36,014 nt of DNA, taken from positions 101,037-137,050 of the forward strand of contig CAYSWC010000001.1 in assembly GCA_964434715.1 (NCBI GenBank). Direction: 5' to 3'. The position numbers were made by a program, and so were the translations under genes. Positions 1-36,014 of this stretch are shown piece by piece. The notes under the pieces were generated by a model, which was not told the DNA's origin, searched no databases, and worked only from the letters and a program-made list of their open reading frames with translations. How positions within the stretch are numbered: the first letter of the stretch is position 1; each line of letters begins with the position of its first letter. Source of the DNA: an uncultured Candidatus Saccharibacteria bacterium. Lineage in GTDB: Bacteria; Patescibacteriota; Minisyncoccia; UBA6257; 1-14-0-10-40-38.

Positions 1-383
1 AGTGGAACCTCGCCTTCGTCTCTTACCACCACGTCGACAAGCGCGTTGGTTAGAGTCTCTTTGGCCATCAAGGTGGGATGCACCCCTCCCCAGACAATCT
101 TTGTTTCCGGGGAAAGCTTCTTCGCCAAAGCACTCGCCTCCAGTCCGTAGAGGATCTGGGGGCAGGTCATGGAGGACACTCCGAAGCACAGCGGCGCGCT
201 CGTGAGTTCCTCGCTCAATCGCTCGCGCCAGTCGGGTTCCACCCGCTGGTCAATGAGCACCACATCGAACTCGTCTCGGAGATAGGACGCGAGATAAAGA
301 ATCGCGAGCGGCAAGTCTACGCTTACTCCTACGACGTCAAAACCGGTGTTGGGGAAAAACAGCACGACCTTGCGTCTATCCAT
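1..383 (-). CDS. B12-binding-domain protein, probably the N-terminus of a class B (cobalamin-dependent) radical SAM enzyme; partial, runs off the left edge
   Basis: Not in the ORF track because there is no stop in the window. Hand translation from ATG at 383-381, with GGAGAG 5 nt upstream, gives MDRRKVVLFFPNTGFDVVGVSVDLPLAILYLASYLRDEFDVVLIDQRVEPDW...CFGVSSMTCPQILYGLEASALAKKLSPETKIVWGGVHPTLMAKETL...VVVRDEGEV. This is the usual layout of the Rossmann-like B12-binding domain that precedes radical SAM cores. The CxxxCxxC core would lie outside the window. Confidence 0.55.
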   Translation of the reverse strand, partial: MDRRKVVLFFPNTGFDVVGVSVDLPLAILYLASYLRDEFDVVLIDQRVEPDWRERLSEELTSAPLCFGVSSMTCPQILYGLEASALAKKLSPETKIVWGGVHPTLMAKETLTNALVDVVVRDEGEVP

Positions 384-502
384 GTTTTCTCTCCTTGTCA
401 GTTGCTGGCTTTATTGTTGATGGGAAAGAACAGAAAGCTAGTTTAAGAATACCGTACCCTACTAGTCTAGTCAACCAACAACGAGCTCTGGTATTAACAG
501 CT

Positions 503-2332
503 TCATCGCCGGATTTTGTAAATTTTTACCGAGCCGTTCTCATAAACCAATGATAAGTCAGGATCTTGGCTAAAATCGACATCGGTAAACTCTCGCTCCA
601 AGGGTCCTAAATAGACGAAATCGAGGTCCAGATCTCGCCAGTTAACTCTAAACGCTCGGTAGCGATCTAATAATTCGGTGATTTTATCCTCTGGAATGGC
701 TCGATTAGGCGGATCGGCCGGATCCTGAAAATAAAGCTGATAGAGGAAAAATCTGGTCGCGAAGATATTGTTTATGATATAGGGTTTATCGCAGTCGGAT
801 AGACATTTGAGCCCCTGACCGTCGCGGAGTCTTTTTAGAAAAACTTCCTCGGTTACTTTAAAAAGTTTATTAGACCAAAGAAATCGCTCTTCCATTTCAT
901 AATTGGAAAAGGGCGTAACCCCTGACCAAGGAAGTATTGGTCTTGCCGCAGTCATGCCAGTAAGATAAACAGAGGTCACAAAAGAAGGGGAAACCACATA
1001 GGGTTCTCCGGACTGTTTTTCCATCCAGTCAAAGGAATCCAAAAGATCCTGCGGCAAAGTGTATCGCGTAAGTATCTTAGGGGGCGGATCTAAAAAAACG
1101 AAAGCATTTACGGCTTTTTTAGCGATGAGTAACGCCGCGGCTAAAATCAATACTGCCGCGGTAATTTTTTTTATACTTGGCCAGAGATCGGCCAGTTTGG
1201 TAAGCGCCTGATAGCCGAGCATAAAGATTGTCAAAAATAGAAGCGGGTTTATGGCCCTCGGCCAGTGATCCGAGTGCGGCACAAAGCCGGTAACAACCTG
1301 AATATTCCAAACGATAAAAGCAGCGATAAGAAATGAACCGAAAAGCAGGAATTGAACCCTGTCCTTTTTAAACGACCAATAAACCAATAAGAGAAGAATT
1401 GAGTAAATCAGATAATTAGGCCAAGCGGTCAAATTTAACGAATGTCCCAGCTCGAGCGATAGCCTCTCAATGTAGTCAGCGGCACCGGGCAGGGCCTTAA
1501 GTCTAAAATAGTTTACAAAGTACGGAATACTAATAAGCAAAATTACGGCTATGAGAATCATAAAATTTTTGAGCCGCTTTTTGTCAAGGCGCAGAAAAAT
1601 CAGAGTCAATAGAAATAAGACGGCGATCACGACAATCCAGTAGGTCCATTTATGAAAATAGGTATAGAAAAGCAATCCGGCTGACCCTCCGGCTAAGAGG
1701 GCGTTACGAAAGTTGGGATTCCGCCAAAACATAACGAGGAAGACAATAGCCGGGAGATATATCACGTGAGTTAAGAGCGGGTAATCAACCCGGCCGAAAA
1801 ACAATGCTGGAAGCGGCGTATTGACTAACGGATAAAAATTTTTAAGCACAATATTCCCGAGGTTGGCTAAACTCATGAACGCCTGATCAGTAAGCAGCGC
1901 CAAGGGCGTGAGCGTGCCGACCAAACTAAAAACCAAGGACCATAACCATTCTTTTTTAAATAGGAGTTGTCCCAACACAAAAAAACCAATAAACAAAATG
2001 GCGGTATAGAAGAACAGCGCTCCCACATAGGCGAGACTTATATCTTTGAAGATGACGATTGAGGCCGCGAGCAGCGCCGGCGGTATCCAAGGGTAGATAT
2101 TAGGCAGGCGCTCCTTAGCAAACATGTCGCCGGGCGGGAAATGTCCTTCAGAAACTTCACGGGCAAACTGAAAATAAGAATCGCCGCCGTCATCCAAAGT
2201 GATAAACTGGGAAGCCACAAAAGTTTGGCCAGAGTCTTCCAGATTTTTTTTAATAAAAAGCTGGGGGGCGATATGCAACGCGCCCACTAAAATCGCCGTA
2301 AGCATAACGACGAAGGGAAGAAATTTTCGCAT
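503..2332 (-). CDS. Polytopic integral membrane protein with a soluble C-terminal domain of about 190 aa; possible GT-C-fold glycosyltransferase or glycan polymerase
   Basis: 609-aa ORF with an ATG start. It is a long series of helix-length hydrophobic segments followed by a hydrophilic tail (YVVSPSFVTSVYLTGMTAARPILPW...). The acidic first loop (TLDDGGDSYFQFAREV) resembles the first extracytoplasmic loop of GT-C enzymes. The function is inference only. Confidence 0.55.
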   Translation of the reverse strand: MRKFLPFVVMLTAILVGALHIAPQLFIKKNLEDSGQTFVASQFITLDDGGDSYFQFAREVSEGHFPPGDMFAKERLPNIYPWIPPALLAASIVIFKDISLAYVGALFFYTAILFIGFFVLGQLLFKKEWLWSLVFSLVGTLTPLALLTDQAFMSLANLGNIVLKNFYPLVNTPLPALFFGRVDYPLLTHVIYLPAIVFLVMFWRNPNFRNALLAGGSAGLLFYTYFHKWTYWIVVIAVLFLLTLIFLRLDKKRLKNFMILIAVILLISIPYFVNYFRLKALPGAADYIERLSLELGHSLNLTAWPNYLIYSILLLLVYWSFKKDRVQFLLFGSFLIAAFIVWNIQVVTGFVPHSDHWPRAINPLLFLTIFMLGYQALTKLADLWPSIKKITAAVLILAAALLIAKKAVNAFVFLDPPPKILTRYTLPQDLLDSFDWMEKQSGEPYVVSPSFVTSVYLTGMTAARPILPWSGVTPFSNYEMEERFLWSNKLFKVTEEVFLKRLRDGQGLKCLSDCDKPYIINNIFATRFFLYQLYFQDPADPPNRAIPEDKITELLDRYRAFRVNWRDLDLDFVYLGPLEREFTDVDFSQDPDLSLVYENGSVKIYKIRR

Positions 2333-2357
2333 AACTAGTATAGCTACAAATTTAATG

Positions 2358-3716
2358 CTAGATAATGCGTTCTATAAAATCAACGGCGCGCTTATAAGAG
2401 AGGCCGTCGCGGTACGGTATGTAGAGCTGGGCCACTCGTTCACGATTCTCGCGATCAAGTTCTGGATGCTTGAGATATTCTTTGATCGTCTCCAAAAGTC
2501 CCTTGAGGTCGTGAGCGACGCGTACCGCGCCAAATTTGACTAGCGGCCGATAGTAAGACGCTTCCTCATAGTAGTACTTGTTTTGAAAGGGTCTCGTGGG
2601 GTCAATAAAATTTATAACCGGCTTTCCAAAGAGACATGATTCGAGCGAGATGGTTGACTTGTAATTTATGTTGACGTCGCTATAGAGGAGCGTGGCCTTG
2701 AGATTCATAAAATCTTCATCGTCCATCTCGATTTGAGTCCGACCGGTATTTCTGACCAGAACTGGCTTTCCAGCTGCTTCCACCCGAACCGCCGGCAGAT
2801 TCAAAAACTCGGCGTAGCGCTCAAGTTTATCAAAGGGATGAAGCCGGATTAAAAGATTTAGCTGCGGGAATTCGCGTTTACGCCAATCAAGAATCGCCCG
2901 AATATAATCTTTTTCAAAGCTCTCGGCTTTAGCGCCGACGGTGGCAAAAAGAATGGTCGGCTGGTCCGGGCCAAGACCTTTCCCACGGAGAAATTCCTTC
3001 CGGCTTGGAAGAGCAATCTTATTAGTAAAGTACCGATCAAAACGGGCACTGCCGGTAACCAAGACGCGACTCTCTGGAAATCGGTGAAGATTAACGGCTG
3101 CCTCACGCACCAGCTCGTTCCAGACAAAAAGATAATCCGGCTTACGGATGCGCACCGCCTTAAAACCGGTCAAATTGTCCCAGCTGAAGTTGGTGGCGAG
3201 CGTGGGAATACCGGCTTTCTGTGCCAAAATAATAGCCTCGGCATCGAAAACCTGAATCCCCGGCGTGGCAGTCATAACCAAGGCCGGCCGGTAACGCGCC
3301 AGGTAAGTTTCAAAAAGGGGGGAACGCCTGGTTAAAGCCGACTCAAGTTTGGTTAAGGTGTCAATAGTTAGCCAGGGAGAAAAAGGATAAGAAAGCGCGC
3401 GCAAGAGCCGGGCGCGCTTATCTCTAAGAAACGCCTGGGACTGGTAATAGACTGAAACGCCGGTTAAATCATCAAGTTCGTGAAGCGCCGCCGAGCGCAA
3501 CCGCTTGAATGTGGCAGCCAGCTTGGGATTCTGCAGACGCCAGGGCAGGTATTCAATATTCGGGCCGGAAAAATAGCGACGTCCTTCGCTGCTTTCGGAA
3601 ATCGAGCTGGTAAACACCACCGCCCGATATTTACTGGTTAAATACTGGATATAGCCGGTTCTAAGCAAATCGGATATAAAAAGAGGGTTTTTGAGAAATA
3701 AAAAAACTGTCTTCAT
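2358..3716 (-). CDS. GT-B-like surface carbohydrate biosynthesis protein (TagF / capsule-synthesis-like); candidate glycerophospho- or nonulosonate transferase
   Basis: 452-aa ORF with an ATG start. The pattern LIRLHPFD ... LLYSDVNINYKSTISLESCLFGKPVINF resembles the HP / SS-x-E / KP-hydrophobic pattern of TagF-type and capsule transferases. It is a clear paralog of 20450-21787, sharing SWDN[LI]T and [FY]DRY[FV] blocks. Confidence 0.5.
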   Translation of the reverse strand: MKTVFLFLKNPLFISDLLRTGYIQYLTSKYRAVVFTSSISESSEGRRYFSGPNIEYLPWRLQNPKLAATFKRLRSAALHELDDLTGVSVYYQSQAFLRDKRARLLRALSYPFSPWLTIDTLTKLESALTRRSPLFETYLARYRPALVMTATPGIQVFDAEAIILAQKAGIPTLATNFSWDNLTGFKAVRIRKPDYLFVWNELVREAAVNLHRFPESRVLVTGSARFDRYFTNKIALPSRKEFLRGKGLGPDQPTILFATVGAKAESFEKDYIRAILDWRKREFPQLNLLIRLHPFDKLERYAEFLNLPAVRVEAAGKPVLVRNTGRTQIEMDDEDFMNLKATLLYSDVNINYKSTISLESCLFGKPVINFIDPTRPFQNKYYYEEASYYRPLVKFGAVRVAHDLKGLLETIKEYLKHPELDRENRERVAQLYIPYRDGLSYKRAVDFIERII

Positions 3717-3745
3717 TTTGATTATCTGGCAGTCGTCTCAAAATA

Positions 3746-4522
3746 TTACCAGCTAGTCCAGCCTCCGTCCACCACCAGATTGGCGCCGGTCATATAACTT
3801 GAAGCTTCCGAGACTAGAAATAAAATCGCGCCGTTATACTCGTCCCGCTTAGCCATCCGGCCGAGAAGGGTGCGGGCGCTATAGGCTCGCAGGAAATCGC
3901 GATTATGGCCGGCAAAAACTCCTCCGGGCGTAAGCGTATTAACCCGGATTCCGGTCCCCCGAAGGTAGGATGCGAGCGAGCGTGTAAAGTTGGGTACGGC
4001 GCCCTTGACAGTGGCATAGCCGATTGATTTGAATTTGCCGCGATCGTAGATACGATTGTCCGGCCCTACTAAACCATAGGTGGAGCTGATGTTAATAATT
4101 GATCCGCTTTTCTGTTTTTTCATAATCGGGATTACGGCTTGAGAACATAAAAACATACCCGTCAAACCCACGGCTATTTCCCGCTGCCAAAGATCTAACC
4201 GGTAACGCTCATAAGGACGGAATTGTTCTCTGGATTCAGCTGTCCCGGGAACCGGATTTAAAGCGGCATTATTGATAAGCGCATCTAGACGGCCATATTT
4301 ATGAATAATTTCTTTTATGGTCTTACGGATTTCGTCTTTTTTGGTAATGTCAACCTGGCGGTAATCGTACTTTTTTAAAGCGGGATTTTCTTTAACATCA
4401 AAAATCACAATGCGGCCGCCCGCTGCTGATAGCGTCCGCGCGTACTCAACTCCGAGCATGCCGGCTCCGCCGGTAATAATTATAACCCGGCCTGGCAAAG
4501 AAAATAAATTTGGCAGTTTCAT
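3746..4522 (-). CDS. Short-chain dehydrogenase/reductase (SDR) family oxidoreductase
   Basis: 258 aa. Motifs are ITGGAGMLG (TGxxxGxG), NNAA, and Ser ... YATVKGAV (YxxxK). There is a 4-nt overlap with the upstream gene. Confidence 0.9.
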   Translation of the reverse strand: MKLPNLFSLPGRVIIITGGAGMLGVEYARTLSAAGGRIVIFDVKENPALKKYDYRQVDITKKDEIRKTIKEIIHKYGRLDALINNAALNPVPGTAESREQFRPYERYRLDLWQREIAVGLTGMFLCSQAVIPIMKKQKSGSIINISSTYGLVGPDNRIYDRGKFKSIGYATVKGAVPNFTRSLASYLRGTGIRVNTLTPGGVFAGHNRDFLRAYSARTLLGRMAKRDEYNGAILFLVSEASSYMTGANLVVDGGWTSW

Positions 4523-5520
4523 AATATAATCTTTTTCTTGGTTATCGAATCCTTAATGGCCAAGGCCATTCTTAACACCTCCCGACCGGTACCGAAATCA
4601 ACGAGTGGTTTTTCTTTGCCTCGGATACAGCGAAGGAAATGCTTCAATTCTTCCAAAAACATGGTATTCCGTTCAAAGCCCTTTGACTCGCGCCTGATGC
4701 GGGGAACGGCTTTTTGTTTAAACGGCAAGAAGCTCAAGGTTTTATCTTGATAATCCCAAATCATTCGCCCCTTGGTTCCCACAACTTCAAACCGACGCTT
4801 GGGCGGTCTTTCCAGATAATCCATTGATAGAGTAGCAATCAAGCCGGATTTAAACTCAATGACTGCCTGTGCTAAATCCTCAACATCAATATCTAAATCG
4901 CTTTTACGACCACCAAAAGCAACAAGTCGTTTGGGTTTCCCAAAAAACCAATAGAGATAATCCAGCTCATGACTTTGGGTTAAAACCACGCCGCCGCCCA
5001 AATCATCTCTTGCCGCATAGGTTTTCCGGTAATCTTCCCAGGGGTGCCAATCGGGTAAGTATTCGCCGATTTCAGCGTGAGCGGAGACGGGCCTGCCGAT
5101 TTTACCGGTATCCAGCCATTGCTTCATTTTGCGGAGCAATGGGTGGAATCGAAAGTTATAACCGACGTAACCAACTAACCGTTTCTTCTTAGCTTCATCA
5201 ATTAATGTCTCTAATCCCTCCAGTCGGTGAGCAAGCGGTTTCTCGGTAAAAACATGCGCGCCGCTCTCAAGAGCGCGCCGGGCTATGGAGATATGTAAGG
5301 CGGTCGGATTGGTGATGATTACGGCATCGGGCTTGAGCGTGAGCGCCTTTTCTAAATCATAGAAAATCGTCGGCTGAAATTTCTTGATAAAGGCGGCGAT
5401 AAAATCCGGATTGGCGCCGCGGCCAGTGCGATAGACAAAAATATCGCCGGCGCCCAAGGCAAGAAGATTCCGGTAATGACGCTGCCCTATTGAACCAAGT
5501 CCGGTGATAAGAAATTTCAT
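4519..5520 (-). CDS. Gfo/Idh/MocA family NAD(P)-dependent oxidoreductase
   Basis: 333 aa. It has an N-terminal ITGLGSIGQRH Rossmann motif and the FTEKPLA signature. There are 4-nt overlaps at both ends. Confidence 0.88.
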   Translation of the reverse strand: MKFLITGLGSIGQRHYRNLLALGAGDIFVYRTGRGANPDFIAAFIKKFQPTIFYDLEKALTLKPDAVIITNPTALHISIARRALESGAHVFTEKPLAHRLEGLETLIDEAKKKRLVGYVGYNFRFHPLLRKMKQWLDTGKIGRPVSAHAEIGEYLPDWHPWEDYRKTYAARDDLGGGVVLTQSHELDYLYWFFGKPKRLVAFGGRKSDLDIDVEDLAQAVIEFKSGLIATLSMDYLERPPKRRFEVVGTKGRMIWDYQDKTLSFLPFKQKAVPRIRRESKGFERNTMFLEELKHFLRCIRGKEKPLVDFGTGREVLRMALAIKDSITKKKIIL

Positions 5521-6245
5521 GAAAGTTTCAATTTTTTTAAGGCGGCGGCGACTGTTTTTAGGTCTTCCGGGCTGTCAAGATCAAGCGAGCGCTCGGGGTC
5601 CGTTATAAACCCACGCATATCAGGCCCGAAAACCCGACCTTGTTTTATAAACTTGGCGCGCGTAGCATCAACTAAGCCGTTTTGCCAATAAACCTTAGGC
5701 AGGAGCTGTCGAGGAACATCCGTGCCTAACTTTTTGAAGTAACGGGTAGGCAGAAGCGGTTTCATCTTCTTAGTCTTATGTTCCAGAAACCACATTTTAA
5801 AAGGATTATGCGGATAAGGCAGAGAGACTGATTTAACCGAATCGCACTTGATCTCACGCATAAACCGCACCACGCCGTCGATATCGCGGTAAGTTCGGAG
5901 CGGCGAAGTCGGACGGAGAATCACTATTATCTCCGGCTGCCAGCCCCGATGGTTCGCTAGCCACTTTAGAGCATGCTTTAAAAATTCAATGTCCGGCGAT
6001 TGATCGCGTGCATACCTCTGAGGACGGATAAAAGGAACATCGGCGCCCCAATATCGCGCCGTCCTGGCGATTTTAAAATCATCGGTTGAGACAATAAAGG
6101 CGTCAAGGAGTTTAGACTTTTTGGCTTCCCGAATCGTATAGTATATTAGAGGCTTGCCGAGAAGCGGAGCGATATTCTTATAGGGAATACTTTTGGAGCC
6201 GCCTCGAGCCGGAATAATTCCTAAAATAGCTACGGATTTTCTCAT
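5517..6245 (-). CDS. neuA: CMP-nonulosonate (acylneuraminate) cytidylyltransferase family protein
   Basis: 242 aa. The N-terminal IIPARGGSKSIPYKNI is the hallmark of the CMP-NeuAc/CMP-Kdo synthetase (CTP_transf_3) family. The exact sugar is unknown. Confidence 0.85.
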   Translation of the reverse strand: MRKSVAILGIIPARGGSKSIPYKNIAPLLGKPLIYYTIREAKKSKLLDAFIVSTDDFKIARTARYWGADVPFIRPQRYARDQSPDIEFLKHALKWLANHRGWQPEIIVILRPTSPLRTYRDIDGVVRFMREIKCDSVKSVSLPYPHNPFKMWFLEHKTKKMKPLLPTRYFKKLGTDVPRQLLPKVYWQNGLVDATRAKFIKQGRVFGPDMRGFITDPERSLDLDSPEDLKTVAAALKKLKLS

Positions 6246-6309
6246 TGCTCCATACTATAACATCTTTGCCGCTTGGTCGGTTGCCCGATTAGATGCCGCC
6301 TAAACCCAG

Positions 6310-8244
6310 ATGAAAAATAACCGAAGAATATTCGCGTTTCAAAATAAGCTCTACTATTCACTCAACCGCTATCTTAACTCTGAACAAGAGAACGCCGAAA
6401 CCGCTAGAGAGATTGCCGAAGGCTATAAGAAACTCTGGCCGTTTTTTAAAGATATTCCGACCGCGCCCCAAACAATAGGCGCGCCTTTTTTGCGTCTTGC
6501 TGATTATCAACATACTCCCTATCGCCAAACACTAACCAAGTTGGCTGACTTTGCACGAACCAAACTAGCGCCCTATCTAAGAACCTTTTTTATTCACGGC
6601 AGTCTGGCGACTATGGATTTTGTTCCGGGATTTAGCGATCTTGACACGCTCCTGGTTCTTAAGCAGGAAATTTGTATTAATTCCCAAAGATTGGAGAATC
6701 TCCGGCAAAAAATACAGGCGGCAAAAAAAATGTTAAGGGTGGTGGATCCGCTTGAACATCATGGATTTATTTTCTCTAATGAGCAAAATCTTAATTATTA
6801 TCCCCAACACTATCTGCCGATAACGGTTTTGCGGTATGCGAAGGTTTTAGGCGGGACCCGGTCCCTGACTTTCAATCTCCGCGATTCTTCGGAAGAGGCA
6901 AAAGAAAATTTTTATCACTACTACAATATCTTTAAAGAAATTGCAAAGACTGGCGTTATTAAAAACAAACCGGGGGGGCCGGAATACCAGCTCAAATGGT
7001 TTGTGAGCATGCTCCTTCTGATGCCCAGTTTATATCTCCAGGCCAAGGGGATTTATCTTTATAAAAAATATTCTTTTGATCTCGTCAGGCATCCCTTCCT
7101 GGATAAATTACAAAATGCCAGAAAAAATTTTAAAAATGCCGAAAAGATATTGGGCAGAAATTATTTTAAGCAAGCGCTTGATATGCTTCAGGAATGGCGC
7201 CGAGATCTTCTGGCTTATGAGAAAAAAAGAAAATTCATAAATAATCCTAAAAAACTGCCGCTCGTGATCTATCAAAAAGCGCGCCGGGAATTAATTGGGC
7301 ATTTCCGTAAAAATTCCGACGTTTTGGCTCTCTACGAATATGGTTCAGTCAGCGCGCCGGGGATCAGCGATTTAGATCTGATTTTGGTAACCAGAGAAAA
7401 ATTAAAAAATAAATTTATTTATCCTGCCGGACCGAATATCGACAGAGTCGCCAAGGGGACGCTGATGGTAATGCCAAAAAATCTTTTCGCTGATATTAAA
7501 ATCTTTGACGCCGTCAGATTAAAAAAAGTTTTCGGGGAAAGGATTAAAATTAAAGAACTAACCAAGGTAGCTCTGAAATTACGATTGGTGGCGAGCGTTA
7601 TTGACTGGCTGCCGGAACGTTTAATTCGCGTTACTTCAATGTTGCATCGCAATCCTTTGGATATCCAGTACGCCCTCCGTTATCTCCGTTCTTTCGCCTA
7701 CTCCGTCGAAAACGCGCGCAAGCTCATAAATTTCCACGGCTATCCGGAATTTATGAGCAACCTGCGGGAGATGAGAAAAAATTGGCAACCGCAAAGAAAA
7801 AAAGAGCTCTTGGCGCTGATCAAGCGGGCAGTCTATTTGGGTTATGAAGCGCTTTCCGCCTTTACGGAAAAATACGCAAAAGCTTGGCCGGGCGCGGCAG
7901 GCGAACTTACTCTCTTCAGCGGCCAAAAAATCATATTCACCAACCAGAGAGAAAAAATTGACCCGGATTGGGCTATGGCCCAGTCAACACCGGCATTAAC
8001 CAAGGTTTTTGTGAGCGCCAAGCTGCTGCCGCATTTCTTGCTTTATAGCAGGCAATCCGGGACGCTGGCGGCAGAAATGAAAAATAAACTCGCCGCCCGC
8101 GGCCGGGGAATTATTAAGAACGCTGCTTACGAACTTTTTTTGAAAAAGAAATTCGGTTTAGCTACAAAGTGTGCAGAATTTTTAAGGCAGAATGGATTTA
8201 AGTCCGGCTTATACCGGTTCGGCTTCTACTTTAAACCGAAGTAG
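6310..8244 (+). CDS. Uncharacterised protein with two tandem pol-beta-superfamily (minimal) nucleotidyltransferase motifs
   Basis: 644 aa with an ATG start. HGSLATMDFVPGFSDLDTLLVL lies at nt 6595-6660 and YGSVSAPGISDLDLILVT at nt 7339-7392. Both fit hG[GS]-x(9-13)-D-h-D-h, and each is followed by a helical region. It is the only plus-strand gene within about 21 kb and is Lys-rich and AT-rich. Confidence 0.6.
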   Translation: MKNNRRIFAFQNKLYYSLNRYLNSEQENAETAREIAEGYKKLWPFFKDIPTAPQTIGAPFLRLADYQHTPYRQTLTKLADFARTKLAPYLRTFFIHGSLATMDFVPGFSDLDTLLVLKQEICINSQRLENLRQKIQAAKKMLRVVDPLEHHGFIFSNEQNLNYYPQHYLPITVLRYAKVLGGTRSLTFNLRDSSEEAKENFYHYYNIFKEIAKTGVIKNKPGGPEYQLKWFVSMLLLMPSLYLQAKGIYLYKKYSFDLVRHPFLDKLQNARKNFKNAEKILGRNYFKQALDMLQEWRRDLLAYEKKRKFINNPKKLPLVIYQKARRELIGHFRKNSDVLALYEYGSVSAPGISDLDLILVTREKLKNKFIYPAGPNIDRVAKGTLMVMPKNLFADIKIFDAVRLKKVFGERIKIKELTKVALKLRLVASVIDWLPERLIRVTSMLHRNPLDIQYALRYLRSFAYSVENARKLINFHGYPEFMSNLREMRKNWQPQRKKELLALIKRAVYLGYEALSAFTEKYAKAWPGAAGELTLFSGQKIIFTNQREKIDPDWAMAQSTPALTKVFVSAKLLPHFLLYSRQSGTLAAEMKNKLAARGRGIIKNAAYELFLKKKFGLATKCAEFLRQNGFKSGLYRFGFYFKPK

Positions 8245-9292
8245 GCCAATTTAAAGCTTCTAGCGGTATTAGCGTATCCTCGGTAATTCCAAAGGGGGCG
8301 ATTTTGCCATATAACTCGGTTAGATATTTGGGTTTTAGGCCATTGCCCGGTCCTTTAACCGCGAGCATCTCCGCCGTTATTAGAGTTCCTTTGGTTATGG
8401 AGGTCTTGGCCACAATGCTTTTGGCTAACCGAATTCTGACCTCTTTTTCAGCTGCGCTGACAACTTTCTCGCCGGTGCCCAGAGCCGATTCCGAATGACG
8501 GATATATTTAATCATTTTCTCCAATCCCTGGGGTTCGAGCGAGGCGGCATGATCAGGGCCAATCAGGGTGCGGTCAATAGTGAAATGTTTTTCAATAACA
8601 TCGGCGCCCAAAGCTACCGCTACTGCCGGAATGGCTACCCCCTTATCGTGACTGGAATAACCCACCGGTAGCCCGTATCTTTCTTTTAATTTCTTAATCG
8701 CCTTCAAATTAACTTCCTCGTCCAGACAAGGATAATTGGAAACGCAATGGAGTAAAATCAGCTGGTCGTTATATTTTTTGATTGTGGAGACGGCCTCATC
8801 AATTTCCTCCATTGTTGACATGCCGGTTGAAACCATAAGCGGCCTGCCCTTTTTGGCTACGTGCTCTAATAATGGCAAGTTGGTTAAATCAGCCGAAGGA
8901 ATTTTAAAGTAAGGCACGTCTAAGCCTTGAACAAAATCAGCGCTTTTGGGATCCCAGACGCTGGCTGAAAAAATAAGTCCCTTACTTCGGGCAAAATCGT
9001 TTAATTCCCGCCAAACGTCTTCTGACAATTCCAGCTTGGCCCGGTGTTCTCCATAAGTCGGGGCAAGAGCCGTGGGCTTAAGATAGGGCGAATTCAATGC
9101 CTCTTTAGTTAAAATATCTTCATTGGTTCTTTTCTGAAACTTAACCGCATCAACTCCCGCCTCGGCGGCAATAGCAATAAGTTTTTTAGCCAGAGCCGGG
9201 TCGCCGTTATGATTGACGCCGGCTTCAGCCACGATAAAACAGGGCTGACCGGCGCCTACTGGACGGTTTCCAATTTTTACTACCGATTTCAT
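8231..9292 (-). CDS. neuB: N-acylneuraminate / nonulosonate synthase (NeuB family, with C-terminal SAF/antifreeze-like domain)
   Basis: 353 aa. Motifs are FIVAEAGVNHNGD, DAVKFQKRT, LLHCVSNYP, GYSSHDKG and IEKHFTIDR, with a SAF-like tail IVAKTSITKGTLITAEML. The 3' end overlaps the convergent plus-strand gene by 14 nt. Confidence 0.9.
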   Translation of the reverse strand: MKSVVKIGNRPVGAGQPCFIVAEAGVNHNGDPALAKKLIAIAAEAGVDAVKFQKRTNEDILTKEALNSPYLKPTALAPTYGEHRAKLELSEDVWRELNDFARSKGLIFSASVWDPKSADFVQGLDVPYFKIPSADLTNLPLLEHVAKKGRPLMVSTGMSTMEEIDEAVSTIKKYNDQLILLHCVSNYPCLDEEVNLKAIKKLKERYGLPVGYSSHDKGVAIPAVAVALGADVIEKHFTIDRTLIGPDHAASLEPQGLEKMIKYIRHSESALGTGEKVVSAAEKEVRIRLAKSIVAKTSITKGTLITAEMLAVKGPGNGLKPKYLTELYGKIAPFGITEDTLIPLEALNWPTSV

Positions 9293-9810
9293 ATTAAATC
9301 ATCTATCTCAAGACCGTGGGCTTTAAGAAGCAATTCTGCGACTTCGCGGACCGCATGATTCCCGCCGAGGGAACGAGTGGTATAATCGGCAACTTGCTTT
9401 ACCGCCGGATGAGCGTCGCCAACAGCAATCGCCAGCCCGACATAATTTAAAACTTTGATATCGTTTAAGTCGTCACCGATATAAGCAACCGTCTCTCGGG
9501 CCAATTGTTTCTCCCGAAGAAGCTGTTTTAGAATTCCAAGCTTGCTGGAACTGCTTTCAAGGCCCTGCCAATAAGGAATGCGGAGCTTGCGGCAACGAGC
9601 CGAGACTACCGGATTTTTTTCTTTAGAGAGGACGCCAACCAAAAAACCGTGTTTTTTGAGGAGCTCAATACCCAAACCGTCTTTGCGACTGGCACGCACC
9701 GTCTCCCGGCCGTTTTGATCTACATAGACAAAACCATCGGTCATCACGCCGTCAAAATCCATAACCAGCAGTTTAATATTCCTAAATTTATTTTTCAGCT
9801 TTAAATTCAT
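9289..9810 (-). CDS. KdsC (YrbI)-family HAD phosphatase; candidate nonulosonate-9-phosphate phosphatase
   Basis: 173 aa. Motifs are VMDFDGVMTDG (DxDGV nucleophile), KLGILKQL, AYIGDDLNDI and GGNHAVREVAELLL. There are ATGA overlaps with both neighbours. Confidence 0.85.
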   Translation of the reverse strand: MNLKLKNKFRNIKLLVMDFDGVMTDGFVYVDQNGRETVRASRKDGLGIELLKKHGFLVGVLSKEKNPVVSARCRKLRIPYWQGLESSSSKLGILKQLLREKQLARETVAYIGDDLNDIKVLNYVGLAIAVGDAHPAVKQVADYTTRSLGGNHAVREVAELLLKAHGLEIDDLI

Positions 9811-12170
9811 CTCTTTGCAAAAATCAAACTCGGCTTAAATAAACTCCAATAGTCATAAACGAACTCTACCTTATGTTCTCCTCTTGGAACAAAAATTCCC
9901 GGAAAAACGGAATTGACCTTATAAATCTCGGTTTCCTGCCCGTCAATAAAGGCGCGCCAGCCGGGAAGGTAATTTTGGGTGAATATCATAAATTCATCGG
10001 TTGCGAGAGAAGTATTGACAACCACCCGGCCATTCTCTTCTAAGATTATTTCCGCTTTTCCTTCGCCGCTAAACTCTTTATTATCGCAATCGGAACATTC
10101 CACAAATATATCTTTAAAACCGCCGGCTTTAAAGGCCTGATAAGCCAAATCGCTGTTTTCCCTAAAACCGGAAATTTTAGTGAAGTAAGCGAGCGGCCGC
10201 GGGGAAGGAATTTCGTAAATCGTAATGGGCATAGGCGGCAAACCCTGGCCCATGATGTTTAGTGCCCAGCGGGCGCGTCGGGGCAACTCTACGCTAAATT
10301 CTTCAAGATTGAAAGCTGAAAGCACATACCGGATGCCTAAAAAACTTAATAAAGGCAACCGCTCTTTAAGTAATTCATATCTCACTTTAGGAGAAGAATC
10401 AGTTACTTCAATAACGACTACGGATTCCTTCGAGCCTTGGGCGGGAATTTCTTTTGTTACTTCACTGGTTACATAAATTTTATTTAATTTCTCTTCGCCG
10501 CCGGTAGTAACCAACTGTCGGGTTCCCAAGAGCGCCATCATTCTTCCCATAGAAATATTCATAAGCGGTTCATTGGCTTCCAAATTCGCCACCGGCATCA
10601 AAAGCTGCATATTGGGGAAATAAGTTTCCCTTAAAAGCTTAAAAAAATATTCGGCTTCTGCCGCCGGCGGAGCCGATTTTTCAAACCACTGCTGAAAATA
10701 GGCATCATCCCAGTCGTCAACAAAAAGAGGCAAAATTCTGCCGGGATTTTGTCCTAGAAATTCAAGCGTCGCCGGCTTTACGTCATAATCCGCCCGAGCT
10801 GTCTCTTGGGGCGCGTAAAAAGCGCGCAAGGCGTAAATAAAATCTGCCGCGGTTATGATGACGAGTATGAAAAGCAACGCCGGCTTTTTGAGAAAAATCC
10901 TGAAAGCTAAATACGCCAAAATAAGAAACGCTCCCCCAAAAGAGACGCTAACTGCCACTGCCGGGCTCCAAAGAATGATCAAAGCAAGAAGCATTAAGCC
11001 GGCGATGGCAACGGCTATGCCGGTAAACCAGCGCTTTAAACGGTGAACCTTTGATTCTCTAATCTGTCCGACTAGATATTCAGCGCCGAATCCAACAAGA
11101 ACAGCGACTGCCAAGGCGGCGAGGATGAGAAAACGCGAGGCCCCCTGAAAATAATTAAAGACCGGGAGTTTATTGAACAGCCAAAAAAGCGGCGAGCCCT
11201 TAAAAGCGATTATCAGGGCAATCACAAACAACCACCGGAAAAACTTGGCAAAAGGATTTTTGCTCAAAAAAGATAAAACGAACAAAATCAGAGGCACAAC
11301 TCCCATATAAAGATAGGCCTCTAACCCCCTATTGGGAGTAAGGTGAAAAAAGTGCAGCAATTCTTCGAGGCCGATCGCATAGCCCTGGGCCGCTTCGTAA
11401 TCCAAACCACCGCTTCTGCCGGAAAACTGGGCGATCACGTAAGTCGGGATGATTTGAAAAAGACCGACGAGCGTACCGATTGCCCAAATCAAAAAGAAGC
11501 AGACTAACATTTTTTTTGCGGCGGTGCTGTTCCTCAAAGCCAAAAAAACGGTAAAAGCAAGACTGGCGCAAAAAATATAGACGCTGTACCAGTAACCGAT
11601 GGAGAGCCAGCTCAAACCAACGCTCGCACTAGCTCCAAGAACAGCAAAAGCCAGAAATTTGAATTTATCGCTTTTGAATATTTTGATAAGCGTCCAGAAG
11701 ATAAATATCTGACCGAATAGGCCGACAGCCATAAACACGCTCAAGGTATACCACATGCCGAAGATTAAATAACTCATGCCGCCGATCAAGGCGCCTAAAG
11801 GCCCGATCCCTAATTCTCTAAGAAAGGCGATAGCGAAAAACAAGGAAAGCGCCACGAGCATCAAGAGTGTCCAATAGTGTGCTTCAACAGGCCCAAGTAG
11901 ATACGCTAGCCAGACGGTGGGCGCGAAAGGATGCGTAATATCAACGAAATTCGGAAAACCTACGGCAAGATGAGGATTCCAAAACGGACTTTCTCCCGTA
12001 CTAAAAGCTTCTTTGTAGAAGGCGAGCTGCGGTATGAATAATTGAGTCGCATCTTGCCCGAAAACTTTACTGCCGTTTAACGCCGGCGTGAGCACAATTG
12101 CCGTGAGTACGAAAGAAAAAATAAATTGAACCCACCATTTAGACAAGTATTGTTCTAAGACGGGAATCAT
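9807..12170 (-). CDS. YfhO-like GT-C-fold membrane glycosyltransferase (paralog 1)
   Basis: 787 aa. It has a polytopic N-terminal half with GQDATQLFIPQLAFYKEAFSTGESPFWNPHLAVGFPNF. The C-terminal extracytoplasmic domain ends in QNYLPGWRAFIDGQETEIYKVNSVFPGIFVPRGEHKVEFVY, which is typical of YfhO-family C-termini. Confidence 0.72.
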   Translation of the reverse strand: MIPVLEQYLSKWWVQFIFSFVLTAIVLTPALNGSKVFGQDATQLFIPQLAFYKEAFSTGESPFWNPHLAVGFPNFVDITHPFAPTVWLAYLLGPVEAHYWTLLMLVALSLFFAIAFLRELGIGPLGALIGGMSYLIFGMWYTLSVFMAVGLFGQIFIFWTLIKIFKSDKFKFLAFAVLGASASVGLSWLSIGYWYSVYIFCASLAFTVFLALRNSTAAKKMLVCFFLIWAIGTLVGLFQIIPTYVIAQFSGRSGGLDYEAAQGYAIGLEELLHFFHLTPNRGLEAYLYMGVVPLILFVLSFLSKNPFAKFFRWLFVIALIIAFKGSPLFWLFNKLPVFNYFQGASRFLILAALAVAVLVGFGAEYLVGQIRESKVHRLKRWFTGIAVAIAGLMLLALIILWSPAVAVSVSFGGAFLILAYLAFRIFLKKPALLFILVIITAADFIYALRAFYAPQETARADYDVKPATLEFLGQNPGRILPLFVDDWDDAYFQQWFEKSAPPAAEAEYFFKLLRETYFPNMQLLMPVANLEANEPLMNISMGRMMALLGTRQLVTTGGEEKLNKIYVTSEVTKEIPAQGSKESVVVIEVTDSSPKVRYELLKERLPLLSFLGIRYVLSAFNLEEFSVELPRRARWALNIMGQGLPPMPITIYEIPSPRPLAYFTKISGFRENSDLAYQAFKAGGFKDIFVECSDCDNKEFSGEGKAEIILEENGRVVVNTSLATDEFMIFTQNYLPGWRAFIDGQETEIYKVNSVFPGIFVPRGEHKVEFVYDYWSLFKPSLIFAKR

Positions 12171-12207
12171 GTCTCTTTATTGAATAATATTATAAACACT
12201 GGGGTTG

Positions 12208-13347
12208 TTAAAAAATTTTTCTAGCCGCCTCATGAACTTTTTTAACCATATAATCTAAATTTTCTTTAGTAAGAGCAGGGTAAAGCGGCAACCGGACAAT
12301 GCTTTGACTGACTAAGTCAGTATTGGTTAATTTTGCTTTTGCCCAACCTAATTTCTTGCCTAATGGAGAAGAATGCAAAGGCACATAATGAGAGAGGGTT
12401 TTAATGCCTGCCTGTTTTAAAAATTGGATAAACTTTTCTCGTTTTTTTGGATTAACCAACAAGGCAAAAATGTGCCAGTTGGAGTCAGCGTAGGGCTTTA
12501 CCATTGGTAATTGCATTTTTGTCTTTAAATCCGCGAGTTTCCTCAATAAATATTGGGCGTGTCTTCTCCGCAGGGCGGTGATTTTATCTAATTTCCTGAA
12601 TTGGGCAATCGCCATTGCCGCCAATACGTCAGACAAGAGATAACTGCTTCCCAAACTAACCAAAGAATATTTATCAATTTCTCCTCTTATAAAGGCCGAG
12701 CGATTAGTTCCTTTTTCTCTCATAATTTCGGCTTGCCTAAAAATTTTTTCGTCATTGGTTACAAAAGCCCCGCCTTCGCCGGTAACAATATTTTTGGTGC
12801 CGTGAAAACTATAACAACCGATGTTCCCGATTGTCCCTAGGTATTTTCCTTTATACTTGGCGCCGATGGCATGACTCGCGTCTTCAATAACTTTGCAGTT
12901 GTGTTTTTTCGCTAATTTTAAAATGGCAGCCATGTCACAAGCGTGTCCGGCATAATGAACGACCATAATGGCGTGCGTCCGCGGGCTAATAGCTTTTGCG
13001 ATAGCTTCAGGATCTAAACACAAGGTTTCTTTTTCAATGTCCGCAAAAACCGGCTTAGCGCCGGCCCTTAAAATGGCGGTGGCGCCGGAGGCAAAATTAA
13101 AACTGGGCAGAATAACTTCATTCCCCTTCCCTAAACCCAAAGCCATAATCGCGAGCTCTAAGGCCGCGGTGCCGGAAGGAGTGGGTAAAACATATCGGAC
13201 TTTTAACTTTTTCTGCATTAATTCCCTTAGTTCCCGGCCGTAAAAGCTGTCACCAGTCGTTTGCCCGGATCTCATCGCGCGCACAACCAGTCGTTCTTCT
13301 TCTTTGCCTAAAAACGGCTTGTTAAACGGTATTTTATAATCAGTCAT
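12208..13347 (-). CDS. DegT/DnrJ/EryC1-family PLP sugar aminotransferase, WecE/RffA-like (dTDP-4-keto-6-deoxyhexose 4-aminotransferase)
   Basis: 379 aa. IPFNKPFLGKEE, PSGTAALELA, SFHGTKN (the PLP lysine) and REKGTNRSAFIRGEIDKYSLVSLGSSYLLSD closely match the WecE-type signature. Confidence 0.88.
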   Translation of the reverse strand: MTDYKIPFNKPFLGKEEERLVVRAMRSGQTTGDSFYGRELRELMQKKLKVRYVLPTPSGTAALELAIMALGLGKGNEVILPSFNFASGATAILRAGAKPVFADIEKETLCLDPEAIAKAISPRTHAIMVVHYAGHACDMAAILKLAKKHNCKVIEDASHAIGAKYKGKYLGTIGNIGCYSFHGTKNIVTGEGGAFVTNDEKIFRQAEIMREKGTNRSAFIRGEIDKYSLVSLGSSYLLSDVLAAMAIAQFRKLDKITALRRRHAQYLLRKLADLKTKMQLPMVKPYADSNWHIFALLVNPKKREKFIQFLKQAGIKTLSHYVPLHSSPLGKKLGWAKAKLTNTDLVSQSIVRLPLYPALTKENLDYMVKKVHEAARKIF

Positions 13348-14065
13348 AATTAATATGCTTTTTAAATCTTCGCCGAAACCTTAATAAATTAACAAAATAG
13401 TCAAAACTATCGCTCACTAGTTTAACGGTTGTTTTTTTATCAGGATTTCTAATAAATAAGACTGGCAGCGAGGAGATTTTTAATCCGTTTCGATGGGCAT
13501 AGGCGACAATTTCTGTATCCCAGAACCATCTTTGATTTTCCACTAAATCCAAAATTGGCAAAACCTTCTCTCTCAAAAAAAATTTAAATCCCGCTTCGGT
13601 GTCGTGAAACGGCAGGCCAAGCAAATGGCGGGTTAAAAAATTATAACCTCGGCTTACGATTGTCCGCGCCATAGCCTTTACACTTAGTTTGTAGATGCGG
13701 TGGGCCATGACGAAATCCGCATTGCCCACTTTTATTAAATTTACTGCCGGTAAAATATAATGGGCCGCTATCTCAAGATCAATGTCGAGGAAACCAACTA
13801 CGGGAGCGGCTGCTGCCCTAAGTCCATCAACAACAGATTGGCCACGACCATAATTTTTGTCATGAAAGATAGTTTTTATCCTTAGAGCTTTGTTCTCATT
13901 AATTATCTCCTCAATTACATTTCTCGTCCGATCTTCGCTAAAATCATCAACAAAAATAAACTCGTATTTCCACCGGGTTTGATTTAAGGTATTTTTTAAA
14001 ATGCTAAAACTTTTCTTGAGGTGCGGTGCTTCGTTATAACAAGTTATGATTAAGCTTAAGTCCAT
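13340..14065 (-). CDS. GT2 glycosyltransferase, DPM1/ArnC-like (probable polyprenyl-phosphate sugar transferase)
   Basis: 241 aa. Motifs are LSLIITCYNEAPHL, FVDDFSEDRT, GFLDIDLE and WFWDTEI. There is no C-terminal TM helix. It overlaps the aminotransferase gene by 8 nt. Confidence 0.8.
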   Translation of the reverse strand: MDLSLIITCYNEAPHLKKSFSILKNTLNQTRWKYEFIFVDDFSEDRTRNVIEEIINENKALRIKTIFHDKNYGRGQSVVDGLRAAAAPVVGFLDIDLEIAAHYILPAVNLIKVGNADFVMAHRIYKLSVKAMARTIVSRGYNFLTRHLLGLPFHDTEAGFKFFLREKVLPILDLVENQRWFWDTEIVAYAHRNGLKISSLPVLFIRNPDKKTTVKLVSDSFDYFVNLLRFRRRFKKHINYD

Positions 14066-14125
14066 GGCTCACAGAATTAATATCATATTATACTAAGCTC
14101 TTTTGGTGGGCTTATGCAAATACCA

Positions 14126-14947
14126 CTACTTTCCGCTAATCAATTCCTTAAACGTCCAGAATTTTCTGCCGTGTTTAAGAAATTCTTTCACTGCTTCTTT
14201 TGTCGGCAGGGAAAAATACGACTCGCTGGATGTCTTTTTCTGGATTGATGCGGGAACAACGTTTAATTTTAGTTGTTCAATAAGATCAGCTATCAAATCA
14301 AAACCGGCTTCAGTGCATCTAACGTAGAGAGAATGTTCGGAATCACCCCTCAAAATATCCATCTCTCTCTGCGCCACCATTGCCCCGCCGTCAATTTTTG
14401 CCGCTATTTTGTGCAGCGTGATCCCGGTTCTTGCTTCGCCTCTCGCCAGCGCCCAGAACGTCGGACTCACTCCGCGATAAGCCGGGAGGAGCGATGGATG
14501 GATATTATAGGCGCCCAGCGCGGTTTCTCTGATAAGGCGTTCTTTTAAAATTTGATTGCAGTAGACGGACAAAATCAGATCGGGCCGCACCTCATGAGCT
14601 AACCATTCTAAAAATTGCGGACTATTTATGTTCGCTGACGCTACGAATTTTTTAAGATTGGGGAGACGTAAAAATTTGTATGAATAAAATCTATGGTTTT
14701 TCGCGCGGAGCAGGCGCAGGAAGAAACTAATTAAACGGGAGAGTGTTGATTTTAAGACTTGGCTCCCAACATATCTCGCACCGGAAATTTTAAAATATTT
14801 CCAAAGCGCTCCGAATCTGCCGCGGCCTGATAATAACACTGTTGATTCTATAATCACAAAAACATCGTCGCTAAAACGGCCAAGAATTTTTTTGATCAGG
14901 AGGTTCGCGTAAATGTGATTTTTGACGGTTAAAATACAAATGCGCAT
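14126..14947 (-). CDS. Sugar N-formyltransferase (Formyl_trans_N family, ArnA-N/VioF-like)
   Basis: The ORF-track start at 14950 is a TTG, so I use the adjacent ATG at 14947. Motifs are YNIHPSLLPAYRGVSP (Asn-x-His and SLLP-x-x-RG) and IDGGAMVAQ (catalytic Asp). Confidence 0.85.
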   Translation of the reverse strand: MRICILTVKNHIYANLLIKKILGRFSDDVFVIIESTVLLSGRGRFGALWKYFKISGARYVGSQVLKSTLSRLISFFLRLLRAKNHRFYSYKFLRLPNLKKFVASANINSPQFLEWLAHEVRPDLILSVYCNQILKERLIRETALGAYNIHPSLLPAYRGVSPTFWALARGEARTGITLHKIAAKIDGGAMVAQREMDILRGDSEHSLYVRCTEAGFDLIADLIEQLKLNVVPASIQKKTSSESYFSLPTKEAVKEFLKHGRKFWTFKELISGK

Positions 14948-15118
14948 CAATAATTTCTTTTGTCTAGATTTTCTTGGCCTTTACCATCCACATGGTTTGC
15001 CAAACTGATACTGCTTTAACTATAGAAAGTCCGCAAATCTTCGCCAGGTGAGCAAGTTCCTTTTTGGAAACTACATTCACAATAGGCGGCAGATGGAATA
15101 ACTAGCTGTGTCCACTTT

Positions 15119-16153
15119 TTAATAATATTCCGCCTCAAATTGTTTTTGGTAATGATCCCAAACTTCTTTTCTGTTTAGAATTTTAGTCCACCATTCCTTG
15201 TTATTAAGATACCAATTGACAACATCTTCAATGCAATCATCAAAATGATAACGCGCCGACCAACCTAGCTCTTGCCTGATTTTCGTAGAATCCGGCGCGT
15301 AGCGATTGTCGCCGCCCGGCCTGTTCTTGGTGTGCAATTTATGCGAGTCCAGATCTTTATTCAGGGCTTTTGCCACCGCTCCTAAAACTTCAATATTCTT
15401 TCGCGAAACGTCGGAAACGTTAAAAACACTGAAATCAGGCCCTTGGTGCATAACTATATCGATAGCAGAACAGAAATCCAAAACGTGAAGCCAATTGCGA
15501 ACCTGCTCGCCAGAGCCGTGAACCGGAACTTTTCTGCCCATAATAAGATTAACGATTGCCAAGGGAATAAATTTTTCCGGATACTGAAACGGACCGAAAT
15601 TATTTGAACCTCTCACTATCAAAGCTGGCAGTTTGAAAGTGCGCATGTAGGATTGGACCAACAAATCCGCGGCCGCTTTACTGGCGGAATAGGGATTTGA
15701 TGGACAAAGAGGTGTTGTTTCGGCAGCAAACCCTTCTTTTATGTCACCGTAAACTTCGTCCGTGGAAACTTGAATAAATCTAGGCACTTTATAAGTTCGG
15801 CAGGTGTCAATTAAACTGTGTACGCCGCTAATATTGGTGTGAATAAAAGCAAAAGAATTAAAGATTGACCGATCAACGTGAGTTTCAGCGGCAAAATTAA
15901 CGACCGCCGCAAAATTATATTTGCTGAAAAGATCGGCTAAAAGATTACCGTCACAAATGTCTCCGTGGATAAATTGGTAACGCTCCGCGTCTTTAAGGTC
16001 AACAAGATTATCATTATTGCCGGCATATGTGAGGAAGTCCAGATTAAAGATTTTATATCCTGGATATTTAAAATATAAATGCCGGACGAAGTGGGAGCCA
16101 ATAAAGCCCGACCCGCCGCAAATTAGAACGTTAGTGTAGGATTTTGCTGCCAT
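15119..16153 (-). CDS. rfbB: dTDP-glucose 4,6-dehydratase
   Basis: 344 aa. Motifs are ICGGSGFIGSHF, LTYAGN, FAAETHVDRS, STDEVYGD, YSASKAAADLL, NNFGPFQYPEKFIP, GEQVRNWLHVLD and PGGDNRYA. The match to RmlB-type enzymes runs the full length. Confidence 0.9.
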   Translation of the reverse strand: MAAKSYTNVLICGGSGFIGSHFVRHLYFKYPGYKIFNLDFLTYAGNNDNLVDLKDAERYQFIHGDICDGNLLADLFSKYNFAAVVNFAAETHVDRSIFNSFAFIHTNISGVHSLIDTCRTYKVPRFIQVSTDEVYGDIKEGFAAETTPLCPSNPYSASKAAADLLVQSYMRTFKLPALIVRGSNNFGPFQYPEKFIPLAIVNLIMGRKVPVHGSGEQVRNWLHVLDFCSAIDIVMHQGPDFSVFNVSDVSRKNIEVLGAVAKALNKDLDSHKLHTKNRPGGDNRYAPDSTKIRQELGWSARYHFDDCIEDVVNWYLNNKEWWTKILNRKEVWDHYQKQFEAEYY

Positions 16154-16172
16154 TGTTTTGGATGATTTAACA

Positions 16173-18524
16173 TTAATTTTTTGAAAAAATCAATCCTGCG
16201 ACAAGCTTCGGGTCAAATAAACTCCAGTAGTCATAAATAAACTCTACTTGGTGATCGCCGGCAGGAACAAAAATCCCCGGGAAAACCGAATTAACTTTGT
16301 AAATCTCGGATTCTTCCCCGTCAATCGAGGCGCGCCAGCCGGGAAGATGATTTTGGGTAAAGACCATAAACCCTTCGGTTTCCGAAGAAGTATTGGCTGA
16401 TACCCGACCGTTCTCTGCTAAGACTATTTCCACCTTGCCTTCGCCGTTAAGCTCTTTACTACCGCAACCGGAGCATTCCACAAAAATATCCCTAAAACCG
16501 CTCTCTTTAAAGGCCTGATAAGCTTCTTCGGAGTTGTTCTTAAAGCCGGTAACCTTGCCAAAATAAACTAACGGTTTCGCATTCGGGTTTTCGAAGACAA
16601 AAATAGGCATTGGTTGTTCTGACGGCCCGCCGATGTCCAGAAAACGATAACCACGGAGCGGCAATTTTATGGGAGAATATAAAGTTCTGTTTTCAAAATG
16701 GCTTGAGCTTAAAAAATATCGAATGCCCAAAAAATCGGTGAGCGGCAAACGTTCTTTAAAGAGTTCATACTTCTCCTTAACAGAAACGTCGGTGCCATCC
16801 GCACTCTTCTTGTAAATCTTATTGAGTTTTTCCTCGCCGCCGGCGGTAACGAGCTGGCGCGTCCCCAAAAGCGCCATCATTCTACCCATGGAGACATTAA
16901 GGAGCGGTTCATTCGCTTCCAGGTTAGCGACCGGCCACAAAAACTGGGTATTGGGGTGATAGCTCGCGTGGCGAATCCGGTACTCTAAAAATTCCGGCGG
17001 CAGATCCTTCTGTTTCGGAAAATTGAAAAAATATACACCGTCCCAATCCTCCACAAAAAGCGGCAGGATCCGGTTCTTAGAGGCAATGAAGAGCTCCGCA
17101 TCCGTTGGCGGCGTTCTATAATAAGATGCATCAAAGATCGTTTTAACATTAAATCGGTAGGAAATCGTCACGAATTCCACCGCTGCGATCACCGATAAAA
17201 GCGGCAGCACCAAAGCATTCCTGCTCACCTCGGCAAGGCAAAAAATGACGGCGCCAACGGCCGCTATTAAAAACACCCCGGAAATCATTACGGCTTGAGG
17301 AACGCCGTCTTCTCCGGAAAACAGGGCTGCCATGAGGAAGATAAAAATCGTGAGAGTTATGAAAGAAATGATGATTTTCCACTTGTCCGGCTTAGCGCTC
17401 CGGAACGCAGTTTCCAAATAGTCGGCGCCTAAACCGATCAGGACCGCAGAGGCGAAAATCCCGATAAGCATGAAGCGCGCTGCGCCTTGGAAAAAATTGA
17501 ATACCGGCAGTTTTACTATAATCCACCAAAAAAGCGGCGATCCTTTTATGGAAATCGCAAGTGAAACTAAAAATACGCCCAAGAAAAATATGGCTGCTGA
17601 ATTTTTTTTAAAGAAAGCCAAGGCTATGAGCAACAAGGGCACCATGCCCATATATAAATAAGCGTCCAGGCCCCGATAACTGGTAAGAAAGAAAAAATGA
17701 AGCAGTTCCCGGAAAGTAATGGCATAGCCGTCTTGAACCGCCGGCTCGGCAAAACCCTGACTGCGCTGGGAAAACTGCGTGATTACGTAAGCCGGCACAA
17801 GCTGAAGAGAGCCGATTATGGTGCCGACCGCAAAGATTACCAGCAAGGCCGTTGATAATTTAGCACTGTGCCGCCAGTCGGCGCTCCTTATCCCCAAAAA
17901 CAGAACAAAAGCGAGGGCGGCGCAAAACAAATACAGAGTCGGAAAATAGGAAGACATAAGCCAGGCATAGCCGATAAGAAATCCGCCAGAGAAGATATAC
18001 AGAGAGCGAGCGCGCGCCGAGGTACTTTTATGTATCCGGATCAAAATCCAAAAAAGCGTGGGGTATACAAAAAGCGCCGTTCCCAAAGTAAGGTCGCGCG
18101 CGAAATGAATGTTGCCGGCGAGATAGGCGAGGGAGCCGATAAAAGCAGCCCAAGGCCCTAGCCCTAGCTCACGCAAAAACAAAATAAAAAAAAGCGCGCC
18201 CAAAGCAAGGCTTAGAAACAAGGCCCAATAGTGGGCAAGGTGAGCGGGTAGGATATAAAGCAAAAAGTGGAGCGGCGCATAAGGAAACCCGGCCACCGAG
18301 ATAAAATTGGGGAAACCGACTGCCAAGTAAGGATTCCAGAACGGGCTTTCGCCGCTCGTAAAAGCGTGTTTGTAAAAAGCAAGCTGGGGGATCAAGAGCT
18401 CCAGCGAGTCCGTGCCCATCACTTTTATCCCTAGGAGAGCCGGCGCCAGCGTGAGAAAGACCAAAAAGGCGGCGAGAACGATGACTCTGAGCCAGGTACC
18501 GAATCGTAAAATTAAGTTACTCAT
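16173..18524 (-). CDS. YfhO-like GT-C-fold membrane glycosyltransferase (paralog 2)
   Basis: The ORF-track ORF begins at a TTG at 18719, inside the upstream gene. I call the ATG at 18524 (MSNLILRFGTWLRV...), which makes an ATGA overlap with the methyltransferase stop and gives 783 aa against 787 aa for paralog 1. It has the same N-terminal loop (GTDSLELLIPQLAFYKHAFTSGESPFWNPYLAVGFPNF) and C-terminal PGWRASIDGEESEIYKVNSVFPGIFVPAGDHQVEFIY. Confidence 0.72.
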   Translation of the reverse strand: MSNLILRFGTWLRVIVLAAFLVFLTLAPALLGIKVMGTDSLELLIPQLAFYKHAFTSGESPFWNPYLAVGFPNFISVAGFPYAPLHFLLYILPAHLAHYWALFLSLALGALFFILFLRELGLGPWAAFIGSLAYLAGNIHFARDLTLGTALFVYPTLFWILIRIHKSTSARARSLYIFSGGFLIGYAWLMSSYFPTLYLFCAALAFVLFLGIRSADWRHSAKLSTALLVIFAVGTIIGSLQLVPAYVITQFSQRSQGFAEPAVQDGYAITFRELLHFFFLTSYRGLDAYLYMGMVPLLLIALAFFKKNSAAIFFLGVFLVSLAISIKGSPLFWWIIVKLPVFNFFQGAARFMLIGIFASAVLIGLGADYLETAFRSAKPDKWKIIISFITLTIFIFLMAALFSGEDGVPQAVMISGVFLIAAVGAVIFCLAEVSRNALVLPLLSVIAAVEFVTISYRFNVKTIFDASYYRTPPTDAELFIASKNRILPLFVEDWDGVYFFNFPKQKDLPPEFLEYRIRHASYHPNTQFLWPVANLEANEPLLNVSMGRMMALLGTRQLVTAGGEEKLNKIYKKSADGTDVSVKEKYELFKERLPLTDFLGIRYFLSSSHFENRTLYSPIKLPLRGYRFLDIGGPSEQPMPIFVFENPNAKPLVYFGKVTGFKNNSEEAYQAFKESGFRDIFVECSGCGSKELNGEGKVEIVLAENGRVSANTSSETEGFMVFTQNHLPGWRASIDGEESEIYKVNSVFPGIFVPAGDHQVEFIYDYWSLFDPKLVAGLIFSKN

Positions 18525-19324
18525 GAACGTTTCCGCACAATCACGTAAAATCCGGTCACCACGACTTCGGCGGTGCGATACCAAATAAAGATGAGATCGA
18601 AAAATTTGAGCGGGAAGGTAAGGAGCGTAAAAACAATCCACAAGAAATCCTTGAGCGGCCTTATATTGAACGAGAGCGCTATCGCCAGCCACTCCTGAAC
18701 AACAAACAGGAGCGCACAAGTCGGACCGATAATCGGCTTGAGCTCAATTATTTTCCAGTCGGAGAAAAGCTCCCTTAGTCCTTCCACTGTCCAACGATAA
18801 TAATCATGAGGAGAGGGATGATGCGGCATGATAAAATTAGTGGAAAGATAAAGGACTCCATCGGCTTTGAGAGTACGGCGGAATTCCCCGACGGCGCCTA
18901 CCGGATCGCGCAGATGTTCTAATACCCAAGCGCACACGATGCCGTCTAGTGATCCGTCGGCGAACGGCAGATCGTGCGCATCCGCCAAAATGTCGACGTT
19001 TTCCCACGGGTGAACGTCAACATTCACGATATTGGGATCGAGGCGGCGATTGCCCGATCCAACCTCGGCAACCAGTCCGCCGGCTGGCACGAACTTGTAA
19101 ATTGATTTTGGCCCCTTGCCTAAAAAAAGCGCCGGAGCCAAAACGTAAAAAATTATTCCATAAAGCCGGGAAAATCCCCTCACGAAAGTCTTGAGCCGCA
19201 CGATAAAATCGCTGGCGGTAAAATCGGCAACGACTTCTCGATATTCGTCGTCGGCAATAAACAGCGGCTTGCCTTGGACCAGACGAAGCGGTGGGCGCCT
19301 AAACTGTATGTCCGAAGGAATCAC
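18521..19324 (-). CDS. Class I SAM-dependent methyltransferase with hydrophobic N- and C-terminal segments
   Basis: 267 aa with a GTG start 8 nt after the upstream stop. Motifs are VAEVGSGNRRL (motif I), DAHDLPFADGSLDGIVCAWVLEHLRDP and LKADGVLYLS. The C-terminal stretch IIGPTCALLFVVQEWLAIALSF...FLWIVFTLLTFPLKFF looks membrane-embedded. Confidence 0.78.
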   Translation of the reverse strand: MIPSDIQFRRPPLRLVQGKPLFIADDEYREVVADFTASDFIVRLKTFVRGFSRLYGIIFYVLAPALFLGKGPKSIYKFVPAGGLVAEVGSGNRRLDPNIVNVDVHPWENVDILADAHDLPFADGSLDGIVCAWVLEHLRDPVGAVGEFRRTLKADGVLYLSTNFIMPHHPSPHDYYRWTVEGLRELFSDWKIIELKPIIGPTCALLFVVQEWLAIALSFNIRPLKDFLWIVFTLLTFPLKFFDLIFIWYRTAEVVVTGFYVIVRKRS

Positions 19325-19332
19325 AAAAGCAA

Positions 19333-20406
19333 TTATAGTTCGTAAATCTTACGATAGGCAAATGCCGCTTTTTGCCAGCTCATTCGTTTTGCAAAATCTA
19401 ACGATGCCTCGGCAAATTTCGAACTCAAACTGTTGTCTTTTAAAATTCTTCCGAGCGCTTCGGCGGCAACTCGGTAATCTTTGGGCGGGACTAAAATCCC
19501 GTTTATGCCGTCTAAAACAGCGTCTTCGGCGCTCGTCTCTTTAGTTGCGACTATCGGCAATCCGCAGGCGGCCGCTTCTAAAAAGACCAACCCGAATCCT
19601 TCCATGTCTTTACCCACATCCTGCGGCAGAAGAATGAATAGTTCGGCATTTTTATAAAGCGCGATCAAAAAATTCTCTTCGACATTATCAAAAAATACTA
19701 CCCGCTCCATATTTTTTTCTCTGGGACCATTGCTGATAATTACATAATTGAGCCTTGGAAACTTGGCCTTAATTTCGTTAAAGGCGGCCAACGAGTATTC
19801 AAGGCCTTTTCTCGGCTTCCACGCCCCGATGCTTAGAATGTAGGGTTTTAATTTCTCTATTCTCTCGTACTTTCCCGCTGCTCGCCGAAATTTGTCGAAA
19901 TCAACGCCATGACTTACTACTTCAATCTTCAAATTCGGGATCACCTTTAAAATTTCCTTCCTAGTATTGTTACTCACCGCCGTAACTAGATCGGCCTTTT
20001 GATAAGCCCATCTCATCAACCACTTTTTTAGCGGTCGATAAAGCGGTTGGATAGCTCCCGTGCCAATGGCGGTAATAATTATTTTTTTTCCAAGTCCAAA
20101 GCTAGAGAGCGCCGCAATCACTCCATAAGGCCAGCCGTCAAGCGCATGGATAATGTCGCAATCTTTTAAAATCGCTCTGATTTTAGGTAACGCCAATAAT
20201 AATCTAAATTTATTAGGATAAATAACTGGTTGTTCTTCTGTATATTCGTATGATTTTTTACTTCGTAGCCCGCTCCCGGTTTCACTGGTTAGAACAGTAA
20301 ATCTCACCTCAGGTGCCGCTGCCTTCATGGCGTCCATAAGGGCAGAACAAAACCGGCCAGCACCAGTATTAGACTCGAGGTTATGATTGAGATAACAAAT
20401 TTTCAT
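19333..20406 (-). CDS. GT4-family (GT-B, Glycos_transf_1) glycosyltransferase
   Basis: 357 aa. The motif is DMEGFGLVFLEAAACGLPIVATK (E-x7-E region), with the typical two-Rossmann layout. Confidence 0.85.
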   Translation of the reverse strand: MKICYLNHNLESNTGAGRFCSALMDAMKAAAPEVRFTVLTSETGSGLRSKKSYEYTEEQPVIYPNKFRLLLALPKIRAILKDCDIIHALDGWPYGVIAALSSFGLGKKIIITAIGTGAIQPLYRPLKKWLMRWAYQKADLVTAVSNNTRKEILKVIPNLKIEVVSHGVDFDKFRRAAGKYERIEKLKPYILSIGAWKPRKGLEYSLAAFNEIKAKFPRLNYVIISNGPREKNMERVVFFDNVEENFLIALYKNAELFILLPQDVGKDMEGFGLVFLEAAACGLPIVATKETSAEDAVLDGINGILVPPKDYRVAAEALGRILKDNSLSSKFAEASLDFAKRMSWQKAAFAYRKIYEL

Positions 20407-20449
20407 CTGGCAAATTGCAATTAGATTGTTTAGTTATATCTCTGGGAAA

Positions 20450-21787
20450 TTATAAAAATTTAAGAATGGTATCGGCTAATCTTTGACTTGATTTACCATC
20501 CAATTTAAAACACCGCTCTTCGATAATTTTCTTCCGACCGGCTTCGTCCAACTGCGGATTAACTAGATACTCTTTTACCGACTTAACCAGTTGCTCCGGC
20601 GTTTTGGCCAACTTTACGCCGCCGGTTTCTAAAATTGACCGCTGATGATCATAGTCGTAAAACCGGCGCAGGCTCTGCCAATAAGGACGGCTACGTTCCC
20701 CATCAAAGCCCACAAAGACCACGGGTTTATTAAAAACTACCGCATCAATGGATAGGGTTGACGCAAAAGCGACTACGACATCGGAATGATACAACAAATC
20801 AGCCAAATGGGCATCGCCAGCGGTTAAATCAGCTTGCATAAAATCAGCCCCGCTCCCTGGAGTATCAATGGCGATTTTTTGGGGAATCGGCTGGACATCG
20901 CCTAGATTAACTTGACCGACCAGATATAATCGTAAAAGCAGTTGAGCATCAAGAGGGCGGAGTGCCGCTACGACTTTTGGAGTAATCGGATCGTTCTGGG
21001 TATAGATGTCGCTCGGTGGCGCGAAGAAAATGGTTTTTTTATGTGTGTCTAATTTGAGTTTCTTAAAAAGCTCGTGCCGGGAGATTCGCTGATCAGTCAC
21101 ATAGCGGTCGTAATGAGGAATGCCGACTACAAAAATATCTTCTGGATTAACATCATCATATTTTATTGCCTCTGCCCTGATGTCTGGGGTGTTAACAATC
21201 AATTTATCTGGAATAATCCTATTTAACCCTTTGGTGGTAATATTGTCCCAGGAACGGACCATGCCGACGATAAAAATCCCTCGCGACCGAGCTTCCCGCA
21301 TCACATCTAAATCATTGGGCTCAAAAATATCGGTGGCGAAAACAAGTTGAGGACGGTATTGGTTAAAATACTGGTTGAAACGGTCTTTGGATAAAAATTG
21401 ATATTCAGCCCAGCGCGCTAGTTGTCTAATAGTCGCTAAGTATCCTAATTTGGATAAAAGCCAGTAGATCGAGGCCGAAAGATAATTTTTACTTTCCTGG
21501 CGATGAATCAGGCGATGAATCCGCCAGGCTCGGGTATCGGAGAAATTATGAAATAAAATCGTAAACCACCGTTCCAATTTTGTTGGCTTTCTAATTTTTA
21601 CCCCTTCGACAATAACATTGGGACCGCCAAATTCTCCTTGATATTTTTCTTTTTTATTTTCCGGCGTTAAGATAACAATTCTTAGATTCGGCTCCATCCT
21701 TAAAATCTTTAGGATGTCAGTGGCCAAAATATTTCTAGCAATTAAGCCAAAAAAGCTGGTTATGAAAATGGTTTCTTGACTTCTCAT
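20450..21787 (-). CDS. GT-B-like surface carbohydrate biosynthesis protein, paralog of 2358-3716
   Basis: The ORF-track start at 21826 is a TTG. I prefer the ATG at 21787 (MRSQETIFITSFFG...), which aligns with the paralog N-terminus MKTVFLFLKNPLF and leaves a 49-nt AT-rich divergent promoter region. It shares the SWDNIT, YDRYV and LLYHSDVVVAFASTLSIDAVVFNKPVVFV blocks. The HP of the paralog is replaced here (LRLYLVG). Confidence 0.5.
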   Translation of the reverse strand: MRSQETIFITSFFGLIARNILATDILKILRMEPNLRIVILTPENKKEKYQGEFGGPNVIVEGVKIRKPTKLERWFTILFHNFSDTRAWRIHRLIHRQESKNYLSASIYWLLSKLGYLATIRQLARWAEYQFLSKDRFNQYFNQYRPQLVFATDIFEPNDLDVMREARSRGIFIVGMVRSWDNITTKGLNRIIPDKLIVNTPDIRAEAIKYDDVNPEDIFVVGIPHYDRYVTDQRISRHELFKKLKLDTHKKTIFFAPPSDIYTQNDPITPKVVAALRPLDAQLLLRLYLVGQVNLGDVQPIPQKIAIDTPGSGADFMQADLTAGDAHLADLLYHSDVVVAFASTLSIDAVVFNKPVVFVGFDGERSRPYWQSLRRFYDYDHQRSILETGGVKLAKTPEQLVKSVKEYLVNPQLDEAGRKKIIEERCFKLDGKSSQRLADTILKFL

Positions 21788-21836
21788 CTTTATGATATGT
21801 TTATATAATAACTCGAATCTGTCCAATTAAAGTCTT
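21788..21836. promoter_or_regulatory. AT-rich divergent promoter region
   Basis: This is the only non-coding DNA between the divergent genes 20450-21787 and 21837-22619. TATAAT at 21804-21809 lies 27 nt upstream of the plus-strand ATG. TATCAT/TATAAA-like hexamers are present on the other strand. Confidence 0.3.
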
Positions 21837-22619
21837 ATGCGCTATCTCACCACTCACGAATTAACCGAGCTTCACAAAGATGAAGCTCATGAAATTTTAG
21901 AAAAATGTGCCGGTAAAAGCGTCCGTGATCTTTTTGCCATAAAAGTTTTTAACAATTATTTTGATAAATCATTTAACGATCGCGCCCAAGCTAAAATCCT
22001 TGATTTGGGTTCAGCGAGCGGCGTTTTTGTTTCTCAAATTAATCAGGTGGGTTATAAAAATTTTTATGGAGTTGATGTTGATAATTATTTAACTCAAGAA
22101 AATCGGCGTTTATTTAAGGAGTTCAGAACCGCTGATTTGAGCTGGGATAAAATTCCTTGGCCCGATGACTCTTTTCAAGTAGTGACCGCCTGGTGTGTTC
22201 TGCCTCATTTGGAAAATCCTTTTAATGCGATTCGTGAGGTTCATCGGGTATTAGCTCACCAAGGTTTATTTATTTTTACCGCCCCTCATCTTACCTCTAA
22301 ACCGAGCATCGATTATTTCATTAAAAATAGAGATTTCGGCAGTTACCGAGGCACTAATAATCACCTGGTTTTATTCACCAAGGGTGTACTTCAAAAAGCG
22401 GTGCTTAAATACTTTGATTTATTGAGCATCGAATATCATGTGAGACCGAAAATCTTTAAACGCGGCCTACCTGGAAAACTAAGAAAATTTGTATTTGAAC
22501 TCGCACGGAAAGTTTCACCCGATTGGCGGAAAAGGCTTGAGCATCGCTGGGCTTACAATGCGGTTTTTATTCTACGCAAGAACAGCTTAAAAAACAGGGG
22601 GGTTGACGAGCGACGTTAA
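21837..22619 (+). CDS. Class I SAM-dependent methyltransferase
   Basis: 260 aa. Motifs are ILDLGSASGVF (motif I), FQVVTAWCVLPHLENPFNAIREVHRVL and GLFIFTAP. Confidence 0.8.
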   Translation: MRYLTTHELTELHKDEAHEILEKCAGKSVRDLFAIKVFNNYFDKSFNDRAQAKILDLGSASGVFVSQINQVGYKNFYGVDVDNYLTQENRRLFKEFRTADLSWDKIPWPDDSFQVVTAWCVLPHLENPFNAIREVHRVLAHQGLFIFTAPHLTSKPSIDYFIKNRDFGSYRGTNNHLVLFTKGVLQKAVLKYFDLLSIEYHVRPKIFKRGLPGKLRKFVFELARKVSPDWRKRLEHRWAYNAVFILRKNSLKNRGVDERR

Positions 22620-22630
22620 AAAAGGGCAAG

Positions 22631-23986
22631 TTATAAAGATTGTTTTGCGGTTTTCCATAATTTATGGAACAATTCGTAATCAGTTTTATTAAATTTAAAC
22701 AGCTCGGAAAACTTCAGTTTAAAATCCGGGTGTTTCTCCGTCAATTTTTTGTAAAAATAGGGAGCTCGTTCCCAATAGATTAAATTATAAACTACCCCGG
22801 CGCCCGGTAATCCCAAAAGCGGCAGAAAAACTGCTGCGCCGATCGGAATCACCAAAACCTCCCGTAAGATGCGCAGAGCCATAATTTTGTATTCTTGAAG
22901 GATTTCTAGGGTTGATTTGAGCACTTTATAAACGCCGTAGAGGGGAAAAGCCAAAAGCATCACGGAAAGGATTGGTAAAGCCGGGCCGTACTTGGGGAAA
23001 ATCATTGAAACCAGCGGCGGCAGAATCAGTAAGCCGATAATCATAAAAATCACGCCAAGCCAAAACAGATATTTAAAGGCATGCTTGAAAATAAAGGCTA
23101 TTTCCTTGGGCTTTCCGGCCTTAATCAGTAAAATCGAGGAAATCCCGGCCATGGGCATTAATTTCTCGATAAAAGCGACTATATTGATCGCCAACGAATA
23201 GTAAGCAACGCCTTCAGTATTGGTGAATAACTTAACAAACCAAGGCATAGTATTTTTAGTGATTCTAGAGAAGGCATAACGAGCGGTTACCCATTTCCCG
23301 TGAGTTTTAAAAAGATTCCATAAGAGCGGCTCGGCAGCTGCTCGAACTGATCCGACGTTGCGCCGATAAATCTTAATGAAAACAAAAGCCGTTATCAATC
23401 CCACGGCCAACAGTTCGGCGGCCACGTAGGCAATAATAACTGTTAAAGTATTCAAATAATAGAACAGAAGCGCCCAGGCAATAATCAGTAATTTGGAAAC
23501 TTCCCTGATAGCCGGGAAACTCCAGTAAGAAAAGTTCATCGCCGCCTTTAAAAATCCGACCTCGACATTGAAAATAGTCCGGGCGATGAGCAGTATGCTT
23601 ATAATCCTTATAAACAAAGCTACGTCCCGACCATAAAAATTAGCGATAATCTCCGACCCCCCGAATACTATTGCGGCCATTATGACGGCGATGCCGATCT
23701 TTAGGGTTGCGCTTTCCCGAAACAAACGTTTCATAAATCCGGCTTTTCCTTGATTGAGGTAACGCCGCATATTAACCGTGACCACAGTGTCAAAAACATC
23801 AAGATTCAGGCTCTCTAAAATATTAATAAAGGCCAGCAACAGCTGAATCAGGCCAAAATCAAAAACCGTAAGATAAGTAATGGTAAGATAGGAATTAACA
23901 AAACCTACGCCGGTTGCCAGAACGCCGTAGATCCGTTTGGTAGTTTCGCCTTTAAAAAATAATTGAGCTAACGATTTGCGTTCCAT
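22631..23986 (-). CDS. Polysaccharide/oligosaccharide flippase (Wzx-like, MOP superfamily)
   Basis: 451 aa that is hydrophobic throughout, with many helix-length segments. The N-terminus (KRIYGVLATGVGFVNSYLTITYL) and the genomic context are typical of Wzx-type transporters. Confidence 0.68.
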   Translation of the reverse strand: MERKSLAQLFFKGETTKRIYGVLATGVGFVNSYLTITYLTVFDFGLIQLLLAFINILESLNLDVFDTVVTVNMRRYLNQGKAGFMKRLFRESATLKIGIAVIMAAIVFGGSEIIANFYGRDVALFIRIISILLIARTIFNVEVGFLKAAMNFSYWSFPAIREVSKLLIIAWALLFYYLNTLTVIIAYVAAELLAVGLITAFVFIKIYRRNVGSVRAAAEPLLWNLFKTHGKWVTARYAFSRITKNTMPWFVKLFTNTEGVAYYSLAINIVAFIEKLMPMAGISSILLIKAGKPKEIAFIFKHAFKYLFWLGVIFMIIGLLILPPLVSMIFPKYGPALPILSVMLLAFPLYGVYKVLKSTLEILQEYKIMALRILREVLVIPIGAAVFLPLLGLPGAGVVYNLIYWERAPYFYKKLTEKHPDFKLKFSELFKFNKTDYELFHKLWKTAKQSL

Positions 23987-23989
23987 TGG

Positions 23990-25045
23990 TTAAGCATTAA
24001 TCAGTTTAATCAATTTTTGGGAGAGTTCGGTCAAAGAATGTTTTCGCACAATCAATTGCCGCATTTCCCGACCGATCTGCCGTCGTTTCTCCGTCGGCAA
24101 TGACAAAAAATCTCTGATTTTGAAAGCCAAATCTTCGGCATCTCCCTCCACAAACATCTGCCGCCTCACTAAAGCGGCCGGGAAAATCTCCAAGAAGGCT
24201 CTATTGCTTACGATAACCGGCAGTTCACATGCCATTGATTCAATAATGGCTTTATCCAACGAGCCGGAGGGAGTCATGTTTACGGATATTTCATGGGTAT
24301 TATATAATTCCGGCGTCTTATAATTCGGCACCGCGCCTAGGAAGACAATCATTTTTTGATCAATAAGCGGCTGCGTCCTGTTTTTCATTTCTTCCGCGTA
24401 TTTAAATTCGCTCGCCTTGCTGGGGTTGCCGATTATGGTAATGGTAAAATTGACTCCTTCGCTCTTAAGTATCTCCGCCGCCCCCAGTAATACTTCTAAT
24501 TTTTTGATTGGTGAAATGCGGCCGATATACAAAATTGAATTGCGTTTTTTTGCTGTTCCTTCGAGACGGCGAAACATATCCACGTCAATACCCACCGGCA
24601 TCGGTCGGGCTTTTTTATACCTAGCCGTGAAGGCGGCTGGCGATGTGTAGAAAACGCTGTCGGCAAACGCTATCGCCAGACGCGCTCGCAGACCGCCCAG
24701 CGGGTGGTTATACCAAAATAACAGTCTTTTCCTAAATAATTTCCACACTACCGATCCGAGAACAACATATTCCGGATTCATATGAACAAAGACTACGTCG
24801 TATTGCTTTTTTAATCTAAAAAGGTATTTATAAAAATTGATAAAATATTTAATCCTTGACCTGCCGATCTCCTTGCCCAAAGAATAGACGGCAACGTTTG
24901 AAGGCAATTCCACCCGGCCGCGATAAAGACAAATAACTGAAATTTGAGGAATTCTTTTGGCTAACTCCTCAAGCCAACGGTGATAAATGCCCAAAAGGTC
25001 GTCGTCTTTATCTACCTTTTGGGTGATAAACAACAATTTTGCCAT
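23990..25045 (-). CDS. GT4-family glycosyltransferase
   Basis: 351 aa. Motifs are ILYIGRISPIKK and PSGSLDKAIIESMACELPVIVSN. Confidence 0.85.
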   Translation of the reverse strand: MAKLLFITQKVDKDDDLLGIYHRWLEELAKRIPQISVICLYRGRVELPSNVAVYSLGKEIGRSRIKYFINFYKYLFRLKKQYDVVFVHMNPEYVVLGSVVWKLFRKRLLFWYNHPLGGLRARLAIAFADSVFYTSPAAFTARYKKARPMPVGIDVDMFRRLEGTAKKRNSILYIGRISPIKKLEVLLGAAEILKSEGVNFTITIIGNPSKASEFKYAEEMKNRTQPLIDQKMIVFLGAVPNYKTPELYNTHEISVNMTPSGSLDKAIIESMACELPVIVSNRAFLEIFPAALVRRQMFVEGDAEDLAFKIRDFLSLPTEKRRQIGREMRQLIVRKHSLTELSQKLIKLINA

Positions 25046-26121
25046 GATTGTTTTAGCTTTTGTAAATAATCATCTAAAGTTGGCCAATATCTAAAAAAGG
25101 CATTCTGTTCTTTAATTATTTTTTCTCTGGCGATTTTGTTGACAATTAAATCTTCTAAAACTTCGGTTAGGACTTTTATGTTTCCGACTGGAATTACTTT
25201 CCCGATAGCTACTCCCACATCAGTCATTACTACTGGCAGGTCGGCGGCTGCCGCCTCTACCGCCGTGAGTCCATAACCTTCGTAATTAGAGGTGAGTAGC
25301 AATAAATCAGCGGTTTTGTAATAAGAAATCAAATCACTGCTCCAAGGCTCAAATTTTACACTATTCTGAAGTTCTAAGTTGTAAGTTGTAAGTTGTAAGT
25401 TTTTTATTTCCGGCCCATCTCCTACAATCAGTAATAAAGGATTTTTGATATTTGATATCGCTTCTATCACCATTCCAATATTTTTCTCGCGTGTCAAACG
25501 CGAAGCCATCAAAATGATAAAATCATGATTTGGATATTTTTTATGAAGATCTGTCTTGACGGGGGTGTTTTTGATTTTTTGAACATCAACAAAAATGGGA
25601 AGAATTGTAATTTTTGATCTTTGATCCCTGATCTTTGATCGCAAAGAGTCAGCGATTCTTTGCGAGACGACGCGGATGCCGTCGGCTTTGGGAATAAGCC
25701 ATTTGGCTAGAAGTACGCGCAGTTTATTTTTAATTGACTCGCGCCAAAAATACGGGCTTAAAAAATCAGTGTGAATCTGGATTTGAAGCGGTAGCTGAAA
25801 CTTGCGCTTAAGCAAATAACCGACCAAGCCGGTTTCGAAAGGGTCCTGGGCAGTAATAACTGACAACTTACGACTAACGACTAACGGCTTGCTAATTTTA
25901 TAGGCGTCCCGAAAATAAAAAAATTTGAATTTGCTGTTGGTAGGATAAATAAAAACATTATCCGTCAAAGTTGTTGGTTGTGAGTTGTTGGTTGTGAGTT
26001 TGTTTGTGTAAACAATAATATGCAACTCATCTGCTATGGTGCCGTAGTCTTTCATCCGTTCGCGCGCGGCCGAGTCGGTTTTAAAAATATTTTGATCGGT
26101 TGATAGCATTAAAACTCTCAT
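25012..26121 (-). CDS. GT4-family glycosyltransferase carrying four in-frame heptamer-repeat patches
   Basis: 369 aa. Motifs are ILMASRLTREKN, IVGDGPE and SNYEGYGLTAVEAAAADLPVVMTDVG. Its 3' end overlaps the next gene by 34 nt. Confidence 0.85.
   Translation of the reverse strand: MRVLMLSTDQNIFKTDSAARERMKDYGTIADELHIIVYTNKLTTNNSQPTTLTDNVFIYPTNSKFKFFYFRDAYKISKPLVVSRKLSVITAQDPFETGLVGYLLKRKFQLPLQIQIHTDFLSPYFWRESIKNKLRVLLAKWLIPKADGIRVVSQRIADSLRSKIRDQRSKITILPIFVDVQKIKNTPVKTDLHKKYPNHDFIILMASRLTREKNIGMVIEAISNIKNPLLLIVGDGPEIKNLQLTTYNLELQNSVKFEPWSSDLISYYKTADLLLLTSNYEGYGLTAVEAAAADLPVVMTDVGVAIGKVIPVGNIKVLTEVLEDLIVNKIAREKIIKEQNAFFRYWPTLDDYLQKLKQSWQNCCLSPKR
25367..25401. repeat. Heptanucleotide tandem repeat (NNaagtt x5; the last three units are perfect gtaagtt)
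   Basis: The sequence reads tgaagtt ctaagtt gtaagtt gtaagtt gtaagtt. It is in frame in GT4 25012-26121 (peptide NLQLTTYNLELQN). Confidence 0.85.
25614..25641. repeat. Heptanucleotide tandem repeat (ttgatcN x4, imperfect)
   Basis: The sequence reads ttgatct ttgatcc ctgatct ttgatcg. It is in frame (peptide RSKIRDQRSKI). Confidence 0.8.
25857..25891. repeat. Heptanucleotide-periodic repeat (core cgactaa x2 perfect)
   Basis: The sequence reads taactga caactta cgactaa cgactaa cggcttg. It is in frame (peptide KPLVVSRKLSV). Confidence 0.7.
25970..26008. repeat. 14-nt (2 x 7) tandem repeat gttgttggttgtga x2 plus a degenerate tail
   Basis: 25970-25983 and 25984-25997 are identical and are followed by gtttgtttgtg. 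It is in frame (peptide TNKLTTNNSQPTTL). Confidence 0.85.
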
Positions 26122-28427
26122 AAGATATTCTCGCTAAACAAATCGACTAATTGATTCGTAGTTTTTTCTATAGAAAATTCTTTAGCTCTAGCTTGGGCGT
26201 TTATAGAAAGCTTTTCTCTAAATTTTTGGTCGGAAGTAATTTTATTCACTGCCTTCAAAAACTCTTCTTTGTTGTCCGGCTCGATTAAAACGCCGTCTCT
26301 GTTATTGACGATTATTTCTGAAAGATTGCCTATACGCGTGGCAATCACAGGCATGCCGGCATTCATAGCCTCCACCACTTGGAAGGAGAAGCTTTCAAAA
26401 GATGTATTCAGGACAAAGATAGCGGCGTTTTTTAAATATTCCAAAAGCTCTCCTCGGGGAACTGCACCGACTAATTTAATTCGATCATTAACTCTTAACT
26501 TTTCACTTTTAACTTTTAACTTCTCTCTTTCCGGCCCGTCGCCAATTATCACCAAATGCCAGTCGGGCAAATCAACCATAAACTCTATAAGCTTATCAAA
26601 ACCTTTCCATGGCACTAGACGACCAGCAGAAACAATTCTTTTAACATCTGGCTGGGGTTTCCATTGAATATATCCGCCATAACCACCTATATTTAAATCT
26701 ACGCCGTTATAAACTGCCTTTACTTTTTCTGGTTTTCTCACCCACCCCCCCACTAACTTCTTAAAATAATGACTCGGTGTAATTATCAGCCGAGCTTGGT
26801 TTGCCACCCCACGCTGAATAAATCTTAAAAGCTCCGTTTTAGGGCCGTATTTTTTACTTTGAAAATCGTCAATTGGATCTTTAACACCAAATCTTTGGGC
26901 GGCCTGCTCCCAAGCGTAATCGCCGGCAATACGAATAAGAAATGGTTTCCCGGCTGTTTTGGCGGCCAGCATAGCAGGCAAACCTACACTCACGGGATCC
27001 TGCGCATAAACTAGATCGCTGCGGAAAGCCAAATACAATGCTTTGAAAAAGTAAACCAGGTGCCTTAGGCCTTTGGGCCAGATTTTCACCGCTCGGAACG
27101 GTAAAACCGAAACCAGAAATCCCCGTCTGACTAATTCGGTTTCGACAAGATGCGTGTAAGTAGCCGGCCCGCCGACTTCAGGAGGATACAGTCCGGTGGC
27201 AATCAAAATTCGGACTAATGGCTTATGACTAATAACTAATGACTTAAAAACTTTTCCCATTCTTTGAGCGACGCTGTCCCAAGAGTAATTTTCCAAGACC
27301 AGTTTTCTGCCGTTTTCTCCAAGCTTTTTCCTAAGGCCATCATTTTCCATAAGCGAAGAAATTTTATCGGCAAGATCTTTAGAGTCGTCAGCCATCGCAA
27401 AAAGTCCGGTTGTGCCATCTCTTAAAAAATCAGATATACCGCCTACGGCCGTACCAATAACAGGGAGTCCGGCGACCATTGCCTCTAGAAACGAACTGCC
27501 CAAGCCCTCGGAGCGCGAAGGCCGGACAAAAATATCGGCTTGAGATAAATATGCCGGGATCTTATCAGCCGGCACCTGTCCAAGAAATTCAATTCTGTCT
27601 TCAACTCTCAAATCTTTTACTAATTGTTTGAGTTTTTGTTCTTCGGGACCGCCGCCTACAATCAGAAGTTGGAAGTCAGAGGTCGGAGGTTGGATTTTCT
27701 TTAATTCCGCTACGGCTTGAATTAAAATATCAACGCCGTTTTTGTAAACCAATCTTGAGGTCGTAATAATAATTGCTTCTTGTTTATTTTTTTCGTATTT
27801 TCGCCCGCCTCGCCTCGACGAGCTTGACGAGTCGAGGCTTAGTACTTTTTCGTATTTCGTAGTATCAACTCCATTAGGCACCACTTCAATCGGGCACCTC
27901 GCGCCATGCCGTCTCGCAAAATCAGCCAAATAATTGCTAATCGTCTGAATATAATCGGCTTTCCGGAAAATCAGGCGCCAGAAAGGATAAAAAAGTCCGA
28001 CTCGATCCAAAATAAATTCTTCCGAATCCCCTTCTTGTAAAGTGAGGAGCAACGGAACTTTAGGGTGCCGCAGTTTAAATAAGAGAGCCGTGAGCCCGCC
28101 GTAGGCGGCCATTACCGCCCAAATAGCACTAAAGGGGGTTTGTCTATGAATTTTTTCCGCTTTTCTCCAAGCCCGGAAAATATAAAAAAACTTAGTCAAA
28201 CCTTGTCCGTAAAAATCGCCGCTCTTGCCTCGCCCAAGACGGAAGATGCTTAAATTTTCATCAACCTCTTCAAAATCAGACCACCGAGAATGAAATTTAT
28301 GAGTAAAGACTGAAAATCGGTAGTTTGGCAGCCTTTTGATTATCTCACGGAGCGCAATCTCGGCTCCGCCTTCAAAAGGACTATAAGCTAAAGTAAAAAC
28401 GCCGATTTGGGGAACTTTTTCGGTCAT
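26118..28427 (-). CDS. Fusion of two complete GT4 glycosyltransferase modules
   Basis: 769 aa. Module 1 has SRSEGLGSSFLEAMVAGLPVIGTAVGG. Module 2 starts at VRILIATGLYPPEVGGPATY, a typical GT4 N-terminus, and has TSFESFSFQVVEAMNAGMPVIATRIG. The junction lies at about residues 394-405. Confidence 0.85.
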   Translation of the reverse strand: MTEKVPQIGVFTLAYSPFEGGAEIALREIIKRLPNYRFSVFTHKFHSRWSDFEEVDENLSIFRLGRGKSGDFYGQGLTKFFYIFRAWRKAEKIHRQTPFSAIWAVMAAYGGLTALLFKLRHPKVPLLLTLQEGDSEEFILDRVGLFYPFWRLIFRKADYIQTISNYLADFARRHGARCPIEVVPNGVDTTKYEKVLSLDSSSSSRRGGRKYEKNKQEAIIITTSRLVYKNGVDILIQAVAELKKIQPPTSDFQLLIVGGGPEEQKLKQLVKDLRVEDRIEFLGQVPADKIPAYLSQADIFVRPSRSEGLGSSFLEAMVAGLPVIGTAVGGISDFLRDGTTGLFAMADDSKDLADKISSLMENDGLRKKLGENGRKLVLENYSWDSVAQRMGKVFKSLVISHKPLVRILIATGLYPPEVGGPATYTHLVETELVRRGFLVSVLPFRAVKIWPKGLRHLVYFFKALYLAFRSDLVYAQDPVSVGLPAMLAAKTAGKPFLIRIAGDYAWEQAAQRFGVKDPIDDFQSKKYGPKTELLRFIQRGVANQARLIITPSHYFKKLVGGWVRKPEKVKAVYNGVDLNIGGYGGYIQWKPQPDVKRIVSAGRLVPWKGFDKLIEFMVDLPDWHLVIIGDGPEREKLKVKSEKLRVNDRIKLVGAVPRGELLEYLKNAAIFVLNTSFESFSFQVVEAMNAGMPVIATRIGNLSEIIVNNRDGVLIEPDNKEEFLKAVNKITSDQKFREKLSINAQARAKEFSIEKTTNQLVDLFSENIL
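26494..26528. repeat. Heptanucleotide tandem repeat (tttaact-like x5)
   Basis: The sequence reads cttaact tttcact tttaact tttaact tctctct. It is in frame in module 2 of the fused GT4 (peptide EKLKVKSEKLRV). Confidence 0.8.
27213..27247. repeat. Heptanucleotide tandem repeat (gactaat-like x5) forming the linker between the two fused GT4 modules
   Basis: The sequence reads gactaat ggcttat gactaat aactaat gacttaa. It encodes KSLVISHKPLV at the module junction. Confidence 0.8.
27664..27698. repeat. Heptanucleotide-periodic repeat (agaagtt ggaagtc agaggtc ggaggtt ggatttt)
   Basis: It is in frame (peptide QPPTSDFQLL). It shares the 12-mer aagtcagaggtc (27673-27684) with 28803-28814 on the same DNA strand, although the host genes are on opposite strands. 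Confidence 0.8.
27789..27857. repeat. 57-nt in-frame insertion-like unit: 12-nt direct repeats flanking a 45-nt GC-rich hairpin segment
   Basis: tttttcgtattt occurs at 27789-27800 and again at 27846-27857. The intervening 45 nt have 29 G+C and contain the 8-bp inverted repeat gcctcgac (27812-27819) / gtcgaggc (27831-27838). The protein reads KYEK-VLSLDSSSSSRRGGR-KYEK. Confidence 0.75.
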
Positions 28428-28446
28428 AGGATAGTTTTTATTCTAA

Positions 28447-29610
28447 ATGTCCAAAGCAAAGAAAAAAATATTATTTGTTATCACTCAAGGCAACTGGGGC
28501 GGAGCCCAGCGTTATGTTTTTGATCTCGCAACCAACTTAAACCAAGAGAAATTTGAGACTCAGGTGGCTTTCGGAAAAGCTCACCGAGGTGAGTTAATCG
28601 CTAGACTTGAAACGTTGGGAAAACCAGTCTATTCGCTTAAATATCTCAACCGTTCTTGGAATCCTTTTACCAACTGCCTCTTTATTGTGGAACTTTACCG
28701 GCTGATTAAAAAGTTATCACCGGATATTGTGCATTTCAATAGCACCAATGCCGGCGTCTTCGGCCCTTTAGCCGTTAAAATATATAATTTGTCAAAGGTC
28801 AAAAGTCAGAGGTCAAAAGTAGTCTATACCGCCCATGGCTTCGCCTTTAACGAGCCGGGCTGGCGGCGCCGAGCCGTTTTTATCTTAGCGGAGAAATTAG
28901 GAAGTTTTTTCCGGGATTTAACCATTTGCGTTTCCCAATTCGATCATGATTCAGCCCTCCGCCGCGGCATTGAGTATTCGAATAAGATGGCGATTGTTTA
29001 CAACGGCATTGATGCAAATAATTTTAAGACTTTACCGCGGGCCGAAGCACGCAAACTTTTCCCGTTAGTACCGGAAAACGCGCTGCTCATTGGTGTTATT
29101 AGCCAATTCTATAAAAATAAAGGTTTGCAATATCTTATCGAAGCAGCTCGCCCAATTGTAGAAACTCGCCCCAATGTTTTTTTCGCCATTATGGGCGGCG
29201 GTCCGGAACAAAAAAATCTGGAATTAAAAATTAAGAATTATGGACTGACAAATAAATTTTTTGTTCTGCCCTATCAGGAAAACGGCCGCAAGTATTTGAG
29301 CGCTTTTGATATTATTGCCGCGCCGTCAGTCAAAGAGGGTCTCCCCTATTTTTTGCTGGAGGCGGCTTTGGCTAAAAAAGCGATTGTGAGCACGACTGCT
29401 GGCGGCATTCCGGAAATCGTAAGGCACGGAGAAACCGGTCTTATTGTTGAACCGCATAAACCGCTCGCCTTAGCGGAAGCTTCAGAAAAATTCTTAAGCT
29501 CGGCAGCTTTAAGGAAAACCTTGGGAGAAAATGCTTATAACTTCGTGAGTCAGAATTTTCTGCTTGCTAAGATGATTGATGCAACGGCAAAACTTTATCG
29601 AGAAATCTAG
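28447..29610 (+). CDS. GT4-family glycosyltransferase
   Basis: 387 aa. Motifs are KILFVITQGNWGGAQRY, GVISQFYKNKG and PSVKEGLPYFLLEAALAKKAIVSTTAGGIPE. Confidence 0.85.
   Translation: MSKAKKKILFVITQGNWGGAQRYVFDLATNLNQEKFETQVAFGKAHRGELIARLETLGKPVYSLKYLNRSWNPFTNCLFIVELYRLIKKLSPDIVHFNSTNAGVFGPLAVKIYNLSKVKSQRSKVVYTAHGFAFNEPGWRRRAVFILAEKLGSFFRDLTICVSQFDHDSALRRGIEYSNKMAIVYNGIDANNFKTLPRAEARKLFPLVPENALLIGVISQFYKNKGLQYLIEAARPIVETRPNVFFAIMGGGPEQKNLELKIKNYGLTNKFFVLPYQENGRKYLSAFDIIAAPSVKEGLPYFLLEAALAKKAIVSTTAGGIPEIVRHGETGLIVEPHKPLALAEASEKFLSSAALRKTLGENAYNFVSQNFLLAKMIDATAKLYREI
28791..28825. repeat. Heptanucleotide tandem repeat (gtcaRaR x4 plus a degenerate unit)
   Basis: The sequence reads gtcaaag gtcaaaa gtcagag gtcaaaa gtagtct. 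It is in frame in the plus-strand GT4 (peptide SKVKSQRSKVV). Confidence 0.85.
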
Positions 29611-30254
29611 GGGTTAGCCCCTAGGCGTTCCAGTTCTACCTTGACCGCCTGATCGCTGGGATCAATTGCTAAAATTTTTCGGTAAGATTGGATGGCTTTT
29701 TCTTTAAATCCGAAATCCCGGTAGAAATTGGCAGTGGTATGATAAGAGCCGGAGAAATTAGAGATGTCTCTTTGGGTCGCGGCTAAAAAGTTCTCCTCGG
29801 CTAGGCGCAGATCTCTTAAATAGTAAGCATAGAGATTGCCCAAATTAAGATAGGTTTTGGGTTGATTTGGTTCTATCAACTTGGCATACTCCCAAGCATC
29901 GCGGGCGCCGATATAATTATTGAAAAACTTTTTATGGATGCCGACCGCAATCCAGCCGTCATAATCAATGGGATTTACGGCAAGCGTGGCGGCTAATTCA
30001 GCCAGGAATCCTTTTTGGCGCCCGACCGCCTCTTCGGGCAGCTCACTAATGATTGGGTCAGTGCCGATAATTGGAATTGCCTCACCGGCATAAGGCGGCA
30101 CATTGACGTTGGGAGTATTAACCCCCAACGGTTCTCCCACGGGGGTAAACGGAGACTCGCTGGGTCTTGGCGGGGTAAAAGTTTTAATAATTATCACTAA
30201 TAGTAGAATCGCTAAACCGCCAATTAAAATGTAGATCCATAATGATTTTTTCAT
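29607..30254 (-). CDS. Membrane-anchored TPR-repeat protein
   Basis: The ORF-track start at 30272 is a TTG. I use the ATG at 30254 (MKKSLWIYILIGGLAILLLVIII, an N-terminal TM anchor). TPR-like repeats follow (AWEYAKLIEPNQPKTYLNLGNLYAY..., AIQSYRKILAIDPSDQ). Its stop shares the palindrome CTAG with the convergent GT4 gene. Confidence 0.72.
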   Translation of the reverse strand: MKKSLWIYILIGGLAILLLVIIIKTFTPPRPSESPFTPVGEPLGVNTPNVNVPPYAGEAIPIIGTDPIISELPEEAVGRQKGFLAELAATLAVNPIDYDGWIAVGIHKKFFNNYIGARDAWEYAKLIEPNQPKTYLNLGNLYAYYLRDLRLAEENFLAATQRDISNFSGSYHTTANFYRDFGFKEKAIQSYRKILAIDPSDQAVKVELERLGANP

Positions 30255-30372
30255 AATTATCAAGCATAGCAACTTAGATTCTAAAAAGCAACAGTAATAA
30301 AAGATGATTCTCGGCCCTGCTCGAACAGTATTATTCTCCGAGCGAGCGGAGCGAGTCGAGGAGTTACATTAA

Positions 30373-30413
30373 AAAACAATCCGCCCCGACTTAAAGTCGG
30401 GGCGGATTGTTTT
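30373..30413 (-). terminator. Rho-independent terminator of the large surface-protein gene (partly bidirectional)
   Basis: A perfect 18-bp stem (30373-30390 pairs with 30396-30413; core ccgccccgac/gtcggggcgg) has a 5-nt loop. On the minus strand it runs into a 6-T tract, 48 nt downstream of the stop at 30461. Confidence 0.8.
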
Positions 30414-30460
30414 AACTAGCTTGGTCTCAAGCTGTCCGAAGTGCTTCGGACAATACCAAA

Positions 30461-33400
30461 CTAGAGTCCCAGTGTTTCAGCAGCGGTAAAACTGGTCGGC
30501 AATCCTGGAACCAAGAAGCCGTTTAGCCAGCTGTGAGAAAACACACTTTGAGTGCTGTTGGTGGCATTATCAGACCAGACAAAGTCGCCTTCATAGTTGA
30601 GATTGGTGGTAGTGCCAACAGAAGCAGACACCAGAGCGGCTTCGGCGGTGAAGAAACTACTTCCAGAATCAACGCCGCCTGCCGGGGTAACGGCATAGTC
30701 GCAGTTGCTAACCGTGAGGTCCGAGTTAGTATCAAGACACGAAACCCCTATCCAAGCAGCATCGCCATGCAGTTTGGTCGAGATATTGGGCGTGCTCGAA
30801 GCGCCAGTTACATTGCCTTTGAGCTCGAAGTAGCGAGTGTCGCCAGCCGAGACTCTAATGGCCTCTGGGGTGGCGCCGCTTGTAGCAGTCGGGTTAAAGA
30901 ACACGTCGAAATCCGAATCAGCGTCTGTACCGTTAGCCCCGTCGCTGAAATCGACATTGGCGGCTGCCCCATCAGCAACCAGGAGTCCGAATTGGTTCAA
31001 CTGTCCGGTCGAACTTCCACATGAGCCAAGGCTGAAACTAGCGTCAGAGTAACAGAAGACCCTAAGGCTGGTAACTAGAAATGTCGCACCCTTATCGTTG
31101 CCTGCTTCGCCGTAGTCAGTGACTGATGTGGTGGTGGTAGCGAGGGTAAAGTGGAATTTGTACAAGCTCACGCCGTTCGTGCCAGCCGGCGACTCAACCT
31201 TGAAGCGGAAAAGAATCTGGTCAGAGGTGTTGGTAAACTTGCCAGAGGTGCTAATTTTGGTAAGCGTGGGAATGGCTCTCAAGATTCTCGCGCCGTTTGA
31301 AGCGGTGTCGTTTTCGGTAGCAGTGTCGTCAGTACCGGGGTAAATCGTGGTACCGCTTGATTGACCAACTCCTTTAGCGCCTTGTTCACCTTCTCTCACG
31401 TCATCATCAGGCAGATCGCCCCAACCAGCATCCCAGTCAACACTTATTAAGTGACCTGGAATAGCTTGCGAAAGGGAGACGTTAACCGACGAGAGATCGC
31501 CTTTGATAGTCAAAAGTTTCTGACCATCAGCTGGAATAACAAAGTTGGCCAAGGTGGCAGTAGCGTAATCGCCAGTAAAGACCACCTCACCGACTTTAGT
31601 CGCACCATCCCAAAGCGTTACCTTGACTAGATCTGATGGCGAGTTCGAAGCGTTGGCATTGGGCTCTGCGCCAGCGGCTGAAGAAGTAGCAAGCTGTAAG
31701 CCCAGAAGATCAATCCGGATGTCTTCGTAGAGCGAATTGAACCTTAAGACTGATAAGGTTTGATCTGTAGTTCCCGCTTGAGCCAGCTTCAAGGACGGAC
31801 TCGCGGAATCAAGAGCAATGGCAAGCGTGCCAGCGCTCTGTACCACGATGGTACGGCCGGAATTAGTGGTTGTGGTTTCAGCTACTGCCGTACCAGAGGT
31901 TACTCCGGTTACCACAATCTGGTTGGCAGCGGTCGAGAGACCCGCCGAACCCCAGCCAGCTCGTGTAACTGTACCGCCGGCAATAACATTGCACTTTAAG
32001 GCCAAAGTCTTGACAGTGCCTTTGGGAATGATAAGCCCGGTATCAAAGGTAAAGGTGTAATCCTGACCAGCTGCTTGGCTATTGGTTGGGTTAACCACAT
32101 TGGTGCCGCTATTAAGGGCGGTGTTCCCATCCCAGAGACTACAATTGGTGAGATCGTCAGATGCATTGCCGGGCTGTGACGTTATCAGATCAAGCTGTAT
32201 GGAGGTTGCTCTAAGATCTTCGCCTGATTCACTGGCATCCAAAACATACTTGGCAAAGGTAACGGCGTTAGAACCGGCTACCACGTTTAGGTCAGGACTG
32301 GATGAAGCAGTATCGGTTGAGAGGGCAAAGGTTAGAGCGCCAGTCTTAACCGTCATGGTGCTCATAGTTATCGTGCCGCCACTTGGGGTGACGGTTTGAG
32401 ACGATTCAACGCCTCTAACGGTTGTCCAGTCAGAGGAAGGTGTAGTTGAAGCCGCTACCAGGTCGTTCTGTGAGAAGTCAGTGCCTAACTTGCCTTTTAA
32501 GACATAAGTGTTGCGGCCAACCGGGAGGGTGACGGTGTCGGTAAGCCTGACGGCGTTATTGCCGCCGGCTACGCCGTCAACCGGGCCAGCTACCACTGTG
32601 CCATCGCTTTGTCTCACTAGTTTTATGTTGGTGATGTCGTTGGTGTCAATGGAACTGCCAGTACCGGCAGCTTCGGTTAAGGAGACGTCAAAGTTCATGG
32701 CTGCTACGCTGATGGACTCGCCTTTGACATCGGCGGTAAAGCCGCCTAATACCTGATCACCCAGGTTTTCGGCAATATTTTGAGCGCCAACAGACGTGGC
32801 TTTTTCAACTGTGACTGAACCGGCGCCGATGGTAACTTCATAAGCATCGAAGTTAGGATTGGCGCTTCCTAAACTGCCATCGTCATCGGTAGCAGTATGA
32901 CTGCCGCTAACCCCGCCTGGCAAAATAGCGTAACCATAGGTCTTGCCGACAAGTTTGACATCGGCGCCGCGATACAGATCAAAGTCAATGCCGCGGTTAG
33001 AACCGCTGACAACATCGCCTTTAATATAAACCTCGCTATTTTCGCCTTTAAGGATTGTTATGCCGCTCCCAAAAGTAGCCCGAAAGTATTTACCGTCATC
33101 GCTTACAGTGGCATCAAAGGATGGGTCGCTGCCACTCCCGGCGGTTCCAACATATATCTTAATATTGCTTAGATCGGAAGAGGCTGCTGAACCTGATTGA
33201 TTCCAACGAATGGATTGTAAAGAAATATCCTCGTTAGCGCCGGCAATAAGCTTCAAGCTCGAGAAGGTATAGCCGGTTGTTCCGATTTCTTTAGTAATGT
33301 TGGTGCCTGGATCAAGAGATCCTCGTTCAAGAGTCAAAGTGCCGATTGCCAAAGTCGAGTTAACGGTATGCGCCGTTCCGGTTAAGGGAAAACTCGCATT

Positions 33401-34279
33401 GACTTGGGCTGAACCAGCATCAACTTCTGCCAAGCTTAGACTGATTATTTGACCATTGTAATCATTCTGGTCGGCATCGGAATCGCCGGCTAGAGTCATG
33501 GCCCGCGTCTGGCCAGCTGAAACTGTAAACTGTTGTGTAAGCTTAAGGCGGTGATCAGAGCCAAAGGTTTTGGTATCGCCCAGGCGGAAACCATCTTGAT
33601 CAAGAAGGATAACGCCGTTAAAAGCAGCGTCGTTAGCCTGACCAGTTCTCTGTACGGTCAATGATTTTACCGTAACATCGCCGTCAGACGAAGCCGTGAA
33701 ATTAAGAACGGTGAATGGATGACTGGCAAAGCTCTCGCCGAACAGACCGGCTGCCGGCTGATTAGGAGCCAAGGTAACCGTAAGCCCGGTGCCAGCTGCG
33801 ACTGGGGGCGGCGGTCCTGGCGGTCCTGGTGGCGGCGGTGGCGCGGCTGCGAGTGAAGCGTATTTAGCCCTAGAAATTGAGCCAAAATAGCCGACTGCTG
33901 GAGACACGCCATTGGCTGCCTGCCAAGCCGCTACTGCTGTTCGGGTTCGAGAACCGAAATAAGTGGTCTCACTTCCCGAAGAGCCAGCGCCGCTTGAGGC
34001 TACTGGAAATCCAGCGCCATTCAGGTATTGCTGTAAGCACTTAACGTCATCGCCTCTTGAACCAACTGTGAGGGAGCTGGTAAAAGTACAAGCGGTTGCC
34101 GTGCCAGTGCCGCCAGTTTGCAGAGCCAGAAGTTGAGCTTGAAGTACGGCGATCTGGTCTAATAATTCCTGAATGGTAACAGCATGAGCTGTAGGAACTA
34201 AAAAGCCAGCGCCGGAAAGCCAGACAACAGTCGTAATCGAAATAAAAATCGCTGCAATCTTACTTAATTTACTACTCAT
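30461..34279 (-). CDS. Large secreted cell-wall-associated repeat protein (signal peptide, coiled coil, PG_binding_1-like domain, Pro-rich linker, then about six diverged beta-rich repeats); candidate S-layer or surface glycoprotein
   Basis: 1272 aa. The signal peptide is MSSKLSKIAAIFISITTVVWLSGAGFLVPTAHA. It is followed by IQELLDQIAVLQAQLLALQ, then the peptidoglycan-binding-like LTVGSRGDDVKCLQQYLN...TRTAVAAWQAANGV, then AAAPPPPPGPPGPPPPVAAG. After that come repeats of about 130-150 aa, rich in Thr/Ser/Gly/Ala, with recurring ...L..F...A...ED[IV]...S[IL] ... L.D....[VL] ... G....[LY].[IL].G[DKN]... patterns. Confidence 0.78.
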   Translation of the reverse strand: MSSKLSKIAAIFISITTVVWLSGAGFLVPTAHAVTIQELLDQIAVLQAQLLALQTGGTGTATACTFTSSLTVGSRGDDVKCLQQYLNGAGFPVASSGAGSSGSETTYFGSRTRTAVAAWQAANGVSPAVGYFGSISRAKYASLAAAPPPPPGPPGPPPPVAAGTGLTVTLAPNQPAAGLFGESFASHPFTVLNFTASSDGDVTVKSLTVQRTGQANDAAFNGVILLDQDGFRLGDTKTFGSDHRLKLTQQFTVSAGQTRAMTLAGDSDADQNDYNGQIISLSLAEVDAGSAQVNASFPLTGTAHTVNSTLAIGTLTLERGSLDPGTNITKEIGTTGYTFSSLKLIAGANEDISLQSIRWNQSGSAASSDLSNIKIYVGTAGSGSDPSFDATVSDDGKYFRATFGSGITILKGENSEVYIKGDVVSGSNRGIDFDLYRGADVKLVGKTYGYAILPGGVSGSHTATDDDGSLGSANPNFDAYEVTIGAGSVTVEKATSVGAQNIAENLGDQVLGGFTADVKGESISVAAMNFDVSLTEAAGTGSSIDTNDITNIKLVRQSDGTVVAGPVDGVAGGNNAVRLTDTVTLPVGRNTYVLKGKLGTDFSQNDLVAASTTPSSDWTTVRGVESSQTVTPSGGTITMSTMTVKTGALTFALSTDTASSSPDLNVVAGSNAVTFAKYVLDASESGEDLRATSIQLDLITSQPGNASDDLTNCSLWDGNTALNSGTNVVNPTNSQAAGQDYTFTFDTGLIIPKGTVKTLALKCNVIAGGTVTRAGWGSAGLSTAANQIVVTGVTSGTAVAETTTTNSGRTIVVQSAGTLAIALDSASPSLKLAQAGTTDQTLSVLRFNSLYEDIRIDLLGLQLATSSAAGAEPNANASNSPSDLVKVTLWDGATKVGEVVFTGDYATATLANFVIPADGQKLLTIKGDLSSVNVSLSQAIPGHLISVDWDAGWGDLPDDDVREGEQGAKGVGQSSGTTIYPGTDDTATENDTASNGARILRAIPTLTKISTSGKFTNTSDQILFRFKVESPAGTNGVSLYKFHFTLATTTTSVTDYGEAGNDKGATFLVTSLRVFCYSDASFSLGSCGSSTGQLNQFGLLVADGAAANVDFSDGANGTDADSDFDVFFNPTATSGATPEAIRVSAGDTRYFELKGNVTGASSTPNISTKLHGDAAWIGVSCLDTNSDLTVSNCDYAVTPAGGVDSGSSFFTAEAALVSASVGTTTNLNYEGDFVWSDNATNSTQSVFSHSWLNGFLVPGLPTSFTAAETLGL

Positions 34280-34581
34280 AATTTATTTTTGTGACTTTTT
34301 AACTAATTAATTTGTTAATGTTTATGACCTTTTTAATTGGGGAAAGCATCGACCGTAATTCGGCTTTCCTTTTTTGTTTCTTATGATTTTTGTATTCCTT
34401 CGACGGGCTTAGGAAATAAGTTACTGTCTGAGCAAAGTCGAAGACATACTTTTTATTTAGGGAAGGAGCTATCGACCTTACCGCTTTTCCCTCCTAAATC
34501 CTCGTGAGGCAAGAACTTAGGAGGAAATTGGTGTCGCTCTGCCGTAGGCAAAGAAAATCCCCGCTTAGAAGCGAGGCCAGG

Positions 34582-34703
34582 GGAGTAATCGCTAATAATG
34601 CTAATGCGGTTCGAAATAATGCGAATAAAATATTAGCATTATTTTGTCTCCCCTCGGGAGATCTCCCGTAGGGAGACCCATTCGCATTATTAGCGATTAC
34701 TCC
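34582..34703. repeat. Nested inverted-repeat element: a possible structured RNA in the surface-protein leader, or a MITE-like palindromic element
   Basis: The outer inverted repeat is a perfect 20 bp: ggagtaatcgctaataatgc (34582-34601) pairs with gcattattagcgattactcc (34684-34703), plus 4 more bp after one mismatch. Inside are a 9-bp hairpin (34614-34622 / 34636-34644) and two tandem 6-bp hairpins, tctccc-ctc-gggaga and tctccc-gta-gggaga (34647-34676). Confidence 0.7.
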
Positions 34704-34842
34704 GGACTGCTTAGCCTCACACTAAGCAATTACGATTATATCAAAGAATCCAAAAACCGGTGCGGGAACGCCTGTGAATAACTCGGGGAAAACTTACTTT
34801 CTTAAATCTTATAACGAAGCTAAGTTGAGTTTATTACAACTT

Positions 34843-34863
34843 GTCCCTAGTCCCTAGTCCCTA
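34843..34863. repeat. Perfect heptanucleotide tandem repeat gtcccta x3 (intergenic)
   Basis: It lies 9-29 nt downstream of the stop of the winged-helix gene and shows that the heptamer repeats are not confined to coding DNA. Confidence 0.9.
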
Positions 34864-34871
34864 TGGGCCTA

Positions 34872-35672
34872 TTAGATAACCCTTATCTTATAAAGCGTAG
34901 CTCGCCCCCCGCCAGATCGCTCAAGAAGGCCTTGATTACACAGGCGTTGGAGGTCATATCTTATGGTCCTGCCGCTAAAATCAGGAAAAGAAGCCACAAT
35001 TTCCCTAAAAGGCACTGGTTTATTGCCGGACTCACGGATTCGCTCCACAATTGCCGATTCCCGGTTTGCCGCATTAGCCCAATCTTCTAAAAGGTTTTTC
35101 TCGGCAACCAGCTTATTTACAACCTCATCAATTCCGACGCTTCGGTCGGAATCCCGACCTTTTGGCGTCGGGATTGCCGGATTATTGCCCGATTCTTTTG
35201 CAGGATTATTGCCGGATTTATCCTGATCCTGTCGAAGGATTGCAGGATTATTTCCGGATTCTTTTGCCGGTTCTTTGCCGACTTTGCCTGATTTAGCGAC
35301 TTTCCTTGCCGGTTTTACCGCCTCAAAAAGTGTTGCTGGCCTGGAAAAAATTGATTCAATACTTGGTATTTTCTCCAAATCAGGCAATGACAATTCGGCA
35401 ATTTGCCGGATTGCCGCATTTAAATTGCCTAATTCCTGAAGCAAAATATCGGCATTGACTGGCTCAATTTCATAGATAATCCTGCCGAATTTAATCATGC
35501 CCTCCAAGGTTGCCGAGGTCTTTGAAAATGCTGCAAAATCGCGCGTTGATACCTGCTCTAAGAGCTCAAAAGCCAAATCTTCCAGTTTGTGCCGGAATCT
35601 CGGACGCCGGGCATAGACCGATATTTTAATAAGAGCCAAACTGATTTCCTGGGCTTTTTGGTCAGCAAACAT
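34872..35672 (-). CDS. DNA-binding protein with a C-terminal DeoR-like winged-helix domain, a helical N-terminal domain and an internal ESGNNPA repeat linker
   Basis: 266 aa. The C-terminus is FREIVASFPDFSGRTIRYDLQRLCNQGLLERSGGGRATLYKI (S-x-x-TIR-x-DL-x-x-L ... GGG pattern). The middle is PAKESGNNPAILRQDQDKSGNNPAKESGNNPAI. No SD is visible, and TATGAT lies just upstream of the ATG. Confidence 0.62.
   Translation of the reverse strand: MFADQKAQEISLALIKISVYARRPRFRHKLEDLAFELLEQVSTRDFAAFSKTSATLEGMIKFGRIIYEIEPVNADILLQELGNLNAAIRQIAELSLPDLEKIPSIESIFSRPATLFEAVKPARKVAKSGKVGKEPAKESGNNPAILRQDQDKSGNNPAKESGNNPAIPTPKGRDSDRSVGIDEVVNKLVAEKNLLEDWANAANRESAIVERIRESGNKPVPFREIVASFPDFSGRTIRYDLQRLCNQGLLERSGGGRATLYKIRVI
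35171..35267. repeat. 31-nt direct repeat (3 mismatches) plus a partial middle copy inside the winged-helix gene
   Basis: The first copy is ggattgccggattattgcccgattcttttgc (35171-35201) and the second is ggattgcaggattatttccggattcttttgc (35237-35267), 66 nt apart. A partial copy lies at 35202-35219. They encode the ESGNNPA repeats. ttgcaggatt is the reverse complement of aatcctgcaa at 35794-35803. Confidence 0.8.
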
Positions 35673-35760
35673 ATACTAATCATAGTAAGAAATACGGCAA
35701 GGCTGGTCAATACCCCACAGCATTATTCGGAAAGAACCGTAATCCGGCAAAAAATCCTGT

Positions 35761-35790
35761 CACCCTACGGGTGATCTCCCGAAGGGAGAC
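35761..35790. repeat. GC-rich double-hairpin module flanked by 10-nt direct repeats
   Basis: It consists of caccc-tac-gggtg followed by tctccc-gaa-gggaga. aaaaatcctg occurs at 35750-35759 and again at 35791-35800. The 18-mer gatctcccgaagggagac matches 34660-34677 (gatctcccgtagggagac) with one mismatch. Confidence 0.75.
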
Positions 35791-35805
35791 AAAAATCCTG
35801 CAAGG

Positions 35806-35938
35806 AGGTAGCACAAAGTTACATGAGGTTGCGCGATGTTACAAGAGGTTACGAGAGGTTACGGGAAACCTCCTGCAACCTTGTGTAACCTTAATGTAAC
35901 CACATGTAACCTCCTATAACCTAAACCTAATGTAACCT
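35806..35938. promoter_or_regulatory. Phased array of GGTTAC-like repeats: six direct units with exact 10-nt spacing followed by seven inverted units (an imperfect palindrome of about 130 nt)
   Basis: The forward units start at 35806, 35816, 35826, 35836, 35846 and 35856 (aggtagc, aagttac, aggttgc, atgttac, aggttac, aggttac). The reverse units (gcaacc, gtaacc x3, ataacc, aaacc, gtaacc) start at 35875, 35885, 35896, 35906, 35916, 35923 and 35932. The central 6-bp stem is gaggtt/aacctc. The array lies 134-266 nt upstream of the winged-helix gene start. Confidence 0.7.
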
Positions 35939-36014
35939 TCTTGGCTTATATGCTCCACCTGCTGGTCATAAAAATCAGGATAATTAAGACTATTAGTATA
36001 GAGACGTCGGTCAA

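Follow-up and report, generated by a model that had tools for sequence, protein, structure and literature searches.

A predicted Patescibacteria gene module for a Kdn-type nonulosonic acid formed via a 9-phosphate intermediate

Organization of the gene module

The window, i.e., the whole stretch of 36,014 nucleotides analyzed, derives from a Patescibacteria genome and contains the following genes of interest:

503-2332, minus strand, polytopic membrane protein (609 aa; no Pfam or NCBIfam match)
2358-3716, minus strand, TagF-like (Glyphos_transf)/BFO_1060-family protein (452 aa; Glyphos_transf E 1e-8)
3746-4522, minus strand, PtmA-like short-chain dehydrogenase/reductase, SDR (258 aa; Pfam adh_short_C2 E 6e-41)
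4519-5520, minus strand, PtmF-like Gfo/Idh/MocA oxidoreductase, GFO (333 aa; three GFO_IDH_MocA domains in Pfam, including the C-terminal ones)
5517-6245, minus strand, CMP-nonulosonate synthetase (cytidylyltransferase; 242 aa; CTP_transf_3 E 7e-17)
6310-8244, plus strand, protein with two Pol-β-type nucleotidyltransferase motifs (644 aa)
8231-9292, minus strand, NeuB-family nonulosonate synthase with a C-terminal SAF/AFP domain (353 aa; Pfam NeuB E 4.5e-87)
9289-9810, minus strand, YrbI/KdsC-family HAD phosphatase of the KDN9P-phosphatase type (173 aa; TIGR01670)
9807-12170, minus strand, YfhO-like membrane protein of the GT-C type (787 aa; Pfam YfhO E 2.6e-7)

Four ATGA overlaps were identified: YfhO-like gene/phosphatase (9807-9810), phosphatase/synthase with the phosphatase as upstream gene, cytidylyltransferase/GFO, and GFO/SDR, the GFO gene being overlapped at both ends. 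An earlier note had described the coupling of synthase and phosphatase but not the overlap with the YfhO-like gene, and both open reading frames, their families and the overlap were found as stated there. The 4-nt overlaps that it reported among the cytidylyltransferase, GFO and SDR genes were also present, but these genes are not contiguous with the synthase gene: the plus-strand ORF of 644 aa lies between, its 3' end overlapping that of the synthase gene by 14 nt. The module thus consists of two minus-strand units, one ending with YfhO-like→phosphatase→synthase, the other with the order cytidylyltransferase→GFO→SDR→452-aa TagF-like protein→609-aa membrane protein. It reaches past 3746-9810 to 503-3716, and the YfhO-like gene (9807-12170) probably belongs to it, too. 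No NeuC-, PseG- or LegG-type gene was found in the whole window, as the earlier note had claimed, nor in the 10 kb beyond its left end, which were read on the contig of the related locus L167.

The synthase groups with characterized Kdn-9-phosphate synthases

The synthase gave scores of 359 with NeuB_NnaB, its best NCBIfam match (cutoff 400), and of 250 with PseI (cutoff 340), below the cutoffs of both equivalogs; its catalytic residues are intact. In a distance-based neighbor-joining tree of 127 synthases, it was placed in a clade of CPR and Chloroflexi enzymes (nested supports 100, 85, and 67). A superclade with 67% bootstrap support joins it with the characterized Kdn-9-P synthases BT1714 and that of Prymnesium parvum. 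The window synthase falls outside PseI, and its superclade is apart from the NeuC-linked NeuB/LegI types that include NmNeuB and a Legionella enzyme. A profile built from the superclade minus the window's own clade (G1) matched the window synthase with 455 bits versus 420.5 bits for a profile of the NeuC-linked enzymes (G2), a difference of 35 bits, and G1 exceeded G2 in 15 of 15 members of the window clade, by 24-64 bits.

The G1 signature is complete in the window synthase (K54, R55, T79, Y80, G81, H83, R84, G256, R288, and G314). When residue columns were counted over 55 superclade synthases and 62 others, K54-R55 was present in 54 of the former and none of the latter; T79, Y80, G81, H83, and R84 each reached 85-98% in the superclade, whereas T79 was found in 13% and the remaining four in 0% of the others. 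At position 288, all 55 superclade members have Lys or Arg, while V, I, and A are the commonest residues of the others. Conversely, Arg314 of NmNeuB is conserved in 61 of the 62 others, which are of the free-sugar type, versus 0 of 55 superclade enzymes; the window synthase has a Gly instead. In an AF2 model (pLDDT 92.6), R55 and residues 79-84, and with them the basic-residue signature of the group, lie on either side of the β2-α2 connection. In PMC8208679, with reference to Cotton et al. 2014, this loop is linked to the recognition of phosphate by human NANS. From its sequence, the window enzyme is predicted to be a 9-phosphate synthase that condenses a hexose-6-phosphate with PEP.

An animal-like route, in which ManNAc-6-P and PEP would be converted via Neu5Ac-9-P and Neu5Ac to CMP-Neu5Ac, is an unlikely reading of the same data. 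A presumed human NANS sequence, compared with PDB 1wvo over its 67 C-terminal residues, fell within the superclade near the sister clade of the window's clade, and the nearest solved structures of the cytidylyltransferase are CMP-Neu5Ac synthetases (9ftb, 6ifd, and 1eyr). However, R55, R84, and G256 are shared by the window synthase, BT1714, and the P. parvum enzyme, whereas human NANS has S, K, and E at these positions. Furthermore, neither a GlcNAc-6-P 2-epimerase nor GNE or NeuC was found in the window or the 10 kb beyond, and L084, a locus of the sister clade, encodes the phosphatase as a fusion with a cupin of the mannose-6-P-isomerase type, which points to mannose-6-P.

The phosphatase carries residues that probably mark the KDN9P-phosphatase lineage

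The phosphatase matched the YrbI subfamily model TIGR01670 with 131 bits (cutoff 107), while its scores with the equivalogs for KdsC (141 bits, cutoff 208) and the B. thetaiotaomicron (BT) Kdn-9-P phosphatase (108.7 bits, cutoff 180) stayed below cutoff. It is 36% identical to BT1713, and its residues E64/R72/K75 align with E56/R64/K67 of the latter. This Glu/Arg/Lys triad recurs in 36 of 36 synthase-linked YrbI phosphatases examined, BT1713 included, whereas in the solved KdsC/YrbI-type proteins 2r8e, 7t35, and 3mn1 the Glu is replaced by Arg and the Lys by Thr/Ser. Work by Daughtry and colleagues from 2013 is said to have described the Glu/Lys pair as a mark of the KDN9P-phosphatase lineage and the conserved Arg as binding the ulosonate carboxylate. 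On the basis of this description and the column pattern, the Glu/Lys pair was taken as such a mark here. The enzyme is predicted to dephosphorylate a 9-phospho-nonulosonate.

A genuine KdsC, i.e., a Kdo-8-P phosphatase serving a KdsA encoded elsewhere, would account for KdsC being the best NCBIfam match by raw score and E. coli KdsC the second-best PDB match, but we consider it extremely unlikely. The score is below the KdsC cutoff, the Glu/Lys pair differs from the Arg and Thr/Ser of the solved KdsC enzymes, and the gene is embedded in a nonulosonate module on four related contigs. Neither KdsA nor KdsB was found in about 46 kb, and LPS and Kdo are generally considered to be absent from Patescibacteria, which also counts against this assignment.

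Phosphatase and NeuC exclude each other in synthase loci

In 80 genome loci seeded with synthases, neighboring genes were counted within 6 kb. Of 20 superclade members, 13 have a YrbI phosphatase within this distance versus 0 of 58 others (Fisher 3.5e-10), and NeuC accompanies none of the 20 versus 46 of the 58 (1e-10). As neighbors, a YrbI-type phosphatase and NeuC exclude each other, and the split follows synthase phylogeny, in line with the notion of the earlier note that pairs of synthase and KdsC-type phosphatase mark 9-phosphate routes.

Locus L167 has the window's own gene order with identical product lengths. The gene set also recurs in shuffled order in the related CPR loci L001 and L164, which argues against a chance assembly. 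In both, phosphatase and synthase are apart within the cluster, so that the overlap seen in the window is not conserved: L001 retains the order YfhO→phosphatase with the synthase about 7.7 kb away, and L164 has YfhO→synthase. L166 has the composition of B. thetaiotaomicron (cytidylyltransferase→synthase→phosphatase), after which come Glyphos_transf genes and an ABC transporter gene of the Wzt type.

The arrangement in L001 would fit a free-sugar synthase of the NeuB/LegI type, with the phosphatase acting earlier to release mannose or ManNAc from its 6-phosphate, or having an unrelated function linked to the YfhO-like protein. The lack of a YrbI phosphatase within 10 kb in L003 and L165, two of seven window-clade loci examined, and NeuB_NnaB as best NCBIfam match of the synthase are in agreement. 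Nevertheless, this explanation appears very improbable, as the synthase lacks Arg314 and has the basic-residue signature of characterized 6-phospho-sugar users, the phosphatase shares both the conserved Arg and the Glu/Lys pair with BT1713, and neither NeuC nor a LegB/C/H or LegG set was found beside the synthase. The phosphorylated-intermediate route proposed in the earlier note is supported by synthase clade, synthase residues, the Glu/Lys pair, and locus context; all those checks suggested in the note that lend themselves to computation turned out in its favor.

Cytidylyltransferase and oxidoreductases

The cytidylyltransferase reached 128 bits with the PseF model (cutoff 206) and, along 134 aa, is 36% identical to the CMP-Kdn synthetase of P. 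parvum. The best NCBIfam model for the SDR was PRK09186 (166 bits, cutoff 255), titled "oxidoreductase" there, which we take to be the provisional flagellin modification protein A of CDD. The SDR also matched the PtmA model NF050062 with 117 bits (cutoff 350). Leg clusters have been described with a PtmA/LegF/PtmF trio in which PtmF is given as an oxidoreductase (PMC4481668); the likeness to the Campylobacter ptm genes drawn in the earlier note is apt. The GFO is predicted to be a tailoring or precursor enzyme. Both GFO and SDR are kept in every close relative (L001, L164, L088, and L003), and the pair occurs in about half of the superclade loci. By phmmer score, GFO homologues adjoin phosphatase-linked as well as NeuC-linked synthases.

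Proposed pathway

The genes probably constitute a self-contained Patescibacteria module for a Kdn-type (deaminated, sialic acid-like) nonulosonic acid formed via a 9-phosphate intermediate. In the pathway that we infer with regard to substrate, order of steps, role of the GFO/SDR pair, and acceptor, the NeuB-family synthase would condense PEP with a hexose 6-phosphate, most likely mannose-6-P, for which no supply gene was found in the window, to a nonulosonate 9-phosphate. The YrbI-type HAD phosphatase would remove the 9-phosphate, and the cytidylyltransferase would yield the CMP-sugar. The TagF-like/BFO_1060-like protein and neighboring GT-C-type membrane proteins may then attach the sugar to a surface glycan or wall polymer. 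The predicted product is Kdn or a Kdn-like acid. The PtmF-like GFO and the PtmA-like SDR may serve in tailoring of the sugar, or else provide or modify its hexose-6-P precursor; the final product is therefore possibly a modified Kdn. The pathway type is already known and the Patescibacteria module is a further case: a tiny-genome CPR bacterium has predicted genes for the phosphorylated-intermediate route that Bacteroides uses for Kdn and animals use for sialic acid.

The experimentally defined Kdn genes of B. thetaiotaomicron do without a GFO/SDR pair, which is therefore needless for plain Kdn, and the product may not be Kdn itself. It is conceivable, if somewhat unlikely, that the phosphorylated route holds with a product other than Kdn, the pair acting on the nonulosonate or on the hexose-6-phosphate, in the latter case by epimerization or by amination as claimed for Campylobacter. 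In that case, the module would produce a so far undescribed nonulosonic acid. The ATGA coupling of GFO and SDR to the cytidylyltransferase and their retention among relatives favor this variant. On the other hand, this GFO/SDR family is also found, at similar phmmer scores, with NeuC-linked Leg-type clusters, so its role is not specific to the phosphorylated route; no aminotransferase or acetyltransferase was found inside the module, and R55, R84, and G256 are common to the window synthase and the two Kdn-9-P synthases.

Flanking genes

Two further matches of the 452-aa TagF-like protein stayed below cutoff, namely the BFO_1060 family domain (E 1e-23) and the surface carbohydrate biosynthesis protein model TIGR04396 (E 3e-12). 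The Kdn genes of B. thetaiotaomicron and the loci L166, L164, L088, and L003 likewise have Glyphos_transf genes at their flanks, and the protein is a candidate CMP-nonulosonate transferase or polymerase. The 609-aa membrane protein, hydrophobic over about 420 aa, is kept in L001 and L167 as the last gene of the cytidylyltransferase-GFO-SDR-transferase unit. The 644-aa protein gave weak Pfam matches alone (Polbeta and Adenyl_cycl_N) and no NCBIfam or PADLOC match. Its family appears restricted to Patescibacteria, and it is also encoded in L001, L164, and L167. All named ones among its 27 homologues are from Patescibacteria/Parcubacteria, and for several the length of the longest contig (24918, 31778, 78815, and 9240) is the same as for a synthase homologue, which suggests that they share contigs.

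Gene organization of the module

The five minus-strand genes that the earlier note had read from the sequence, together with their family assignments, were recovered by ORF calling and by Pfam and NCBIfam searches. The module and its surroundings comprise the following features.

503-2332, minus strand: polytopic membrane protein of 609 aa without a family match, continuing the CTP-GFO-SDR unit after the 452-aa gene
2358-3716, minus strand: TagF-like/BFO_1060-like protein, 452 aa, continuing the CTP-GFO-SDR unit
3746-4522, minus strand: SDR (Pfam/NCBIfam)
4519-5520, minus strand: Gfo/Idh/MocA oxidoreductase, GFO (Pfam/NCBIfam)
5517-6245, minus strand: CTP_transf_3 cytidylyltransferase, CTP (Pfam/NCBIfam)
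6310-8244, plus strand: 644-aa protein with two Pol-β-type nucleotidyltransferase motifs
8231-9292, minus strand: NeuB-family synthase with SAF/AFP domain, 353 aa (Pfam/NCBIfam)
9289-9810, minus strand: YrbI-family HAD phosphatase, 173 aa (TIGR01670, NCBIfam)
9807-12170, minus strand: YfhO-like polytopic membrane protein
12208-16153, minus strand: dTDP-glucose 4,6-dehydratase, formyltransferase, GT2 and WecE-like aminotransferase, upstream of the module
16173-18719, minus strand: second YfhO-like polytopic membrane protein
30461-34279, minus strand: 1272-aa protein with an N-terminal peptidoglycan-binding domain and no other recognised domain

ATGA overlaps were found at four junctions (YfhO-like/phosphatase, phosphatase/synthase, CTP/GFO and GFO/SDR). 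The last three had been described before and stood; the 644-aa ORF had been missed. This plus-strand ORF is convergent on the synthase gene with a 14-nt overlap, and since it sits between synthase and cytidylyltransferase the module consists of two minus-strand units. A promoter and terminator scan of 2200-12400 gave counts that did not differ from those in shuffled sequences. The whole window is a glycan-biosynthesis island that elsewhere contains GT2 and GT4 glycosyltransferases, methyltransferases and a second BFO_1060-like protein. The genomes of Patescibacteria are tiny, and many members of the group are attached to host cells. Surface-glycan genes, among them a complete module for a sialic-acid-like sugar, occupy a contig stretch of at least about 46 kb here, which suggests that the cell surface is a major investment.

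Phylogenetic placement of the synthase

The synthase passed the Pfam NeuB model PF03102 (291.9 bits, cutoff 22.1) and scored below the NeuB/NnaB equivalog TIGR03569 (359.2 bits, cutoff 399.65) and the PseI model TIGR03586 (249.8 bits, cutoff 340.25). The catalytic and metal-binding residues of the free-sugar reference enzyme NmNeuB (E25, K53, Q55, K129, S132, S154, Y186, S213, H215, E234, H236 and D247) are all kept. Its closest homologues are 56-78% identical, and the named ones belong to Patescibacteria (Sungbacteria, Giovannonibacteria) and Chloroflexi.

A scan of genome collections with an alignment of the window clade yielded 80 loci from named organisms, bacteria and archaea. ORFs were called in all loci and then searched with the window's own proteins and one NeuC from locus L003. 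[quoted passage not shown] 2018 (PMC6200933); BT1714 and BT1715 were read from metagenomic B. thetaiotaomicron loci that were found by a scan with BT1713 and are identical in it. The NmNeuB sequence used is identical to PDB 1xuu. The human NANS sequence served as a lead only, its C-terminal 67 residues (AFP domain) being the part verified as consistent with 1wvo.

In a neighbour-joining tree of 127 synthases (100 bootstraps), 55 leaves formed a phospho-sugar synthase superclade (G1, 67% support) with the window clade, BT1714, the P. parvum enzyme and human NANS. All loci in which a YrbI phosphatase adjoins the synthase or is fused to a cytidylyltransferase fall in this superclade, and the window clade lies inside it with nested supports of 100, 85 and 67. 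A second group of 62 leaves (G2) comprised NmNeuB, a Legionella enzyme and the loci where NeuC, DegT and dehydratase genes adjoin the synthase. The phylogenetic check that had been proposed for the synthase thus placed it with Kdn-9-P synthases and outside the NeuC-linked NeuB/LegI group; PseI, which like SpsE is not among the sequences of the tree, is excluded by the NCBIfam scores only. In agreement, a profile comparison independent of the tree favoured G1, built without the window clade, over G2 for the window synthase by 35 bits (455.1 versus 420.5 bits), and for 15 of 15 window-clade members by 24-64 bits.

A free-sugar NeuB/LegI-type enzyme is at odds with the Gly at position 314 in place of Arg (NmNeuB numbering) and with the lack of an Epimerase_2 gene in the window and in the 10 kb past its left end. 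The best PDB matches (6ncs, 1vli, NmNeuB and PseI 8h2c) were about equally distant (E 1e-45 to 1e-54), and PDB searches retrieved no solved structure within the phospho-sugar synthase group.

A third clade of 10 leaves, from Chloroflexi and Doudnabacteria, contained synthases fused to a xylose-isomerase-like TIM barrel of roughly 290 aa (AP_endonuc_2, E 4e-32). Such fusions were seen at 9992-11878 of locus L094 and also in L098, L099, L100, L111, L114, L118, L129 and L138. They keep the K-R pair described below and lack Arg314 and the TYGEHR motif, and a phosphatase is usually not nearby.

Signature residues of the synthase

The two groups are separated by a set of residues, all of which are in the G1 state in the window synthase, including R288 and G314. 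K54-R55 (window numbering) was present in 54 of 55 G1 sequences and in none of the 62 of G2, which mostly have T-F. T79, Y80, G81, H83 and R84 each occurred in 85-98% of G1; in G2, T79 reached 13% and the other four 0%. G256 was found in 95% versus 0%. Position 288 of NmNeuB is Lys or Arg throughout G1 (55/55) and mostly V, I or A in G2, whereas Arg314 occurs in 0/55 versus 61/62.

When these positions were located in an AlphaFold model of the window synthase (pLDDT 92.6), R55 directly followed strand β2, residues 79-84 ended the long β2-α2 connection, R288 was part of the linker helix and G314 of the AFP domain. The residue inspection proposed earlier revealed the basic G1 signature at the β2-α2 connection and the absence of Arg314. 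According to work cited in PMC8208679, the β2-α2 loop favours phosphate recognition in human NANS (Cotton et al. 2014) and NmNeuB requires Arg314 (Joseph et al. 2013); in eukaryotic NanS, Arg314 is replaced (PMC8208679), as it is in the window. We infer that the additional basic residues of G1 synthases form a phosphate site.

At R55, R84 and G256 the window synthase matches the two Kdn-9-P synthases, whereas the human NANS sequence has S, K and E in these three signature columns. This agreement points weakly to mannose-6-phosphate as the possible substrate.

Assignment of the phosphatase

The phosphatase passed the YrbI/KdsC subfamily model TIGR01670 (131.3 bits, cutoff 106.95), and its D18 and D20 align with D10 and D12 of the BT1713 DxD motif. 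It scored below both the KdsC equivalog NF007019 (141.2 bits, cutoff 208) and the Bacteroides-type Kdn-9-P phosphatase NF058599 (108.7 bits, cutoff 180); it belongs to a different sequence subtype from the latter. Its best solved relative was 3mmz, an uncharacterised HAD hydrolase, followed by E. coli KdsC; BT1713 ranked lower.

We aligned 36 synthase-linked YrbI proteins with BT1713, 3mmz and three KdsC/YrbI-type proteins (2r8e, 7t35 and 3mn1). All 36 carry Glu at the position of BT1713 E56 and Lys at that of K67, and all except the protein of locus L088 carry Arg at that of R64, whereas in the solved structures 2r8e, 7t35 and 3mn1 Arg stands in place of the Glu and Thr or Ser in place of the Lys. 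The corresponding residues of the window phosphatase, which is ATGA-coupled to the synthase, are E64, R72 and K75. In agreement with this column pattern, the Glu/Lys pair reportedly marks the KDN9P-phosphatase lineage, whose members are said to stand alone or to be fused to the nucleotidyltransferase of the pathway. With this pair, the Arg and the synthase linkage, the window protein falls within that lineage in its broad sense.

The earlier note had named two findings that would overturn its reading, a synthase within PseI or LegI clades and a Kdo-8-P phosphatase paired with a KdsA elsewhere; as far as they could be checked, these conditions did not refute it. KdsC, the Kdo-8-P phosphatase of LPS biosynthesis, and the window phosphatase belong to the YrbI/C0 HAD family and share the DxD motif and the conserved Arg; the window protein, however, is below the KdsC cutoff and differs from KdsC by Glu instead of Arg and Lys instead of Thr/Ser, and no KdsA or KdsB was found around it in about 46 kb.

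The window phosphatase has the motif subtype S-K/T-E-x-NPVV, as do the Streptomyces protein 3mmz and Chloroflexi fusions. Since 3mmz, annotated as 'putative HAD family hydrolase', shares this subtype (S-T-E-x-NPVV...R..K), a Kdn-9-P-type phosphatase is more probable for it than a KdsC. Cytidylyltransferase~YrbI-phosphatase fusions were found in L111 (4100-5278), L161 (7205-9349), L122, L145 and L149, where they adjoin short NeuB-family synthases without an AFP domain.

Genomic context across loci

In synthase-seeded loci, a YrbI phosphatase lay within 6 kb in 13/20 G1 versus 0/58 G2 cases (Fisher p 3.5e-10), and NeuC in 0/20 versus 46/58 (Fisher p 1e-10); counts from such loci are unbiased, yet the loci are phylogenetically non-independent, and the split is clean. 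No NeuC/LegG-type hydrolysing 2-epimerase (NeuC/Epimerase_2) was detected in the window, as stated in the earlier note, or in the 10 kb past its left end. The latter were read on locus L167, which has the window's gene order and identical product lengths and carries the view 10 kb further left, with radical-SAM, GHMP kinase, epimerase and GT2 genes.

Two related CPR loci contain the same genes in a different arrangement. In L001 (synthase 74% identical) YfhO->phosphatase is followed by a 640-aa gene on the opposite strand and by CTP->GFO->SDR->TagF-like->610-aa->synthase; in L164 (72%) YfhO->synthase is followed by a 646-aa gene on the opposite strand and by phosphatase, EamA transporter, GFO, SDR, CTP and TagF-like genes. 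That the content is kept while the order is shuffled argues for a functional module and shows that the phosphatase-synthase overlap itself is not conserved. More distant members of the clade differ among themselves. In L088 (Sungiibacteriota) SDR-GFO-CTP and the synthase precede a convergent, divergent YrbI-like gene, and in neither L003 nor L165 does a YrbI phosphatase lie within 10 kb. L166 (Chloroflexi) has CTP->synthase->phosphatase, followed by an epimerase, TagF-like genes and a Wzt ABC transporter.

The order CTP->synthase->phosphatase also occurs in L084, from a Methanophagaceae archaeon (synthase 54% identical to the window's). Its phosphatase (8012-8872) has a C-terminal cupin corresponding to the C-terminal domain of mannose-6-phosphate isomerase (E 2.7e-6, above the gathering score). 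This fusion physically links mannose-6-phosphate formation to the pathway and is a substrate clue from a sister clade.

Comparison with known pathways

Phylogeny, the residue signatures in both enzymes and the context statistics support the earlier proposal that the module would make a Kdn-like or modified nonulosonate through a phosphorylated intermediate, as a component of a surface glycan. Pathways of this type are known in B. thetaiotaomicron, in P. parvum and in animals, which makes the window module another member. What is notable in it is the Patescibacteria host, the attached PtmF/PtmA-like pair and the lineage-specific 644-aa protein.

The Kdn pathway of B. thetaiotaomicron, as summarised in PMC6200933 from Wang et al. 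2008, consists of the Kdn-9-P synthase BT1714, the Kdn-9-P phosphatase BT1713 and the CMP-Kdn synthetase BT1715. The window has the same three enzyme families, and NeuC is absent from both. BT1714 and the window synthase share the superclade and the K-R, TYGEHR, basic-288 and no-Arg314 signature, the Glu56/Arg64/Lys67 triad of BT1713 is present in the window phosphatase, and a Glyphos_transf gene is adjacent in both. The phosphatases, however, are only 36% identical and differ in motif (S-K/T-E-x-NPVV in the window versus T-G-E-x-T-E-IV in BT1713). Besides its Patescibacteria host, the window differs by the addition of the PtmF/PtmA-like pair, the CPR-specific 644-aa protein and the putative GT-C membrane proteins.

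The Kdn-9-P synthase of P. parvum is strictly mannose-6-phosphate-specific (Wagstaff et al. 2018, PMC6200933), and no dedicated phosphatase was found in this alga (PMC6200933). It is 34% identical to the window synthase, with the same superclade and signature residues, but lacks the SAF/AFP domain of the latter; the algal CMP-Kdn synthetase and the window cytidylyltransferase share 36% identity over 134 aa. The animal NANS/NANP/CMAS route (ManNAc-6-P to Neu5Ac-9-P) follows the same phosphorylated-intermediate logic with an N-acetylated substrate. NANP is a different HAD type. A cytidylyltransferase~KdsC-like fusion architecture like that of mammalian CMAS also occurs in the related bacterial loci L111 and L161.

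Cytidylyltransferase and accessory proteins

The cytidylyltransferase passed CTP_transf_3 PF02348 (62.3 bits, cutoff 22.6) and was below the PseF equivalog (128 versus 206). Its closest solved relatives are CMP-Neu5Ac synthetases (PDB matches 9ftb, 6ifd, 1eyr and 1qwj).

In legionaminic-acid clusters a PtmF/PtmA pair flanks the CMP-synthetase gene (PMC4481668), and by NCBIfam and by comparison with these clusters the window GFO and SDR resemble this pair. The likeness to ptm loci suggested earlier holds in that PtmA (SDR), PtmB/LegF (CMP-synthetase) and PtmF (oxidoreductase) of Campylobacter and Plesiomonas have their family trio side by side in the window. For the SDR it is at family level only, with 117 bits versus 350 for the PtmA model NF050062 and 166 versus a cutoff of 255 for its best model, PRK09186. 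The Campylobacter/Plesiomonas clusters contain NeuC/LegG, LegB, LegC, LegH and a free-sugar LegI, whereas the window trio accompanies a phosphatase-linked synthase and none of those. GFO/SDR homologues with similar phmmer scores adjoin both G1 and G2 synthases, which suggests a role generic to nonulosonate clusters. For plain Kdn, B. thetaiotaomicron can dispense with both. Solved GFO relatives are generic inositol and sugar dehydrogenases.

The 452-aa and 458-aa proteins match Pfam Glyphos_transf and the BFO_1060 domain model, the latter with scores far below cutoff (84 and 66 versus 200). Their nearest known counterparts are the Tannerella forsythia BFO_1060-family nonulosonate transferase and TagF-type CDP-glycerol glycerophosphotransferases. 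TagF-like genes adjoin Kdn-type modules in B. thetaiotaomicron, the window, L166, L164, L088 and L003. This recurrence and the BFO_1060 and TIGR04396 matches single out the 452-aa protein as the foremost candidate CMP-sugar transferase. In the B. thetaiotaomicron Kdn locus the Glyphos_transf gene (852-2111 in L005/L006) lies directly upstream of BT1715; the BT1714 copy of the metagenomic L006 is frameshifted.

The 644-aa protein had only 27 homologues in a set of 5.8 billion proteins, every named one from Patescibacteria/Parcubacteria, and several appear to share contigs with synthase homologues. Judged by the names of these and of the synthase homologues, the host is very probably a member of the CPR. 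A role as a defence-system component was dropped, as PADLOC gave no match.

Possible product and implications

A literature search on nonulosonic acids in Patescibacteria returned nothing directly relevant. The five-enzyme core (PtmF-like GFO, PtmA-like SDR, 9-phosphate-type synthase, KDN9P-type phosphatase and CMP-synthetase) and the 644-aa protein could conceivably make a nonulosonic acid other than Kdn, Neu5Ac, Leg and Pse, as a lineage-specific CPR surface sugar; an example would be an epimeric or redox-tailored nine-carbon acid from a modified hexose-6-phosphate. We consider this unlikely.

As five small soluble enzymes, the module offers an assayable handle on CPR surface chemistry. The residues also provide a rule by which phospho-sugar and free-sugar synthases may be told apart (K-R after β2, TYGEH(R/K), basic 288 and loss of Arg314), with a matching rule for the phosphatases (Glu/Lys versus Arg and Thr/Ser). 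Annotation pipelines now merge these enzymes under 'N-acetylneuraminate synthase family' and 'KdsC family', and annotation cannot separate such synthases (PMC8208679, PMC10483923). If the rule is confirmed, it implies a wide occurrence of Kdn-type routes among environmental Chloroflexi, CPR bacteria, archaea and other groups.

Further genes of the island

The gene set at 12208-16153 looks like a dTDP-4-formamido-4,6-dideoxyhexose pathway and hence a separate sugar route. A role in Leg-like precursor supply was rejected, as dTDP-4-amino-4,6-dideoxyhexose models scored above cutoff and a hydrolysing 2-epimerase is absent from the window and from the 10 kb past its left end. The three large membrane proteins of the island (503-2332, 9807-12170 and 16173-18719) may act on the outside of the membrane as GT-C-type transferases, and the 1272-aa protein (30461-34279) could be a surface protein to which glycans are attached. 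Past the left end of the window (L167 11950-21830, L001 11185-21062) follow a B12-binding radical SAM protein, two GHMP kinases, methyltransferases, epimerases/dehydratases and a second GFO, and in L001 also a transaldolase-family and a SIS-domain gene; this continuation suggests a heptose-type pathway.

Follow-up and report, generated by a model that had tools for sequence, protein, structure and literature searches.

The window analyzed here, a 36,014-nt stretch of DNA, is a glycan cluster from a candidate-phyla-radiation (CPR) bacterium of the Patescibacteria (Parcubacteria). Three adjacent ORFs in it, gtC, gtD, and gtE (Table 1), all score above the curated Pfam cut-offs, with C-terminal Glycos_transf_1 and N-terminal Glyco_transf_4 domains, and are GT4 glycosyltransferase genes with the predicted two-Rossmann-domain architecture of the GT-B fold; in the AlphaFold2 model of gtC (pLDDT 92), strand-helix elements are predicted to alternate as in that fold. 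A preliminary description of this DNA spoke of three GT4 genes, which is correct for the ORFs but not for the modules, of which there are four, since the ORF at 26118–28427 consists of two fused GT4s. Its modules, D1 and D2, are two separate genes in the related locus L002, and their fusion occurs in 10 ORFs (that of the window and nine from related loci).

Heptanucleotide arrays in the window

We scanned the window with Tandem Repeats Finder (TRF) and with a period scan evaluated against 40 dinucleotide-preserving shuffles. The period scan detected eight period-7 and six period-14 patches and 0–3 patches at other periods, compared with ~0.1–0.2 patches per period in the shuffled window; at the strictest threshold, no patch was found in any of the 40 shuffles. 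By the two methods together, one of 11 arrays is intergenic and the rest lie inside protein genes. The period-7 patches in the three GT4 ORFs and the perfect intergenic array were thus confirmed where the preliminary description had placed them, and all of the peptides that it quoted were found in the ORF translations. The eight genic patches that it listed are real, but patch 7 is degenerate and falls below the TRF threshold, with successive units ~5/7 identical on direct reading, and two weak patches had been omitted.

Table 1 Genes and heptanucleotide arrays of the window. Coordinates count from the first nucleotide of the window.
Feature	Coordinates	Strand	Description or unit	Detection	Contents, encoded peptide and site
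gtC	25012..26121	-	GT4 glycosyltransferase gene, 369 aa	Pfam Glycos_transf_1 (1.3e-26), Glyco_transf_4	hosts patches 1–4 and one weak patch
gtD	26118..28427	-	fused double GT4 gene, 769 aa	Pfam Glycos_transf_1 x2, Glyco_transf_4 x2	hosts patches 5–7; D1, residues 1–392; D2, residues 393–769
gtE	28447..29610	+	GT4 glycosyltransferase gene, 387 aa	Pfam Glycos_transf_1 (1.7e-35)	hosts patch 8 and one weak patch
Patch 1	25369–25401		(AAGTTGT)x4.7; coding strand ACAACTT	TRF period 7, 96% matches	LQLTTYNLELQ; gtC residues 241–251, helix after GDGPE (hot spot E)
Weak patch	25440–25458		(GATATTT)x2.7	TRF score 31, period scan	gtC residues 222–228 (hot spot D)
Patch 2	25613–25640		(TTTGATC)x4	TRF period 7, 4.0 copies, 80%	RSKIRDQRSK; gtC residues 161–170, interdomain region (hot spot C)
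Patch 3	25866–25886 (TRF); 25858–25886 (period scan)		(ACTAACG)x3-4	TRF period 7, 3.0 copies, 92%	PLVVSRKLSV; gtC residues 79–88 (hot spot B)
Patch 4	25969–26000		(AGTTGTTGGTTGTG)x2.3, two heptamers alternating	TRF period 14, 100%; 72% at period 7	TTNNSQPTT; gtC residues 41–51 (hot spot A)
Patch 5	26488–26522		(TTAACTT)x5; coding strand AAGTTAA, AGTGAA interruption	TRF period 7, 89%	EKLKVKSEKLRV; D2 helix after GDGPE
Patch 6	27213–27244		(GACTAATAACTAAT)x2.3; in gtD	TRF period 14, 83%	KSLVISHKPLV; linker joining D1 to D2
Patch 7	27664–27698		degenerate (RGARGTY)x5; in gtD	below TRF threshold; direct reading	PPTSDFQL; D1 loop preceding LLIVGGGPE strand
Patch 8	28791–28820		(GTCAAAG/GTCAAAA)x4; in gtE	TRF period 7/14, 80–93% (period 14: 93%)	SKVKSQRSKV; gtE residues 115–125
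Weak patch	29222–29240		(AATTAAA)x2.7; in gtE	TRF score 31, period scan	LELKIKN; gtE, helix following GGGPE; homolog of hot spot E
Intergenic array	34843–34863		(GTCCCTA)x3, perfect	TRF 100%	lies 9 nt past the stop codon that ends a DeoR-like gene

The claim that all genic patches fall within loops or linkers did not survive comparison with the gtC model, in which patch 4 is predicted to lie almost wholly in loop 38–49 (pLDDT about 70), but patch 1 is predicted to encode helix 239–248, patch 2 to cover the end of helix 154–163 together with loop 164–169, and patch 3 to cover a helix end and the loop after it. Outside gtC, the array type of patch 5 recurs at the homologous position in other paralogs and genomes, arrays at the D1–D2 junction are also present in L001, L003, and L005, and the site of patch 7 holds clear arrays in orthologs (D1 residues 240–250). 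Orthologs of gtE carry seven arrays at residues 110–129, around the site of patch 8, and 11 at the helix occupied by the weak patch. The 12-mer AAGTCAGAGGTC shared by patches 7 and 8 has, as previously noted, exactly two copies in the window (27673 and 28803), both on the plus strand but within oppositely oriented genes; the shuffle expectation, with one mismatch allowed, is 0.15 matches. The intergenic GTCCCTA array lies at the 5' edge, in minus-strand orientation, of a non-coding region that folds strongly (34380–34870 minus strand, fold z-score -8.5).

Because 7 leaves a remainder of 1 on division by three, successive units shift frame until all three have been used, and the encoded peptide repeats every seven residues. 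Of 189 consensus units, 80 carry a stop codon in one cyclic frame, whereas random heptamers with this composition would be expected to do so in 53% of cases; we read this, like the A-rich and G-poor coding strand of the arrays, as a signature of selection. An array built from stop-bearing units needs an interrupting substitution; on direct reading, the unit of patch 5 would give an in-frame TAA without its AGTGAA interruption, and the array at 7639–7671 of L001 is a second example.

Array distribution across related loci and gene families

To place these patches in context we used a comparison sample of 80 related loci (1.19 Mb), which held 214 period-7, 177 period-14, and 91 period-21 patches, and 3–27 patches at every other period. 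Among 218 arrays there were 103 distinct canonical units, and unit identity was ~3 times commoner within a locus than between loci. The arrays of the window and its relatives, which comprise at least three tandem 7-nt units, exceed both chance and the other periods, and have many unit sequences, are probably heptanucleotide simple-sequence repeats (SSRs) of the STRR (short tandemly repeated repetitive) type. Array counts were overdispersed (chi-square 251 on 79 df), with 25 of the 80 loci having none, and loci with more arrays in gtC tended to carry them more densely in their remaining GT4 genes (Spearman 0.51, p = 3e-6). GC content showed no link with array load across the 80 loci. Array load is therefore a genome- or lineage-level property.

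Each GT4 paralog carries its arrays at a few fixed hot spots. All 96 arrays in 81 aligned gtC genes (80 orthologs and that of the window) lie at six sites, with 40 at hot spot E, 18 at B, 16 at C, and 15 at A, and with arrays at D in two orthologs; five paralog families carry arrays at homologous fold positions. Orthologs with 45–66% protein identity have period-7 DNA at the same protein positions but with different units, and in ortholog pairs with a common unit the array DNA is 91–100% identical, compared with ~70% for the rest of the gene and ~52% for third codon positions (in gtC of L006 and L027, for example, the arrays match at 59 of 62 nt). These comparisons support the proposal that the DNA, here in its periodicity, is conserved beyond the peptide motif.

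Conservation in excess of what the peptide needs, seen in several ortholog pairs, raises the question of an RNA- or DNA-level role, in which unstructured A-rich heptamer tracts would bind a low-specificity single-strand protein (e.g., a cold-shock protein) that covers ~7 nt per monomer, or would pair with one another or with small RNAs, tuning the stability or translation of the host mRNA. The coding strand of the arrays is A-rich and G-poor (A 45%, G 11%), a strong bias with respect to transcription, the arrays have a characteristic length of ~4–5 units, and the 12-mer common to patches 7 and 8 gives the two divergent mRNAs 12 nt of mutual complementarity. Roles in transcript stability or translational coupling have been proposed for STRRs (PMC2670836), and on heptamer repeats one CspB protein binds to each unit (PMC4679880). 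We nevertheless consider such a role unlikely given that the units are very diverse, that many arrays are degenerate or missing in functional orthologs, including those of the array-free loci, and that the hosts are functionally unrelated; selection for hydrophilic peptides would, moreover, explain the strand bias equally well.

In array-bearing genomes, period-7 arrays reached 9.9 per 10 kb of intergenic DNA and 3.0 per 10 kb of GT4 genes (range 3–5), as against 0.91 for the remaining ORFs, an order that is expected for mutation combined with purifying selection. GT4 genes are enriched ~3–5 fold over other genes of these genomes, but the focus on glycan genes was overstated, as many hosts are not GT4 genes: GT4 genes are enriched and probably permissive hosts, not exclusive ones. 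In loci centered on GT4 genes, these genes held 4.7 arrays per 10 kb, intergenic DNA 2.6, and neighboring genes 0.11; that the GT4 genes of this sample nearly equal its non-coding DNA in array number is only loosely explained by tolerance alone.

A gene-blind scan with a 26-nt AATTGRA-type pattern, representing one common unit, returned >120 loci, most of them from a wide range of CPR lineages, with 86 of 126 sites in ORFs of ≥150 aa that are not GT4 and seven in GT4-like ones. A scan of 87 host ORFs matched 116 Pfam families, FemAB, MnmA, and KsgA among them, and arrays lay mid-protein in Mur ligases, TsaD, UvrD, and class I aminoacyl-tRNA synthetases. The sequence (AATTACC)x3 was likewise found at >120 loci, mostly intergenic and mostly in filamentous cyanobacteria, and in frame it encodes NYQLPIT inside proteins of Chloroflexi, Stahlbacteria, and Falkowbacteria. 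In one TsaD the array is a clean insertion of seven residues (21 nt) relative to the solved TsaD 8iey_A, and the native sequence of the site, GAATTTCCAATT, has AATT twice, 7 nt apart, a pair that could have seeded the array. The TsaD site is occupied in both orientations, and the arrays of L217 and L274 are identical at 32 of 32 nt with dissimilar flanks. Identical arrays in diverged orthologs, such as these and the gtC arrays of L006 and L027, could reflect either DNA/RNA constraint or transfer of the array.

Frame, length, and origin of the arrays

The frame and copy number of the arrays bear on the suggestion that they are contingency loci, at which gain or loss of one 7-nt unit would frameshift a GT4 gene and reversibly switch the surface glycan. 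The present arrays share with established phase-variable glycosyltransferases a unit length indivisible by three and a place inside the ORFs of surface-glycan genes; several have 4–5 perfect units, and the GT4 genes are enriched hosts. However, none of 189 arrays in GT4 genes was out of frame, and both frameshifts found by a tblastn scan for frame changes across the 80 loci lay away from arrays. In ten protein clusters of relatives at ≥90% identity we found no differences in unit number, the arrays being identical, and the one split gene among the cluster members was broken at a poly-A run; a single metagenome scan gave one match, with the same array length. The arrays are also short and often interrupted, several per gene would be an unusual design for a switch, hot spots C and E are fixed in length, and essential genes, for which the off state would be lethal, carry the same arrays. 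We therefore regard contingency loci as quite improbable.

Comparison of segment lengths gave a mixed answer to whether the patches are insertions relative to repeat-free orthologs. At hot spot B, gtC orthologs fall into length classes of 18 and 25 residues, consistent with insertion, but at C and E the segment is equally long with or without an array (E: 23 residues, IQR 23–23). Periodicity at C and E would thus have arisen without net insertion, which would require a conversion-like homogenization.

Recombination offers another explanation, namely that arrays common to paralogs permit in-frame shuffling of GT4 modules. Unit types do recur among paralogs of one genome, an array that holds all three frames might restore the frame from any register, the D1–D2 fusion linker is made of arrays, and one module-swapped GT4 exists (P0148 and P0149 compared with P0020). 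The breakpoint of that chimera, the only one found, is nonetheless a conserved HTDFLSPYFW motif rather than an array, arrays of 25–35 nt whose units differ are ill suited to homologous recombination, and single-copy housekeeping genes carry arrays too, so that a function as recombination handles is very improbable.

A more serious competitor, although still a doubtful one, is a dedicated or mobile mechanism, in which a templated process, an enzyme, or a tiny mobile element would insert blocks of ~4–5 heptamers at preferred targets, as opposed to slippage in place, with possible exchange among cyanobacteria, Chloroflexi, Beggiatoaceae, and Patescibacteria. Array length peaks at ~31 nt (4.4 units) without geometric decay, both within genes and between them, as might be expected of block insertion. 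The identical arrays within dissimilar flanks in diverged orthologs, the same units in distant phyla, the two orientations at the TsaD site, the higher unit identity within loci, and the genome-level nature of array load point in the same direction, and MacGregor concluded that TAACTGA repeats had spread horizontally, 'no mechanism evident' (PMC4679880). Against it stand the >100 unit types, the lack of any insertion at GT4 sites C and E, the native seed visible at the TsaD site, and array ends that, in the sequences read, grade into degenerate units rather than forming sharp boundaries. Terminal repeats, inverted termini, and target duplications were not seen in the array sequences read, and no candidate array-generating enzyme was identified among the genes of the window. 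The earlier idea of a dispersed element that colonizes tolerant sites thus comes close to observation in its tolerant sites, but a single element is at odds with the diversity of units, and no terminal structure was seen.

We consider it somewhat probable (about 0.55) that the arrays are heptanucleotide simple-sequence repeats of the STRR or long-SSR kind that originate from a lineage-specific mutational regime combined with a selective filter. The regime would operate in certain patescibacterial lineages but not in others, and replication or repair would misalign in a 7-nt register wherever short direct repeats lie 7 nt apart, both this step and the preference for 7 nt being our inference; misalignment would create tandem copies and subsequently keep adjacent units alike. 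Arrays would accumulate freely in non-coding DNA, whereas the survivors in genes would be net gains of three units (21 nt, seven residues) or recodings of unchanged length, retained only where a K/L/S/N/Q-rich peptide is tolerated, in linkers, surface loops, and exposed helices, and units with a stop in one frame would persist only with an interrupting substitution. In GT4 proteins the permissive sites would include the helix after GxGPE, the interdomain linker, and loops of the N domain; such sites, together with the multicopy nature of GT4 genes, would explain why these were the most array-dense of the genes sampled. The GT4 genes of the window are part of an array-rich genome. If this is true, the arrays are not regulated switches but passengers, which extend or recode loops and now and then join adjacent genes into one.

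Several observations run against an origin by mutation and selection: copy-number polymorphism, the usual hallmark of slippage, was not seen among relatives at ≥90% identity; array length is peaked instead of decaying geometrically; hot spots C and E show no net insertion; some diverged orthologs have identical arrays; and GT4 genes nearly match non-coding DNA in array number in the GT4-centered loci.

Comparison with known repeat systems

The preliminary description knew of no element class with these properties, but STRRs, the heptamer repeats of Beggiatoaceae, and heptanucleotide long SSRs had already been described (PMC2670836, PMC4679880). STRRs of cyanobacteria are 'usually made up of 7 bp repeats', are lineage-specific, and have an unknown function (PMC2670836). 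Like the present arrays, they are tandem 7-bp units with many sequences per genome and a modal size of ~4 units, and AATTACC and other identical units occur both in filamentous/heterocystous cyanobacteria and here. An STRR has been placed inside a functional gene, that for RNase P RNA, to judge from the title of Vioque 1997 (cited in PMC4748335). Cyanobacterial arrays differ in being mostly intergenic (102 of 126 sampled), with a long tail of up to 35 units, whereas the present arrays are, in the window, mostly genic and in frame, are capped at ~5 units, sit at conserved protein positions, and belong to another phylum with very small genomes.

TAACTGA direct repeats of 2–6 copies are found in marine Beggiatoaceae, cyanobacteria, and Bacteroidetes (MacGregor 2015, PMC4679880), occasionally in frame in the stop-free orientation, with the peptide LSVISYQ, and the copies within ORFs were argued to survive only where the protein tolerates them. 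The AGTTATC/AGTCATT-like units of patches 3 and 6 and of L004 are related to the reverse TAACTGA unit. That system has one favored unit, mostly directly upstream of start codons, and its ORF copies are mainly at protein ends, in contrast to the >100 units and the internal conserved sites, including a GT-B helix, of the present arrays. For long SSRs, the survey of Mrazek, Guo and Shah (2007), as summarized in PMC4679880, reported heptanucleotides as the most abundant class among 5–11-nt units and a sporadic phylogenetic distribution, and proposed polymerase slippage, 7 nt possibly being the stretch in contact with the polymerase. According to the same summary, multiples of three are likeliest in coding regions, whereas here a non-multiple is common in genes through quantization in three units.

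Phase-variable glycosyltransferase loci of the host-adapted pathogens Haemophilus, Neisseria, and Campylobacter resemble the present genes in that an SSR whose unit length is indivisible by three lies within a transferase gene for surface glycans. Neisseria pglE is a heptanucleotide example of phase variation. Heptanucleotide SSRs are known in both Haemophilus and Neisseria (PMC2651432, PMC8262952). The present arrays differ from these loci in that no off-phase alleles or copy-number variation were seen, and in being short and interrupted, several per gene, and hosted by essential genes.

Rickettsia palindromic elements (RPEs), which are ~100–150 nt long and conserved in sequence, lie in frame at tolerant surface sites of unrelated proteins, some of them encoded by housekeeping genes. 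They share with the present arrays an in-frame, DNA-level sequence in unrelated genes, but the latter are tandem repeats of 20–35 nt with a variable unit and no palindrome. An RPE- or MITE-like miniature mobile element inserted in frame matches the arrays poorly, as units differ between patches, no inverted termini were seen in the sequences read, and there is no net insertion at C and E. The in-ORF repeats of Borgs generally have unit lengths divisible by three, unlike the 7-nt unit here, which is read in all three frames. Both are fast-evolving tandem repeats that add low-complexity protein segments, and Borg tandem repeats create disordered protein regions (PMC9879509).

The arrays of the window belong to a genome- and lineage-wide repeat phenomenon akin to cyanobacterial STRRs and show no sign of a dedicated surface-sugar switch. 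What they add to the known heptamer repeats is internal, in-frame arrays at conserved protein positions, and arrays inside essential genes as well, in Patescibacteria.

Heptanucleotide arrays in a surface-glycan cluster

The window encodes a surface-glycan cluster comprising NeuB, DegT, GT2, a formyltransferase, and epimerases, together with two proteins each of the YfhO-like and TagF-like kinds and five GT4 ORFs; the nearest homologs belong to Patescibacteria/Parcubacteria MAGs. The closest relative of the GT4 gene gtC in the protein collection searched shares only 61% identity, an exact-protein look-up of gtC returned no record, and the collection held no strain at least 90% identical to the window's gtC. 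The ORF at 26118-28427 (gtD) is a fusion of two GT4 modules, D1 and D2, with patch 6 as the linker. One 537-aa gtC homolog (P0032) is listed with a PD-(D/E)XK nuclease domain (PF13366) plus GT4 domains and may be a fusion or a mis-called gene. Standing by itself on the plus strand among minus-strand genes of the glycan cluster, the gene at 6310-8244 (+) encodes a protein of 644 aa; its matches to Pol-beta-type nucleotidyltransferase and adenylate-cyclase N-terminal domains, the only ones obtained, are sub-threshold.

We analyzed the window by a self-match scan at periods 4-21, compared with 40 dinucleotide-preserving shuffles. Period 7 yielded eight patches and period 14 six, with 0-3 at other periods and ~0.1-0.2 per period in the shuffles. 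Together with the TRF output (see table), this bears out the period-7 patches that the preliminary description had reported; the peptides quoted there were found in the ORF translations, and the 12-mer common to patches 7 and 8 was located at 27673 and 28803. Patch 7 (27664-27698) stood only in degenerate form, its successive units being ~5/7 identical, and was absent from the TRF output. We rejected an assembly artefact because reads and typical k-mers exceed the arrays in length and because homologous sites carry arrays in MAGs of many studies and in one complete genome.

Heptanucleotide arrays in the window (nucleotide positions) and array sites in 81 gtC genes (residue positions)
Feature	Position	Detected by	Number of arrays
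Period-7/14 array (patch 1)	25369-25401	TRF	
Weak array	25440-25458	TRF	
Period-7/14 array (patch 2)	25613-25640	TRF	
Period-7/14 array (patch 3)	25866-25886	TRF	
Period-7/14 array (patch 4)	25969-26000	TRF	
Period-7/14 array (patch 5)	26488-26522	TRF	
Period-7/14 array (patch 6)	27213-27244	TRF	
Period-7/14 array (patch 8)	28791-28820	TRF	
Weak array	29222-29240	TRF	
Period-7/14 array (ninth, intergenic)	34843-34863	TRF	
gtC site	40-54		15
gtC site	80-89		18
gtC site	160-169		16
gtC site	~225		2
gtC site	240-249		40
gtC site	C-terminus		5

Other repeats and structures lie near the end of the window. Between a DeoR-like gene and the gene for a 1272-aa surface protein with a peptidoglycan-binding domain, the non-coding region 34380-34870 (-) has a very strong predicted fold (MFE -181 kcal/mol, z = -8.5 vs 100 shuffles), with a long, nearly perfect hairpin at ~34581-34703 enclosing two small TCTCCC...GGGAGA hairpins; the GTCCCTA x3 array lies at its 5' edge. 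The region matched no Rfam family at gathering score, and Rfam and tRNA scans of the whole window likewise gave no match at gathering thresholds. It is possibly a structured RNA or leader of a kind not described before. The DeoR-HTH protein gene (34872-35672, -) contains 11-nt-period DNA repeats at 35173-35280 that encode ESGNNPA / KSGNNPA motifs in a low-complexity central region. At 35818-35924, two 10-nt-period arrays, ~4 copies of GAGGTTACGA followed by ~4 copies of TGTAACCTAA, have reverse-complementary cores (GGTTAC / GTAACC) and are iteron-like or hairpin-forming; just upstream, at ~35766-35790, is a TCTCCCGAAGGGAGA hairpin resembling those at 34650-34676.

Array positions and maintenance in GT4 genes

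Alignment of gtC orthologs revealed low-complexity peptides at equal positions that decode as heptamer arrays with other units, for example NYQLPITNYQ as (AATTACC)n and TTNNQQPTT as (ACAACCA)n. Across 80 orthologous loci (1.19 Mb in total), period 7 accounted for 214 patches, its multiples 14 and 21 for 177 and 91, and each remaining period for 3-27. GT4 genes carried 189 arrays in 404 kb, neighbouring genes 8 in 737 kb, and non-coding DNA 21 in 80 kb. The 96 arrays of the 81 gtC genes were confined to six sites (see table), and other GT4 paralogs carried arrays at homologous fold positions, namely the helix that follows GxGPE, the region between the domains, the loop preceding the LLIVG strand, and the D1/D2 junction. 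The claim that arrays occupy loops and linkers only was wrong, because the AlphaFold2 model of gtC (pLDDT 92) places them in one loop, at the ends of two helices together with the adjoining loops, and in a complete surface helix (239-248).

In the interdomain hot spot of module D1, a permissive site at which orthologs have heptamer arrays, perfect 12-nt direct repeats (TTTTTCGTATTT) 57 nt apart (27789-27857) surround a GC-rich segment read in frame as KYEK-VLSLDSSSSSRRGGR-KYEK, which looks like an in-frame insertion or duplication of a different type. Long tblastn matches in L031, L033, L042, L043, and L058 that had suggested an insertion within gtC proved to be merged hits to an upstream paralog, and the apparent intergenic placement of arrays between GT4 genes was an artefact of greedy gene picking.

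The 7-nt period persists across orthologs, which upholds the proposal that the DNA rather than the peptide is maintained. In several ortholog pairs the arrays are 91-100% identical in DNA, against ~70% for the genes and ~52% for third codon positions; in other pairs the array unit has been wholly replaced. Protein-level selection alone was rejected, since selection on a peptide cannot yield a 7-nt DNA period and the array DNA is more conserved than synonymous sites permit. A genome-specific template was also rejected, as unit sharing within loci was raised only modestly. Nor was the suggestion of one dispersed element supported, given 103 distinct units among 218 arrays.

Two functional roles put forward in the preliminary description fared poorly. 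If the arrays were contingency loci, gain or loss of a unit would switch a glycosyltransferase on or off; a tblastn frame-change scan turned up two frameshifts in GT4 genes, both away from arrays, and ten clusters of relatives at least 90% identical showed no unit-number differences, the one split gene among them being broken at a poly-A run. When sequences flanking a perfect array (L010 7818-7849) were used to scan a metagenome, a single match came back, of equal length and too little to bear on unit number. Glycan phase variation is highly improbable. As for recombination handles, the one natural N-domain swap that we found has its breakpoint at a conserved motif. In that swap, the gtC relatives P0148 and P0149 are almost identical to P0020 over ~250 C-terminal residues and unrelated over ~130 N-terminal residues, with the breakpoint at HTDFLSPYFW, which is evidence for recombinational exchange of N-domains among these GT4 enzymes.

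Arrays in other genes and other lineages

An AATTGRA-type pattern of 26 nt was found at >120 loci, most from many lineages of the candidate phyla radiation (CPR). Among 126 such array sites, 86 lay in non-GT4 ORFs (150 aa or longer) and seven in GT4-like ORFs; the 87 host ORFs scanned contained 116 Pfam families, including class I aminoacyl-tRNA synthetases, TsaD, FemAB, UvrD, Mur ligases, MnmA, KsgA, UvrC, and Fmt. In these array-bearing genomes, intergenic DNA had 9.9 arrays per 10 kb, GT4 genes 3.0, and other ORFs 0.91. Among hosts, GT4 genes were enriched ~3-fold. Five TsaD genes carried an array at one site right before the LLVSGGHT motif, one of them in opposite orientation. Compared with the solved TsaD 8iey_A, this array is a clean 7-residue insertion, and the native sequence at the site (GAATTTCCAATT) already contains a 4-nt repeat at 7-nt spacing. 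In the essential TsaD gene of L217 (3756-4913; same MAG as L011), the 7-residue insertion is FSISNFQ; this protein has a further 11-residue insertion relative to 8iey_A, GNYKLQNTNSK, which looks like a second heptamer array, and an extra ~30-residue segment between two aligned parts.

The (AATTACC)x3 array occurred at >120 loci, mostly intergenic and mostly in filamentous cyanobacteria, which is the classic distribution of STRRs (short tandemly repeated repetitive sequences); it was also read in frame as NYQLPIT in proteins of Chloroflexi, Stahlbacteria, Falkowbacteria, and cyanobacteria. At L056 17906-18025, four intergenic heptamer arrays (CCAAGCA, CCAAAAT, TTTGGAA, TTTCGAA) adjoin one another; the middle two are rough reverse complements and could form a hairpin made of arrays, like the array-built hairpins described for cyanobacterial STRRs.

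Origin of the arrays and relation to known repeats

Array load is a genome-level property: arrays in gtC correlated with those in the other GT4 genes of the locus (Spearman 0.51, p = 3e-6), and counts were strongly overdispersed, with 25 of the 80 loci lacking any. Load did not correlate with GC content. The coding strand of the arrays is A-rich and G-poor, and the peptides are rich in K, L, S, N, and Q. Because a stop falls in one cyclic frame of 80 of the 189 consensus units, arrays of such units need an interrupting substitution, as the AGTGAA interruption of patch 5 exemplifies. Array length peaks at ~31 nt. At site B of gtC the segments form classes 18 and 25 residues long, which differ by seven residues or three units, and at sites C (interdomain) and E (the helix after GDGPE) segment length is identical with and without an array.

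The simplest account is a lineage-specific propensity for heptanucleotide simple sequence repeats (SSRs) combined with a filter of selection. Arrays would accumulate freely in non-coding DNA, only in-frame three-unit states at permissive surface sites would survive in genes, and GT4 enzymes would be especially permissive hosts. The seeds, the quantisation by three units, and published work (passages of PMC4679880 summarising Mrazek 2007) lead us to infer misalignment in a 7-nt register as the molecular step, together with conversion-like homogenisation where segment length is unchanged.

This account leaves unexplained the peaked array length, the identical array DNA in diverged orthologs, the periodicity of site E without insertion, and the 7-nt preference itself, and for these reasons we consider two further readings. 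A dedicated or mobile array generator is unlikely; a putative specific form of it, equally doubtful, would write ~30-nt blocks, including into essential genes, in some Patescibacteria, filamentous cyanobacteria, and some Chloroflexi, with selection retaining three-unit (7-residue) states. If so, these tiny genomes would gain new protein loops, linkers, and gene fusions in a systematic way, and the arrays would be conserved at the DNA level for some reason beyond the present account. A function of the arrays at the RNA or DNA level is quite improbable.

For SSRs with a repeat unit not divisible by three, one expects either purging from genes or a role as on/off switches. The CPR arrays show neither: they are common in genes throughout an entire bacterial radiation, invariably in frame and at fixed fold positions, and they occur in essential enzymes too. 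If the pattern holds genome-wide, it amounts to a mutational route along which streamlined CPR proteins acquire 7-residue insertions in loops, recoded helices at the surface, and linkers for fusion. In CPR glycosyltransferases, annotators should not mistake these low-complexity peptides for functional motifs or sites of phase variation.

Our literature search found no paper joining heptanucleotide repeats with Patescibacteria or CPR. The repeat class itself is already known, and what appears to be new is how pervasively it is embedded in CPR genes, in frame, in steps of three units, and at conserved protein positions. The arrays lack two defining features of contingency loci and those of miniature mobile elements; they share the defining features of heptanucleotide SSRs/STRRs, apart from copy-number polymorphism, which did not appear in the ten clusters compared. 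The arrays also tie CPR genomes to the 7-bp STRR repeats of cyanobacteria, themselves unexplained, so that the cause of the 7-nt preference can be sought in a second genomic background of much smaller size.

Follow-up and report, generated by a model that had tools for sequence, protein, structure and literature searches.

In the genome of an uncultured groundwater bacterium, a 133-base intergenic array of ten-base GGTTAC repeats is set as two mirror-image arms. It belongs to a cross-phylum family of dispersed DNA repeats in which two runs of a 10-nt unit converge. The evidence for dispersal lies in the other carrier genomes; the present genome fragment shows a single copy (one in the 46 kb examined), and DNA read depth over the array is single-copy as well. 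We favour, with a probability of about 40%, the reading that the array is a DNA-level repeat element offering phased sites to a putative trans-acting protein; the binding of such a protein, its identity and any function of the array are what we infer. In this general form the proposal goes back to the first-pass annotation of the window (the whole 36,014-nt stretch of DNA analysed), which had described a helically phased array of oriented, putatively protein-binding units, and that idea is still the best reading.

The left arm (35805–35864, not assigned to a strand) comprises six 10-nt units with a GGTTAC-type core, of the form RA-GGTTAC-RN on the plus strand. Its hexamers start at 35807, 35817, 35827, 35837, 35847 and 35857, every step being exactly 10 nt (35807–35862); the first reads GGTAGC, two mismatches away from GGTTAC, and the other five carry at most one. 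The right arm (35865–35941, likewise unstranded) holds eight inverted units with a GTAACC-type core. Its hexamers lie within 35865–35937 and start at 35865, 35875, 35885, 35896, 35906, 35916 and 35932, with an extra short unit near 35922, and their spacing is 10–11 nt except at the outer end. The composition is 6 + 8 units around a centre of a few nucleotides, and the central GAAACC is a degenerate unit too. The spacers read ACAA, ATGA, GCGA, AAGA, GAGA and GGGA, and then ATTA, AGGA, ATGT, ACAA and AGGA. Six RRGTTRC-type units followed by seven reverse-complement units had been described before: the exact 10-nt steps hold, but RRGTTRC is exact in only four of the six left units, and the right-arm intervals of 10, 11, 10, 10, 7 and 9 nt are reproduced, but we count eight units there. 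The arms are indeed imperfect reverse complements with hairpin potential, 73–92% complementary in several registers.

The array is a single occurrence in the window and lies far beyond chance. Tandem Repeats Finder reports arrays of period 10 and 20 in each arm, and GTTACNNNNNGTTAC, allowing at most one mismatch, has seven matches in the window, all inside 35818–35920; shuffled sequence gave 1.05 matches on average and reached seven in 0 of 100 shuffles. Exact GGTTAC occurs 21 times in the window, six of them in the array, and is not enriched outside it, which removes DNA uptake sequences as a candidate. The DNA runs contain no unit-number variants of the array. A 1-kb contig encoding the 266-aa protein discussed below ends inside it, an example of how such arrays break metagenome assemblies. 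Separately, one divergent contig in the DNA runs skips 249 nt.

The sequence beyond 36014 was read from contig L002, which is identical to the window and was found through a 255-aa protein variant, and it places the last gene of the clpB operon on the far side of the array. This gene follows clpB and encodes a 236-aa multi-pass membrane protein without a Pfam family; its 3′ end occupies 35946–36014 on the minus strand, the rest being read from L002, and its TAA stop codon (35946–35948) lies 8 nt from the array. The open reading frame entering from beyond the window thus ends before the array, which is noncoding. Along the minus strand, the clpB operon with the membrane-protein gene is followed by the array, two small hairpins, a promoter and a DeoR-type winged-helix gene. 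The hairpins are adjacent 15-nt tetraloop structures (35760–35789, minus strand; tcaccc-tacg-ggtga and tctccc-gaag-ggaga on the plus strand), the second of which looks like a terminator because a T-run follows it on the minus strand; the two-hairpin element is repeated at 34647–34676, and its depth in the source metagenome is in excess. A search for tRNA and tmRNA genes was negative. Relatives that share this gene order each have a different filler in the slot behind the membrane-gene stop, such as AACTGAC/AACTGAT heptad arrays in the close relatives L203 and L205, or other hairpins; at the present locus this slot has been filled by the array through insertion or local growth within the lineage.

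The first-pass annotation had taken the array mainly for an operator or iteron array bound by the product of the adjacent winged-helix gene (34872–35672, minus strand; ATG at 35672, backed by N-terminal alignment). In this 266-aa protein, a low-complexity NPA-repeat linker connects a conserved N-terminal domain, which has a YEIEPVN motif, to a DeoR-type winged helix at the C terminus. The array does lie 134–266 nt upstream of the gene as annotated, phased repeats suit winged-helix proteins, and one copy of the motif of this protein family (TTGCAGGATT, 35794–35803, minus strand), the distal copy of a motif conserved at orthologous promoters, abuts the array. We nevertheless regard this reading as very improbable. 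A chain of at least three phased GGTTAC units was searched for upstream of the gene at 76 orthologous loci and was present at none of them, including six close relatives with the same gene order that were inspected by eye, an outcome that the annotation itself had named as speaking against its proposal. Residues S233, R235, T236, R238, Y239 and D240 of the recognition helix are invariant across the family, which makes a new, lineage-specific operator unlikely, and arrays built in the same way are also found in genomes and at loci that lack the winged-helix gene. Between the end of the array and the −35 box downstream of it lie about 95 nt, including the two hairpins; the array neither overlaps nor adjoins the promoter.

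The sequence conserved at these genes is a different one. TTGCMGNAT is 20–35 times enriched at winged-helix genes and their promoters, its density being 4.5 copies per kb in the upstream region and 7.35 within the gene, compared with 0.20 elsewhere; the longer form TTGCMGGATT is common to the orthologous loci, both in the promoter and within the gene, where it is also the DNA encoding the NPA-repeat linker. Beside the copy abutting the array, motif analysis places a second upstream copy, TTGCCGGATT, at 35741–35750 (minus strand), and a further copy, TTGCCGTATT, lies at 35691–35700 (minus strand), between the −35 and −10 hexamers of a promoter-like site, TTGACC-17-TACTAT (35682–35710, minus strand), with the end of its −10 box 9 nt ahead of the ATG. 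L203, L205, L207 and L005 are arranged in the same way, and TTGCCGTATT is likely the real operator of the winged-helix protein. The array itself is outside the conserved regulation of this gene.

What, then, does the array belong to? We defined a family by at least four GGTTAC-type units at 10–11-nt steps facing at least three inverted units across a short centre; the present array falls within it, and about 25 other members are listed. When the layout GGTTAC-N4-GGTTAC-N10-40-GTAACC-N4-GTAACC was scanned in one genome per species, 30 loci were obtained against about 0.1 estimated by chance, although these include non-independent groups (six from Thermus, five from Neisseria and nine from one genome) and at least three kinds of site. 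The reversed motif in the same layout, the only control motif scanned, gave two loci, both of them palindromic arrays, and a scan of metagenomes gave 88 loci with the GGTTAC layout. Long members share a design of 4–6 + 4–6 units around a short loop, with 126 of 159 unit steps exactly 10 nt, a core conserved at 96–100% and drifting spacers. The unit consensus is RA-GGTTAC-A-R-A, with a spacer that is purine-rich and C-poor on the GGTTAC strand (in a position matrix of 159 units, C occurs in only 7–13 of the 159 at each spacer position), and the present array fits this spacer criterion too.

Carriers of these arrays include Patescibacteria (L221, with an array between rpsD and rpoA), Omnitrophota (L215, between rpsL and rpsG, and L240), Planctomycetota (L228, L105) and Porphyromonadaceae (L234, L237), among others. 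In their right arms, L326, L288 and L303 have spacer sequence in common with the present array. Some genomes carry several copies: among the matches listed, CAZOYW01 has arrays on about ten contigs, CAYGOU01 has five, three of them single-arm, and JBBTIZ01 has two. Single-arm arrays of about five units, in which no hairpin can form, occur in the same genomes (L141, L107, L176). In about 20 of 27 long arrays, one edge lies 0–17 nt from the stop of an open reading frame of at least 100 aa (8 nt at the present locus), a placement at gene 3′ ends of the kind typical for repeat DNA that is tolerated. Among the long arrays inspected, none lay clearly between divergent genes, a comparison of flanking genes gave no neighbour common to long arrays, and a literature search for GGTTAC/GTAACC repeats or iterons returned nothing relevant.

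In the DNA-level reading, the array would act as double-stranded DNA, with a sequence-specific protein, supplied in trans, binding at every unit. With a 10-nt phase, the sites of an arm would line up along a single helix face, and loading of the protein head to head by both arms would give a symmetric complex of about 2 × 50 bp. Because the array is transcribed at the end of the clpB operon, it can in addition fold into a long imperfect RNA hairpin ahead of the terminator-like one, which may have a side effect on 3′-end stability or read-through. Two comparisons favour an element of this kind. Spacer identity between the arms is 0.51 in the symmetric register, 0.49–0.52 in shifted registers and 0.53 within an arm; with identity equal across registers, the palindrome appears to follow from the unit consensus alone. 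Among 15 arrays with known transcription direction, hexamer transitions read on the sense RNA are wobble-compatible in 13 cases and of the A–C type in 12, so that G–U changes are not in excess. Complementarity through the unit consensus only, together with the lack of a wobble bias, argues for a DNA-level element. Against the DNA-level reading, the near-equal unit numbers of the two arms would fit a hairpin or cruciform constraint too, and protein roadblocks inside ribosomal-protein operons, as in L215 and L221, would be costly.

An element acting as RNA, resembling the STRR of cyanobacteria, is a less likely explanation. As the 3′ untranslated end of the transcript from clpB and the membrane-protein gene, a hairpin of about 60 bp could protect the 3′ end of the mRNA, attenuate read-through into the next gene or serve as a processing site, for example for RNase III. 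The minus-strand RNA of the array folds with −56.5 kcal/mol against −37.1 ± 3.9 for shuffles (z −5.0), the DNA fold being −23.7 kcal/mol (z −3.9). The array starts shortly past a stop codon, a terminator-like hairpin and its T-run come next, and the locations of family members are the 3′ ends of genes or the gaps between co-transcribed ones. Purine-rich spacers opposite pyrimidine-rich ones allow the arms to pair in any register, so selection for a hairpin would be compatible with the outcome of the register test. On the other hand, the T-runs after arrays are inconsistent among the flanks displayed, the single-arm arrays in the same genomes do not fit, and the recurrence of one hexamer with a 10-nt step in several phyla is not accounted for by a hairpin. 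A search of the array against Rfam gave nothing at gathering score and nothing relevant at permissive thresholds, the best E-values (3.2 and 3.7) falling to unrelated families. The structured RNA that the first-pass annotation had offered as one option could thus form, but Rfam membership, register-specific complementarity and a G–U over A–C bias, which would have spoken for it, are all absent.

STRR provide the closest precedent for such a role. In cyanobacteria, hairpin-forming repeats lie between hupS and hupL; their function is unknown, and transcript stability or translational coupling has been proposed (PMC2670836). Like the STRR of filamentous cyanobacteria, which are genome-dispersed, the present array consists of short tandem intergenic units with a potential hairpin between co-directional genes. 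STRR units are heptanucleotides of other sequence with many copies per genome, whereas the present array has a 10-nt unit with a near-invariant GGTTAC core and one copy in 46 kb, and the GGTTAC arrays follow a defined convergent design in several non-cyanobacterial phyla. REP/BIME, ERIC and MITE-type repeats are similar in being imperfect palindromes of about 100–130 nt that lie within operons or at the 3′ ends of genes, reach several copies in some genomes and differ from one relative to the next, but they are without the internal 10-nt periodicity of the GGTTAC arrays. A MITE was rejected: the arms are inverted, but the flanks displayed for 17 arrays contain no direct duplication and no shared termini. 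With neither target-site duplications nor conserved termini, a cut-and-paste mechanism is unsupported.

Could the array be a neutral by-product, a short seed expanded by replication slippage and then inverted or duplicated, with no function in DNA or RNA? Short tandem repeats just past stop codons are abundant in these genomes (three copies of TAGGGAC at 34843–34863, and the heptads of L203 and L205), the slot behind the membrane gene varies between relatives as described, and the control motif likewise gave palindromic arrays. Direct GGTTAC arrays with 3, 4, 5 and 6 units number 65, 32, 14 and 5 among the matches listed, a roughly geometric fall-off. However, the long convergent arrays form a separate population with 4–6 units per arm and not a geometric tail, the same unit, phase and orientation occur in unrelated phyla with many copies per genome, and the core is kept while the spacers drift. 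The excess of 30 GGTTAC loci over two for the control points the same way, as does the orientation of partner arms, convergent in four cases and divergent in none among the matches listed in an unselected sample (a genome scan for three direct GGTTAC units, whose matches are mostly unrelated). We therefore rate neutral origin somewhat below the RNA-level explanation.

Regulation by a host protein is more doubtful still. The array could be a regulatory region for an OmpR/PhoB-type winged-helix response regulator, perhaps the partner of the sensor histidine kinase encoded 8–10 kb away (L002, 1–1639). Its unit resembles OmpR half-sites such as GGTTACATAT. Direct hexamer repeats with a 10–11-nt period are typical of OmpR/PhoB-type sites and are present in the array, and TGTAAC-N4/5-TGTAAC fits the WalR/VicR consensus TGTWAH-N5-TGTWAH (PMC4168254). 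Yet the 46 kb examined contain no response-regulator gene, and known sites consist of 2–6 half-sites in promoters, far fewer than the 13–14 units found here in two opposed arms. The array lies past a stop codon and ahead of a terminator-like hairpin, and the nearest promoter-like site comes about 95 nt further downstream; the array is not conserved in relatives that keep the same genes, and other family members are multi-copy and inside ribosomal-protein operons.

A chromosomal replication origin or terminus, or a partition centromere, is close to refuted. Two opposed sets of phased repeats do resemble the low-affinity DnaA arrays of oriC. They also recall parC of plasmid R1, where two sets of five helically phased short iterons are cooperatively bound on one DNA face (PMC2241845), but the present arms are inverted and chromosomal, with no par genes beside them. 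The first-pass annotation had suggested a replication or partition site and a check of cumulative GC skew; the skew stays below zero to either side of the array and does not turn there, and genes are co-directional for about 9 kb upstream and 35 kb downstream. The 46 kb contain no dnaA, dnaN, rep, parA/B or parM/R, and a Pfam scan (window open reading frames of at least 90 aa taken as genes) with the precomputed domains of L002 found no initiator gene such as Rep or a primase-helicase. Among annotated plasmid and phage records, BLAST found nothing similar to the array, and elsewhere the array family is multi-copy per genome. The parC iteron sets consist of directly oriented 11-bp repeats on either side of a promoter, with parM and parR as neighbouring genes. 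A type II partition centromere was rejected, with neither parM nor parR adjacent and no promoter-like site inside the array. DnaA boxes were dropped because on inspection the units are not TTATCCACA-like, and integron attC was set aside for its opposite orientation and only 2 + 2 sites. Tus/Ter fork traps, KOPS, mimicry of the 16S 3′ end, rut sites and TRAP/CsrA-type RNA sponges were set aside as leaving the design unexplained. IS608-type TTAC target arrays, or motif arrays of BREX or Type III restriction-modification systems, are speculation.

Which protein might bind? The array shares with plasmid and phage iteron origins the trait of short repeated sites in phase and in both orientations. 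The origin iterons of P4 are 8 bp long, and those of the P4-alpha, D5, VapE and Cch-type systems likewise combine short repeats, both orientations and helical spacing. GGTTAC arrays adjoin genes for Prim-Pol/PriCT_1, VapE-like, DUF927/Cch-HTH or D5-type helicase proteins in L100, L153, L230 (a 3 + 4 convergent array), L239, L245/L247 and a Neisseria element. These shorter, looser arrays beside primase-helicase modules of phages and integrated elements are probably origin iterons, and their company makes a mobile-element protein the leading candidate for the binder. The present array differs: no such gene lies near it, whereas the origin-side arrays, at which binding is likewise putative, are shorter and looser with longer centres. 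No binder gene was identified in the 46 kb around it, and the array is probably a passenger at this locus. Tentatively, the long convergent arrays, with about 5 + 5 units in exact 10-nt phase, may form an undescribed, cross-phylum class of dispersed element with a dedicated DNA-binding partner, perhaps orphan origin-like or decoy arrays to which primase-helicase initiators of mobile elements would bind, or perhaps the ends of a new non-autonomous mobile element, spread among Patescibacteria, Omnitrophota, Planctomycetota and Bacteroidota that share habitats.

In conclusion, a tempting but wrong link between the array and its neighbouring regulator is removed, and attention shifts to TTGCMGGATT, the predicted operator for this regulator, which is conserved in Patescibacteria. 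One highly ordered repeat design is found again and again in unrelated phyla, in essential operons and in many copies per genome, and where its shorter, looser relatives stand, primase-helicase replication modules probably have their origins. Uncultured groundwater lineages have hardly any characterised cis-acting elements. If there is no binder, the arrays are still a clear example of tandem-repeat palindromes colonising operon spacers; if a specific binder exists, they would offer a new handle on mobile-element biology and horizontal exchange in these lineages.

The array is a real feature of the contig. It spans 35805-35941 and, as the first-pass annotation described, consists of two opposed arms: six GGTTAC-type hexamers on the left (plus strand; starts 35807, 35817, 35827, 35837, 35847 and 35857, all steps exactly 10 nt), the outermost of which, at 35807, reads GGTAGC with two mismatches, and GTAACC-type hexamers on the right (starts 35865, 35875, 35885, 35896, 35906, 35916 and 35932, plus one more short unit near 35922), the unit at 35865 reading GAAACC. 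Tandem Repeats Finder reports arrays of period 10 and 20 on both arms. With at most one mismatch, GTTACNNNNNGTTAC occurs seven times in the 36-kb window, always within 35818-35920, against a mean of 1.05 matches in shuffled sequence, where 0 of 100 shuffles reach seven; exact GGTTAC sites number 21 in the window, six of them in the array. Unit positions, repeat detection and shuffling thus bear out the phased palindrome claimed earlier. Its hairpin potential is confirmed as well, by arm-to-arm complementarity of 73-92% in several registers, a minus-strand RNA fold of -56.5 kcal/mol (shuffles -37.1 +/- 3.9; z -5.0) and a single-stranded DNA fold of -23.7 kcal/mol (z -3.9).

The sequence derives from a groundwater metagenome, and the organism lies within Patescibacteria, with Paceibacteria/Harrisonbacteria-like homologues. 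The far side of the array could be read in a 53.9-kb contig (L002) that is identical to window positions 34689-36014 and continues 9.6 kb further, and it holds the end of the clpB operon. Along the minus strand, this contig carries, beyond the window, an HtrA-type protease gene, a 529-aa gene and clpB, followed by a 236-aa multi-pass membrane-protein gene with its TAA stop at 35946-35948. After a spacer of 8 nt come the array, TTGCAGGATT directly behind it, two 15-nt tetraloop hairpins (35760-35789; the second precedes a T-run and scores as terminator-like), TTGCCGGATT, a promoter-like site TTGACC-17-TACTAT (35710-35682, with TTGCCGTATT between its hexamers) and, nine bases further, the ATG of the 266-aa winged-helix gene. 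From the positions of stop codon, hairpins and promoter, the array is therefore intergenic; it lies in the untranslated 3' end of the clpB operon and is separated from the next promoter, downstream, by about 95 nt. Within 35672-35687, the TACTAT -10-like box ends 9 nt before the winged-helix ATG, a start supported by N-terminal alignment, and the mRNA may thus have little or no leader; the start picked by a gene caller is a TTG lying 11 codons further downstream.

Several other repeats lie close by. The tetraloop hairpin pair recurs at 34647-34676 and in two retrieved contigs (L010, L203), and is multi-copy, because its depth in the source run is 64-285 and that of its flanks 15-20; two assemblies break at it, and the 10-nt direct repeat AAAAATCCTG flanks the upstream copy (35750-35759 and 35791-35800). 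Downstream of the winged-helix gene (34575-34705), a palindromic element of about 110 nt, CGGAGTAATCGCKAATAATGCKAATG ... ATTCGCATTATTAGCGATTACTCC, has no Rfam match; it is near-identical in two copies in L203 (4795-4925 and 5020-5150), despite only 54% identity between the orthologous winged-helix proteins, and different small hairpins are inserted mid-element. The hairpin-forming stretch aatcccgacgcttcggtcggaatcccgacc (35134-35172), in the linker-coding part of the winged-helix gene, shows elevated depth and is a point at which further contigs from the same metagenomes diverge; here a repeated element lies within coding sequence. A source-run contig of 269 nt (depth 5.8, about 84% identical) passes from 35710 straight to 35960 and carries neither array nor hairpins, with the 8-mer GCTGGTCA at both edges; it could represent a related strain lacking the insert, or have aligned by chance.

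A role as origin, terminus or centromere was rejected, and the earlier proposal of a replication or partition site finds no support: cumulative GC skew shows the same steady fall before and after the array, gene direction is unchanged through it, and dnaA, dnaN, rep and par genes are absent from the 46 kb examined. None of the annotated plasmid and phage records resembles the array. The remainder of the window consists of a surface-glycan cluster (NeuB, DegT, many glycosyltransferases and YfhO-like proteins) together with a 1272-aa protein with a peptidoglycan-binding domain, and no gene for Rep, Par, a transposase, an integrase or another DNA-binding protein lies in it. Within three glycosyltransferase ORFs of this cluster, heptanucleotide tandem repeats of 3-5 copies occur at 25369-25401, 25440-25458, 25613-25640, 25866-25886, 25969-26000, 26488-26530, 27213-27244, 28791-28820 and 29222-29240; one 369-aa glycosyltransferase gene holds five of them, and three lie in the same conserved GT1 helix of paralogues. 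These may be slipped-strand contingency (phase-variation) sites.

The first-pass annotation had also proposed an operator or iteron for the adjacent winged-helix protein (gene at 34872-35672, minus strand). The family of this protein is confined to Patescibacteria; its members have a conserved N-terminal domain and, after a variable linker rich in NPA, a DeoR-type winged helix with invariant recognition residues. None of the 76 orthologous loci with usable upstream DNA carries phased GGTTAC-type units, even three, upstream of the gene, the very absence that the annotation had set against its own proposal, which is thus unsupported; presence of the array is lineage-specific. Six close relatives keep the order clpB, membrane gene, winged-helix gene and large surface protein gene, and fill the corresponding spacer (115-435 nt) with other sequence: heptad arrays, AATTTCC-type repeats (L211) or various hairpins. 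The heptads, AACTGAC or AACTGAT, belong to the two closest relatives and lie immediately past the stop codon of the membrane-protein gene (L203 3566-3612, L205 1735-1785), in the slot held by the GGTTAC array in the window. In the window itself, three copies of TAGGGAC directly follow the winged-helix gene stop (34843-34863).

The better operator candidate for this gene is the motif TTGC(A/C)G(G)AT(T), which is common to the orthologous loci. The window has 26 matches, 18 of them within 35023-35803. Across the 76 loci its density per kb is 4.5 in the 200 nt upstream, 7.35 in the gene and 0.20 elsewhere, a 20- to 35-fold enrichment at gene and promoter; a copy lies at most 60 nt from the start in 23 of them, and between the -35 and -10 boxes in the window locus, L203, L205, L207 and L005. 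The in-gene copies are Asn-Pro-Ala-Ile codons of the low-complexity linker, whose coding sequence is therefore made of likely operator motifs in tandem.

Does the array have relatives elsewhere? We scanned one genome per species for GGTTAC-N4-GGTTAC-N10-40-GTAACC-N4-GTAACC and found 30 loci, against about 0.1 estimated by chance and two with the reversed hexamer in the same layout, the single control scan on which the family evidence rests. A further four matches lie in viral contigs and 88 in metagenome contigs, so that the search for other GGTTAC arrays in public data recovered the same design in many other genomes. The matches are of three kinds. Small 2+2 or 3+3 sites look like ordinary operators, examples being a locus that is conserved across six Thermus species and, in Nocardia, the divergent promoter of an HxlR-family regulator. 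The second kind immediately adjoins replication modules of phages and integrated elements, with Prim-Pol/PriCT_1 (L230), the same plus a VapE-like helicase (L239, L245/L247), DUF927 with a Cch HTH domain (L100, a Neisseria element) or a D5-type helicase (L153) as neighbours; these are probable replication origins sharing one hexamer. These GGTTAC or GTAACC arrays, among which L223-L226/L236/L244 also count, come from Firmicutes, Planctomycetota and Neisseria.

The third kind has the window array's design: long arrays of 4-6 + 4-6 units around a centre of a few to about 24 nt, with exactly 10-nt steps in 126 of 159 cases. They occur in Patescibacteria (L221, between rpsD and rpoA), Omnitrophota (L215, between rpsL and rpsG; L240), Planctomycetota (L228 = L326, L105), Porphyromonadaceae (L234, L237), about ten contigs of a high-GC genome (CAZOYW01; e.g. 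between accD and folC) and many unbinned contigs. The core GTTAC is retained at 96-100%, and the four spacer bases are rich in purine and nearly free of C; the window's right arm has spacer sequence in common with the right arms of L326, L288 and L303, e.g. GTAACCTCTTGTAAC...ATC. In an unselected sample, among the matches listed, direct GGTTAC arrays decay geometrically in length, which sets the long convergent arrays apart as a population of their own; partner arms there are convergent in four cases and divergent in none. By unit and layout, the window array thus belongs to a cross-phylum family.

Other repeats resemble these arrays in part. Three contigs of one Bacteroidetes genome (L092, L123, L149) each carry five exact copies of the 11-nt GGTTACTATAA, and a fourth (L135) has a shorter, less regular array; flanks are similar among L092, L123 and L135. 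They represent a separate, dispersed repeat of single-arm type that shares the core. The control scan matched a convergent array of about 6 + 5 GTCATTG-type units in Saprospiraceae (L242 6700-6800), beside a gene that looks by eye like glutamyl-tRNA synthetase; palindromic tandem-repeat arrays therefore exist with other unit sequences.

Is the functional form DNA or an RNA hairpin? The latter, suggested early on as a structured RNA, is a serious rival, given the strong predicted fold, the nearly equal arms and a purine/pyrimidine asymmetry of the spacers that lets the arms pair in any register. Long arrays also sit at gene 3' ends: an ORF of at least 100 aa stops 0-17 nt from the array edge in about 20 of 27, the downstream gene, where clear, starts 9-22 nt past the other edge, and no clear case lies between divergent genes among loci whose flanks were examined, a placement that argues for a tolerated or transcript-level element. 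However, three tests speak against selection on the RNA fold. Across 17 non-redundant arrays, the spacers of opposite arms have an identity of 0.51 in the symmetric register and 0.49-0.52 when shifted by one or two units, a comparison tempered by the any-register pairing, and those of units in one arm 0.53; the unit consensus fully accounts for the palindrome. Core departures in the sense RNA are wobble-compatible in 13 cases and of A-C type in 12 (15 arrays of known transcription direction; small counts). Finally, single-arm arrays of about five units, unable to pair, occur in the same genomes as long arrays (L141, L107, L176). Because of these tests we favour a DNA-level element of phased, putative protein-binding units.

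In design, the array is closest to iteron arrays, namely those of R1 parC and the P4-type origin repeats. R1 parC has two 5-fold iteron sets (PMC2241845), but the array, unlike parC and origins, lacks neighbouring par, rep or helicase genes. Closest in kind are the cyanobacterial STRR repeats, 7-bp units forming hairpins between co-transcribed genes, of unknown function (PMC2670836), from which the array differs in unit length and in copy number in its genome. REP/BIME or MITE-like palindromic repeats come next, although the array lacks the target-site duplication or shared termini of a MITE. We found no description of a GGTTAC decamer family in open-access text, which does not by itself prove novelty; the array is best placed among the dispersed intergenic tandem-repeat palindromes, as a variant whose unit is specific and unexplained.

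For a DNA-level element, each unit would be the site for a single subunit of a sequence-specific protein provided in trans, the 10-nt step would align the sites on one helix face, and the opposed arms would give a symmetric complex. Candidate binders are the origin-binding HTH of a mobile-element helicase, the GGTTAC hexamer recurring at probable origins of primase-helicase modules; a recombinase; and a host OmpR/WalR-type regulator, because TGTAAC fits the WalR consensus element TGTWAH (PMC4168254). At the window locus the array would be a passenger, whose transcript could add a long hairpin ahead of the terminator-like one. Its design and phylogenetic spread are striking.
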